Part shown: positions 1-22,255 of the stretch, in pieces | Layout: every line of letters begins with the position of its first letter | Position numbering within the stretch: position 1 is the stretch's first letter | Source of the DNA: Deferribacterota bacterium | GTDB taxonomy: Bacteria; Chrysiogenota; Deferribacteres; Deferribacterales; UBA228 | Direction: 5' to 3' | Assembly: GCA_034189185.1 (NCBI GenBank) | Contig: JAXHVM010000014.1 | Coordinates: forward strand, 1 to 22,255 | Length of the DNA: 22,255 nt | Made by a program: the position numbers and the translations under genes | The notes under the pieces: generated by a model | Databases searched by the model: none | Told to the model about the DNA's origin: nothing | Seen by the model: the letters and a program-made list of their open reading frames with translations, nothing else

Positions 1-1429
1 GGTAGTTACCCTCTCTTTTAATCATATATCTAAAGGCCTTATCTGTTTGATTGGCATCTGCTGGTATAATTATTCTAACATTATATAGATTTCTAAAGGC
101 ACCTATATAATCTATACATTGATGGGTTTTTCCATCTTCACCTACATCGGCTCCTACATGGGTTGTAACAACCTTTAGATTCGTATTATTTATATCATTT
201 AATCTCATCTGGTTATAGGTCTCATCAATTCCAAATACACCAAAGTCTGCAAATACAGATACTACACCATTTATACTGGTAGCTCCTGCTGTTGTTGAAG
301 TGTGGTGCTCTTGGATACCTGATTCAAAGAATATATCTGTGAATTCTTTTTTGACTTTATCTGTCTTTACAGAGCTAGCTAGGTCACAATCAAATACGAC
401 AATGGGTGTATTTTTCTTATAGTTTAGCTTTACTACATCATACAAAGCATTGCCAAAGGCTGAGCGGTTATCAATCTTTTTGTCTTTATTATAGATAATA
501 GAAGAGCCTACATCTATATTAACTGTAGACCCTTTTATTTTCTCTTTTCTCTTTTTATTTAATTTATTATACTGCTTTTCCTCTCTTAGTCTTTTATACC
601 TTTCATAGTCTATATCTAGATTCAATTCTTTAACTGCTTTAAAATATTCTTCCTCACTTAAGGGCTTACCGTGATAAACCTCTTTGTTCTCCATAAAGGA
701 GACTCCTTTGCCCATAGTTGTGTGCGCTATAATTGCTACTGGTTTATCTACTCTTTTTGACTCTTCTAATGCATTAAATATCTCATTAAGGTTATGCCCA
801 TCAATCTCTATTATATGCCAGCCTGTAGCCATATATTCTGCCTTTATATCTTGGGGCATAATATCCTCTATATTGCCACTAATCTGTAGATGGTTGTAAT
901 CGATAAAGGCTGTTATGTTATTAAAGTTATATTTTTTAATAAATCTTCTTGCCTCAATGATTTGTCCCTTTTGATTCTCTCCATCTCCCATAATGACATA
1001 TATATTAAAGGCTTTATCTAATAATTTCCCTGCTACAGCAAAACCTGCTGAAGCTGATAAGCCTTGTCCCAAGTTACCTGTTGACCACTCAATACCAGGG
1101 ACTACCCTTTCAATATGGCCTTCAAAAATACTACCTGTCTTTCTAAAACCAAGAAATACATCCTCTATATTAAAAAAACCACATCTAGCAAGAACTGAAT
1201 AGACTGCAGGGGATGTATGTCCATTAGATACTATTACCCTATCCCTATCTAAGGAATATAGATTATCTAGTGAGATATTAGCATAGTTGTAAATAGCTAA
1301 AAGCATATCAATGATAGACATTGAACCACCAGGGTGACCACTACCTGCTAGGGTTGTCATTGTTAGGATGTCGCCTCTGCAGAGGGTTTTAAGCTGCTCC
1401 AAATTCTTTACAATATTATTTAACTTCAC
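1..1429 (-). CDS. tkt: Transketolase, with N- and C-terminal sections fused in one ORF. It is truncated at its C-terminus by the window start, which is why the ORF track missed it.
   Basis: I translated the minus strand by hand from a GTG start at 1429..1427, which is preceded by an AAGGAG RBS. The translation is one uninterrupted frame to position 1. It contains the TPP-binding motifs GHPGG and GDGE(N), then the linker to the C-terminal section (..FDCDLASSVKT..HVGADVGEDGKTHQ..). Confidence 0.85.
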   Translation of the reverse strand, partial: MKLNNIVKNLEQLKTLCRGDILTMTTLAGSGHPGGSMSIIDMLLAIYNYANISLDNLYSLDRDRVIVSNGHTSPAVYSVLARCGFFNIEDVFLGFRKTGSIFEGHIERVVPGIEWSTGNLGQGLSASAGFAVAGKLLDKAFNIYVIMGDGENQKGQIIEARRFIKKYNFNNITAFIDYNHLQISGNIEDIMPQDIKAEYMATGWHIIEIDGHNLNEIFNALEESKRVDKPVAIIAHTTMGKGVSFMENKEVYHGKPLSEEEYFKAVKELNLDIDYERYKRLREEKQYNKLNKKRKEKIKGSTVNIDVGSSIIYNKDKKIDNRSAFGNALYDVVKLNYKKNTPIVVFDCDLASSVKTDKVKKEFTDIFFESGIQEHHTSTTAGATSINGVVSVFADFGVFGIDETYNQMRLNDINNTNLKVVTTHVGADVGEDGKTHQCIDYIGAFRNLYNVRIIIPADANQTDKAFRYMIKREGNY

Positions 1430-1507
1430 ATTTACTCCTTTTAGCATATTGACTTTCTAAAGCAATAGTTATAAACCTTTCTAAAGTCAATATTTAATTA
1501 TAAAATA

Positions 1508-1536
1508 TTGACAAAAATAATTATTTTAATAATATA
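1508..1536 (+). promoter_or_regulatory. Candidate sigma70-type promoter for the Mrp-like gene: TTGACA, a ~17-nt spacer, then TAATAT/AATATA.
   Basis: TTGACA sits at 1508..1513. An AT-rich -10 lies about 17 nt downstream. A GGAGG RBS at 1564..1568 lies 9 nt before the ATG at 1578. Confidence 0.3.
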
Positions 1537-1577
1537 AATAACATAAGTTCAAAATTGTTTGTTGGAGGCAAATTAAT

Positions 1578-2585
1578 ATGCAAAAATTATCGTTAGATAA
1601 AGTTTATAACATTTTAGAAAACTTTCCCTTGCTTACAGATTACACATTAAAGAACATTAACGGGCTTAGAAGTGTAGATAATAAAGATGGAAAAATAAAG
1701 GCAGTAATTGATTTACCAATTACTGAAAAAGAAAGCCTAGATTTTTTAAAAAAAGATATAGAATCATATATGAAAAAAAACAATATAGATGTGGATGTTG
1801 AATTAAATAGTAAACAAGCAAAGGAATTAAATAGTATAAAGCACTATATCGCAGTTATGAGTGGCAAAGGTGGTGTCGGCAAATCTTTTGTAAGCGGTTT
1901 ACTTACTGTATATCTTAAGAGAAATGGATATAATGTTGGTTTGTTAGATGCCGATATAACTGGACCAAGCATCCCTAAAATGTTTGGTATAAAAGGTAAC
2001 AAAACAAGGGTACTTGAAAAGGCAATATTGCCGGCATTCAGCAAAAATGATATAAAAATAATGTCTACAAATCTACTTTTACCTGAAGAAGATGATGCCG
2101 TCATTTGGAGGGGGCCTTTGATCTCTAATGTAATTACACAGTTTTTTAATGATGTGCTTTGGGGAAAGCTTGACTACCTCATTATTGATCTACCACCTGG
2201 CACTTCTGATGCGTCATTAACAGTACTTCAAACACCTCCAATCGATGGCGTTGTTATGGTTTTTACACCACAAGATCTAGCTAATATGATTGTAAGAAAA
2301 GCTGTTAATATGGTAGGAAAACTAAATAAATCAATAATAGCATTAGTTGAAAATATGAGTTATTTTGAACAAAAAGGATCCGATGAGAAAATAAATATCT
2401 TTGGTTCTAGCAAAATAGAGAAAATGAAAGAATTAACGGACTGTGAAACAGGTATTAAACTACCTCTAAATCCCAAATTTAGTGAATACGCTGACAGTGG
2501 TAACATTGAAGAATTAGATTATCCTCCCTTTGATGAATTTGCCAAAAAAATCGCTGAATTAGTAAAAAATAAAAAATATAGTTAA
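1578..2585 (+). CDS. Mrp/NBP35/ApbC-family P-loop ATPase with an N-terminal ~90-aa extension. It lacks the C-terminal CxxC pair that normally bridges the Fe-S cluster.
   Basis: It has the deviant Walker A motif SGKGGVGKS, the DADITGPS switch region, and the Mrp-like ENMSYF segment. Where the CPxC Fe-S ligands are expected, the sequence reads EQKG. An RBS is present. Confidence 0.8.
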   Translation: MQKLSLDKVYNILENFPLLTDYTLKNINGLRSVDNKDGKIKAVIDLPITEKESLDFLKKDIESYMKKNNIDVDVELNSKQAKELNSIKHYIAVMSGKGGVGKSFVSGLLTVYLKRNGYNVGLLDADITGPSIPKMFGIKGNKTRVLEKAILPAFSKNDIKIMSTNLLLPEEDDAVIWRGPLISNVITQFFNDVLWGKLDYLIIDLPPGTSDASLTVLQTPPIDGVVMVFTPQDLANMIVRKAVNMVGKLNKSIIALVENMSYFEQKGSDEKINIFGSSKIEKMKELTDCETGIKLPLNPKFSEYADSGNIEELDYPPFDEFAKKIAELVKNKKYS

Positions 2586-2619
2586 TGTTTCTATACACAT
2601 AACTACTATTTATATAATT

Positions 2620-3558
2620 ATGACAAATGTATATGGACCTGTTCCTTCACGTAGATTAGGCAAAAGCCTTGGCATTAATAATATACCCTACAAGATCTGT
2701 ACATACGCTTGTATTTATTGTCAAATTGGAAAAACTATAAAGATGCAAAATAAGAGAGAGGCCTTCTATAAACCAGAAAAACTTGTTAGTGAAGTAAAAA
2801 ATCTTTTATCTAACATTCATAATAAAGATAAGTTCCCTGATTACTTAACAATTGTTCCTGATGGTGAACCTACCTTAGATATCAATATTGGAATATTAAT
2901 TGAAAAGCTTAAAGTGTTTAATATCCCTATTGCTGTTATTACCAATGCATCATTAATTGATCAACCTGATGTTCGTGGTGATTTATCAAAGGCAGATTAT
3001 ATATCTGTAAAAATAGATAGTGTAGATAAAAATAAATGGCGTACAATAAATAGGCCTTATAAGGCATTAAATTTTTATAGCATATTAGAAGGTATTAAAA
3101 CCTTTAGATGTAGTTTTTCTGGACATCTATCTACAGAAACAATGGTAATCAAAGGGATCAACGATAAAGACGAGGACTTTATAGCATTAGCAAAGTATTT
3201 GAATGAATTAAAACCTGATACTGCCTATTTATCTATCCCAATAAGACCGCCAGCAGTAAAAACTGTAGAACCACCAGAACAAAAAGTGTTGTTGCAGGGT
3301 TTTTATACTTTATCTAAAATAATCCCTTCAGCAGCACAACTTACCTACTATGAGGGTGATTCATTCTTTTCGGCAGGCAATAGTGAAAGTGATTTATTAA
3401 GCATAACCGCAGTGCACCCTATGCGAGAAGATGCAGTAGTACAATTGCTAAACAGGAACAATGACAGCTATCAAGTTGTTGAAAAACTAATTAAACAAAA
3501 TATGATAGAAAAAATACATTATAAAAACCATTATTATTACTTAAGAAAATTTAGCTAA
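2620..3558 (+). CDS. Radical SAM protein with a CxxxCxxC motif (COG0731-like Fe-S oxidoreductase).
   Basis: The N-terminal motif GPVPSRRLGKSLGIN is followed by CTYACIYCQ. Downstream motifs are consistent with the partial TIM barrel of radical SAM enzymes. The gene is tightly linked to the genes on either side. Confidence 0.8.
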   Translation: MTNVYGPVPSRRLGKSLGINNIPYKICTYACIYCQIGKTIKMQNKREAFYKPEKLVSEVKNLLSNIHNKDKFPDYLTIVPDGEPTLDINIGILIEKLKVFNIPIAVITNASLIDQPDVRGDLSKADYISVKIDSVDKNKWRTINRPYKALNFYSILEGIKTFRCSFSGHLSTETMVIKGINDKDEDFIALAKYLNELKPDTAYLSIPIRPPAVKTVEPPEQKVLLQGFYTLSKIIPSAAQLTYYEGDSFFSAGNSESDLLSITAVHPMREDAVVQLLNRNNDSYQVVEKLIKQNMIEKIHYKNHYYYLRKFS

Positions 3559-3583
3559 TATAGCACAACAAGGAGGCATAACA

Positions 3584-4174
3584 GTGATAGATTGCTCTAG
3601 TTGTAAAAAACGCTCATGTCGTCAAGGGATGAAATGCGCCAAAGGTTATGATTTTACAAAATATAAAGAATCCTCTGCAAATGAATATAAAAATCAAGAA
3701 AATGAGAAAATTTTAAAAGTAGCTACAAGGATTGAAGCTGAACACTATATGAAATGGACAAGATTAGAAGAAATTATATCCTTTTCTAAGGGTATGGATT
3801 ATAAAAAAATTGGGATAGCAATGTGTGTTGGCTTAATTGAGGAAGCAAATACCCTACAAAAAATATTGTCAAAAAATTTTTCTGTTGTTTCCATCTGCTG
3901 CAAAAGTTGTGGTTTTGAGAAAAAAGCATATGGGCTACCCAATATAAGACCAGATAGTGTAGAAGTTACTTGCAATCCAATTGCACAAGCCCAAATCTTA
4001 AATGATGAAAAAACTAATTTAAATATTATTGTAGGTCTTTGTGTGGGGCATGACATACTATTTACAAAATACTCTAAAGCCCCTGTAACAACCTTTATAG
4101 CAAAGGATAGGGTTCTAGGTCATAATACAGCTGCTAGTTTATACTCAAGCTATTACAAACGAAAACTCTTATGA
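3584..4174 (+). CDS. DUF1847-like cysteine-rich putative metal-binding protein.
   Basis: It has a GTG start with an AGGAGG RBS at 3571..3576. The N-terminus reads CSSCKKRSCRQGMKC, and there are further Cys pairs (SICCKSCG, GLCVGHD). I assigned the family from memory of DUF1847 and ran no search. Confidence 0.55.
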   Translation: MIDCSSCKKRSCRQGMKCAKGYDFTKYKESSANEYKNQENEKILKVATRIEAEHYMKWTRLEEIISFSKGMDYKKIGIAMCVGLIEEANTLQKILSKNFSVVSICCKSCGFEKKAYGLPNIRPDSVEVTCNPIAQAQILNDEKTNLNIIVGLCVGHDILFTKYSKAPVTTFIAKDRVLGHNTAASLYSSYYKRKLL

Positions 4175-4181
4175 TTTTTTT

Positions 4182-5288
4182 TCACACACCATAAGCCTTA
4201 TAACAACTTCTACAAACATTTGGTAGGGGATATTTTTTTAGCATATTTTCATATTTTTTGCCGTATTCACCTAAGGCAGCCATAGTCAACTCCATAGGTA
4301 AAATCCTTTCTGAAGCAATAATACGATTATTAAAAGAATCTCTAAATTCTTTATAAGCCTTGCTTTCCCATATATCAGAAAGCTCATCACTATCAATATT
4401 GCCAAAGGATAGTTTTTTTATCTCCTCATATTTATCACAAAATATCCGTTTAATATTTCCTTTTACTGGCAAATTTAGATAAACACATGGGCTAACATCG
4501 CCATTGACAGTAATAAAGATAGTATCAATGGGGCTTGCTTCACACATAGGTTGCTCACTCATTTTTATAGGGAATATTTTTAACGTTATACCTAGTTTTC
4601 TTGAGACAACCTTTGCTTTGTCTAAATAACCCTGATAACTAGTATTTACTTTACTACAGTCAAATAATTTTAATTCATCTTGAATAGACGTTGGAGTATA
4701 ATCAAGGTTTGTTGCAACTAATTCTTTAATATTAAACTTCTTCATTAAAGTTAATACTTCTGGTAATTCAGAAATATTATCTTTTGTCATCATATAAGAG
4801 AATTTTATTTGGGGATATTTTAAATTATTTTTCTTTTTGGCTGCTATAAGGCAGCTAATGTTATTTAACATATCACTTAATTTTCCTCCTCTAACCAAGG
4901 AATGAGTATGATCACTTGAGCCTCCCAATGAAAAAGCTAATATATCAATATTACTTTTCAAAAGCTCAACTATCATATTGTTATCCAATAACAGACCATT
5001 AGTGGTTAAACTTACAATACTGCCTGCCCTTTTTGCAATATTAACCATTTCAATTATATCTTTATGTAGCAAGGGCTCCCCCCACCCCTGCAGATGCACA
5101 TGCTTTGTCACCGAAAAATAATCTGACAATTTCTTATAAAGAGCAAGTGGCATATCCTCTTCAACCCATTGAACAGCTTGATCACTCCTTGGGCATATCC
5201 TACATTTTAACTGACACCTTGTAGTAGGCTCAACCTGCAAACAAAAAAACTTATATTTTCTTTTCCTCTTTAAATATCTGTTTAACAC
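4182..5288 (-). CDS. Radical SAM enzyme with a C-terminal Cys-rich auxiliary-cluster domain (SPASM/twitch-like).
   Basis: Motifs present: CQLKCRIC (Cx3Cx2C), GWGEPLL (SAM glycine-rich motif), SLTTNG. The C-terminal cysteines are CEASP..SPCVY, FCDKY and CRSCYKAYGV. The gene is convergent with the DUF1847 gene, and their stop codons are only 7 bp apart. Confidence 0.8.
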   Translation of the reverse strand: MLNRYLKRKRKYKFFCLQVEPTTRCQLKCRICPRSDQAVQWVEEDMPLALYKKLSDYFSVTKHVHLQGWGEPLLHKDIIEMVNIAKRAGSIVSLTTNGLLLDNNMIVELLKSNIDILAFSLGGSSDHTHSLVRGGKLSDMLNNISCLIAAKKKNNLKYPQIKFSYMMTKDNISELPEVLTLMKKFNIKELVATNLDYTPTSIQDELKLFDCSKVNTSYQGYLDKAKVVSRKLGITLKIFPIKMSEQPMCEASPIDTIFITVNGDVSPCVYLNLPVKGNIKRIFCDKYEEIKKLSFGNIDSDELSDIWESKAYKEFRDSFNNRIIASERILPMELTMAALGEYGKKYENMLKKYPLPNVCRSCYKAYGV

Positions 5289-5729
5289 CTAATATACCCT
5301 AATAGATCTATTATTCACACAACATATAGTTAGACATAAATTAACTGTTATATATATTTATATATAACATATTTTTAGAAGTTGATCTACAATACTTTTA
5401 GGAAAAGCTGAAGAATCTCCAAGAGACTTCAAATTATAAAACCAGCTTTCAATGAGTATTTTAGTAGACTTGTTGCAGCTGCTAAGGCTATATCCATTGG
5501 CTATAGTGAAATTACTCTTATATCAAAAGCTACAGGTATTTCTCACATAGCTATGATCAAGGCTGCAAAAAAAAATCAATGAATTAAGATGAGGCGACTT
5601 AAAATCTCAAACTATCTGCAGAAAAAATGTGACAGAAAAAAGTCACAGAATAGTTATAACAATATTCGAAGACATATAGGGTCCTCATAAAATACTTTTT
5701 TCAAAGGTTAATAAACAAGGGTTAATTTC

Positions 5730-5758
5730 TTGACACCCACTCAAAAACTAAATACAAT
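5730..5758 (+). promoter_or_regulatory. Candidate promoter TTGACA-17-TACAAT for the C_GCAxxG_C_C gene, preceded by two GGTTAAT direct repeats.
   Basis: TTGACA at 5730..5735, a 17-nt spacer, and TACAAT at 5753..5758. GGTTAAT occurs at 5706..5712 and again at 5720..5726. The implied 5' UTR is about 105 nt. Confidence 0.35.
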
Positions 5759-5869
5759 AATTTTAAATGCTTTAAAAGAGACAGCTTAAATGTTACTAAA
5801 TTATTTGATAGGTATAATTAATATTTGAAACTTTTATCAATTCTTCCTGATTAAAAAGGAACTTAAAAA

Positions 5870-6382
5870 ATGGAAAAAAAAGAGATACTGGAAAAAGCTT
5901 TTGACAATGCAAAGAAACATGAGCTTGAAAGTGGGGGATGTGCACAATGCTGTCTTGCAGGTATTTTTGAAGCCCTTGGGGTTGAGGACGATGGTGTTTT
6001 TATGACGGCCACCGGCTTCGCCGATGGCATCGGTCTTACAGGAAATGGCCACTGCGGAGCGCTTTCAGGGGGCGTCATGGCAATAGGCTACTTCTTTGGA
6101 AGGCCTAAGAAAATGTTTAGTGACATGAAAAAACAGATCAAGGCATGTATACTTTCAAAAAAACTACATGATGCTTTCGTGGAAAAATACGGCACATGCC
6201 GCTGCAAAGACCTACAGGAAAAACTGGTCGGTAGGTTTTTCAATTTATACAACCCTAAAGAGATTGCGGCTGCACTTGAGGCAGGCATGCCTGAAAAATG
6301 CTCTAGCATTGTCGGTGAAACAGCTAGAATGACCGTACACATAATACTAGAAGAGCAGGACCGTGAGGCTAATATAGGCTAA
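5870..6382 (+). CDS. C_GCAxxG_C_C family putative redox protein.
   Basis: The N-terminus contains GGCAQCCLAGIFEALG, followed by GHCGALSGGVMAIGY and later the cysteines CRCKDL and EKCSS. Size is 170 aa. I assigned the family from motif memory. Confidence 0.55.
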   Translation: MEKKEILEKAFDNAKKHELESGGCAQCCLAGIFEALGVEDDGVFMTATGFADGIGLTGNGHCGALSGGVMAIGYFFGRPKKMFSDMKKQIKACILSKKLHDAFVEKYGTCRCKDLQEKLVGRFFNLYNPKEIAAALEAGMPEKCSSIVGETARMTVHIILEEQDREANIG

Positions 6383-6470
6383 TATAAAATGTGTGGCAAT
6401 TAGTAGGTATTATTACTTTTTTCCTCTTTAGTCTAAATTTTAATATTGTGATCAATAGTCTAAAGAATAT

Positions 6471-7529
6471 TTAAAGCTCCAGAAATTCTGGCCGTCTATT
6501 GCATGCCTTTAGGCCTTCCTCTATTAGTTCAAGCACCGCCTGTTTTTCTTCTGGAAATTTGTAGCCCTCATAATCGTGTGAAAAAAGGAGTCCACCCCCA
6601 GGACGTTTCCAGTAGTTTCCAACGTGGTCAAAGCACACCCTACTTGTTACATTTAGGGATTCTATAGTAAGCTTTAGTTCATGTAGTTGTTCACTGGGCG
6701 AGAGCATAACAAAACTGCCAATCTGCCAGGCTTTATACATCAGGCTTCCTGGCAGGGGATAAAAAGGCCGGCAGCGGATGTAGTGGGGATTGATTTCGTT
6801 TAAAACCCTAGCTGTTTCTAAGGCATGGTTAATTGAAAAATCCTTTCCACCTAAACCGGGCATCCAGTATTCCGACACCTCAAATCCTGCCTCAATAGCC
6901 TTTTGACCACCTTTTATGTGTCCTTCAGCAGTTACTCCCTTTTTAACGTATTTCAATAGTTCATCATATCCTGATTCGAGTCCCACATGCAATCTATCCA
7001 GGCCTGCTTGCCTTATTGCCAAAAGTTCAGAGAGCTTTTTATGCTGAAGGGTCCTTGACCTTGCATAGGATGTAACCCTCTGGATGCTTGGGAATCTGCT
7101 GTGCAGGTATTGGAGAACTTCTACAAGATCGGCTATTTTCATTATCAAGCTATCAGCGTCCTGAAGGAAAGCAGTTCTACCTCCTGAAATCAACCAATTA
7201 AAAAGCATTGCAAAGCCATGATGATAACTAAGCTCAGGATGCTTGTTAAGGAATTTAATAGCTGCATCCCTGCTTATACCATCAGCAGACCCACCCTTTT
7301 CGGAGAGTTGTCTAAGCTCATTAGATATCAATGCCATTGCATCAATATCAGCCTTGATTTCGCTGATAGATCTCAACTCAAATTTCTTAGTTTTATACAT
7401 AGCGCAAAAAGCACACCTATTCCATGGGCAGTTGCGTGTTAAGCGAATAAGTAGTGAGTTACTACCCCCTTCGCTTGGAGGCCTATAAATTCCTACTTCA
7501 AACCTATATTGCGCTAAATCCTCCGGCAT
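6471..7529 (-). CDS. Radical-SAM-fold protein with a non-canonical cluster motif, Cx4Cx2C.
   Basis: The N-terminus reads YRPPSEGG..IRLTRNCPWNRCAFCAMYK, and the Cys spacing is 4 and 2 rather than the usual 3 and 2. Downstream are FLQDADSL (GGE-like), VTSYARS and LHVGLESG motifs typical of the radical SAM core. Confidence 0.6.
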   Translation of the reverse strand: MPEDLAQYRFEVGIYRPPSEGGSNSLLIRLTRNCPWNRCAFCAMYKTKKFELRSISEIKADIDAMALISNELRQLSEKGGSADGISRDAAIKFLNKHPELSYHHGFAMLFNWLISGGRTAFLQDADSLIMKIADLVEVLQYLHSRFPSIQRVTSYARSRTLQHKKLSELLAIRQAGLDRLHVGLESGYDELLKYVKKGVTAEGHIKGGQKAIEAGFEVSEYWMPGLGGKDFSINHALETARVLNEINPHYIRCRPFYPLPGSLMYKAWQIGSFVMLSPSEQLHELKLTIESLNVTSRVCFDHVGNYWKRPGGGLLFSHDYEGYKFPEEKQAVLELIEEGLKACNRRPEFLEL

Positions 7530-7648
7530 ACAGCTATTCCTTTCTTCTATTTTAAAATATTAAGAAAAAATTTCCACCCAATCATGAATAACAATTTAAC
7601 ATAGTAGGTTAACAATTTTTATGCACCAAACTGATGCAATTAACTTGC

Positions 7649-7822
7649 TCAAGTAAAACTACTATTTACACAACTACTACCTGTCGATGCGCTAAAAGCA
7701 GACATTAATTTTTTTACATTTTTACTTTTACATTTTGGACACTCAATTAAATCATCTTTTTTCATAACAATTTTACTAAACTTTTCACCACATTCATTAC
7801 ATTTAAATTCATAGATTGGCAT
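7649..7822 (-). CDS. FmdB-family zinc-ribbon protein, 57 aa. It is not in the ORF track because it is below the size cutoff.
   Basis: The minus-strand ATG at 7822..7820 is preceded by GGAGGG. The translation is MPIYEFKCNECGEKFSKIVMKKDDLIECPKCKSKNVKKLMSAFSASTGSSCVNSSFT, with TGA at 7651..7649. It shows the classic MPIYE(F/Y)xCxxCG...CPxC signature. Confidence 0.7.
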   Translation of the reverse strand: MPIYEFKCNECGEKFSKIVMKKDDLIECPKCKSKNVKKLMSAFSASTGSSCVNSSFT

Positions 7823-8130
7823 AAGCCCTCCTTCTCTCTTTAAGATTCTATATGAAAACTAAAATCTATTAAAAAAATTATATATTTATTGACAGAAAGC
7901 AATAAAATTATTAACATATGTTTATATGAAAATTATTTTCATTATTATATTTTTATTTTTAATCCTTTTATTAACAAGAATTTTTACACACATACTATTA
8001 AATTTAAACAGGTATGTTCAAAGATATAGTAATTTAACCAATAGTTTATTCTTTAACCTAGATTTTTCATTATTAAAAACATCTAATATTATAAGCTTTT
8101 TTTACCAAAAAAATACCGTTGGGGGTTTCT

Positions 8131-8967
8131 ATGGAGTTAAAGATAACTATATTATGTGAAAATAGCGTTATACTTCCCTTTGGATTAATTGGTGAGCACG
8201 GTTTTGCTGCTTATGTAGAATATGGTGATAGGGTATTTCTCTTTGATACAGCCCAAGGCAAAGGCTTACTAAATAATAGTAGGTTATTAAAAAAAGACCT
8301 TAAAAATATTGAATTTTTATATTTATCCCATGGCCACTACGACCATACACTTGGCATCCCCGATCTACTTAGTATAAAATCGCCACTTACTATATATGCC
8401 CATCCAGATATATTTAAAGATAGGGTTTGGATAATTAACAATAAGAAAAAATTTATAGGTATGCCCTTTAAAAAGGACTATTTAGAGGGCTTAGGTGCAG
8501 AATTTTCACTGTCAAAAAAATTTACTCAAATAGATGAGGGTATCTACTCATCAGGTGAAATAGTAAGGAAAACATCCTTTGAAAAAATTGATGCAGGTAT
8601 GAAAATAATTGATGATAATAACAATCTAGTAGATGATAACATACTTGATGACTACTCCCTTGCAATTAATACGAGCAAAGGACTTGTAATTATTTTAGGA
8701 TGTGCTCACTCTGGCATAATAAATATTATTAACCATTTTGTAGAAAAGACCGGCACAAATGACATATATGCTGTTTTAGGTGGAACCCATTTAGGTTTTG
8801 CAAGTGATCTGCAAATAGAAGAAACTATCAAAACTATTGAAAAATACAATATTAAAAAACTTGGTGCATCCCACTGCACAGGACTTGAGGTAGCAGCTAA
8901 ATTATATAATAAATTAAAGGATAGATTTTTCTTTGCCTCTGTAGGAGGGACTTTAGAAGTAAATTGA
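8131..8967 (+). CDS. MBL-fold metallo-hydrolase.
   Basis: It has the HxHxDH motif (LSHGHYDHT), with a later His (GCAHSG) and Asp. The ATG at 8131 is preferred, with a GGGGG RBS at 8121..8125. The track's alternative start is a TTG at 8119. Confidence 0.8.
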   Translation: MELKITILCENSVILPFGLIGEHGFAAYVEYGDRVFLFDTAQGKGLLNNSRLLKKDLKNIEFLYLSHGHYDHTLGIPDLLSIKSPLTIYAHPDIFKDRVWIINNKKKFIGMPFKKDYLEGLGAEFSLSKKFTQIDEGIYSSGEIVRKTSFEKIDAGMKIIDDNNNLVDDNILDDYSLAINTSKGLVIILGCAHSGIINIINHFVEKTGTNDIYAVLGGTHLGFASDLQIEETIKTIEKYNIKKLGASHCTGLEVAAKLYNKLKDRFFFASVGGTLEVN

Positions 8968-9590
8968 GGGCTTACAGAAGAAAATTCTACAATCTTTTTT
9001 CAATAATCTATGATAGTTTTGTTGCACTACATTCAAAAGACAAGGGTCAAGAAGCTAGAAAAGCATTAGCAGATTTGATAGATCCCAAAAAAGATAAAAT
9101 AATAGTAGATATATGCACAGGAACAGGCACACTTCTTCTCTATTTAGCTGATAAGTCAAGAGAAAGTAGGGTAATTGGAATTGATTTTTCAAGGGGAATG
9201 CTAAAAAAAGCAAAAGAAAAAACTAAAAACAAAAATAATATTTATCTCATTGAAGCAGATGTTGCAAATATGCCACTTAAAAATGAGATATGTGACAAAA
9301 TTATATGCTCCCATGCTTTTTATGAATTAAAAGGTATGGACCAAATAAAACTACTAAAAGAAGTGCAGCGAGTAATGAACCCTGAAGGCAATTTTTTAAT
9401 TATGGAACATGAAGTGCCAAAAAACCCATTTATAAAATTCCTCTTTTACATTAGAATATTCTCTATGGGGACAAACACTGCATTCACAATATTAAAAAGA
9501 GAAAAATCCCTTCTAAAAAAATATTTTAGTGATGTATCAAAAAAGCACAGCTATTCATCTAAATCTAAAATATATATCTGTAAAAAATAG
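8964..9590 (+). CDS. Class I SAM-dependent methyltransferase.
   Basis: It has the VDICTGTG motif I and an acidic residue after the second beta strand (GIDFS). Its start overlaps the MBL gene's stop by 4 nt, which suggests translational coupling. The TTG start is uncertain. Confidence 0.7.
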   Translation: MRAYRRKFYNLFSIIYDSFVALHSKDKGQEARKALADLIDPKKDKIIVDICTGTGTLLLYLADKSRESRVIGIDFSRGMLKKAKEKTKNKNNIYLIEADVANMPLKNEICDKIICSHAFYELKGMDQIKLLKEVQRVMNPEGNFLIMEHEVPKNPFIKFLFYIRIFSMGTNTAFTILKREKSLLKKYFSDVSKKHSYSSKSKIYICKK

Positions 9591-9612
9591 CTTACATCAT
9601 CTTTAATCTTAT

Positions 9613-10407
9613 CTATTTTAGCTCCAAACACACAGCTGCATTCTCAAACACTTGAAATGTTAAGGTCTCAAGGAAATATAAGCTTATATGTTTATCATTA
9701 TGACTATCATAACCAATTGATAAATCCTGCCCAAAATTTAAGATAAAATCACCACCCCTCTCTGATAAGAAAAAAACATCCTTTATATGAGGGGATACTA
9801 CAATCTTACCATCAATAGTATTCTTAACAGATTTGAGAAGTGGATAACCTTTACCATGGCTAACTATAAATTTCCATACCTCTGGTGATACTACTAATGA
9901 ATAGGGACCACCAATCCCTAGATAAACCAACTTTCCTTTTGCATCTACAATTGATTTTAATAAACTTTCTGCATCTAACGATAATGTAATAGTATCACTA
10001 ACATTCTTCTTTAAACCATCGACGTTTGCTTTCTTCATCCCGTAATATACTATCTCATCTTCTAGTTTAGATATCACACGAGCTGCCTCAATAAGTGGTG
10101 CCAAATCAGGATTTTTACACCCTCTATCTATACTATCTATCTCTTGCCTATCTAATTTGAAATATGTTTTTAGCTCTATTAATGGCTGAACATCAAAAAT
10201 TGAACATACTGTATTTTCATTGCTTTTTTCATCTAACTTTTTTAGTCTCCCCGTATTTATGACCCCAAAATCTAAACCCTTAGGCTCTTTAACATCAACT
10301 AATCTCCTTGCTGTTAGATAATTTGAAAAAGCATCCTTTGCTTGACTGAATAATTCCTTCCATGCTTTATCGCTAATTGGTGCTAATTCTTGTCTTAATA
10401 TGTTCAT
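9613..10407 (-). CDS. Family 1 encapsulin nanocompartment shell protein (HK97 fold).
   Basis: The 264-aa protein aligns by eye along its full length to T. maritima-type encapsulin (..PLIELKTYF.LD..E..ERGGDF.L..GQDLSIGY..ETLTFQV..). It has a GAGAGGT RBS. Confidence 0.9.
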   Translation of the reverse strand: MNILRQELAPISDKAWKELFSQAKDAFSNYLTARRLVDVKEPKGLDFGVINTGRLKKLDEKSNENTVCSIFDVQPLIELKTYFKLDRQEIDSIDRGCKNPDLAPLIEAARVISKLEDEIVYYGMKKANVDGLKKNVSDTITLSLDAESLLKSIVDAKGKLVYLGIGGPYSLVVSPEVWKFIVSHGKGYPLLKSVKNTIDGKIVVSPHIKDVFFLSERGGDFILNFGQDLSIGYDSHNDKHISLYFLETLTFQVFENAAVCLELK

Positions 10408-10429
10408 TTATTACCTCTCTCTCTTATTT

Positions 10430-10783
10430 TTATTTTAATTTTCCAATATTTAGACTACTATTTGGTTTATAGCTACTTTCTTCACTTGATGCCTCATTTC
10501 CTTCTATTGAGACTATATCTTCCTTTGTAAATAGATAAGTTTTCAAAGCTTCATCCCAAAAGCCCATATTTCTTCTAAGCCATTCAATTGCCATTACTGC
10601 ATGTTCAATCTCCTCATCCCTGTGATGTTCTAACATCCTTCTTAAACCTTCATCTTTGCAGACATCAACCCTTTGTTGGTACCAATTTACCGCTTCGACC
10701 TCTTCCTTTAGCGTATTTAATGCCCTAACAATATTTCTTGTTTCTTCGGATAACTCTTCAGTTGGTTCATGATAATCTGACAT
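10430..10783 (-). CDS. Encapsulated ferritin-like cargo protein (EncFtn) with a C-terminal encapsulin targeting peptide.
   Basis: It has the ferritin-like ExxH motifs (RRMLEHHRDEEIEHAVMAIEWLRR) and a flexible acidic/Ser-rich tail ending in SLNIGKLK, which matches the encapsulin cargo-loading peptide consensus. It lies 22 bp upstream of the shell gene on the same strand. Confidence 0.85.
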   Translation of the reverse strand: MSDYHEPTEELSEETRNIVRALNTLKEEVEAVNWYQQRVDVCKDEGLRRMLEHHRDEEIEHAVMAIEWLRRNMGFWDEALKTYLFTKEDIVSIEGNEASSEESSYKPNSSLNIGKLK

Positions 10784-10853
10784 ATATTCACCTCAATATA
10801 TTTATTTTTGTTATAATTATATATTAAAATATAAATTCTACAATAGTAAAATA

Positions 10854-10876
10854 GAAAGGCCTTTCAAAGGCCTTTC
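10854..10876 (-). terminator. Stem-loop (GAAAGGCC ... GGCCTTTC) downstream of the peroxiredoxin copy A stop. It may be a bidirectional terminator.
   Basis: An 8-11 bp perfect inverted repeat spans 10854..10876, with an A/T run on either side. It lies between the prx-A stop at 10908 and the EncFtn promoter region. Confidence 0.5.
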
Positions 10877-10907
10877 TATAATTATTTTATAAATTGTTAA
10901 AATAACG

Positions 10908-11630
10908 CTAATAAAGTGTTGAATAAGTAGGATTCCACACCTTCCATACATTACCTTCTAAATCTTCACTTGGGGTTAGGGTTATTTTGCCTGGCAACCA
11001 ACCAGCAGGCAATACCTCTCCTGTCTCTTTATTGTATTGTAATGCTTTAACCTGTCTAATTGTCTCATCTATATTTCTACCAACAGGTGGTGTTAAAACC
11101 TCCATAGCCCTTACTATACCATCGGGATCTATTATAAACCTACCTCTAATATCAACCTTACCTTCTTCATCATAAACATTATACAATCTCCCAATGCTAC
11201 CACCTGGATCAGAAAGCATAGGAAATTTTACTCCCCCTTCAATCATTTTCTTTAATTCTTTTTCTTGCCATTCTTGATGAGATTCAACAGAATTTACACT
11301 AACACTTAAAACCTCTACATTTAAAGATTTCAAAATATTGTATTTGGCAGCAACTGCTGTCAATTCGGTTGGTCAAACAAATGTAAAATCACCTGGATAG
11401 AAACACAATAGCACCCATTTGCCCTTATAATCAGAAAGGGAAACCCTTTTAAATTCACCATCGTGAAAGGCATCTGCAGTAAAATCTGGAGCAGGCTTAT
11501 CAACTTTAACAATATTCACATTATCTGAGCCAACACCGCTATTTTGCGCAAAAAGCTTGCCATCTACAACAAAAAGTCCCACTAATAAAATAGCTAAAAA
11601 TAGGCAATATTTACCTAATAGCCTACACAT
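10908..11630 (-). CDS. Peroxiredoxin copy A (AhpC/TSA family) with an N-terminal signal or anchor segment and an in-frame TGA at the peroxidatic Cys position. It is a candidate selenocysteine peroxiredoxin. The alternative is a nonsense-disrupted pseudogene.
   Basis: Track ORFs 11373..11630 and 10908..11363 are one frame separated only by TGA at 11375..11373. The translation reads ..[14 protein letters not shown]-[TGA][11 protein letters not shown]... The paralogue reads ..FYPRDFGIVCPTELTALAAKY... The frame is intact through to the shared C-terminus NPTYSTLY. It has its own AGGAGGTGA RBS and promoter. Confidence 0.55.
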
Positions 11631-11656
11631 ATATCACCTCCTATGCTTTTATTAAA

Positions 11657-11684
11657 ATTCTAACATAGATAAAATAATTGTCAA
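11657..11684 (-). promoter_or_regulatory. Candidate promoter for prx copy A (TTGACA-16-TAGAAT on the minus strand).
   Basis: The minus-strand TTGACA lies at 11684..11679 and TAGAAT at 11662..11657, about 20 nt upstream of the RBS and ATG at 11630. Confidence 0.4.
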
Positions 11685-11837
11685 CATAAGTTAATAATTA
11701 TTTTAAAAATAATTATAAACAAAAACTAAATAAAGATAATCTTCTTCAATATAGAATAGATAACCAACTGTACGTGCATAACACTTGATATTTATGAACT
11801 TATGATATAATATACAACCTGTTTTATTGGAAAGCTT

Positions 11838-11888
11838 ACGAAATTTAATGTAAATGCAATTGTAAAAAGCAGGGATGTCCAATCAAAT
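11838..11888 (+). pseudogene. Orphan 5' fragment of the thioesterase-like gene at the duplication junction. This is the first 51 nt of the gene, with ATG changed to ACG.
   Basis: The fragment ACGAAATTTAATGTAAATGCAATTGTAAAAAGCAGGGATGTCCAATCAAAT matches 12981..13031 except for the start codon. The duplicated promoter at about 11775..11810 is retained upstream of it. Confidence 0.6.
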
Positions 11889-11892
11889 TAAA

Positions 11893-11955
11893 GTATTTTA
11901 TGCTCTAACAATATTTCTTGTTTTATCTAATAATTCTTCAGTTAGCTCATAACAA
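11893..11955 (-). pseudogene. Orphan 5' fragment of the EncFtn gene (codons ~3-20) at the duplication junction. The start codon and RBS have been deleted.
   Basis: The sequence 11893..11955 is homologous to 10713..10775 (..CTAACAATATTTCTTGTTT..CTTCAGTT..). A ~30-bp deletion removes the ATG and RBS. Confidence 0.55.
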
Positions 11956-11984
11956 TCAAACACAAATTCTACAATATTAAAGTA

Positions 11985-12006
11985 GAAAGGCCTTGCAAAG
12001 ACCTTT
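11985..12006 (-). terminator. Degenerate copy of the terminator hairpin, downstream of prx copy B.
   Basis: The sequence GAAAGGCCttgcaaaGACCTTT forms a stem with one mismatch. Its position is the same as the hairpin in unit A. Confidence 0.4.
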
Positions 12007-12028
12007 AAATTAATAATTTAATATAATA

Positions 12029-12778
12029 TTAGTAAAGCGTTGAATAAGTTGGATTCCATTCCTTCCATACATTACCTTCTAATTCATCACTTGGGGTTAG
12101 GGTTGTTTTACCAGGTACCCAACCATCTGGCAGAACTTCTCCTGTCTCCTCATTATGTTGTAAAGCTTTTATCCGTCTAATAGTCTCATTTATATATCTA
12201 CCGGCTTGCGGTGTTAAAACATCCATTGCTCTTACTATACCATCGGGGTCTATTATAAAACTAGCTTTCAAATCAACTTTGCCTATAGATTTGCCCATAA
12301 CAACCAAACCTTCTTCATCATAAACATTATACAATCTCCCAATGCTACCATCGGGATCAGAAAGCATAGGAAATTTTACTCCCCCTTCAATCATTTTCTT
12401 TAATTCTTTTTCTTGCCATTCTTGATGGGATTCAACAGAATTTACACTAACACTTAAAACCTCTACATTTAAAGATTTCAAAATATTGTATTTGGCAGCA
12501 AGTGCTGTCAATTCTGTTGGGCAGACTATCCCAAAATCACGTGGATAGAAATGTAAAAGTACCCATTTGCCCCTATAATCAGATAATGAGACCTTTTTAA
12601 ATTCACCATCGTGAAAGGCATCTGCAGTAAAATCAGGAGCAGGCTTATCAACTTTAACAATATTCACATTATCTGAGCCAACACCGCTATTTTGCGCAAA
12701 AAGCTTGCCATCTACAACAAAAAGTCCCACTAATAAAATAGCTAAAAATAGGCAATATGTGCCTATACATTTGTTCAT
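12029..12778 (-). CDS. Peroxiredoxin copy B (AhpC/TSA family), Cys-containing, with an N-terminal hydrophobic signal or anchor. It has no C-terminal resolving Cys.
   Basis: It has FYPRDFGIVCPTEL with the peroxidatic Cys present. Where typical 2-Cys Prx has the resolving EVCP Cys, the C-terminus reads EVLPDGW. Relative to copy A it carries a 27-nt in-frame insertion (LVVMGKSIG). It has an AGGAGGTGA RBS. Confidence 0.85.
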   Translation of the reverse strand: MNKCIGTYCLFLAILLVGLFVVDGKLFAQNSGVGSDNVNIVKVDKPAPDFTADAFHDGEFKKVSLSDYRGKWVLLHFYPRDFGIVCPTELTALAAKYNILKSLNVEVLSVSVNSVESHQEWQEKELKKMIEGGVKFPMLSDPDGSIGRLYNVYDEEGLVVMGKSIGKVDLKASFIIDPDGIVRAMDVLTPQAGRYINETIRRIKALQHNEETGEVLPDGWVPGKTTLTPSDELEGNVWKEWNPTYSTLY

Positions 12779-12804
12779 ATATCACCTCCTAAATCGAGGA
12801 TGGT

Positions 12805-12832
12805 ATTGTAACACAGATAAAATTATTTTCAA
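12805..12832 (-). promoter_or_regulatory. Candidate promoter for prx copy B (TTGAAA-16-TACAAT on the minus strand).
   Basis: The minus-strand TTGAAA lies at 12832..12827 and TACAAT at 12810..12805. The position is the same as the prx-A promoter. Confidence 0.4.
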
Positions 12833-12927
12833 CATAAGTTAATAATTATTTTAAAAATAATTATAAGCACACTCTACATAAAATATATTCTCATCAATAT
12901 GGAGAGCTTGTTATATGATTATATTCC

Positions 12928-12956
12928 TTGATAATTATGAACTTATGATATAATAT
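12928..12956 (+). promoter_or_regulatory. Candidate promoter for the thioesterase-like gene (TTGATA ... TATAAT).
   Basis: TTGATA at 12928..12933 and TATAAT at 12949..12954, giving a 15-nt spacer. The alternative -10, TAATAT, gives a 17-nt spacer. A duplicate of this promoter exists at about 11775..11810. Confidence 0.3.
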
Positions 12957-12980
12957 ACAACCTGTTTTATTGGAAAGCTT

Positions 12981-13709
12981 ATGAAATTTAATGTAAATGC
13001 AATTGTAAAAAGCAGGGATGTCCAATCAAATGGCTATATTAGATTTCCCCATTTAGTTAGAATATTTCAGAATTCAGCATTTAAACACTCGGATTATCTT
13101 GGCTTAACACAAGATATACTTCTGAAAAATAGACTAGCATGGGTTTTATATTCAATGTATGTTAAAGTATATAATTATCCTAAATTAAATGACAATTTAT
13201 CAATAACAACATGGGTGGATAGCAAGCAAAAAATATTAATAAAGCGAGATTATCAAGTGACAAATAATAATACACCTATTTTAGATGCAACCTCCTCTTG
13301 GGTATTGTTTAATTTAGATAAAAGGCAAGCTATGTTTATCCCTGACAATATTTACTATATCTATGAACCTGAATATGAAAATATCTTATCCAAAGAAGAA
13401 AATAAATTGCCTTTTTATAATAATATTAATTATAATTACTATTATGAATTTACAATACGTCACATGGATTTAGATTCTAATGATCATGTAAATAATATTA
13501 CATATATAGATTTTATCTATACAGCAGTTTATAGAATGCTAAAAAAACCTGTATATATAAAAACGTTAAATATTATATATAAAAAAGAGATAACTTTAGA
13601 TGTCGAGAAAGTAAACATTCAATTAAATAACGATTCAGAGCAATTTAATTTTAAAATTGTTAATGACAACAACCTCTATTCCTATGGATTTTTACAACTA
13701 TATAAATAG
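12981..13709 (+). CDS. Acyl-ACP thioesterase-like protein with a double hotdog fold.
   Basis: The 242-aa protein has a C-terminal hotdog region with LDSNDHVNNITYIDFI (D..HVNN..Y) and an N-terminal ..NGYIRF..L..FQ..A..H region that resembles FatA/B-type thioesterases. Family assignment is from memory. Confidence 0.55.
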   Translation: MKFNVNAIVKSRDVQSNGYIRFPHLVRIFQNSAFKHSDYLGLTQDILLKNRLAWVLYSMYVKVYNYPKLNDNLSITTWVDSKQKILIKRDYQVTNNNTPILDATSSWVLFNLDKRQAMFIPDNIYYIYEPEYENILSKEENKLPFYNNINYNYYYEFTIRHMDLDSNDHVNNITYIDFIYTAVYRMLKKPVYIKTLNIIYKKEITLDVEKVNIQLNNDSEQFNFKIVNDNNLYSYGFLQLYK

Positions 13710-14832
13710 AATAAAGTTGTTTATAATAAAAAACTTTAAGTGCATAATAATATTTTCTTGTGCTTTTCTTTATCTGATTTGGCTTCCACCTTTTACAAAT
13801 AACCTAAAAGCAGCGTATATAAAAGATCTAATGAATAGAAGAATAGAATTGCCAGAAAAAATAGAAAACATCATAGCAATAGGGCCAGGCACCTTAAGAT
13901 TATTAGCTTATATGGATACTTTTACATTTATAAGAGGGGTTGAGGCAATAGAAAAGGACAAATCAATGATATATAAGAGGCCCTATGCGCTTGCAAATTT
14001 TAACTATATAAAAAAGCTGCCCATAATAGGTAATGGTGGCCCTGGTATATTACCTAATTTTGAGAAGATTATTTCACTAAAATGTGATATAATCTTTGCT
14101 ACATCCTATTCCCTCAATCAAATAGAGCTCATACAGAAAAAAACAAATATCCCAGTAGTTAGTCTTAGTTATGGTAATACTAATGATATAATAAATAATG
14201 AAATAGAAAAATCTCTTAAATTAATTGGGCTGATTTTAAATAAAGAAAATAGGGCTAAACATATAATAGATTATATTAATAAAACTATTAGAGAACTTAA
14301 AAGTAGAACATTAAATAATAAATCTAGAAATATTAAAGCTTATATTGGAGGTCTTGGTTTTAAGGGCAGCCATGGTTTTACCGGCTCAACCTCATCCTTT
14401 CCACCCTTTGAAATATTAAACATTACAAATATATTATCTACTAATAATATATTTAAAGGATCTAATTTTCTAATATTAGATAAAGAAGCCATCCTCTTAC
14501 TTAATCCAGATTATATATATTTTGATTCAAATGGGATAGATATTATAAAAGATAATCTAAAAAAAGATCCCACTTATTTTAAGTTGCTCAAAGCTGTAAA
14601 AAACAAAAATGTATATATGTTACTTCCTTATAACAATTATAATACAAATATAGAAAATGCACTTATAAATACCTATTATATTGGAATAACAGCCTATCCA
14701 GAATTATTCAAAGATATTAATATAGAAAAAAAAGCAGATAAAATATATAAATTCTTTCTAAGTAAACAATTGTATAATAAAATAAAAAACTATAACCTAA
14801 CACTAAAACAATTTTCAGCAATAAATAAATAA
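13684..14832 (+). CDS. ABC transporter periplasmic substrate-binding protein (iron-chelate / B12 / heme type, TroA/FecB-like). It is probably a lipoprotein or anchored by its signal peptide.
   Basis: An N-terminal hydrophobic segment (IIIFSCAFLYLIW) is followed by a class III PBP-like sequence (IIAIGPGTLRLLAYM..). Its genomic context is the FecCD permease and ATPase genes. The start is ambiguous: ATG at 13684, which overlaps the upstream gene, or TTG at 13717. Confidence 0.65.
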   Translation: MDFYNYINRIKLFIIKNFKCIIIFSCAFLYLIWLPPFTNNLKAAYIKDLMNRRIELPEKIENIIAIGPGTLRLLAYMDTFTFIRGVEAIEKDKSMIYKRPYALANFNYIKKLPIIGNGGPGILPNFEKIISLKCDIIFATSYSLNQIELIQKKTNIPVVSLSYGNTNDIINNEIEKSLKLIGLILNKENRAKHIIDYINKTIRELKSRTLNNKSRNIKAYIGGLGFKGSHGFTGSTSSFPPFEILNITNILSTNNIFKGSNFLILDKEAILLLNPDYIYFDSNGIDIIKDNLKKDPTYFKLLKAVKNKNVYMLLPYNNYNTNIENALINTYYIGITAYPELFKDINIEKKADKIYKFFLSKQLYNKIKNYNLTLKQFSAINK

Positions 14833-14837
14833 AATAA

Positions 14838-15863
14838 GTGGCAAAAAATTATAAACAATTTCTTAAGAAAAAACTATATTTAGGACTCCTTTTAACTATC
14901 TTACTATTTATTTCTATAGTTATATCATTAAATACTGGAAGCATAGAAATAGATTTAAAACAATTCACAAATCTGATATTTCATTTTAGAGAAGATCAAG
15001 TTTTCACACATATACTAATTAATATTAGATTACCAAGGATTTTTAATGCAATCCTTGCAGGCGCTTCTCTGTCAATCTCTGGAGCTATATTACAAAATCT
15101 ATTAAAAAATCCACTGGCTTCCCCTTTTACTCTTGGCATATCACATGGTGCTGTTTTCGGTGCAGCTCTTGCTATTACACTAAAATCCTATATTCCATTT
15201 GGAAATAGTTCATGTGCAATCATTATATTTGCCTTTGTCTTTGCAATAATAACGATGTTAATAATTTTGCTAATTACAGCCATAAAAGGTTTATATGCAT
15301 ATGTTGTAATACTTGCAGGTGTGGCATTAAATTCACTTTTTGCATCTCTAACAATGTTATTACAATATTTTAGCACAGATGAGGAAATAGCAGCTATTGT
15401 CTTTTGGACATTTGGTGATTTAAATAAAACCCTATGGAGTGATATCTATTTAATGTCACTAATTATTATTCCTATTATAGTATATCAAATATTCATAAGC
15501 CCTAAATATAACATTACTATTTGGGATGATGATACAGCAATGAGTTTAGGGATAAACATCAAGCTATTTAAAACTGTAGGGGTTATTTCATCCTGCCTTA
15601 TAACAGCTGCAGTTATATCATTTATGGGGATAATAGGTTTTATTGGCCTAATATCCCCTCATATAATTAGATTGGTTATAGGTAATGATCATAGATTTTT
15701 ACTTATTTATTCTGCTATATTGGGAAGTATAATACTTTTACTATCAGATATGATCGGCAGGGTTGTTTTAGCCCCAGCAATAATCCCTGTAGGCATTATA
15801 ACATCCCTTTTAGGTGTGCCTATATTTTTATATATATTACTTAGAAATAAAGGAATTTCGTAG
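14838..15863 (+). CDS. FecCD-family iron-chelate / B12 ABC transporter permease.
   Basis: The 341-aa protein is predicted to have about 9-10 TM helices. It has conserved FecCD motifs (..RLPRI..A.L.GA.L..SGA.LQ...NPLASP..LG.S.GA..). Confidence 0.85.
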   Translation: MAKNYKQFLKKKLYLGLLLTILLFISIVISLNTGSIEIDLKQFTNLIFHFREDQVFTHILINIRLPRIFNAILAGASLSISGAILQNLLKNPLASPFTLGISHGAVFGAALAITLKSYIPFGNSSCAIIIFAFVFAIITMLIILLITAIKGLYAYVVILAGVALNSLFASLTMLLQYFSTDEEIAAIVFWTFGDLNKTLWSDIYLMSLIIIPIIVYQIFISPKYNITIWDDDTAMSLGINIKLFKTVGVISSCLITAAVISFMGIIGFIGLISPHIIRLVIGNDHRFLLIYSAILGSIILLLSDMIGRVVLAPAIIPVGIITSLLGVPIFLYILLRNKGIS

Positions 15864-16615
15864 TGTTAAAAGTAAAAGATATAGAATTTTCTTATAAAAA
15901 TAACAAAGTCTTAAACAATGTATCCTTTAATAGTGATTATGGATATATTACAACAATTTTGGGCAAAAATGGCTCTGGAAAAACAACACTTATTAAGATT
16001 ATTAACAGGTTATTAAAACCTCAAAGGGGAGATATTTTTATTGAAAATAAAAAAATAAATAAATTAAAAAGATATGAACTGTCCAAAAAAATTGGATATT
16101 GTCCACAGTATAGCTACATTCCAGAAACAACTGTTTTTGAAACAATACTAGCAGGAAAATTTTTACAGACAAGATGGTTTATTAACAAAAAAGATATAGA
16201 AAGCGTTAATGAGATAATAGATTTTCTTGGATTAACTAACATTTCATTTAAAAGCATTAACCAAATTAGCGGTGGTGAACTACAAAAGGTAATAATAGCT
16301 AGAGCAATAATCTCCAAACCAAAGATACTACTCCTTGATGAGCCAATTAATCATTTAGATATAAAAAATCAACATGAGATTATGCAGCTACTTTATAAAA
16401 TAACAAAAACATTAAACATTAATACTATAATAGTATTACACGATATAAACATTGCACTAAGATATGGGGAAAAATTCATTGTCCTAAAGAATGGTCATAT
16501 CATAGTTTCAGGAGACAAGAAAGATATAACAGAAAATATTATTAAAGAGGCCTATAATATAAATGTAAAGATAATTGATTTTAACGGTATTCCCTTAGTT
16601 GTTCCTTTTAATTAA
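15863..16615 (+). CDS. ABC transporter ATP-binding protein (FepC/BtuD-like).
   Basis: It has Walker A GKNGSGKTT, the ABC signature ISGGELQKV, Walker B LLLDEP, and an H-loop HDIN. Its start codon overlaps the permease stop. Confidence 0.85.
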   Translation: MLKVKDIEFSYKNNKVLNNVSFNSDYGYITTILGKNGSGKTTLIKIINRLLKPQRGDIFIENKKINKLKRYELSKKIGYCPQYSYIPETTVFETILAGKFLQTRWFINKKDIESVNEIIDFLGLTNISFKSINQISGGELQKVIIARAIISKPKILLLDEPINHLDIKNQHEIMQLLYKITKTLNINTIIVLHDINIALRYGEKFIVLKNGHIIVSGDKKDITENIIKEAYNINVKIIDFNGIPLVVPFN

Positions 16616-18123
16616 GCAACACCAGTGTCTTTTTTATGAAACCAACCTGAAAAAATACCAACAACTACAAAAAAGAGGGTAATTGAAAGCATTATTAAAC
16701 AAAACCAATATGGACCTGCTGTCAGTATCAAAAGTGGAGACAAGGCAGTAACAAAACCACCGCCGAAAAATGGCTCATAAGCAAGCTGCTTAATCCCAAA
16801 AGCCTCCAAGGCCTCAGTTTTAAAACCTGGATCCACAATCCTAAGCAGACATAAGCCCATAGCTGTCACACCTGTCTGCATCCCAAATTCAACCATTGCT
16901 TTCTCAAACCATGAGCCAGTTAACATGCGAGGAGCAATAAACCAAGTAGCAAATACAATATAAGATGCTACAGCTAAAAGGAGTATAAAAAATGGTACAA
17001 AATATGCAATAACTACAGGTATACTTATACTAGCAATTGCACTAACTACTAAGAAATCTAGGGCAACACCCTGAATCCTCTCGATTGTATTTCTATCAAT
17101 AATATCAACAATCCCAAAGGATTTTAAAAAAAACTGCAAGATTACCCCACCAATCATTGCAAGGGGGAATGTTGGAACAGCATCAAAGGCTGTGGCTACG
17201 AGAGTTTTTCCTGTAATATTTGATAAAAAAATACCTAACAAGGCCAATAGGTCATCAATAATATAACCAATAGCTACAGCAATAAAAACTAAGGCTACGT
17301 GAAAAGCAAAGGGCTCAATTGATTCAGGAGATACTGTTGCCTCAGCAATTGTATATTTTTTATCATAGGGGATAACCCCTACCCTCACCTCTTCAGGCAA
17401 CTCCTTTGGTTCTTTCAACCTTTTACAATAACCCTTTTTTGCACCTATATTTATTAAAATAATACCAACTATTGAAGCAATTAAAACCCCAACAGTTGCT
17501 GAAGTCATTAATAGGTCAGCGCCTTCTGGAAAGGACCAATTTAAACCAGGGTAACCCTCTCTAAAGGATGGAGCCATCCCGCCAGCAGTACCATGCCCCC
17601 CACAAAAACCAATTGCCGCAAATGTTGCAAAGGTTGGGTCCACTCCAAATAGTGGTCCTAGCAAAAAAATAACCAATAATCCACCTATAAAGTGTTGCAT
17701 TGGCCCACCTACCATTGTTCCATAGGCAAATTGTCTGCCCCCTAGATTCCACATTTTCTTTATTGACGGCAGGGTTATACCAATAAACATTGCTGCAAAA
17801 ACAACATCAATAAATCTACCAGGGAATGATGAAAAACCGATCCTAATATTACTCAATAAATTTAAAAAGACATCATTTTTACCAGGATAAACTGCTCCCA
17901 ATATAAAGGGGCCACAAATTAGACCGACAAATCCCCCAATAATACTAGCGGGTATAAAAAAATCTTGCAGAATTTTTACCCTCACCCTCAAAACCTTTCC
18001 AATTATTAAAAAAATTGATAAAAGGCAAAGATAAGCAAAAAAAGTGTTTAAATTATCGCTTATAAAAACATTTCCAAGCCACTCTATAGTTTTCACTTTG
18101 CACCCCTTTAATAGCTGCAGCAA
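16612..18123 (-). CDS. GltS/ESS-family Na+/glutamate symporter-like membrane transporter.
   Basis: The 503-aa protein is a polytopic membrane protein. Its N-terminal ..FIPASIIGGFVGL.. resembles GltS ..TIPEPVAGGLLVAL.. The GGHGTAGG motif matches the GltS SGGHGTGA motif. Its stop overlaps the convergent ATPase stop in a shared TTAA at 16612..16615. Confidence 0.55.
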   Translation of the reverse strand: MLQLLKGCKVKTIEWLGNVFISDNLNTFFAYLCLLSIFLIIGKVLRVRVKILQDFFIPASIIGGFVGLICGPFILGAVYPGKNDVFLNLLSNIRIGFSSFPGRFIDVVFAAMFIGITLPSIKKMWNLGGRQFAYGTMVGGPMQHFIGGLLVIFLLGPLFGVDPTFATFAAIGFCGGHGTAGGMAPSFREGYPGLNWSFPEGADLLMTSATVGVLIASIVGIILINIGAKKGYCKRLKEPKELPEEVRVGVIPYDKKYTIAEATVSPESIEPFAFHVALVFIAVAIGYIIDDLLALLGIFLSNITGKTLVATAFDAVPTFPLAMIGGVILQFFLKSFGIVDIIDRNTIERIQGVALDFLVVSAIASISIPVVIAYFVPFFILLLAVASYIVFATWFIAPRMLTGSWFEKAMVEFGMQTGVTAMGLCLLRIVDPGFKTEALEAFGIKQLAYEPFFGGGFVTALSPLLILTAGPYWFCLIMLSITLFFVVVGIFSGWFHKKDTGVA

Positions 18124-18163
18124 ATTTTATAAAGTTTTATATATCAAATAGAACTTTAGTTTA

Positions 18164-19450
18164 TTATTTTTTTAATCTTATTTCAATAGATTTTTTATGA
18201 GCTTGTAGATTTTCATGGTCTGCCAAGGTTATAATATGTTGAGCATCTCTTTGAAGGGCTTCCCTTGAATATTTAATAAGGGATGTCCTTTTAATAAAAT
18301 CATAGACACCTAAAGGTGAAAAAAACCTGGCGCTCCCTGTTGTTGGCAGTGTATGGTTTGGTCCTGCTATATAATCTCCAACAGCATTAGGTGAATAATT
18401 ACCAATAAAAACAGCCCCCGCATTTCTAACTAAAGATATATAATCTAAGGGATTATTTATCTGTAATTCTAAGTGCTCAGGAGCTATTTCATTAGCTATA
18501 TCAAAAGCTGCTTCAATATTGTCAAAGACAATAATGCCACCAAAATTATTTAATGCAACTTTTGCAATATCTAATTTTGGTATATATCTTAATTGCTCAT
18601 TTACTTGTTCTTCAATTAATCTTGCATGTCTTTCAGTTGTTGTAAAACACAACACCAATGCTAATTCATCATGCTCAGCCTGCGCTAGCATATCAGCAGC
18701 TACATATATAGGGTCAGAATTCTCATCTGCTATAATAACTAGTTCTGTTGGCCCAGCTATCATATCAATATCTACTGTGCCAAAGACAATCTTTTTTGCC
18801 AAAGAAACAAATATATTTCCTGGTCCAACTATTTTATCTACTTTGGGCACACTTTCTGTGCCATAGGCAAATGCTCCTACTGCTTGGGCCCCACCTAAGC
18901 TATAAACACGGCTGACACCTGCTATATATGCTGCAGCCATAACAATATCGTTAATCTTACCTTTAACAAAAGGGGTAGCTAGATATATATCCTTAACACC
19001 TGCAACCTTTGCAGGAACAACATTCATTATAACACTTGTAGGATATGATGCCTTTCCGCCAGGTGTGTAGACGCCAACTTTTTCAATTGGAGTTATTAAC
19101 TCGCCTAATAAAACGCCGTCTTTTTCCCTGCTTATAAATGAATTTGTTAATTGATATCTGTGAAATTTTTCAATATGGTCCTTACAATACTCTAAAGATT
19201 TAATAGAAAAATCATCTTGCTTATCATAAAATCTTTTTAAATCACCATGGGTCAAATAAAATTTATCACCTAGCTCATAACCATCAAATTCAGCAGTATA
19301 CTCAGCTAACGCTTTATCGCCAAATTTCCTAACCTCATTAAGTATCTCTGATACTTTATCTAAATATTTCTCTTCTAGCAAATACCCCCTATTTAAAATC
19401 CTTTTTATTTTATCGCTATATCTATCAATAATAAGATCTAGTTTATCCAT
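18164..19450 (-). CDS. hisD: Histidinol dehydrogenase.
   Basis: It has the Zn/NAD motifs ..GGAQAVGAFAYGTESVPKVDKIVGPGNIFV.., IAGPTE and QAEHDE. I prefer the ATG at 19450..19448, with a GAGGA RBS 6 nt upstream, over the track's TTG at 19462. Confidence 0.9.
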   Translation of the reverse strand: MDKLDLIIDRYSDKIKRILNRGYLLEEKYLDKVSEILNEVRKFGDKALAEYTAEFDGYELGDKFYLTHGDLKRFYDKQDDFSIKSLEYCKDHIEKFHRYQLTNSFISREKDGVLLGELITPIEKVGVYTPGGKASYPTSVIMNVVPAKVAGVKDIYLATPFVKGKINDIVMAAAYIAGVSRVYSLGGAQAVGAFAYGTESVPKVDKIVGPGNIFVSLAKKIVFGTVDIDMIAGPTELVIIADENSDPIYVAADMLAQAEHDELALVLCFTTTERHARLIEEQVNEQLRYIPKLDIAKVALNNFGGIIVFDNIEAAFDIANEIAPEHLELQINNPLDYISLVRNAGAVFIGNYSPNAVGDYIAGPNHTLPTTGSARFFSPLGVYDFIKRTSLIKYSREALQRDAQHIITLADHENLQAHKKSIEIRLKK

Positions 19451-19451
19451 A

Positions 19452-20360
19452 TTAATCCTCAATATAGATTTTATAATTTATCTTATTTTTGTTTGTATAA
19501 TTATCTATTTTCTCTTTAACTAAATTAATAGTGGACTCAATTTTTTTTGGAATTTTCTCAGCAGTTAGTAAATATATTGTATCAAGAAATGCTGCATACA
19601 CATAGTCTACATTATCTAATTCTAATAAGTTATTATATAAATATTCAGTTATATCAATAGAACTAATTAAACTATTATATTTTGAAGCATTATAATCTAA
19701 CTTTAAAATAATCTTAGTATATGAATTATTTATATTATCTAAGTTTCTAAAAATAATGCTTTCTGGATTTTGTGAATAAAAACTATTTTTTTTCAAATAT
19801 TCTATTTTTTTCTCTGCCATATTTAACTTATTTAAATGCTGCAGGATATATCCCACCTTAATAGATAAGTCTTTAATAAAGTCAGCTGCAAAACCTTCAT
19901 TAAATTTACCTTTTGTATAATTATAAAAATTAAGGCTAGAAATAATATTGCCTTTTTTAATAATTGGCATTATTAAATATTCTCTCACACCTTTAACTAA
20001 GTTAAATTCAGCAGTCAAATTATAAGAGCTCTCCCCTATAAAGGGTTTTGCCTTAAAAAAGAAATACTCAAAGGCTTTTCTATTATAAAAAACAATTCTT
20101 TTATATTTTTTTCTCTCTAAAAGATAGGGTAGCTCATCAATATTTATAAATAGATAGACTTTATCTATAGAAAATATTTCCTCAATATAAGCCAAAGGCC
20201 CATCATCAATATAGTTAAGTGACTCAGCCATTAATAAAGTATACTCAATTGTTTTAAGTCCCCAGTTTTTAATATCATTTTCTTTAACAAGCCCAATTAT
20301 ATCTTTTAATCTCTGTTTTAATTCGCTATGTTCTTTTAAAAGATCTATGACTTTACTCAT
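19452..20360 (-). CDS. Hypothetical protein (302 aa, Lys/Asn/Tyr-rich) with no domain I can recognise.
   Basis: The ORF is long and open in an AT-rich genome. It sits 1 nt from the hisD start and overlaps the polA stop by 4 nt, so the three genes are translationally coupled in an operon. Confidence 0.5.
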   Translation of the reverse strand: MSKVIDLLKEHSELKQRLKDIIGLVKENDIKNWGLKTIEYTLLMAESLNYIDDGPLAYIEEIFSIDKVYLFINIDELPYLLERKKYKRIVFYNRKAFEYFFFKAKPFIGESSYNLTAEFNLVKGVREYLIMPIIKKGNIISSLNFYNYTKGKFNEGFAADFIKDLSIKVGYILQHLNKLNMAEKKIEYLKKNSFYSQNPESIIFRNLDNINNSYTKIILKLDYNASKYNSLISSIDITEYLYNNLLELDNVDYVYAAFLDTIYLLTAEKIPKKIESTINLVKEKIDNYTNKNKINYKIYIED

Positions 20361-22255
20361 ACCTTTAATGCACCTAAATTTTTGCCTACTCCACTATTAA
20401 CAACTAAAGCTACTTCTAAATTAGCGGCACTCTCCATAATAGCCTTGATCCCCTTCGTAGCTATCTCAACAACATCATCTGATACTTCCACTATTAGCTC
20501 ATCATGTATTTGGAGTAATAGCCTTGCATCATAAGATCTTTCTTTTATAAATTCACTTGTTTTTATCATTGCAAGCTTAATTATGTCTGCAGCAGAACCC
20601 TGTATAGGCGCATTTATAGCAACTCTTTCAGCTTTCTTGCGAATAAGATTATTTCTACTAGAAATATCTTTTATATACCTGCGCCTTTTAAATATTGTTT
20701 CTGTATAGCCATTCTTTCTTGCTAATTCAACAATTCTATTAATATAGGTTTTTACTTTAGGATATAATGTAAAATATCTATTTATAAATTCTTTAGCCTC
20801 ACTTTGAGAAATACCTATCTCTTTAGATAATCCATAGGGGGATAAGCCATATATTATACCAAAGTTTATTGCCTTTGCTATTCTTCTCATATCAGGACTT
20901 ACTAAACTTAGATCCCCTAAATTAAAAATCATTTTTGCTGTTAAACTATGTATGTCATAACCTTTTTGAAAAGCAGTGACAAGATTTTCATCCTTTGATA
21001 AATGAGCTAATATCCTTAATTCTATTTGTGAATAGTCAAAGGATACAAAAGAACAACCTTCTTCCGAAATAAAAGCTGACCTTATACTTTTAGCTAGCTC
21101 ACCTCTTTGTGGTATGTTTTGTAAATTAGGATTATTCGATGATAATCTACCTGTCGCAGTACCAGTCTGTCTAAACTCTGTATGTATCCTACCAGTTTTT
21201 TCATCTATATAAGTAACCAATTTTTTTGTATATGTTGTTAACAATTTATTTATTTCACGATATTGTAATATATCATCTATGAGATGTTTATAATTAGGAT
21301 ATTTTATAATTATCTCCTTTAGTGAGTCCTCAGATGTTGATAAACCTGTTTTTGTTTTTTGAACAGGTTTAATACCAAGTCTATTATATAAAACATCAGA
21401 TAATTGTTTTGGAGAATTTAAGTTTATGTCACAATCTAAATACTCTAAAATCCTCTTTTCAAGTTTATTTTTTGTCTTTTCAATTTCTAAAGATATTCCA
21501 TTTAGCTTTTCTCTGTCTATCTTAATGCCAGTTAACTCCATCTCAGCAAGTATCACAATAACTTTTCTCTCAATTGTAGTATATATCTCTAATAAATTTT
21601 TTTTCTTTAAATCCTCAATCTCTAAGGGAAAAACCCTTATCACTTTTGATATAAAGCTATCAATATTTTCATCCTTTGATTTTACTAAACCCTTTGTATC
21701 TGGATCATTAAGCCAACTTATCACAGCCAAATCATAATAGTCATCCACTATTTTTCTATACTTCTTATATATATTTTTAAAATCATAGAAATATTTACAA
21801 GCTTCAATATTAAAAGAATTAACTATATCAACCTTAGATTTTTCAACCTTATATATTTTATTATCAACATAAATTACAACAGTATAGGCGTTTTCTAATT
21901 TTTCTACACTCATATTACCCAAGTCTTCTTTAAAAAGCCTATTATACAATGTATGTAACTCTAAAGCCTCAAGCTCTTTTTTTAATTCTTCTCTTTGCTC
22001 TTTAGTTTCAATTAATTTTAGATTTTCAATAATTTTAAGTTCTGTTAAACTCTTCGATAAATACGCTATTTCTTTACCAACTAACAATTTTTCCTTAACA
22101 GAGCCTTTTATTTTATCAATATTGGCATAGATATCATCTAAAGAATTAAATTCTCTAAGTAGTTTTTTTGCTGTTACATTCCCAATCCCTTTAACGCCTG
22201 GTATGTTATCTGAGGCATCCCCAGTTAAAGCCAAAAAATCGGGAATTTGATTTGA
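20357..22255 (-). CDS. polA: DNA polymerase I. The 5'-nuclease H3TH region and the polymerase domain are present. The N-terminus runs off the window end.
   Basis: Motifs present: LTGDASDNIPGVKGIG (5'-nuclease helix-3-turn-helix), RIHTEFRQTGTATGRLSSNNPNLQNIP (polymerase motif A region), KAINFGIIYGLS (motif B) and LLLQIHDELIVE (motif C). The reading frame is open all the way to position 22255. Confidence 0.9.
   Translation of the reverse strand, partial: SNQIPDFLALTGDASDNIPGVKGIGNVTAKKLLREFNSLDDIYANIDKIKGSVKEKLLVGKEIAYLSKSLTELKIIENLKLIETKEQREELKKELEALELHTLYNRLFKEDLGNMSVEKLENAYTVVIYVDNKIYKVEKSKVDIVNSFNIEACKYFYDFKNIYKKYRKIVDDYYDLAVISWLNDPDTKGLVKSKDENIDSFISKVIRVFPLEIEDLKKKNLLEIYTTIERKVIVILAEMELTGIKIDREKLNGISLEIEKTKNKLEKRILEYLDCDINLNSPKQLSDVLYNRLGIKPVQKTKTGLSTSEDSLKEIIIKYPNYKHLIDDILQYREINKLLTTYTKKLVTYIDEKTGRIHTEFRQTGTATGRLSSNNPNLQNIPQRGELAKSIRSAFISEEGCSFVSFDYSQIELRILAHLSKDENLVTAFQKGYDIHSLTAKMIFNLGDLSLVSPDMRRIAKAINFGIIYGLSPYGLSKEIGISQSEAKEFINRYFTLYPKVKTYINRIVELARKNGYTETIFKRRRYIKDISSRNNLIRKKAERVAINAPIQGSAADIIKLAMIKTSEFIKERSYDARLLLQIHDELIVEVSDDVVEIATKGIKAIMESAANLEVALVVNSGVGKNLGALKV

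Follow-up and report, generated by a model that had tools for sequence, protein, structure and literature searches.

In Desulfovibrio vulgaris, the ORP (orange-protein) complex includes the MinD-ferredoxin ATPases Orp3 and Orp4; Orp5; Orp8, a NifX-like protein; and Orp9, also called MrpORP. PMC6345978 lists only these as components, and DUF1847 is not among them. The physiological role of the complex is not established (PMC6345978, PMC3897727), and maturation of Fe-S centers and metallocofactors in strict anaerobes is poorly mapped in general.

The window (the whole 22,255-nucleotide stretch of DNA analyzed) comes from an anaerobic Deferribacterota bacterium. It encodes an Mrp-like ATPase, a DUF1847 protein, and two radical SAM enzymes. 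We give roughly even odds (about 0.5) to the reading that in this locus the Deferribacterota have a rearranged and reduced form of an ORP-centered neighborhood that handles a metal-sulfur cluster and is widespread in anaerobic archaea and bacteria. Because the families of the locus sit in ORP-type operons elsewhere, the building or delivery of a metal-sulfur center is likelier than the production of a modified peptide.

Gene content and bounds of the locus

The window contains the following features:

1508-1535, +: promoter-like site TTGACA-16-TAATAT (10/12 match), 5' of the Mrp-like gene; consensus match only
1578-2585, +: Mrp-like ATPase gene; PF10609 (ParA/NUBPL), 281 bits, Pfam
2620-3558, +: minimal radical SAM gene; Radical_SAM PF04055, 58 bits, Pfam
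3584-4174, +: DUF1847 gene; PF08901, 197 bits, Pfam
4182-5288, -: SPASM radical SAM gene; Radical_SAM 57 bits and SPASM ~50 bits, Pfam
5321-7610: insertion of 2.29 kb that breaks the ancestral locus; outside the conserved set
5870-6382, +: C_GCAxxG_C_C gene within the insertion
6471-7529, -: unclassified radical SAM gene within the insertion
7649-7822, -: FmdB-family zinc-ribbon gene, 57 aa
8119-8967, +: MBL-fold gene, 282 aa
8964-9590, +: class I SAM methyltransferase gene, 208 aa; overlaps the MBL gene by 4 bp

The four open reading frames at 1578-5288 are genuine genes, each with a strong Pfam match. Their reported arrangement holds: gaps of 34 bp (2586-2619) and 25 bp (3559-3583) separate the three plus-strand genes, and the convergent stop codons of the DUF1847 and SPASM genes lie 7 bp apart (4175-4181). 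Promoter-like sites are no commoner in the region than in shuffled sequence.

The preliminary description treated these four genes as one cluster, at 1578-5288. Comparison within the Deferribacterota redraws it. The Mrp, minimal radical SAM, and DUF1847 genes are retained at 74-89% identity along with the zinc-ribbon, MBL, and methyltransferase genes, so that the conserved set also takes in 7649-9590. The SPASM gene is intact in the window, but in 85-89%-identical relatives a Gly codon has become an in-frame TGA that is fixed among them, and 74%-identical relatives lack the gene. The insertion that parts the cluster from the outlying genes is missing from the closest relative (L001); its GC content is ~43%, versus ~31% elsewhere, and it holds an ISAzo13-like remnant. 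In the closest relatives the zinc-ribbon and SPASM genes run in the same direction, the former 86 bp upstream of the latter, which is the ancestral layout.

A search from 1430 to 5870 had revealed no gene for a precursor peptide. This stands for that range: the spaces between the four genes hold no open reading frame of 20 aa or more, and short ones in 5289-5869 fall solely within DNA missing from the closest relative. However, the conserved 57-aa zinc-ribbon gene lies just outside it.

Cysteine motifs and family assignments

The Mrp-like protein (335 aa) is an Mrp/NBP35-like SIMIBI ATPase. Its deviant Walker A motif, GKGGVGKS (residues 96-103, nt 1863-1886), is intact by the definition GKGGhGK[ST] (PMC6345978). 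The CxxC position reads EQKGSDEK (ENMSYFEQKGSDEK, nt 2349-2396), and C289 is the sole Cys in the protein; alignment to the solved Mrp homologues 2PH1 and 3KB1, with "QKGS" here versus "CPNC" there, bears out the reported loss. All Deferribacterota Mrp orthologues likewise lack CxxC. Nor is this loss, earlier called unusual in itself, unique: six Bacteroidales Mrp genes adjoining DUF1847 also lack the motif. The N-terminal extension noted earlier is present and matches nothing in Pfam, but residues 7-323 align to positions 15-340 of the NF008669 (ApbC) profile, including the N-terminal region of that model. The orthologue in the next relatives (266 aa) is without it. The best curated model is MrpORP NF041136 (287 bits, below the cut-off of 450), matched over just profile positions 1-247 of 365; the ApbC equivalog cut-off of 348 is also missed (193 bits), and Pfam finds no Di-Nase domain (Nitro_FeMo-Co, PF02579).

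In the minimal radical SAM enzyme (312 aa), an invariant N-terminal GPVPSRRLG (nt 2635-2661) is accompanied by the CX3CX2C motif (C27/C31/C34, nt 2698-2721) and a C-terminal winged-helix-like domain (~nt 3370-3558). Beyond CX3CX2C it has no other conserved Cys, leaving none spare for auxiliary clusters. It reaches no curated family cut-off and has no sequence relative in the PDB. NifB is nominally its top structural match, with PFL-activase and TYW1 equally good (all ~1e-10, TM 0.54-0.60). Two named candidates were rejected for radical SAM proteins of the locus: TYW1, behind the source annotation "wyosine synthetase" (TIGR03972, 33.7 bits versus a cut-off of 318); and prokaryotic viperin (pVip) with a role in anti-phage defence (NF038283, 41 and 48 bits versus 180; PADLOC pVip, 38-54 bits, restricted to the radical SAM core). 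Its family, clustered at 90% identity, numbers 8000 clusters or more, and identity reaches 57% across phyla. The 57%-identical Bacteroidota enzyme adjoins unrelated genes (DeoC-like aldolase, KaiC-like ATPase); the enzyme's role may therefore be broader, a point against the ORP reading.

The DUF1847 protein (196 aa), whose gene follows an AAGGAGG ribosome-binding site, far exceeds the PF08901 gathering cut-off of 25. It carries an N-terminal CX2CX4CX5C (nt 3593-3637) and the invariant or near-invariant residues C81, C105, C106, C130, C153, H156, and H180, for totals of nine conserved Cys and two conserved His. A confident model (pLDDT 88) predicts a flavodoxin-like α/β core. Clustering at 50% identity leaves 1565 representatives of the family; no mention of it was found in the searchable literature.

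The full seven-Cys SPASM motif is CX9-15GX4C ... CX2CX5CX3C ... C. The minus-strand enzyme (368 aa; CX3CX2C at C25/C29/C32, nt 5193-5216) has a degenerate version: C249-x13-G263-x4-C268 is present, a lone C284 stands where the CX2CX5CX3C block is expected, and the C-terminus reads C359xxC362-YKAYG. Five Cys are conserved in this region (C249, C268, C284, C359, and C362). The SPASM-like tail was read correctly: PF13186 matches residues 252-318 at 49.7 bits (cut-off 21.5). Among curated models, TIGR04317 (186 bits, below 380) and TIGR04311 (155 bits, below 400) come nearest. Because all four proteins fall short of the curated cut-offs for families of known substrate, the cluster is rightly called uncharacterized.

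Neighborhoods in other genomes

DUF1847 loci from 80 species genomes were surveyed, with 399 kb of control loci for comparison. Hits to MinD-Fer4, counted per 100 kb, number 8.6 in the 5 kb nearest DUF1847, 1.5 at 5-10 kb, and 0 in the control. The corresponding densities are 2.9, 0, and 0 for MBL genes; 2.7, 1.5, and 0 for Mrp; and 1.0, 0.24, and 0 for radical SAM genes of the 312-aa type. By locus, DUF1847 has nearby MinD-Fer4 genes in 32/80, MBL genes of the window's family flanking it in 19/80, Mrp in 18/80, and NifX-like genes in 12/80. No partner family lies within 5 kb in 39/80, many of these contigs being short.

In the ORP-type operons the genes are co-directional: DUF134 - Mrp - Nitro_FeMo-Co - MinD-Fer4 - MinD-Fer4 - DUF1847 - MBL - radical SAM (312/308 type). 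Its first five genes match the ORP set Orp5, Orp9, Orp8, Orp3, and Orp4 (PMC6345978). Full versions, sometimes with TrmO next, occur in Methanocellales, Methanosarcinales, and Hadesarchaea (L061 was confirmed with Pfam); Aquificales, Syntrophomonas, Bacteroidales, and KSB1 have incomplete ones. A reading of the locus from its sequence alone missed this context. The window itself has no MinD-Fer4, NifX-like, or DUF134 genes, and the link to ORP is drawn from other genomes; this and the partnerless DUF1847 loci count against the ORP reading. Independent support for the link comes from domain fusions: among 21 long DUF1847 representatives, 16 are fused to a Nitro_FeMo-Co (NifX-like) domain, representing at least 16 independent protein clusters, and one is fused to TrmO_N. 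The presumed linkage among the window's genes survives in part, in that these families co-occur far beyond this genome; the four-gene unit itself is not conserved.

SPASM homologues at least 40% identical, from other phyla, sit in clusters that include the same radical SAM, MBL, and methyltransferase families: MinD-Fer4 - TrmO - MinD-Fer4 - radical SAM - ferredoxin - MBL - SPASM - methyltransferase. The radical SAM and MBL proteins there are 34% (E 7e-59) and 28% (E 1e-27) identical to those of the window.

Could one or both of the radical SAM enzymes instead act, in a RiPP-like manner, on a small protein, either the 57-aa zinc ribbon or DUF1847, with the winged helix of the 312-aa enzyme as recognition domain? 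The ancestral placement of the zinc-ribbon gene would suit this idea, as would its tail, ...S-x-C-x-x-SFT, conserved between 54%-identical orthologues, and the presence of protein-acting PFL-activase among the top structural matches of the 312-aa enzyme. FmdB-type proteins with Cys-rich tails are also found near DUF1847 in 8/80 loci (0 in the 399-kb control) and recur near close SPASM homologues, although FmdB proteins are common in genomes. However, the zinc-ribbon gene is retained where the SPASM gene is pseudogenized or lost; across 83 scanned SPASM-anchored loci (L092-L174) it lies within 6 kb in just three, and directly adjacent solely in the near-identical relative L095. Moreover, Pfam finds no RRE/PqqD-type domain, and the curated models that the SPASM enzyme matches best describe putative maturases of metalloenzymes rather than of peptides. 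Peptide modification is unlikely, and metallocofactor maturation, offered in the preliminary description as the alternative, suits the evidence better.

It is less probable again that the two radical SAM enzymes, the MBL protein (as hydrolase or transferase), and the methyltransferase make a small molecule or cofactor, with DUF1847 and the ATPase as accessories for redox or metal delivery. In unrelated phyla the radical SAM - MBL - SPASM - methyltransferase genes do lie closely packed and in one direction, the MBL and methyltransferase genes overlap in the window, and the cross-phylum identity of the radical SAM enzyme suggests a universal small substrate; the corrinoid adenosyltransferase CobO and methyltransferases also recur nearby. 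Yet there are no other biosynthetic genes (ligases, transporters, carrier proteins), the strongest DUF1847 partners are Fe-S ATPases, and its fusion partners are NifX-like cluster-carrier domains, not enzymes of organic metabolism. Finally, the notion that an Fe-S carrier, a radical SAM enzyme, and a metal-binding protein are unrelated anaerobe housekeeping genes that merely became neighbors in this lineage draws on the unconserved four-gene unit, the Bacteroidota neighbors, and the partnerless DUF1847 loci, but is very unlikely given pairwise linkages recurrent in archaea and bacteria, their steep decay with distance, the absence of hits in control loci, independent fusions, and genes that overlap or are translationally coupled in many loci.

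Proposed mechanism and known systems

Gene content, motifs, conserved neighborhoods, and domain fusions are observed; that DUF1847 binds metal, how the steps are ordered, and what they act on are what we infer in the ORP-centered reading. DUF1847 would be a scaffold, carrier, or client for one or two metal-sulfur centers. One candidate site is the N-terminal CX2CX4CX5C; the other is the group of five Cys and two His predicted to lie at or just past the C-terminal ends of parallel strands in the flavodoxin-like core. The Mrp-like ATPase, which keeps its nucleotide switch but would be unable to bridge a [4Fe-4S] cluster itself, could serve as a partner for docking or transfer that is gated by ATP, much as other SIMIBI metallochaperone ATPases do. 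A radical step, whether on the bound center, its ligand, or the client protein, may be the task of the one-cluster radical SAM enzyme. Further steps would fall to the MBL-fold protein, the methyltransferase, and, in loci that have it, the SPASM enzyme.

The recurrent ORP-type partners provide testable context for three large "unknown" families: DUF1847, the radical SAM family, and the MBL-fold family. If the link is true, it pinpoints proteins for co-expression and spectroscopy, and could account for the role of some CxxC-less Mrp ATPases. The window copy is reduced and partly decayed, and therefore serves to point the way more than to provide a model locus.

How does the locus compare with known systems? 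Mrp/NBP35/ApbC carriers (2PH1, 3KB1/6OBY, and Cfd1 6G2G) match the P-loop domain of the ATPase with E values of 6e-64 to 1e-45, and share its intact Walker A motif; but theirs is the CXXC that bridges [4Fe-4S], where the window protein has QKGS, a single Cys, and a sub-cut-off ApbC score. No other cluster-carrying ligands are known for this family, and their loss counts against the ORP reading.

The PDB relatives also include a HypB of the Mrp/MinD type from Thermococcus kodakarensis (PDB 3VX3, E 1e-28), a nickel-insertion ATPase with the zinc-ribbon protein HypA as partner. The zinc-ribbon protein of the window faintly resembles HypA (21 bits, under the cut-off), but HypB is far more distant than true Mrp structures, and the 22-kb window has no hydrogenase genes.

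The SPASM enzyme (residues 17-325) aligns over nearly the full length of TIGR04317 (profile 6-308), "tungsten cofactor oxidoreductase radical SAM maturase"; this name and that of TIGR04311, "putative metalloenzyme maturase," are context-based NCBIfam names. Membership in TIGR04317 was rejected: the score is far below cut-off, and the window has no AOR-family (aldehyde:ferredoxin oxidoreductase) gene.

The ORP complex, like the window system, is anaerobe-specific and has an Mrp-type ATPase. Exactly its gene set is co-operonic in many genomes with DUF1847, MBL, and radical SAM genes of the window's families, and the domain fused to DUF1847 is of the Orp8/MrpORP type. MrpORP differs in having a Di-Nase domain and a cluster-carrying CXXC; the window ATPase has neither.

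Nitrogenase cofactor assembly (NifB, NifX/NafY, a NifH-type ATPase, and NifEN) follows a similar logic: radical SAM enzyme, NifX-like carrier, SIMIBI ATPase, and Cys-rich scaffold. It differs in that NifB is no better a match than PFL-activase or TYW1, the radical SAM enzyme here lacks extra Cys, and nitrogenase genes are missing. As a doubtful extension, the ORP genes and the DUF1847, MBL, and radical SAM families, optionally with the SPASM enzyme and methyltransferase, might constitute one ancient archaeal and bacterial pathway for an undescribed metal-sulfur cofactor, built on this nitrogenase-like logic, in which DUF1847 would hold the cluster in trans for the CxxC-less Mrp of Deferribacterota.

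Gene organisation and lineage history

Four genes occupy 1578-5288 of the window, a 22,255-bp contig from a Deferribacterota metagenome-assembled genome, and the Pfam scores of all four lie well over threshold.

1578-2585, plus strand: Mrp-like ATPase (ParA/NUBPL, 281 bits)
2620-3558, plus strand: 312-aa radical SAM enzyme (Radical_SAM, 58 bits)
3584-4174, plus strand: DUF1847 protein (DUF1847, 197 bits)
4182-5288, minus strand: SPASM enzyme (Radical_SAM, 57 bits; SPASM, 50 bits)

A preliminary description had read these genes as a cluster that may modify a protein or mature a metallocofactor. Its observation holds, the four coordinates and the gaps of 34, 25 and 7 bp being borne out by ORF calls; its interpretation is supported in part. 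A minus-strand transketolase gene lies upstream of the ATPase gene, a sigma-70-like site is present at 1508-1535, and an AAGGAGG ribosome-binding site precedes the DUF1847 gene. No terminator-like site was seen between the convergent stop codons of the DUF1847 and SPASM genes, and the window gave no matches to Rfam families or tRNA. Exact-sequence look-up of the window's DUF1847 protein and of a second, 352-aa radical SAM protein returned no identical record for either.

Positions 1424-5320 are collinear with loci L001-L004 from close relatives (87% nucleotide identity; DUF1847 89% identical), and the next collinear block begins at 7611. The intervening 5321-7610 is therefore a 2.29-kb insertion, with a GC content of about 43% versus about 31%. 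It contains three features.

5442-5579: ISAzo13-like transposase remnant, weak
5870-6382, plus strand: C_GCAxxG_C_C family gene
6471-7529, minus strand: unclassified 352-aa radical SAM gene

The latter two genes were probably acquired horizontally as a pair. The ancestral order is Mrp> rSAM> DUF1847> <SPASM <Zn-ribbon, then MBL> methyltransferase>, about 5.7 kb in all.

Within this lineage the SPASM enzyme is dispensable, as judged from two observations. First, the gene carries the same in-frame TGA, at the window's Gly codon, in L001-L004 (about 10603-11709) and in a further locus, L095: five independent assemblies. In these closest relatives it is a fixed pseudogene or split gene. (Selenocysteine was considered and rejected: the TGA replaces Gly in a variable column, not Cys.) Second, the gene is absent from the L005 group (74% identity) and from Deferribacterales UBA4806 (75%), both of which retain the Mrp, radical SAM, DUF1847, Zn-ribbon, MBL and methyltransferase genes.

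Further downstream, a minus-strand peroxiredoxin gene (10908-11630) is interrupted in frame by TGA (11371-11373) at precisely the position of the peroxidatic Cys (FTFV-U-PTEL), and its product is likely a selenoprotein; a tandem minus-strand paralogue (12029-12778) has Cys at that position (GIV-C-PTEL). Relatives show the same split peroxiredoxin gene call, but without the Cys paralogue. Beside these genes, at 9613-10783 on the minus strand, are an encapsulin shell gene (Linocin_M18) and an adjacent EncFtn-like ferritin cargo gene, Pfam names carried over from the orthologous genes in L001. These genes together resemble an island devoted to iron and oxidative stress. The plus-strand genes at 13657-16615 encode an importer of iron chelates or corrinoids (BtuF/FecB-type periplasmic binding protein, FecCD permease and ABC ATPase); in relatives they are accompanied by genes for a TonB-dependent receptor and Fur.

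DUF1847 and its neighbours across phyla

DUF1847 is a family of anaerobic bacteria and archaea. A first homology search gave over 4,100 clusters at 90% identity, and an exhaustive profile search gave 1,565 representatives at 50%. A literature search found no paper mentioning DUF1847 or COG0731, and nothing relevant on COG1237, 7DCK or DUF134.

Neighbourhoods were compared in 80 species-level genome loci, taken from the top of a ranking of at least 590 matches rather than sampled at random, by two routes: window proteins as queries, and de novo clustering of neighbouring ORFs with Pfam. The counts below are lower bounds, because many contigs break off. Moreover, neighbours were detected by single-sequence phmmer on stop-to-stop ORFs, so divergent short families are under-counted, NifX-like proteins (scores 22-30) most of all.

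Families encoded within 5 kb of DUF1847 (80 loci)
MinD-type ATPase with ferredoxin insert (MinD-Fer4): at least 32
MBL family: at least 19
Mrp: at least 18
NifX-like: at least 12
ARMT1-like (DUF89): at least 12
DUF134: at least 8
FmdB Zn-ribbon: at least 8
Radical SAM family of the 312-aa enzyme: at least 7
Methyltransferase: at least 7
TrmO_N: at least 5

Partner-family density drops steeply away from DUF1847, and 399 kb of unrelated control loci gave no hits; coincidental juxtaposition of the genes is the weakest of the competing explanations. Many of the partners fall into one co-directional operon, often with overlapping genes: DUF134 - Mrp - Nitro_FeMo-Co - MinD-Fer4 - MinD-Fer4 - DUF1847 - MBL - rSAM. 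The full operon occurs in Methanocellales, Methanosarcinales and Hadesarchaea, and partial versions in Aquificales, Syntrophomonas, Bacteroidales and KSB1; for one locus, L061, the gene families were verified by Pfam. Linkage among the partner families recurs across phyla. The SPASM gene is not consistently kept within its own lineage and, among the 80 loci, appears only in the Deferribacterota relatives.

Domain fusions are independent of the neighbourhood data and agree with them. Among the best 150 DUF1847 representatives, 21 are long proteins (313-349 aa) with DUF1847 at the carboxyl terminus, and 16 of these carry an amino-terminal Nitro_FeMo-Co domain. MrpORP has this NifX/Orp8 "Di-Nase" domain too, fused there to the ATPase. 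One further representative is a TrmO_N-DUF1847 fusion.

Several other Cys-rich elements were noted. FmdB-type Zn-ribbons with Cys-rich carboxyl-terminal tails, including ...CGKEQTCCGKxTPCxxRPCDK and ...SCxTGTCPTGTCGL, are encoded repeatedly at a few kb from DUF1847 genes or close SPASM homologues (L052, L070, L103, L104, L107, L108, L115; L051, L065, L079, L086); none was found in the 399 kb of control loci. CGGC-domain genes adjoin or lie near DUF1847 in some bacteria (L043 1849-2487, L047 5597-6211, L052 14842-15294). Homology between DUF1847 and the CGGC domain, which replaces it in some clusters, was rejected (hhalign probability 0.9%). A carboxyl-terminal beta-alpha element of the window MBL-fold protein (8119-8967; residues 227-266, KKLGASHCTGLEVA) matched the DUF1847 profile below threshold (E 0.006, 16.6 bits), which may reflect a shared Cys-bearing motif, or chance.

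The ATPase and the two radical SAM enzymes

The Mrp-like ATPase has an intact deviant Walker A motif (GKGGVGKS) and a single Cys in the whole protein. Its loss of CxxC, reported in the preliminary description, is confirmed by alignment: QKGS stands opposite CPNC in the Mrp structures 2PH1 and 3KB1. Mrp proteins are defined by the deviant Walker A motif together with CXXC (PMC6345978). The window protein lacks the latter and so cannot form the usual [4Fe-4S] bridge. The loss had also been called unusual, but it is shared by all Deferribacterota orthologues and by six Bacteroidales Mrp genes near DUF1847, and is thus a recurrent variant; other DUF1847-adjacent Mrps retain CPxC. Regarding the supposed amino-terminal extension, the first 85 residues give no Pfam match and are missing in the 266-aa orthologue of the next relatives, but they do align to the ApbC model. 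The top curated model is MrpORP (287 bits; cut-off 450), matched over the P-loop part only, so that the window protein lacks a Di-Nase domain.

The 312-aa radical SAM enzyme scored under every curated cut-off (viperin 41 bits, TYW1 34 bits), and a PDB search found no sequence relatives. Its family comprises at least 7,998 clusters at 90% identity, with up to 57% identity between phyla. The invariant cysteines are the three cluster cysteines only, and an amino-terminal GPVPSRRLG is likewise invariant. The AlphaFold model (pLDDT 87), read from models of close homologues only, shows a partial TIM barrel and a winged-helix-like carboxyl-terminal domain of three helices and two strands. Foldseek gave near-equal scores to NifB, PFL-activase and TYW1 (E ~1e-10, TM 0.54-0.60); with viperin also ranked alongside, it does not discriminate among identities. 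An anti-phage viperin-like system was ruled out by curated-model and defence-profile scores, and a marginal PF24049 (YOMG_N) match in one homologue lies inside the radical SAM core and is uninformative. The same family has a different context in the Bacteroidota locus L088 (Tangfeifania; 5913-7945): a 57%-identical enzyme starts 14 bp past a gene for a 357-aa DeoC/LacD-family aldolase; a gene for a KaiC-like ATPase comes next, and those for a methyltransferase and CobO are close by.

The SPASM enzyme contains the radical SAM motif and five conserved cysteines in a degenerate SPASM domain ending CxxCYKAYG. Its best curated models, TIGR04317 (186; cut-off 380) and TIGR04311 (155; cut-off 400), describe metalloenzyme maturases named from context, and it falls under both cut-offs. 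A SPASM-anchored sample (three look-ups plus 80 metagenome loci) revealed a recurrent block around homologues of ~40% identity or more on long contigs: MinD-Fer4 - TrmO - MinD-Fer4 - rSAM - ferredoxin - MBL - SPASM - methyltransferase. Often nearby are DUF2099 (methanogenesis marker 8-like), a 410-aa unknown protein, DUF134, NifX-like and CGGC genes. The block's radical SAM protein is a sister subtype of the 312-aa enzyme (34% identity, E 7e-59, same amino-terminal motif), and its MBL protein resembles that of the window (28% identity, E 1e-27). More distant SPASM homologues, used as controls, lack this context. The recurrent radical SAM, MBL and methyltransferase genes show that in other phyla the SPASM gene keeps the same functional company; its proposed status as fourth member holds there, but in Deferribacterota the gene is decaying.

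Proposed relation to the orange protein complex

Motifs, context and fusions best support a reading in which the window holds a putative accessory arm, part of a system associated with ORP genes that would handle a metal-sulfur centre. Its members would be the SIMIBI ATPase, radical SAM, DUF1847, MBL, methyltransferase and Zn-ribbon proteins, with the SPASM enzyme optional. DUF1847 may be a Cys-rich binding module for the centre; the Mrp-like ATPase could act as a nucleotide switch that docks or releases DUF1847; and the 312-aa enzyme would supply the radical step. Less well supported are protein or peptide modification, with the Zn-ribbon protein or DUF1847 as target, and then small-molecule biosynthesis.

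The accessory-arm reading ties the locus to the orange protein complex of Desulfovibrio, whose gene set includes Orp5, Orp9/MrpORP, Orp8, Orp3 and Orp4 (PMC6345978) and whose physiological role is not established (PMC6345978, PMC3897727). The first five genes of the DUF134-to-rSAM operon correspond, in order, to these five; the window itself, in contrast, has no ORP core gene. On this reading the locus would belong to a known kind of system, the ORP/Mrp-type metallocluster system, with an uncharacterised extension.

Follow-up and report, generated by a model that had tools for sequence, protein, structure and literature searches.

The peroxiredoxin (prx) locus of this Deferribacterota bacterium, found in a window (the whole stretch of DNA analysed) of 22,255 nt, is composed of two head-to-tail units with one prx gene each: prxA, with an in-frame UGA at the peroxidatic codon, and prxB, a derived Cys paralogue (Table 1). 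The locus probably arose by tandem duplication, after which the selenocysteine (Sec) copy A would have been kept, the Cys copy B would have degenerated, and recent gene conversion would have partly homogenized the two. The ancestral locus would have carried a single Sec-coding prxU followed by EncFtn and the encapsulin gene, with the thioesterase gene divergent from it, and a segment of about 1.15 kb would have been duplicated by an illegitimate join of the thioesterase 5' end with the EncFtn 5' end, so that truncated remnants of both genes now lie at the junction. Copy A, adjoining EncFtn, would have remained a working selenoprotein, its UGA recoded by an fdhF-like SECIS hairpin, and copy B, adjoining the intact thioesterase, would have become selenium-independent (UGA to UGC, with loss of the SECIS loop G), to lose afterwards both the catalytic Thr, now Gly, and the catalytic Arg, now Lys, and to gain a 9-residue beta-hairpin. 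RecA-type conversion would recently have homogenized no fewer than three tracts, namely codons 8-61, codons 94-156 and the 5' region of the thioesterase, and the old divergence would survive in the active-site and C-terminal blocks.

Table 1. Features of the duplicated prx locus and its neighbours (window positions).
Feature	Position	Strand	Remarks
Family 1 encapsulin shell gene	9613..10407	-	PF04454 at 7.5e-70; NF041155
Intact EncFtn (encapsulated ferritin), downstream of prxA	10430..10783	-	PF22277 at 1e-38; TIGR04535
Duplication unit A	10708..11888		EncFtn 5' coding end, prxA terminator, prxA, promoter/operator, fossil thioesterase 5' end; local alignment, repeat families D1-D6
Intrinsic-terminator-like hairpin after prxA	10851..10879	-	Repeat family D6
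prxA, PrxU-type peroxiredoxin	10908..11630	-	240 codons; in-frame UGA (predicted Sec) at codon 86
Unconverted C-terminal block, codons 157-241	A 10908..11162, B 12029-12283	-	82.5% identical, 44 differences/252 nt; dS 0.59, dN 0.11
Converted tract 2, codons 94-156	A 11163..11351, B 12311-12499	-	98.4% identical, 3 differences/184 nt; dS=0.06
Predicted SECIS hairpin of prxA	11345..11362	-	UGACAGC-AGUU-GCUGCCA, nt +14 to +31 from U of UGA, loop G at 11354; fold
Unconverted active-site block, codons 62-93	A 11352..11447, B 12500-12595	-	79.8% identical, 21 differences/104 nt; dS 0.56, dN 0.15
UGA codon of prxA, peroxidatic position	11373..11375	-	Predicted Sec
Converted tract 1, codons 8-61	A 11448..11609, B 12596-12757	-	99.4% identical, 1 difference/163 nt; dS=0.03
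Candidate sigma-70-like promoter of prxA	11657..11684	-	TTGACA-16-TAGAAT, TG extension; 11/12 consensus match, pattern match only
Perfect 23-bp palindrome	11694..11716, identical copy 12842-12864		ATAATTATTTT-A-AAAATAATTAT; immediately 5' of the -35 element
Third near-identical tract	11784..11888, partner 12927-13031		Thioesterase 5'UTR + first 51 nt coding; 98% identical
Fossil acyl-ACP thioesterase 5' end	11838..11888	+	Start codon ATG to ACG
Fossil EncFtn 5' coding fragment	11888..11957	-	70 nt; lacks start codon and RBS
Duplication unit B	11889..13031		Fossil EncFtn 5' fragment, weakened terminator, prxB, promoter/operator, first 51 nt of intact thioesterase; local alignment, repeat finder
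prxB, derived Cys paralogue	12029..12778	-	249 codons; motif FYPRDFGIV-C-PTE (Thr to Gly); catalytic-Arg strand LKASF (Arg to Lys)
In-frame insertion in prxB	12284..12310 (placement +/-3 nt)	-	27 nt, LVVMGKSIG
Fossil SECIS hairpin in prxB	12493..12510	-	Stem intact, loop ACUU not AGUU, G to C at 12502; fold
TGC (Cys) codon of prxB	12521..12523	-	In place of UGA
Candidate promoter-like site of prxB	12805-12832	-	TTGAAA-16-TACAAT; 10/12 consensus match, pattern match only
Intact acyl-ACP thioesterase, divergent from prxB	12981..13709	+	PF01643, PF20791

Duplication units and their junction

The tandem duplication set out in the original prediction was recovered by local alignment and by a repeat finder, with coordinates differing by about 5 nt, a boundary at 11888/9 and a start-to-start spacing of 1121-1180 nt. 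Both orphan gene fragments that had been predicted at the junction are also present: the thioesterase fossil matches the 5' end of the intact gene (12981-13031) at 50 of 51 nt, the sole difference being the change in its start codon, and the EncFtn fossil matches 10708-10777 at 57 of 70 nt (81%) and has about 82% identity with EncFtn in two related loci (L087 and L083). Unit B lacks 49 nt (10778-10826 of unit A) that comprise the EncFtn start codon, its RBS and its -10 element. Unequal crossing-over between the two 5' regions had been proposed for this arrangement; the breakpoint fossils agree with it, but microhomology at the join amounts to at most 1-2 nt (a T), and the join that founded the duplication is therefore illegitimate and not the product of homologous crossing-over.

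All evidence for the two-copy locus comes from one MAG contig, and neither the junction nor the exact PrxA and PrxB proteins appear in any independent assembly on record. An assembly artefact, in which two strain variants were concatenated or the blocks mis-phased across identical tracts of 160-190 nt (longer than typical k-mers), would be in line with this and with the co-occurrence of related strains in similar samples. It is nonetheless highly improbable, since the junction, with its EncFtn fragment of 81% identity, its 49-nt deletion and its ATG>ACG change, has a particular decayed form that an assembler would not make from allelic variants, and since the canonical features all fall on A and the aberrant ones all on B, a biologically coherent phasing.

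The AGGAGG preceding the ATG is identical in both prx genes. The palindrome upstream of them (two perfect matches against 0.04 expected) is conserved in the related loci L087 and L081 and could be a Fur/PerR-type operator. The hairpin following prxB (about 11982-12010), homologous to the terminator-like hairpin of prxA, is weakened.

The predicted selenocysteine copy and its cysteine paralogue

The prxA product scores 324 bits against the NCBIfam model NF040737 (peroxi_PrxU, cutoff 270), contains the Pfam domains AhpC-TSA and 1-cysPrx_C, and retains both the catalytic Arg and the PxxxTxxU motif; by its score it is a bona fide PrxU, and its UGA and covarying SECIS hairpin mark it as a probable selenoprotein. 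A hydrophobic, signal-like N-terminus suggests that it may be exported. Its SECIS hairpin starts 11 nt after the UGA and has a 7-bp stem and a four-base RGUY loop. Across the family, 92% of the cells of this hairpin are paired, with 170 double (compensatory) changes, a value that was reached in 0 of 500 shuffles, and slid controls give 27-80% pairing. The loop G22 is present in 141 of 143 distinct Sec sequences and U23 in all 143, and the R and Y of the loop covary. Changes private to A (18 synonymous and 4 non-synonymous) lie mostly downstream of the UGA, indicating purifying selection there in the window's own lineage. This conservation points to Sec insertion in the organism; none of selA, selB, selC and selD lies in the window, where a tRNA search was also empty.

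One relative (loci L081-L086, six in all), another (two loci, L087 and L088) and two lineages further away (L089-L094) all have just one prx copy, with TGA; L081-L088 share the synteny of the window (thioesterase, prx, EncFtn, encapsulin). The peroxidatic codon is UGA in 5 of 5 distinct close orthologues and in 170 of 174 family loci, none of which has two prx copies. The state of the relatives had been named in the original prediction as a check, and all the close ones proved to be single-copy and of the Sec (TGA) form; Sec copy A is thus ancestral and Cys copy B derived.

The prxB product falls just under the family cutoff (269.8 bits), and the Thr and Arg that it has lost are present in 174 of 174 family loci. 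The 27-nt insertion that had been predicted in prxB is real and, as 0 of 174 homologous loci have one at this site, derived. In the AlphaFold model the Prx fold is kept, the confidence being lower in the active-site block and in the insertion, where two blocks of 10 residues (151-170) have a mean pLDDT of 61-69 with strands at 158-160 and 163-165; the model shows the insertion as an additional beta-hairpin, immediately ahead of the strand on which the catalytic Arg usually sits. On the B branch, 25 synonymous and 32 non-synonymous changes give a pN/pS of 0.37 (p=2.6e-4 against neutrality), which is an average over the whole branch history and not a measure of present-day selection, and in neutral simulations the prxB ORF stays open in only 5-6% of cases. 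From these counts, and in view of its promoter-like site and the AGGAGG before its ATG, prxB is not simply dead and has been under partial purifying selection over its history. Lacking both catalytic residues and carrying the 9-residue insertion, PrxB is very unlikely to be an efficient peroxidase and would have lost activity, although the replacement of Arg by Lys is conservative and may have left some activity.

A backup role under selenium starvation, with B as a fully functional Cys peroxidase isoform for times of scarce selenium, like the Sec/Cys isoenzyme pairs of Methanococcus, is an unlikely reading. The catalytic-site Thr and Arg are missing from B, whereas the 4 Cys-type PrxU genes among the 174 surveyed all retain them; according to PMC7231847, many peroxiredoxins cannot do without the Arg, and only an OH-bearing residue (Ser) is tolerated in place of the Thr; and B lies just below the PrxU equivalog cutoff. 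All this stands against an intact ORF with a promoter-like site, the same AGGAGG and upstream palindrome as prxA, a pN/pS significantly below 1, and a Sec/Cys difference preserved between two conversion tracts. Given its partial purifying selection, prxB would have taken on an altered role as a paralogue or been released from constraint only lately. In either case it is derived and so far unique: a look-up of its exact sequence found no record, and it is known from one contig only.

Mosaic divergence and the age of the duplication

Divergence between the copies is not uniform, in agreement with the original prediction, and its contrast between near-identical tracts and divergent blocks is highly significant (chi-square p=5e-14). 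Between A and B, dS amounts to 0.04 for the tracts against 0.58 for the blocks, and orthologues differ in the same tracts by a dS of about 0.4. The non-coding parts of the unit have the same mosaic pattern, and the third tract differs at 2 of 105 nt between the copies against 8-10 to L087. In a GENECONV-style permutation of polymorphic sites, the 63-site concordant run of tract 1 has p<=1e-4 and the second-longest run (tract 2) p=0.006, which supports gene conversion, as originally proposed, as the cause of the mosaic; its mechanism was presumably RecA-type. In the converted tracts A and B are equidistant from L087 (31 differences each), and conversion may have run in either direction. It had also been predicted that differences were kept around the Sec/Cys site: they are present, but they are not neutral flank divergence, having removed the catalytic Thr, invariant in the family, and the conserved SECIS loop G; the loss of the catalytic Arg falls in the C-terminal block. 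Stalling of heteroduplex formation in 80%-identical DNA could alone explain the unconverted active-site block, selection being the alternative.

The window and L087 are uniformly about 90-91% identical on both flanks. The A-B dS of 0.58 in the unconverted blocks compares with 0.30-0.40 to the nearest relative; these blocks would thus date from about the time when the nearest sampled relatives split off, and the duplication is probably not recent. Young copies without conversion, in which faster change of B alone, driven by selection or error-prone, would have produced the blocks, would account for the excess of private changes on B (about 43-57 against 6-22 on A), but are very hard to credit: protein-level selection cannot yield a synonymous divergence that in the blocks is 14 times that of the tracts, the mosaic extends to non-coding DNA, and B lacks most of the derived states of the A lineage in the blocks, with only 3 in common, so that the blocks are not a recent copy of A. 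An old duplication with recent conversion fits the sequence data better.

The old blocks of B could stem from an in-genome duplication later lost by the relatives or from import from a related strain. In the latter case, unit B or its old blocks would be a prx segment of a related strain or species, integrated beside the resident gene by illegitimate recombination and then partly converted. Counted over the unconverted blocks, B has 65 differences from A, 61 from L087 and 71 from L081 and thus shows no special closeness to A; at informative sites it groups exclusively with L087 at 5, with L081 at 4 and with A at 3. Related populations co-occur in samples (ERZ27283337 contains both L082 and L087), and other local mosaics are seen, the 5'UTR and first 7 codons of A being L081-like and the comparison of L089 with L091 being also mosaic. 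This origin is unlikely, however: among 5.8 billion proteins there is no donor-like sequence (the next match after PrxB itself is 78% identical and A-like), the private changes of B destroy residues invariant in 174 of 174 loci, which is unexpected in a functional foreign orthologue, and the unit begins and ends exactly as a local head-to-tail duplication would, with fragments of the local flanking genes included.

Relation to known systems

In bacteria, concerted evolution by gene conversion is known from tufA/tufB in Salmonella and from rRNA operons. The prx copies resemble them in having long near-identical tracts within an older divergence, supported by run-length tests, and differ in being adjacent and functionally unequal and in that conversion ends within 21 nt of the Sec/Cys codon. 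In the fdhF-type SECIS of E. coli, SelB binds an apical loop with an exposed G23/U24 about 20 nt after the UGA. The prxA hairpin is similar in its distance from the UGA, its stem and its RGUY loop (GU at +22/+23), but no bulged U was identified in it and it has no match in Rfam.

PrxU, a selenocysteine-containing peroxiredoxin, was first described in Eubacterium acidaminophilum, according to the citation of Soehling et al. 2001 in PMC7231847. Copy A shares with this family the equivalog score, the motif, the catalytic Arg and the SECIS hairpin, and likewise lacks a resolving Cys at the 2-Cys position, where it has Leu and most members have Thr. It differs in its location in an iron/oxidative-stress island beside EncFtn and encapsulin, in its signal-like N-terminus (most members have a Cys-containing N-terminal extension) and in having a tandem Cys paralogue, which itself fails the defining features of the family.

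The processes involved are ordinary, and the locus is a tidy rather than revolutionary example of gene-family evolution, with a bacterial Sec-to-Cys paralogue. Sec/Cys isoenzyme pairs are known among the hydrogenases and formate dehydrogenases of Methanococcus. According to a review (PMC13188914), bacterial Sec-to-Cys cases are few and concern mostly FdhA and SelD; it lists none for Prx. As in such pairs, a Sec gene and a Cys paralogue occur here in one genome, the direction is from Sec to Cys, and copy B retains a fossil SECIS; unlike them, the family is Prx and copy B, because of its two lost catalytic residues, would not be an equivalent enzyme.

Layout of the duplicated peroxiredoxin locus

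The locus is composed of the genes for a family-1 encapsulin shell protein and an encapsulated ferritin (EncFtn), two AhpC/TSA-family peroxiredoxin genes, prxA (copy A) and prxB (copy B), and an acyl-ACP thioesterase gene. A Peripla_BP_2/FecCD/ABC transporter lies downstream of the thioesterase gene on the plus strand, and the remaining genes of the window code for radical-SAM, DUF1847 and C_GCAxxG proteins. The head-to-tail duplication predicted for the prx genes was recovered both by local alignment and by a repeat finder, which delimit the same two units. As in a tandem segmental duplication, the junction between them is novel and the relatives are single-copy (two prx copies were found in none of the 174 PrxU loci surveyed). 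The fossils of the thioesterase and EncFtn 5' ends proposed for the junction are also present: 11838-11888 matches the first 51 nt of the thioesterase gene at 50 of 51 positions (the sole change being ATG to ACG), and 11888-11957 is identical to the EncFtn 5' coding end (10708-10777) at 57 of 70 nt, unit B lacking the 49 nt that bear the EncFtn start codon, RBS and -10 region. The unequal crossing-over proposed to explain this breakpoint needs refining, because the parental sequences have only a T in common at the join, making the founding event an illegitimate join and not a crossover between homologous DNA.

Features of the prx locus and segments of the prxA-prxB alignment
Feature	Position	Strand	Remark
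Family-1 encapsulin shell gene	9613-10407	minus	
EncFtn gene	10430-10783	minus	
prxA	10908-11630	minus	
prxB	12029-12778	minus	
Acyl-ACP thioesterase gene	12981-13709	plus	
Head-to-tail units	10708-11888 and 11889-13031		
Perfect 23-bp palindrome ATAATTATTTT-A-AAAATAATTAT	11694-11716 and 12842-12864		directly upstream of the -35 of both prx promoters
prx segment	codons 8-61		A-B identity 99.4%
prx segment	codons 62-93		A-B identity 79.8%
prx segment	codons 94-156		A-B identity 98.4%
prx segment	codons 157-241		A-B identity 82.5%

The locus is known from one MAG contig, with no independent assembly among the look-ups made: exact searches with a copy A fragment and with the copy B protein gave no match, and the exact junction 31-mer is absent from JGI metagenome contigs. 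The copy B product has one entry in the protein collection, under the name 'MAG: peroxiredoxin [Deferribacterota bacterium]'. Both units share a palindrome that has these sole two matches in the window (0.04 expected) and is kept in two related loci, L087 and L081. It looks like a candidate Fur/PerR-type operator of the divergent prx and thioesterase-ABC transporter promoters. In L089, which is more distantly related, the corresponding locus includes a FUR gene.

The PrxU family, copy A and its SECIS hairpin

A survey of 174 PrxU loci from many phyla was built from contig scans with copy B; these genome and metagenome scans returned only PrxU genes at most 59% identical to it, none of them close relatives. 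The peroxidatic site is encoded by TGA in 170 of the 174 loci and by a Cys codon in the other four, and the Thr of the PxxxT motif and the catalytic Arg are present in all 174, the four natural Cys forms included. Gene callers either cut these genes into ORFs of ~85 aa and ~151 aa or read the TGA as Trp (examples of misannotation are the database proteins P0002, P0003, P0004 and P0009, the Trp reading being that of P0002), so that public protein sets systematically misrepresent the family. A full-length Trp or Cys form was ruled out for P0002, since its DNA has TGA and the 'W' is an artefact of the gene caller's genetic code.

Codon 86 of prxA is an in-frame TGA that falls precisely on the peroxidatic position, within a PxxxTxxU motif (P79-G-D-F-T83-F-V-U86), and the conserved catalytic Arg is retained in the strand that leads into FIIDPDG. 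When U is written as C, the prxA product scores 324.1 bits against NF040737 (peroxi_PrxU), an NCBIfam whole-protein HMM with a curated equivalog cutoff of 270 bits. Changes private to copy A in the two diverged blocks (codons 62-93 and 157-241), mostly 3' of the UGA, are synonymous in 18 cases and non-synonymous in four (pN/pS 0.06), an excess that indicates that the region past the UGA is translated. By these sequence features, copy A appears to be a genuine PrxU selenoprotein with putative Sec insertion. That copy A is a pseudogene interrupted by a nonsense TGA, copy B being the working gene, was ruled out by the presence of the TGA in all orthologues and by the strong purifying selection past it. 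selA, selB, selC and selD were not found in the 22-kb window, where a tRNA search also gave none, and Sec decoding at prxA is therefore inferred.

Within the 42 nt past the UGA, analyzed in 143 distinct Sec sequences, a hairpin occupies positions +14 to +31, with a four-base loop (R-G-U-Y) whose G at +22 is present in 141 of 143 sequences and whose U at +23 is present in all 143. In an alignment of 125 sequences, 92.1% of the cells of its 8-pair stem are paired and 170 cells are altered on both sides in a compensatory way, values attained in 0 of 500 shuffles; sliding the partners lowers pairing to 27-80%. The covarying columns are third codon positions, which points to a signal of RNA structure and not to protein conservation. 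In the fdhF element of Escherichia coli, the exposed G23/U24 lie about 20 nt past the UGA, and by comparison with it the prxU hairpin has the classical geometry of a bacterial SECIS. An Rfam scan of 10400-13200 (E<=10) gave only chance matches and no SECIS family. Copy A has the full element (UGACAGC-AGUU-GCUGCCA, loop AGUU), while in copy B the loop reads ACUU, without the G, and the stem is kept as a fossil.

Among the four natural Cys forms, that of an Acidobacteriota MAG (L006:6139) has TGC with the SECIS hairpin still intact (GGCGGCGGUCGCCGCC); another Acidobacteriota MAG (L005:6139) has TGA, and the downstream 45 nt are identical in both. L006 represents an independent and recent Sec-to-Cys replacement. 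In the older Cys forms (L027, L153 and L170), the hairpin is gone.

The N-termini of the Deferribacterota PrxU proteins are hydrophobic and signal-peptide-like (11541-11630 and 12689-12778 in the window), and residues 1-35 have a pLDDT below 50 in the structural model. Most other PrxU proteins have an extended N-terminus instead, in which one Cys is nearly invariant and could act as a resolving Cys. If exported, a selenoprotein peroxiredoxin would depend on a reductant in the periplasm.

Relatives, mosaic divergence and the age of copy B

The nearest relatives were retrieved via the truncated 151-aa ORF made by gene callers; the original prediction had suggested comparing related genomes for the number and the Sec or Cys form of their prx genes. 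Loci L081-L088, which belong to one relative (L081-L086) and to the nearest one (L087/L088), have the synteny of the window (thioesterase, prx, EncFtn, encapsulin, methyltransferase and MBL-fold genes) and a single prx gene each, split at the same TGA, and two more distant lineages (L089/L090 and L091-L094) have TGA too. As far as genomes have been sampled, the duplication is thus confined to the lineage of the window, which makes the Cys copy B the derived form and the Sec copy A the ancestral one. Both flanks of the duplication match L087 at an even 90-91% identity and L083 at ~86%, which rules out a hybrid of L081-like and L087-like sequences with a crossover at prx.

The iron-storage module varies in these genomes: L081-L088 have EncFtn (116-117 aa) and encapsulin, L091-L094 have only a 97-aa EncFtn-like gene, the shell gene being absent before the methyltransferase gene, and L089/L090 have neither, with a TonB-dependent receptor and Fur upstream instead. 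A radical-SAM/SPASM gene that is intact in the window (4182-5288, 368 aa) is split alike in the gene calls of L081-L084 (232 aa and 121 aa), the sequences of L085 and L086 stopping short of it. The stop itself, read in L081 only (10404-10406), is in frame at the position of Gly233; a second selenoprotein was ruled out, since the stop aligns with Gly and not with Cys, and it is probably a nonsense mutation or a read-through site, not a Sec codon.

The mosaic divergence predicted between the two copies was borne out by the alternation of near-identical and diverged segments (table), with p=5e-14 in a chi-square test of converted versus unconverted segments. The gene conversion suggested with it was analyzed by a GENECONV-style permutation of the 251 polymorphic columns in an alignment of A, B and four orthologues, and agrees with the prediction: runs of identity are longer than expected from the polymorphic sites, with an A/B concordant run of 63 sites (p<=1e-4) and a second one in length with p=0.006. 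Synonymous divergence between the copies (Nei-Gojobori) is 0.04 in the two near-identical tracts versus 0.58 in the two diverged blocks, and in those same near-identical tracts the orthologues differ from A with a dS of 0.39-0.59. This 14-fold contrast is beyond the reach of protein-level selection, and gene conversion or an equivalent recombinational overwrite can explain it. The mosaic extends to non-coding DNA, with 2 differences in 105 nt in the thioesterase fragment and 5'UTR and 3 in 50 in the operator/-35 region.

The spacer that separates the fossil start of the thioesterase from the operator of prxA (11719-11783) is ~45% different from its counterparts in B, L087 and L081, which differ among themselves by just 15-24%; it could have decayed freely, as a thioesterase promoter region no longer of use, or be a replaced segment. 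The stretch 11610-11656 (prxA codons 1-7 and 5'UTR) has 10/53 differences to L081 versus 17/52 to L087, in contrast to the whole genome, which is nearer L087, and the first seven codons of prxB are L087-like (2/20 differences). Such a pattern points to additional recombination, between populations that co-occur, or to hypervariability of this stretch. The prx genes of L089 and L091 are mosaic as well: an uninterrupted run of identity over 57 polymorphic sites (p=0.003; alignment columns 125-339) is followed by a C-terminal block with 25 differing sites, which hints that recombination within prxU may be common in this group.

In the blocks that escaped conversion, 65, 61 and 71 sites separate B from A, L087 and L081, respectively, and 26 and 33 sites separate A from L087 and L081; the states that B shares exclusively number 3 for A, 5 for L087 and 4 for L081. 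These counts indicate that the old blocks of B are not a recent copy of A and that they split at about the time when the three lineages split. One explanation that remains is that the duplication is as old as these blocks and that the single-copy relatives branched earlier or collapsed it, a collapse by recombination between tandem copies leaving no scar. Import of the B segment from a related strain would also account for its divergence, but is improbable: donor-like sequence is absent from the databases and the B-private changes are carried by no functional orthologue.

Toward its 3' side, the differences private to B in the active-site block end with the SECIS loop base, which lies 21 nt past the Sec/Cys codon, and the next difference is 74 nt beyond. 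A slightly longer conversion tract would have re-installed UGA in B or, in the other direction, put TGC and Gly into A, and selection against B-to-A transfer at this block is plausible. An identity of 80% alone blocks heteroduplex extension, so that the original proposal of differences kept around the Sec/Cys site is compatible with selection as well as with the mechanics of recombination.

Copy B and comparison with known systems

Copy B has TGC at the peroxidatic site, and its motif (P-R-D-F-G-I-V-C) contains Gly in place of the PxxxT Thr, while in LKASFIIDPDG Lys replaces the catalytic Arg. It also carries a 9-residue insertion, found at this site in none of the 174 loci, and scores 269.8 bits against NF040737, marginally under the cutoff. 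A sequence search of the PDB places B in the AhpC/Prx1 fold, and in the alignment with solved 2-Cys peroxiredoxins the altered residues correspond to the canonical Thr of DFTFVCP and Arg of YRGLFIID. In the AlphaFold model, the Prx fold has a pLDDT above 90, the active-site block 81 and the insertion 61-69; the latter forms an extra beta-hairpin just ahead of the strand meant to carry the Arg. The Arg is essential in many peroxiredoxins, and the Thr can be replaced by Ser, although not by a residue without an OH group (PMC7231847). Judged by its sequence, copy B is very unlikely to work efficiently as a peroxidase, and it lacks the full catalytic apparatus (Thr and Arg) of the Cys member of a Sec/Cys backup pair.

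Copy B is not simply a dead gene. In the blocks left unconverted, its private changes comprise 32 non-synonymous and 25 synonymous ones and give a pN/pS of 0.37 (p=2.6e-4 versus neutrality). When neutral evolution is simulated with the substitution spectrum observed, these blocks stay free of stops in only 5-6% of runs. The sigma-70-like promoter of prxB is a good match (TTGAAA-16-TACAAT), and it has AGGAGG before the ATG and the upstream palindrome in common with prxA. This pN/pS is an average over the whole history of the gene, and B may recently have been freed from constraint. Tentatively, and with more doubt than confidence, copy B can be read as a selectively maintained, neofunctionalised and exported PrxU-fold protein without selenium or peroxidase chemistry, with its extra beta-hairpin at the rim of the active site and a new thiol role (as sensor, chaperone or partner of A); selection would then contribute to the active-site block staying unconverted, since the Sec enzyme would lose its activity if this part of B were transferred to A. 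If true, this would be a natural bacterial Sec-to-Cys transition in the Prx family, caught in the act and coupled to remodelling of the catalytic site.

Bacterial Sec-to-Cys replacements are considered rare and have been given mainly for FdhA and SelD (PMC13188914, a review of 2026). The window locus and L006 are examples from the Prx family in which the fossil SECIS is still visible, making the order of events readable: the codon change, the loss of the SECIS loop G and then the loss of catalytic residues. For annotation, the 'broken' prxA (ORFs of 85 aa and 151 aa) is a real and putatively functional gene, and the intact-looking prxB, a 'peroxiredoxin' in the source record, is the aberrant one. 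For population genetics, the locus offers a small natural example of gene conversion between adjacent genes of unequal function, one tract boundary lying at most 21 nt from the codon on which the need for selenium hinges. It serves well for teaching and is a trap for annotation, but represents neither a novel type of system nor a change of paradigm. PrxU selenoproteins, bacterial SECIS hairpins, tandem duplication, gene conversion and Sec/Cys paralogue pairs are already known, whereas specific to this locus are a bacterial Sec-to-Cys event in the Prx family, a SECIS fossil in the Cys copy, the later loss of two catalytic residues and tract boundaries that hug the recoded codon.

Follow-up and report, generated by a model that had tools for sequence, protein, structure and literature searches.

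Genes and features of the locus

The window, i.e., the whole stretch of 22,255 nucleotides analyzed here, carries on its minus strand two peroxiredoxin genes in tandem, which we call copy A and copy B, followed by the genes of an encapsulin-associated ferritin-like protein (EncFtn) and of an encapsulin shell protein (Table 1). We found that the reading frame of copy A, translated from 11630 to 10908, contained exactly one internal stop, the TGA at codon 86. Neither a frameshift nor a second stop was seen across the 240 codons, and the frame otherwise stayed open to NPTYSTLY, the C-terminus common to both copies. An earlier note on this DNA had described the TGA as the sole lesion of the gene and as standing in place of the codon for the peroxidatic cysteine; the alignment agreed on both points, with the TGA of copy A and the TGC of copy B in the same column. 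The ORF lister did, as that note had said, cut copy A in two (11373..11630, 85 aa, and 10908..11363, 151 aa with a TTG start). Neither fragment was present in the NCBI protein collection. In the run of protein accessions the encapsulin ends in 369 and copy B in 372, and the intervening 370 and 371 fit EncFtn and copy A. Both the accession gap and the missing fragments are consistent with copy A having been annotated by NCBI as one product.

Table 1. Features of the peroxiredoxin locus, in coordinates of the window.
Feature	Position	Strand	Details
Copy A, PrxU-family peroxiredoxin gene	10908..11630	-	240 codons, single UGA at codon 86 (predicted Sec86)
UGA at the peroxidatic position (PxxxTxxU)	11373..11375	-	Same alignment column as TGC of copy B
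SECIS-like hairpin UUGACAGC-AGUU-GCUGCCAA	11344..11363	-	nt 13-32 counted from the U of UGA
Ribosome-binding site of copy A	11642..11637	-	AGGAGG
Promoter-like sequence of copy A	11657..11684	-	TTGACA-16-TAGAAT, TG-extended; near-consensus, 11/12 matches
AT-rich perfect palindrome ATAATTATTTT-T-AAAATAATTAT	11694..11716	-	Just 5' of the copy A -35
Intrinsic terminator behind copy A	10851..10879	-	13-bp stem, then T-run
Predicted signal peptide of copy A	11544..11630	-	Junction before QNSGVG; by inspection
Copy B, Cys paralogue	12029..12778	-	MDY6820372.1, 249 aa, active site remodelled; TGC at 12523..12521
Tandem duplication, ~1.15 kb	10708..13031	-	Unit A ~10708..11888, unit B ~11888..13031
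EncFtn, ferritin-like cargo, downstream of copy A	10430..10783	-	TIGR04535, 147.8 bits (cut-off 125)
Family 1 encapsulin shell protein	9613..10407	-	MDY6820369.1; NF041155, 238 bits (cut-off 100)

The promoter, ribosome-binding site and terminator that the earlier note had ascribed to copy A itself were all recovered, and upstream of the copy A orthologues the -35, the spacer and the -10 were kept. The palindrome recurred in identical form upstream of copy B (12842..12864) as well as in two related lineages (L002 and L012) and partially in two others (L014 and L098); it is a candidate operator of the Fur/PerR type. Inspected by eye, the N-terminus of copy A combined a basic n-region with some 15 hydrophobic residues in a row and a small residue at position -1. 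This architecture, along with the AQ(N/S/D)SGVG junction, was retained in four lineages despite divergence of the sequence. Among the 120 closest homologues, a signal-peptide-like N-terminus and the TGA occurred together only in the Deferribacterota clade.

The gene order peroxiredoxin-EncFtn-encapsulin was syntenic in L002-L013. A look-up of the encapsulin returned one 3.8-kb Logan contig only. The surroundings of the locus in the clade include an iron ABC transporter, the encapsulated ferritin and, in one lineage, Fur. That the gene stays linked to those for encapsulated ferritin and iron uptake suggests a module for peroxide/iron stress. On inspection the C-terminus of EncFtn (...SSLNIGKLK) resembled a family-1 cargo-loading peptide. 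We also considered the peroxiredoxin as an encapsulin cargo and, on inspection, did not favour this: the protein ends in NPTYSTLY with no C-terminal loading peptide, it has a predicted signal peptide, and its gene has its own terminator, so it appears to be a neighbour of the encapsulin rather than an evident cargo.

Genes of the selenocysteine machinery are known from related genomes: SelD, SelA and SelB were listed for five of five Deferribacteres genomes (Peng et al. 2016, Table S1). The 22-kb window yielded no sel genes and no Rfam family at threshold, and no tRNA, tRNA-Sec included, was found either there or among 17 related loci. A scan of the window for long frames broken only by TGA gave no second selenoprotein gene, the rest of the cases being antisense or terminal TGAs. 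L002 and L012 carry a gene for DsrE, which belongs to the known selenoprotein families; the left end of the window has none. A transketolase-like ORF runs off the contig at that end.

Tandem duplication and the cysteine paralogue

Each unit of the duplication takes in, in this order, the 5' end of a thioesterase gene, a promoter, the peroxiredoxin gene, a terminator and the 5' end of EncFtn, and the families of direct repeats are spaced by 1121-1180 nt. Between the two peroxiredoxin genes we observed a degenerate EncFtn start (11888..11969, 79% identity) and a remnant of the thioesterase start (11784..11888) in which ATG has become ACG. The identity between the copies was mosaic, with blocks of 160-200 nt at 100% beside blocks diverged by about 20%. 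In the diverged blocks, dS between copy A and copy B was 0.54-0.61, compared to 0.30-0.35 between copy A and the L012 lineage. An origin of copy B from a recent duplication was rejected on the value in these unconverted blocks.

The active-site context of copy B reads FYPRDFGIVCPTEL. Copy A has a complete catalytic tetrad (P79, T83, U86 and R162, with the motif P79-G-D-F-T83-F-V-U86), whereas copy B has lost the catalytic threonine (T83G) and arginine (R162K), which leaves its tetrad incomplete. It has also lost the family-conserved cysteine at -10 (C76H) and gained an insertion of nine residues. When amino acid changes were polarised, one fell on the branch of copy A, compared to 19 and the nine-residue insertion on the branch of copy B. 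The diverged blocks of copy B had an omega of 0.19-0.26; copy B is still under relaxed yet purifying selection.

The earlier note had taken copy B for a cysteine back-up of copy A. A tandem cysteine paralogue is indeed there, but the notion of a plain back-up does not fit the two lost catalytic residues, the C76H change, the insertion and a score of 269.8 bits against the PrxU family model, just under the cut-off of 270. Since two catalytic residues are gone, copy B is probably not a simple back-up; sub- or neo-functionalisation is more likely than an equivalent back-up role.

Somewhat less unlikely than the other alternatives is a mis-assembly of the Sec/Cys pair: two co-existing strain alleles, one with TGA and one with Cys, would have been stitched in tandem, and no genome would carry both. 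The window is a contig of a metagenome-assembled genome, and identical blocks of the length seen here are prone to mis-assembly. An independent Logan contig, L001 (SRR24907498; 3752 of 3761 positions identical to the window), ends 29 nt into such a block, i.e., at a graph branch. However, the junction at 11888, with its diverged EncFtn and thioesterase remnants, is what a real tandem duplication leaves and not what stitching of alleles would produce, and the diverged blocks of copy B are farther from copy A than the L012 lineage is. Neither an orthologue of copy B nor a copy-B-like allele was found in the database or in other contigs, copy B being seen in this genome only; exact-protein look-ups of copy B and of HisD matched no contig. 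We therefore regard an artefact as improbable. The selenocysteine reading of copy A is unaffected by it in any case.

Conservation and decoding of the TGA codon

The same TGA was found in four further Deferribacterota-type lineages (L002, L012, L014 and L098), so that the catalytic codon is TGA in five sequence-distinct lineages represented by more than 25 contigs from many samples. These relatives are syntenic and have at the locus the TGA copy only, with no cysteine copy. Therefore, the Sec form is the standard state and the cysteine copy a lineage-specific addition. The earlier note had named a recent, strain-specific nonsense mutation as one finding that would speak against selenocysteine; the occurrence of the TGA in every related lineage contradicts it.

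Selection was evident on both sides of the codon. For the part 3' of the TGA (154 codons, six pairwise comparisons) dN/dS was 0.045-0.085 at dS of 0.3-1.4, and for the part 5' of it dN/dS was 0.09-0.13. Copy A compared with three other lineages gave 0.05-0.13 over the two parts. With dS of this size among the related contigs, a single clonal population carrying a dead allele is excluded.

Conservation of the codon extended well beyond the clade. In GTDB genomes, among the matches listed, the catalytic codon was TGA in 79 of 80 related loci, all from other phyla with Deferribacterota not among them; counted by motif instances in these 80 loci among the matches listed, which span many phyla, it was TGA in 83 of 85. 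The 120 closest database proteins had at the catalytic site tryptophan in 90 cases, cysteine in 26 and arginine in one, while three were split fragments. For one of the proteins with a called tryptophan, P0002, the codon on the DNA was TGA, and the gene at its locus translated under table 11 did not give the tryptophan-containing query. Counting the 90 miscalled tryptophans and the three split proteins, the catalytic codon is TGA in 93 of the 120.

These observations bear on two further alternatives. One could suppose that copy A is a pseudogene, in which TGC recently became TGA in one of two redundant copies while copy B does the work: the two codons are one base apart, and an intact cysteine paralogue lies next door. 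Such a pseudogene would not be expected to share its stop with every related lineage, none of which has the cysteine copy, and with most of a whole family, nor to show such low dN/dS downstream of the stop at dS up to 1.4. Moreover, the full catalytic tetrad is in copy A and not in copy B, and the polarised changes have accumulated in copy B. We consider this explanation very unlikely.

We give just as little credence to UGA as a standard sense codon, tryptophan (code 4) or glycine (code 25), as the many tryptophans called at the site might suggest: the calls came mostly from short contigs of many phyla that use code 11, of the 20 long ORFs in the window, 4 have TGA as their ordinary stop at plausible gene ends, which puts the genome on the standard code, a read-through scan of the window gave no other long frame requiring a sense TGA, the enzyme would lose its activity with either residue in the peroxidatic place, and a covarying SECIS-like hairpin follows the codon (see below). 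A radical-SAM/SPASM gene of L002 is also split by an in-frame TGA, which falls on glycine codons (GGT, GGG) of the window and of L012. It was tried as a second selenocysteine gene and rejected since the aligned residue is glycine, not cysteine; this TGA looks like a nonsense allele. On the sequence comparisons described, the TGA of copy A is genuine, and it is almost certainly a selenocysteine codon.

The SECIS-like hairpin, the PrxU family and the proposed mechanism

A SECIS element was sought after the TGA, and a hairpin with family-wide covariation was found there, though its fold in the window is weak. The tetraloop occupies 11355..11352 (nt 21-24), with GU at nt 22-23. Taken alone, the window hairpin had a folding energy of -6.3 kcal/mol (z -1.4), 18 of 200 shuffled sequences folded equally well, and pair 16-29 was an A.C mismatch. 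The hairpin was invariant in all Deferribacterota-type lineages, whereas wobble sites just upstream varied. The stem lies within a conserved coding segment, ELTAVAAKY, so that this conservation is partly due to the protein. Across the family, 84% of the hairpin cells were paired. Changes on both sides of a pair were observed in 62 cells, compared to 21.6 +/- 5.1 in shuffles (none of 500 reached the observed value), and hairpin registers slid along the alignment scored far below the true one. For example, the pair 18-27, which joins two wobble positions, was GC in 63 cases, AU in 11, GU in four, CG in two and UA in two. In the family loop G22 was at least 90% conserved and U23 invariant. Copy B has the loop ACUU in place of the AGUU of copy A; the loop G is gone.

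The hairpin resembles the SECIS of E. coli fdhF. Both lie directly 3' of the UGA inside the coding region, both have an unpaired position beneath the upper stem, and both carry GU in a tetraloop, one nucleotide farther from the UGA in fdhF (loop at nt 22-25, G23 and U24; sequence checked). On the other hand, the stem of copy A, at 4 + 3 bp, is the shorter one, the loop in the PrxU family is AGUU or GGUC, and the window has its A.C mismatch where fdhF has a bulged U. The GU of the fdhF loop has an established role in SelB binding. By analogy, the hairpin of copy A may recruit SelB as well.

In the comparison with PrxU and AhpC proteins that the earlier note had suggested, copy A (with C for U) scored 324.1 bits (E 5e-97) against the NCBIfam model NF040737 (peroxi_PrxU), whose curated cut-off is 270 bits. 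Against the AhpC model TIGR03137, copy A and copy B scored 183 and 148 bits, respectively, both below the cut-off of 272. PrxU is a selenoprotein family already known and curated, and copy A, being above the cut-off, is a new member of it. The best PDB matches were 4fh8, 5jly and 1qmv. The resolving cysteine of the EVCP motif was absent from both copies (where 4fh8 has GEVCPAGW, copy A has GEVLPAGW and copy B GEVLPDGW); the cysteine at this site was missing in 70 of 70 family proteins listed, with T, L, M or A instead. Copy A thus shares with the typical 2-Cys peroxiredoxins (AhpC, human PRDX1-4) the fold and the motif FYPxDFTFV(C/U)PTE ... RG-FIIDP, and differs from them in having leucine for the resolving cysteine and, by the reading given here, selenocysteine as the peroxidatic residue.

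PrxU itself comes from Eubacterium (Peptoclostridium) acidaminophilum and is a peroxiredoxin that contains selenocysteine (Sohling et al. 2001, as cited in PMC13188914). With copy A it shares a UGA, read as Sec, for the peroxidatic residue of PxxxTxxU, a Prx1/AhpC-like fold that lacks the usual C-terminal resolving cysteine, and a SECIS hairpin directly after the codon. Unlike PrxU, copy A has the signal-peptide-like N-terminus and adjoins the EncFtn and encapsulin genes and a diverged cysteine paralogue. The bacterial 'Prx' selenoprotein family of comparative-genomics surveys (PMC1794560; review PMC13188914) likewise comprises TxxU peroxiredoxins from anaerobe-type genomes, and Sec/Cys homologue pairs are typical there. 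Zhang et al. 2006 (PMC1794560) tabulated Prx conversions as Cys-to-Sec only, with five events and no Sec-to-Cys. Here, in contrast, TGA is the codon of the outgroups and of most family members, so that the simplest history of the cysteine copy is descent from a Sec form.

The earlier proposal of a selenocysteine peroxiredoxin was borne out by the lineage-wide TGA, the selection downstream of it, the covarying hairpin and the PrxU score. With high confidence, though from sequence comparison, we take copy A to be an intact PrxU-family gene whose peroxidatic residue is selenocysteine. Its transcription would start at a strong promoter of the sigma-70 type, perhaps controlled through the palindrome upstream. 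The UGA at codon 86 would be decoded by Sec-tRNA(Sec) brought by SelB, which the small hairpin from nt 13 onward, with its GU tetraloop, would recruit. The full-length protein of 240 residues with its predicted N-terminal signal peptide would probably be exported or membrane-anchored, and there the selenolate of the P-x-x-x-T-x-x-U/Arg162 site would reduce peroxides. Because the canonical resolving cysteine is absent, recycling would depend on a different thiol, which could be Cys76, conserved in the family at -10, or that of an external thioredoxin-like reductant. Copy B would be an older tandem paralogue with cysteine for selenocysteine, and gene conversion would have homogenised parts of it with copy A.

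A further scenario is tentative and, in our estimate, rather doubtful: that a normally cytoplasmic PrxU is now exported in this clade as part of an iron/peroxide stress island, and that in one lineage copy B went from Sec to Cys with neofunctionalisation under selection. If so, copy B would not serve to spare selenium as a back-up; it could, e.g., sense the redox state or act with the selenoenzyme as its thiol-transfer partner.

For annotation, copy A should be entered as one selenoprotein of 240 residues and be listed neither as a pseudogene nor as a pair of fragments. The family as a whole is mostly mis-called in databases, the spurious tryptophans of the 90 proteins described above stemming from code-4 gene calling and the three split ones being truncated. 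While the established picture of bacterial selenoproteins is unchanged, the case adds a selenoperoxiredoxin that is predicted to be exported. It also adds a naturally occurring pair of Sec and Cys paralogues whose cysteine copy has a remodelled catalytic site rather than a simple replacement of Sec, and which bears on the fate of an active site when cysteine takes the place of selenocysteine.

Copy A, its TGA codon and conservation in relatives

The TGA-containing peroxiredoxin (Prx) gene, copy A, has 240 codons, and its sole internal stop is the TGA; the Cys paralogue, copy B, has TGC in the aligned column and reads FYPRDFGIVCPTEL. The ORF list cuts copy A into ORFs of 85 and 151 aa, as the earlier note had said, and we found the same note right in placing an in-frame TGA, the only lesion, at the catalytic Cys codon and in giving the gene a promoter, ribosome-binding site and terminator of its own. 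In the window, TGA is the stop codon of 4 of the 20 long ORFs, and a scan of the window for further long frames requiring TGA read-through found none; therefore, the genome uses the standard code.

Features of the Prx genes and their surroundings
Feature	Coordinates	Strand	Remarks
Copy A	11630..10908	-	240 codons
In-frame TGA of copy A	11375..11373	-	codon 86
Hairpin	11363..11344	-	nt 13-32, U of UGA = 1
Copy A ribosome-binding site		-	AGGAGG
Copy A promoter	11684..11657	-	TTGACA-16-TAGAAT, 11/12 consensus match
Copy A terminator	10879..10851	-	13-bp
Copy B	12778..12029	-	TGC aligned with the TGA
Perfect AT-rich palindrome	11694..11716, 12842..12864	-	ATAATTATTTT-T-AAAATAATTAT, just 5' of the -35 of both Prx copies
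Duplication junction	11888		
Radical-SAM/SPASM gene	4182..5288		
Radical-SAM gene	6471..7529	-	352 aa
Transketolase-like ORF	1..~1470	-	runs off the left contig end

At NCBI copy B is MDY6820372.1 ('MAG: peroxiredoxin [Deferribacterota bacterium]') and the encapsulin is MDY6820369.1, which leaves numbers 370 and 371 for the ferritin-like EncFtn and copy A between them. Neither of the two copy A fragments was present in the protein collection; together with the accession gap, this hints that copy A entered the database as one product.

Among the hits of the homologue search were three clusters of C-terminal fragments, 151 aa long (94, 95 and 85% identity), and a protein of 241 aa whose catalytic residue is given as 'W'. 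The contigs of these homologues number more than 25, come from many samples and include the NCBI MAGs GCA_002348105.1 and GCA_002402635.1. In all of them the catalytic codon of the Prx gene was TGA and there was no second stop, so the TGA is not the recent strain-specific nonsense mutation that the earlier note had proposed to look for. In the related contigs, the syntenic slot between the acyl-ACP thioesterase gene and the EncFtn/encapsulin or methyltransferase gene held a single Prx copy of the TGA type; thus, the selenocysteine (Sec) form is the standard state of the Deferribacterota-type clade. Comparisons of four lineages, with dS up to 0.3-1.4, gave dN/dS of 0.045-0.085 over the 154 codons 3' of the TGA and 0.09-0.13 over the 60 codons 5' of it. 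Such low values after the TGA argue that this segment is translated in frame.

SECIS-like hairpin and the PrxU family

The hairpin 3' of the UGA consists of a 5' arm (U13 U14 G15 A16 C17 A18 G19 C20), a loop (A21 G22 U23 U24) and a 3' arm (G25 C26 U27 G28 C29 C30 A31 A32), forming an upper stem of 4 bp, an A.C mismatch and three more pairs. The window hairpin alone folds weakly (-6.3 kcal/mol, z -1.4). It is invariant across all Deferribacterota-type lineages, while the wobble sites directly 5' of it differ (CCAACC, CCAACG, CCAACT). For 86 distinct TGA-containing sequences, 84% of the helix cells were paired, and both-side changes were seen in 62 cells compared to 21.6 +/- 5.1 after shuffling, a count reached in none of 500 shuffles; slid registers of the hairpin all scored far below the true one. 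The pair 18-27, which links two codon wobble positions, was GC in 63 sequences, AU in 11, GU in 4, CG in 2 and UA in 2. In the loop, of consensus [A/G]-G-U-[U/C], U23 never varied and conservation of G22 was 90% or more. The E. coli fdhF SECIS, the type of hairpin bound by SelB, has the same layout, with the loop GGUC at nt 22-25 (sequence confirmed in 5,419 E. coli genomes); its G23 and U24 are SelB contacts. Copy B kept the hairpin stem and has the loop ACUU, from which the conserved G is gone. These patterns support a recognisable SECIS after the UGA of copy A.

Protein searches were made in a collection of 5.8 billion sequences. Among the closest 120 proteins, the catalytic position was W in 90, C in 26 and R in 1, the other 3 being split fragments. 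The W is a gene-calling artefact, code 4 having been applied to TGA on short contigs; the DNA of one such protein, P0002, reads TGA there, and a table 11 translation of the locus does not give the W-containing query. A GTDB scan with one genome per species yielded at least 80 loci in Chloroflexota, Desulfobacterota, Bacillota, Acidobacteriota, Zixibacteria, Actinomycetota and other phyla; among those listed, 83 of 85 motif instances had TGA at the catalytic codon. Copy A scored 324 bits against the NCBIfam equivalog NF040737 'peroxi_PrxU' (cut-off 270) and 183 bits, below the cut-off of 272, against the AhpC model. The TxxU Sec peroxiredoxin is described as a bacterial selenoprotein family with an experimental basis in the passage of PMC13188914 that cites Sohling et al. 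2001, and the Sec-containing peroxiredoxin is widely catalogued among bacterial selenoproteins (Zhang et al. 2006, PMC1794560).

The conserved TGA, the low downstream dN/dS, the covarying hairpin and the PrxU score together support the earlier reading of copy A as a Sec peroxiredoxin, here placed in the PrxU family. It adds a member to a known, curated family; what goes beyond the ordinary is the probable export, a Cys paralogue with a remodelled active site, and the link to encapsulated ferritin. No sel gene, tRNA or Rfam-recognised RNA was found within the window, a 22-kb contig; Table S1 of Peng et al. 2016 gives all 5 of 5 Deferribacteres genomes as SelD+, SelA+ and SelB+.

The Prx tetrad in the mature part of copy A is P79, T83, U86 and R162. 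Unlike typical 2-Cys peroxiredoxins, which have a resolving Cys in EVCP, copy A has Leu there, and the listed family proteins have T, L, M or A. Almost all family members, in Sec and Cys forms alike, carry a Cys at -10 from the catalytic residue, a candidate resolving thiol. Judged by eye, residues 1-29 of copy A look like a signal peptide, which makes export plausible; the junction A-Q-(N/S/D)-S-G-V-G is retained in four diverged lineages. Among the closest 120 homologues, TGA and a hydrophobic N-terminus were combined only in the Deferribacterota clade.

Of the closest homologues, 116 have a recognisable active-site motif, and about 22 of these (P0005, P0008, P0012, P0018, P0032, P0036 and others, Sec and Cys forms) have an N-terminal soluble extension with a conserved CxxPxxG(P), which may be a source of the resolving Cys; the Deferribacterota proteins have the predicted signal peptide in its place. 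P0024 (FTFVRPTE), the single protein with Arg, could be an inactivated allele or reflect a sequencing error; its Arg codon, if CGA or AGA, would be one base from TGA. Four of the GTDB loci listed (L033, L052, L057 and L066) have two TGA-type PrxU paralogues each, 1-5 kb apart, so Sec/Sec tandem pairs also occur in the family.

The Cys paralogue

Copies A and B make up a tandem duplication of ~1.15 kb. Both units open with the 5' ~50 nt of the thioesterase gene and close with the 5' ~75 nt of EncFtn, and degenerate remnants of both genes sit between the copies. The copies match as a mosaic: divergence is seen in the active-site block and the C-terminal third, and stretches of 160-200 nt show 100% identity, for which recent gene conversion is the best explanation. 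In the diverged blocks dS between the copies was 0.54-0.61, larger than the 0.30-0.35 between copy A and the L012 lineage, which indicates that the paralogue is old.

With three outgroups used for polarisation, 19 substitutions and a 9-residue insertion fell on the copy B branch compared to 1 substitution on that of copy A. Copy B has changed at family-invariant positions: two belong to the catalytic tetrad (T83G and R162K), and the others are G163A, R164S and C76H. With 269.8 bits it falls narrowly below the PrxU cut-off of 270. Omega in the diverged blocks was 0.19-0.26 for copy B versus 0.03-0.09 for copy A, values that point to relaxed but real constraint. The homologue search found no copy-B-like sequence elsewhere in the database. 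Loss of Thr and Arg should lower peroxidase efficiency by orders of magnitude. The earlier idea of a Cys back-up is therefore doubtful: from its sequence, copy B more likely has a changed function, and it looks like a Sec-to-Cys derivative, not an equivalent spare.

The independent Logan contig L001 (SRR24907498) is identical to window 11189..7429 at 3752 of 3761 positions (99.8%). It starts at window position 11189, 29 nt into a block identical in copies A and B, which is the end point expected where a k=31 assembly graph forks at a repeat; thus, both variants co-occur in this sample too.

Genomic neighbourhood

On its downstream side, Prx is flanked by genes for EncFtn (TIGR04535) and a family 1 encapsulin (NF041155). 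Upstream, all lineages have an iron-type ABC transporter, to which the L014 lineage adds a TonB-dependent receptor and Fur, the latter near Prx. The palindrome 5' of both Prx copies is identical in the lineages L002 and L012 and partial in L014 and L098; we consider it a candidate Fur/PerR-type operator.

Prx is probably a neighbour of the encapsulin system and not a cargo, since the gene has a separate terminator and, on inspection, the protein lacks a cargo-loading peptide. In a fifth lineage (L098-L101, P0002 type) a shorter, 97-aa EncFtn-like gene comes after the TGA-type Prx and the methyltransferase gene directly next, with no encapsulin shell gene between.

In four related contigs (L002, at 14404, L003, L004 and L005) we observed an in-frame TGA in the orthologue of the radical-SAM/SPASM gene. 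This allele, present in at least 4 contigs from different samples, aligns with Gly codons (GGT in the window, GGG in L012) and not with Cys; it thus resembles a nonsense allele or an unexplained read-through.

At the left end of the window, the DsrE and GGDEF/EAL genes that L002 and L012 have at the same position are absent; synteny thus stops at the ParA-like gene, and the end is occupied by the transketolase-like ORF. The 352-aa radical-SAM gene, with G+C of 0.43 compared to 0.30-0.33 around it, is found in L012 and L013 and missing in the L002-type loci, and thus may be a recent insertion.

Follow-up and report, generated by a model that had tools for sequence, protein, structure and literature searches.

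A peroxiredoxin gene in a Deferribacterota genome is interrupted by an in-frame UGA, and a short hairpin with an AGUU loop follows that codon within a few nucleotides. The question that this locus raises is whether the hairpin is a bacterial SECIS, as an initial annotation of the DNA suggested, or a by-product of the codons that encode the protein at this point. We address it here from the gene and its syntenic relatives, from the fold of the hairpin, and from a comparison of selenocysteine (Sec) and Cys forms of the peroxiredoxin across bacteria.

The UGA-containing peroxiredoxin gene and its relatives

On the minus strand of the window (the whole stretch of 22,255 nucleotides that was analyzed; 31% GC), two open reading frames at 11373 to 11630 and 10908 to 11363 lie in one frame. 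When the UGA that separates them is read through, they form a single PrxU-type peroxiredoxin gene (10908 to 11630), the product of which is 240 amino acids long (85 residues, Sec, and 154 residues). The UGA itself (11375 to 11373, minus strand) stands at the peroxidatic Cys position in a TxxU motif. It is aligned to a TGC codon in a tandem Cys paralog and also aligns with the peroxidatic Cys of Cys-type homologs. The minus strand around it reads GAU UUU ACA UUU GUU UGA CCA ACC GAA UUG ACA GCA GUU GCU GCC AAA. With Cys put in place of the TGA, the protein scored 324.1 bits against the NCBIfam model NF040737 (peroxi_PrxU; cut-off, 270), and the PxxxTxxU active site is present as P-G-D-F-T-F-V-U. 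Judged by its sequence, the protein is a PrxU equivalog. Peroxiredoxins with a TxxU site are an experimentally established selenoprotein family (PMC1088965; PMC13188914), and PrxU of Eubacterium acidaminophilum is described as a Sec-containing peroxiredoxin (Sohling et al. 2001, as cited in PMC13188914). Since TGA ends 4 of the 20 long open reading frames in the window, the genetic code is taken to be standard. We infer that the UGA at 11375 to 11373 is a selenocysteine codon.

A Shine-Dalgarno sequence, AGGAGG, read off the sequence at 11637 to 11642 (minus strand), lies 6 nt 5′ of the ATG; the stretch that contains it, AGGAGGTGATATATG, also precedes the Cys paralog. A promoter-like TTGACA-16-TAGAAT with an upstream TG (11657 to 11684, minus strand; 11 of 12 matches) was found by consensus scan only, and a consensus scan likewise placed an intrinsic-terminator-like hairpin, with a 13-bp stem and then a T run, 3′ of the gene (10851 to 10879, minus strand). 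Because the promoter-like site, the AGGAGG, and the terminator-like hairpin frame it, the Sec-type gene looks like its own transcription unit. It adjoins an encapsulated-ferritin operon in this Deferribacterota lineage. The N-terminus of the protein is signal-peptide-like, and the protein is probably exported.

A protein search returned 151-aa fragments that start just past the TGA (P0003, P0004, and P0009), and the contigs on which such fragments are encoded (L001 to L012) are syntenic with the window. In L001 to L010, the gene order is acyl-ACP thioesterase, split peroxiredoxin, encapsulated ferritin, encapsulin, and methyltransferase; in L011 and L012, the thioesterase, the split peroxiredoxin, and the methyltransferase are kept, and the encapsulin genes are absent. 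The TGA is kept in all of these contigs, which represent three sequence types (L001 to L008, L009 and L010, and L011 and L012), and in each type the TGA-bearing gene is the sole peroxiredoxin gene at the locus. Past the TGA, dS is 0.3 to 1.1 in comparisons with the window and reaches 1.4 between relatives, and dN/dS between the window and its three orthologs is 0.045 to 0.085. Such values would not be expected if translation stopped at the TGA, and they show strong purifying selection on the frame past it. The window and the three syntenic lineages share the same UGA and an identical hairpin sequence. Across these four lineages, codons +5 to +10, which hold the hairpin, are invariant, while changes are seen at flanking wobble sites, in 6 of the 12 codons before this stretch, and in 11 of the 19 codons after it.

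Fold of the hairpin and comparison with known SECIS elements

The hairpin, UUGACAGC-AGUU-GCUGCCAA, lies at 11363 to 11344 on the minus strand. Counted from the U of the UGA, it spans +13 to +32, and its 5′ end is 9 nt past the UGA. The 5′ arm, UUGACAGC (11363 to 11356), and the 3′ arm, GCUGCCAA (11351 to 11344), enclose the apical loop A21-G22-U23-U24 (11355 to 11352), in which the G at +22 is nucleotide 11354 and the U at +23 is nucleotide 11353. Seven standard pairs and one A·C mismatch (+16/+29) make up the stem; outward from the loop, four uninterrupted pairs are followed by the mismatch and then by three more pairs. The initial annotation had described the position, the loop, and the single A/C mismatch in the same way. 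RNAfold gave an energy of −5.6 kcal/mol for the 20-mer and −6.5 kcal/mol for the 60 nt after the UGA. The same hairpin forms in 60-nt and 95-nt contexts, and the pairing probability of its four core pairs is ∼0.79 in a 140-nt context. The predicted fold thus forms, but it is weak.

As a single sequence, the hairpin does not fold beyond chance (z = −1.4; 23 of 200 shuffles fold equally well), and NGUN-loop hairpins of the same shape number 8 in the window, compared with 10.2 expected from shuffles. A search of the whole window against Rfam release 15 returned no match at the gathering score, and around the hairpin site, with E values up to 10 allowed, the only match was a chance one to a snoRNA. 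The hairpin is unremarkable alone, so that any argument for it has to come from its context and from comparative data. What goes beyond chance is the exact register after an in-frame UGA, together with conservation and covariation across the family. In the promoter scan, a −35-like TTGACA was also flagged in the 5′ arm (11363 to 11334, and in the paralog too); we read it as a chance result of the Leu-Thr codons.

The consensus for such elements, bSECIS, is reportedly that of Zhang and Gladyshev. As modeled, a bSECIS has a 3- to 9-nt apical loop and an upper stem of 4 to 16 bp (PMC13188914, Fig. 2 legend), a G as the first or second loop base, in most cases with a G or U after it, a spacing of 16 to 37 nt from the UGA to the loop, and an MFE of −7.5 kcal/mol or below (PMC13188914). 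The window hairpin agrees with this model in its loop and stem (4 nt on 4 uninterrupted pairs), in its G, which is second in AGUU and followed by U, in its spacing, with 17 nt (+4 to +20) between the UGA and the loop, and in its placement directly 3′ of an in-frame UGA that is aligned to Cys. Neither of its energies reaches −7.5 kcal/mol, a value that is a search threshold and not a biological requirement and that 28 of the 120 listed hairpins of the family, described below, miss as well.

Bacterial SECIS elements have been summarized as having a 6- to 8-bp stem and a conserved G ∼20 nt past the UGA (PMC4605307). In E. coli fdhF, the minimal element is a 17-nt stem-loop at +15 to +31, with a bulged U17 and a GGUC loop in which G23 and U24 are essential (PMC8659212). 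Like that element, the window hairpin is a short coding-region hairpin directly past the UGA, and its loop is an N-G-U-N tetraloop whose first and last bases can pair. GGUC is the loop of fdhF and of 52 listed peroxiredoxin genes, and AGUU, the loop in the window, is its A-U variant. The stem starts 9 nt past the UGA (13 nt if the uninterrupted stem is counted), compared with 11 nt in fdhF. The two elements differ in that the loop GU is at +22/+23 in the window and at +23/+24 in fdhF, one nucleotide farther from the UGA; in that the window has no bulged U17, but an A·C mismatch (+16/+29) there; in that the lower stem of fdhF (+4 to +14 paired with +32 to +41) is lacking; and in the host protein. 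The resemblance to fdhF in loop distance, which had been pointed out in the initial annotation, therefore holds (G22/U23 versus G23/U24). The loop geometry fits the bSECIS model and resembles that of fdhF with a shift of one nucleotide, but there is no bulged U, and the energy threshold is missed.

Conservation of the hairpin in Sec and Cys forms of the family

One genome per species was scanned for GAYTTYACNTTYGTNTGACCNACNGA (DFTFV-UGA-PTE), which yielded at least 120 loci in many phyla. All 120 of the listed loci continue as peroxiredoxin after the TGA. The loop at +21 to +24 is NGUN in 105 of the 120 (GGUC in 52 and AGUU in 51), and a hairpin in the same register with one of these two loops is present in 103 of the 120 listed Sec-peroxiredoxin genes. 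At 92 of the 120 listed loci, the +13 to +32 hairpin has an energy of −7.5 kcal/mol or below. The median for the main class is −10.3 kcal/mol, and when the 106 hairpins of this class are ranked by energy, the one in the window falls in the weakest three. The hairpin of a minority class (PTEISHIAVGY and PTELTSIAVRY) is shifted, CAUAGCC-GUU-GGCUAUG, and its loop is again the GUU of a Val codon.

Covariation was assessed in an ungapped alignment of 104 main-class sequences (alignment A2) with a nine-pair structure. None of the 104 sequences departs from G22 or U23. Across the nine pairs, 86.6% of cells are paired, and changes occur on both sides in seven pairs. The observed covariation score was reached by none of 500 shuffles, and slid registers all scored far lower. 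Pair 18-27, which joins one wobble position to another, is GC in 73 sequences, AU in 24, and GU in 5, and it is never unpaired; pair 21-24, which closes the loop, is split evenly between AU (51) and GC (51). Position 16/29, the site of the mismatch in the window, is unpaired in 19 of the 104 main-class members. RNAalifold with default settings returned no structure for all 104 sequences together. The hairpin is recovered from subsets of 5 to 60 sequences, with RIBOSUM scoring, and also when the non-compatibility penalty is lowered; the empty result is therefore attributed to the default penalty and not to an absent structure.

We then built a covariance model (R1) from 104 independent Sec-peroxiredoxin genes, with the window and its relatives excluded. 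R1 matched the window at 11375 to 11336 on the minus strand with 51.2 bits (E = 1.6 × 10−17; model positions 1 to 40), and pair 16-29 alone was non-standard in the match. The initial annotation had proposed a covariance model and a comparison with selenoperoxiredoxin genes as checks. Both the score at this site and the shared register, loops, and compensatory stem changes of the family support its suggestion of a bacterial SECIS in a selenoperoxiredoxin gene. The window hairpin resembles the SECIS of the PrxU family in its protein (NF040737), the TxxU motif, the +13 to +32 register, the R-GU-Y tetraloop, and the stem positions that covary. It differs in an AT-richer and weaker stem (−5.6 kcal/mol versus the median of −10.3 kcal/mol) with an A·C mismatch, in its host, a Deferribacterota MAG, and in a protein with a signal-peptide-like N-terminus.

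As a control for constraint imposed by the protein, metagenomes were scanned for Cys forms with FVCPTE-L-x-AVA, the wobble positions being left free; this gave 25 loci with 19 distinct 20-mers. At fixed residues (ELxAVA), an AGUU or GGUC loop is present in 92 of 94 Sec forms versus 7 of 25 Cys forms (Fisher P = 9 × 10−14), and a hairpin of −7.5 kcal/mol or below is present in 86 of 94 versus 4 of 25 (Fisher P = 3 × 10−13), where both P values overstate the contrast because the sequences are not phylogenetically independent. The median hairpin energy at these residues is −10.35 kcal/mol in Sec forms versus −4.1 kcal/mol in Cys forms. The contrast is plain all the same and shows that upkeep of the RNA structure is confined to genes in which a UGA must be recoded. 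In three Cys loci (L151, L152, and L157), the SECIS-like hairpin is still perfect, which may mean that they switched from Sec to Cys recently. Val is the residue at +7 in 15 of 21 Cys forms, and Leu or Ile is found in the other 6. Because the stem is intact in the Cys paralog and Val is common in Cys forms, conservation of the sequence is partly protein driven. The caveat raised with the original suggestion, that the stem is partly a product of Ala codons, is addressed by this control: Cys genes with ELxAVA mostly have neither the hairpin nor the R-GU-Y loop.

The tandem Cys paralog in the window (12029 to 12778, minus strand; delimited by alignment A1 and translation) has its TGC codon at 12523 to 12521, aligned to the UGA. 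In alignment A1, its homologous hairpin lies at 12511 to 12492 on the minus strand and has the loop ACUU, with the C at 12502. The 20-mers of the two copies differ at +22 only, where G22 is replaced by C and Val by Leu. The initial annotation saw in this single loop difference the mark of a Sec codon evolving together with its SECIS. G22 to C is indeed the sole change in the 20-mer, and loss of G22 fits a relaxed SECIS constraint; as one change in 20 positions, with the stem kept, it has little statistical weight and proves little. With R1, the paralog scored 29.3 bits and departs from the invariant positions at the A of the TGA and at G22. Its score for NF040737 is 269.8 bits versus the cut-off of 270. 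The active site is altered (FYPRDFGIVC), with G in place of the Thr of PxxxTxxC and an insertion of 9 amino acids. Within the repeat unit of ∼1.1 kb, there is also a dead copy of the 5′ end of the neighboring thioesterase gene, in which ATG has become ACG. Since the relatives have the Sec copy alone, the Cys copy is most simply a duplicate of a Sec ancestor.

Alternative readings and proposed decoding mechanism

Three other accounts of the UGA and the hairpin were weighed against these data. The hairpin could be a coding by-product of the self-complementary codons for Leu-Thr-Ala-Val-Ala-Ala-Lys that does nothing at the RNA level, and the gene a duplicate in decay whose TGA arose as a nonsense mutation. 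Such an account would accommodate a stem made largely of GCN Ala codons, the same stem in the Cys paralog, single-sequence fold statistics that are not significant, hairpins at a chance rate in the window, and Val as the commonest residue at +7 in Cys forms too. It is nevertheless extremely improbable, given that the TGA is kept in four lineages and is in the sole copy in three of them, that dN/dS past the TGA is as low as stated above, that at fixed residues it is the Sec forms and not the Cys forms that keep wobble complementarity and the R-GU-Y loop, and that all 104 sequences keep the wobble-wobble pair 18-27 intact. We also consider it very unlikely that the UGA is recoded by another or larger structure, to which the small hairpin contributes in part at best. 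The candidate for this role is an AU-rich hairpin at about +33 to +80, which is far more stable in the 95-nt fold (total, −18.8 kcal/mol), and the small hairpin alone misses −7.5 kcal/mol. However, L001 and L011 do not form the AU-rich hairpin when folded, hardly any of it is left in the consensus of the four lineages, its loop is beyond the 16- to 37-nt range, and across the family it is the +13 to +32 hairpin alone that is conserved and covaries. We rejected the AU-rich hairpin as the signal because it is not conserved. Scarcely credible, finally, is read-through of the UGA without Sec, whether by near-cognate Trp or Cys at a leaky UGA-C or under an alternative code, with a hairpin that only slows the ribosome. 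The UGA is followed by C, which is a leaky context, and many database entries give W at the homologous codon; yet TGA serves as a stop elsewhere in the window under a standard code, and the W entries are gene-caller artifacts that fall exactly at the catalytic Cys/Sec position. By the established peroxiredoxin mechanism, a Trp at the peroxidatic site would abolish peroxidase chemistry. The invariant GU of the loop, moreover, is a SelB determinant and not a feature of a generic roadblock.

A further alternative concerns the tandem pair. An assembly artifact could have joined two strain variants, and the comparison of the paralogs would then be silent on evolution within one genome. The window is a MAG contig, and the Cys form was seen in one contig only in the protein collection. 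Against an artifact, each copy has its own promoter-like site, ribosome-binding site, and terminator-like hairpin, and the dead thioesterase start in the repeat (ATG to ACG) looks like a real tandem duplication; we therefore regard an artifact as unlikely. The SECIS conclusion is unaffected by this question. A possible but tentative reading is that the pair has captured a Sec-to-Cys conversion, in which duplication, a UGA-to-UGC change, loss of G22, and remodeling of the active site were accompanied by gene conversion that kept long tracts identical. If such a conversion took place, the Cys copy could be a selenium-independent backup or a neofunctionalized enzyme, and the loss of G22 could have been selected because it avoids titration of SelB by a hairpin without a UGA.

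From its register, its conservation in syntenic relatives, family covariation, and the covariance model, we consider it highly probable that the hairpin at 11363 to 11344 is the SECIS of the PrxU-type selenoperoxiredoxin. The SECIS is of a known kind, and this Deferribacterota MAG has a weak and AT-rich form of it. SelB recognizes the GU in the loop of known SECIS hairpins, and G22 and U23 are its presumed contacts here. The SECIS of Moorella thermoacetica bound to SelB WHD3-4 is represented by PDB entries 1WSU and 2UWM, as cited in PMC4605307. The recognition mode is presumed to be alike in the window, with the winged-helix domains of SelB holding the hairpin near the mRNA entrance. By analogy with E. 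coli and Moorella, we infer that SelB binds the hairpin, that Sec is incorporated, and that the genome encodes selA, selB, selC, and selD. The hairpin, 9 nt past the UGA, would sit at the mRNA entrance when the ribosome arrives at this codon. There, the C-terminal winged-helix domains of SelB, which would carry GTP and Sec-tRNA(Sec), would bind the exposed G22-U23, presented atop a short helix closed by A21-U24. The ternary complex tethered in this way would allow the UGA to be read as Sec and not as a stop, and the result would be a 240-aa, probably exported peroxiredoxin with Sec as its peroxidatic residue.

No selA, selB, selC, selD, or tRNA was found in the 22-kb window (open reading frames; ARAGORN), and no sel genes or tRNA-Sec were found within ±6 kb of the syntenic loci of the relatives. 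A literature search on selenoproteins in Deferribacteres returned nothing usable. Elsewhere in the window, in a gene for an FmdB-type zinc-ribbon protein, an in-frame TGA located two codons ahead of the TAA is conserved. Directly after this TGA comes a hairpin whose loop is GUU or GGU and whose stem shows compensatory changes across the four lineages. FmdB-family proteins are already listed as predicted selenoproteins. The TGA and hairpin of the FmdB-type gene point to Sec decoding in the lineage and so may lend indirect support.

Nothing in what is known of bacterial Sec decoding is changed by this locus. Its consequences are for annotation and for the constraints on coding sequence. The Sec-peroxiredoxin gene and its relatives are stored as fragments of 85 and 151 amino acids or as full-length proteins in which Trp fills the catalytic position (W in 87 of the best 120 database homologs), and they should be annotated as selenoproteins. 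When the amino acids are the same, the hairpin is retained in Sec forms and lost in Cys forms, which shows that synonymous sites are constrained by an RNA signal within the coding sequence.

Gene neighborhood of the selenoperoxiredoxin

Directly downstream of the selenoperoxiredoxin gene (11630..10908, minus strand), we found an encapsulated-ferritin cargo gene (TIGR04535) followed by a family 1 encapsulin shell gene, together spanning window positions 9613..10783 on the minus strand. The encapsulated ferritin terminates in a targeting-peptide-like tail (...SLNIGKLK). The order selenoperoxiredoxin, encapsulated ferritin, encapsulin was unchanged in the syntenic contigs L001 to L010 from relatives, and the L011 locus, which lacks the encapsulin pair, has genes for Fur and a TonB-dependent receptor upstream. 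The surroundings of the selenoperoxiredoxin gene look like an iron and oxidative-stress neighborhood. Elsewhere in these contigs, a radical SAM/SPASM gene was encoded as a single gene of 368 to 378 aa in the window (4182..5288, minus strand) and in L009 (10287..11423), and was called in two pieces of 232 and 121 aa in the L001 to L004 lineage (L001, 9708..10814).

Tandem repeat and the Cys paralogue

The selenoperoxiredoxin gene and its Cys paralogue (12029..12778, minus strand) lie in two copies of a ∼1.1-kb tandem repeat unit (10850..11890 and 11975..13031), each comprising a peroxiredoxin gene with its promoter region and terminator. The repeat also includes the initial ∼50 nt of the acyl-ACP thioesterase gene as a dead copy (11838..11889), in which ATG has become ACG; the intact gene starts at 12981. 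The repeat copies are mosaic, with 100% identity over tracts of ∼90 and ∼170 nt and divergence concentrated in two places, the active site and the C-terminal third. This pattern suggests gene conversion.

The Cys paralogue reads FYPRDFGIVC at the active site, with Gly instead of the conserved Thr of PxxxTxxC, and contains a 9-aa insertion (LVVMGKSIG). Its score on the PrxU model (NF040737) was 269.8 bits, marginally below the cutoff of 270. Relative to orthologues, dN/dS was higher for the Cys paralogue (0.09 to 0.19) than for the Sec copy (0.045 to 0.085), with both below 1. A protein homologue search did not find the Cys paralogue in any second contig. The paralogue may be neofunctionalized or decaying.

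Hairpin variants and a second in-frame TGA

Immediately after the SECIS hairpin, a long AU-rich hairpin (11343..11296, minus strand; approximately +33 to +80 from the UGA) was predicted in folds of the window and L009 and was absent from those of L001 and L011; it probably stems from nucleotide composition. Sec-peroxiredoxin genes of a second class, with PTEISHIAVGY and PTELTSIAVRY, were represented by genome loci L026, L030, L049, L073, L089, L125, L126, L131, and L132. Here the hairpin lies ∼7 nt further downstream (CAUAGCC-GUU-GGCUAUG or GAUAGCG-GUU-CGCUAUC), with a 3-nt GUU loop and compensatory changes in the stem. Three Cys-type PrxU genes from metagenomes (L151, L152, and L157; TGC) retain a perfect SECIS-like hairpin, UUGGCGGC-AGUU-GCCGCC (−12.5 to −14.3 kcal/mol), and may have switched from Sec to Cys recently.

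A small gene for an FmdB-type zinc-ribbon protein (TIGR02605, 60 bits), lying with its 3′ hairpin at 7822..7622 on the minus strand, ends in ...SSFT-TGA-GCA-AGT-TAA (TGA, 7651..7649; TAA, 7642..7640). The hairpin, UGCAUC(A)-GUU-(U)GGUGCA (7638..7622, minus strand), starts right after the TAA stop and is therefore outside the coding region. This layout was kept in L001 (9447..9650), L009, and L011 (9292..9510), with compensatory stem changes, a GUU or GGU loop, and a UGA-to-loop distance of 16 to 17 nt. The gene is a candidate second selenoprotein gene, with Sec third from the C-terminal end. In PMC13188914, the FmdB family appears among the predicted selenoproteins (UxxU).

Annotation of the Sec position in homologues

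Among the 120 closest database homologues of the peroxiredoxin (P0002, P0006, P0008, P0086, and P0107 are examples), the Sec position was occupied by Trp (FVWPTE) in 87 and by Cys in only 21; three more were 151-aa fragments. The Trp residues in the FVWPTE entries are TGA codons rendered as Trp by gene callers, so that selenoproteins lacking this annotation make up the majority of close relatives.
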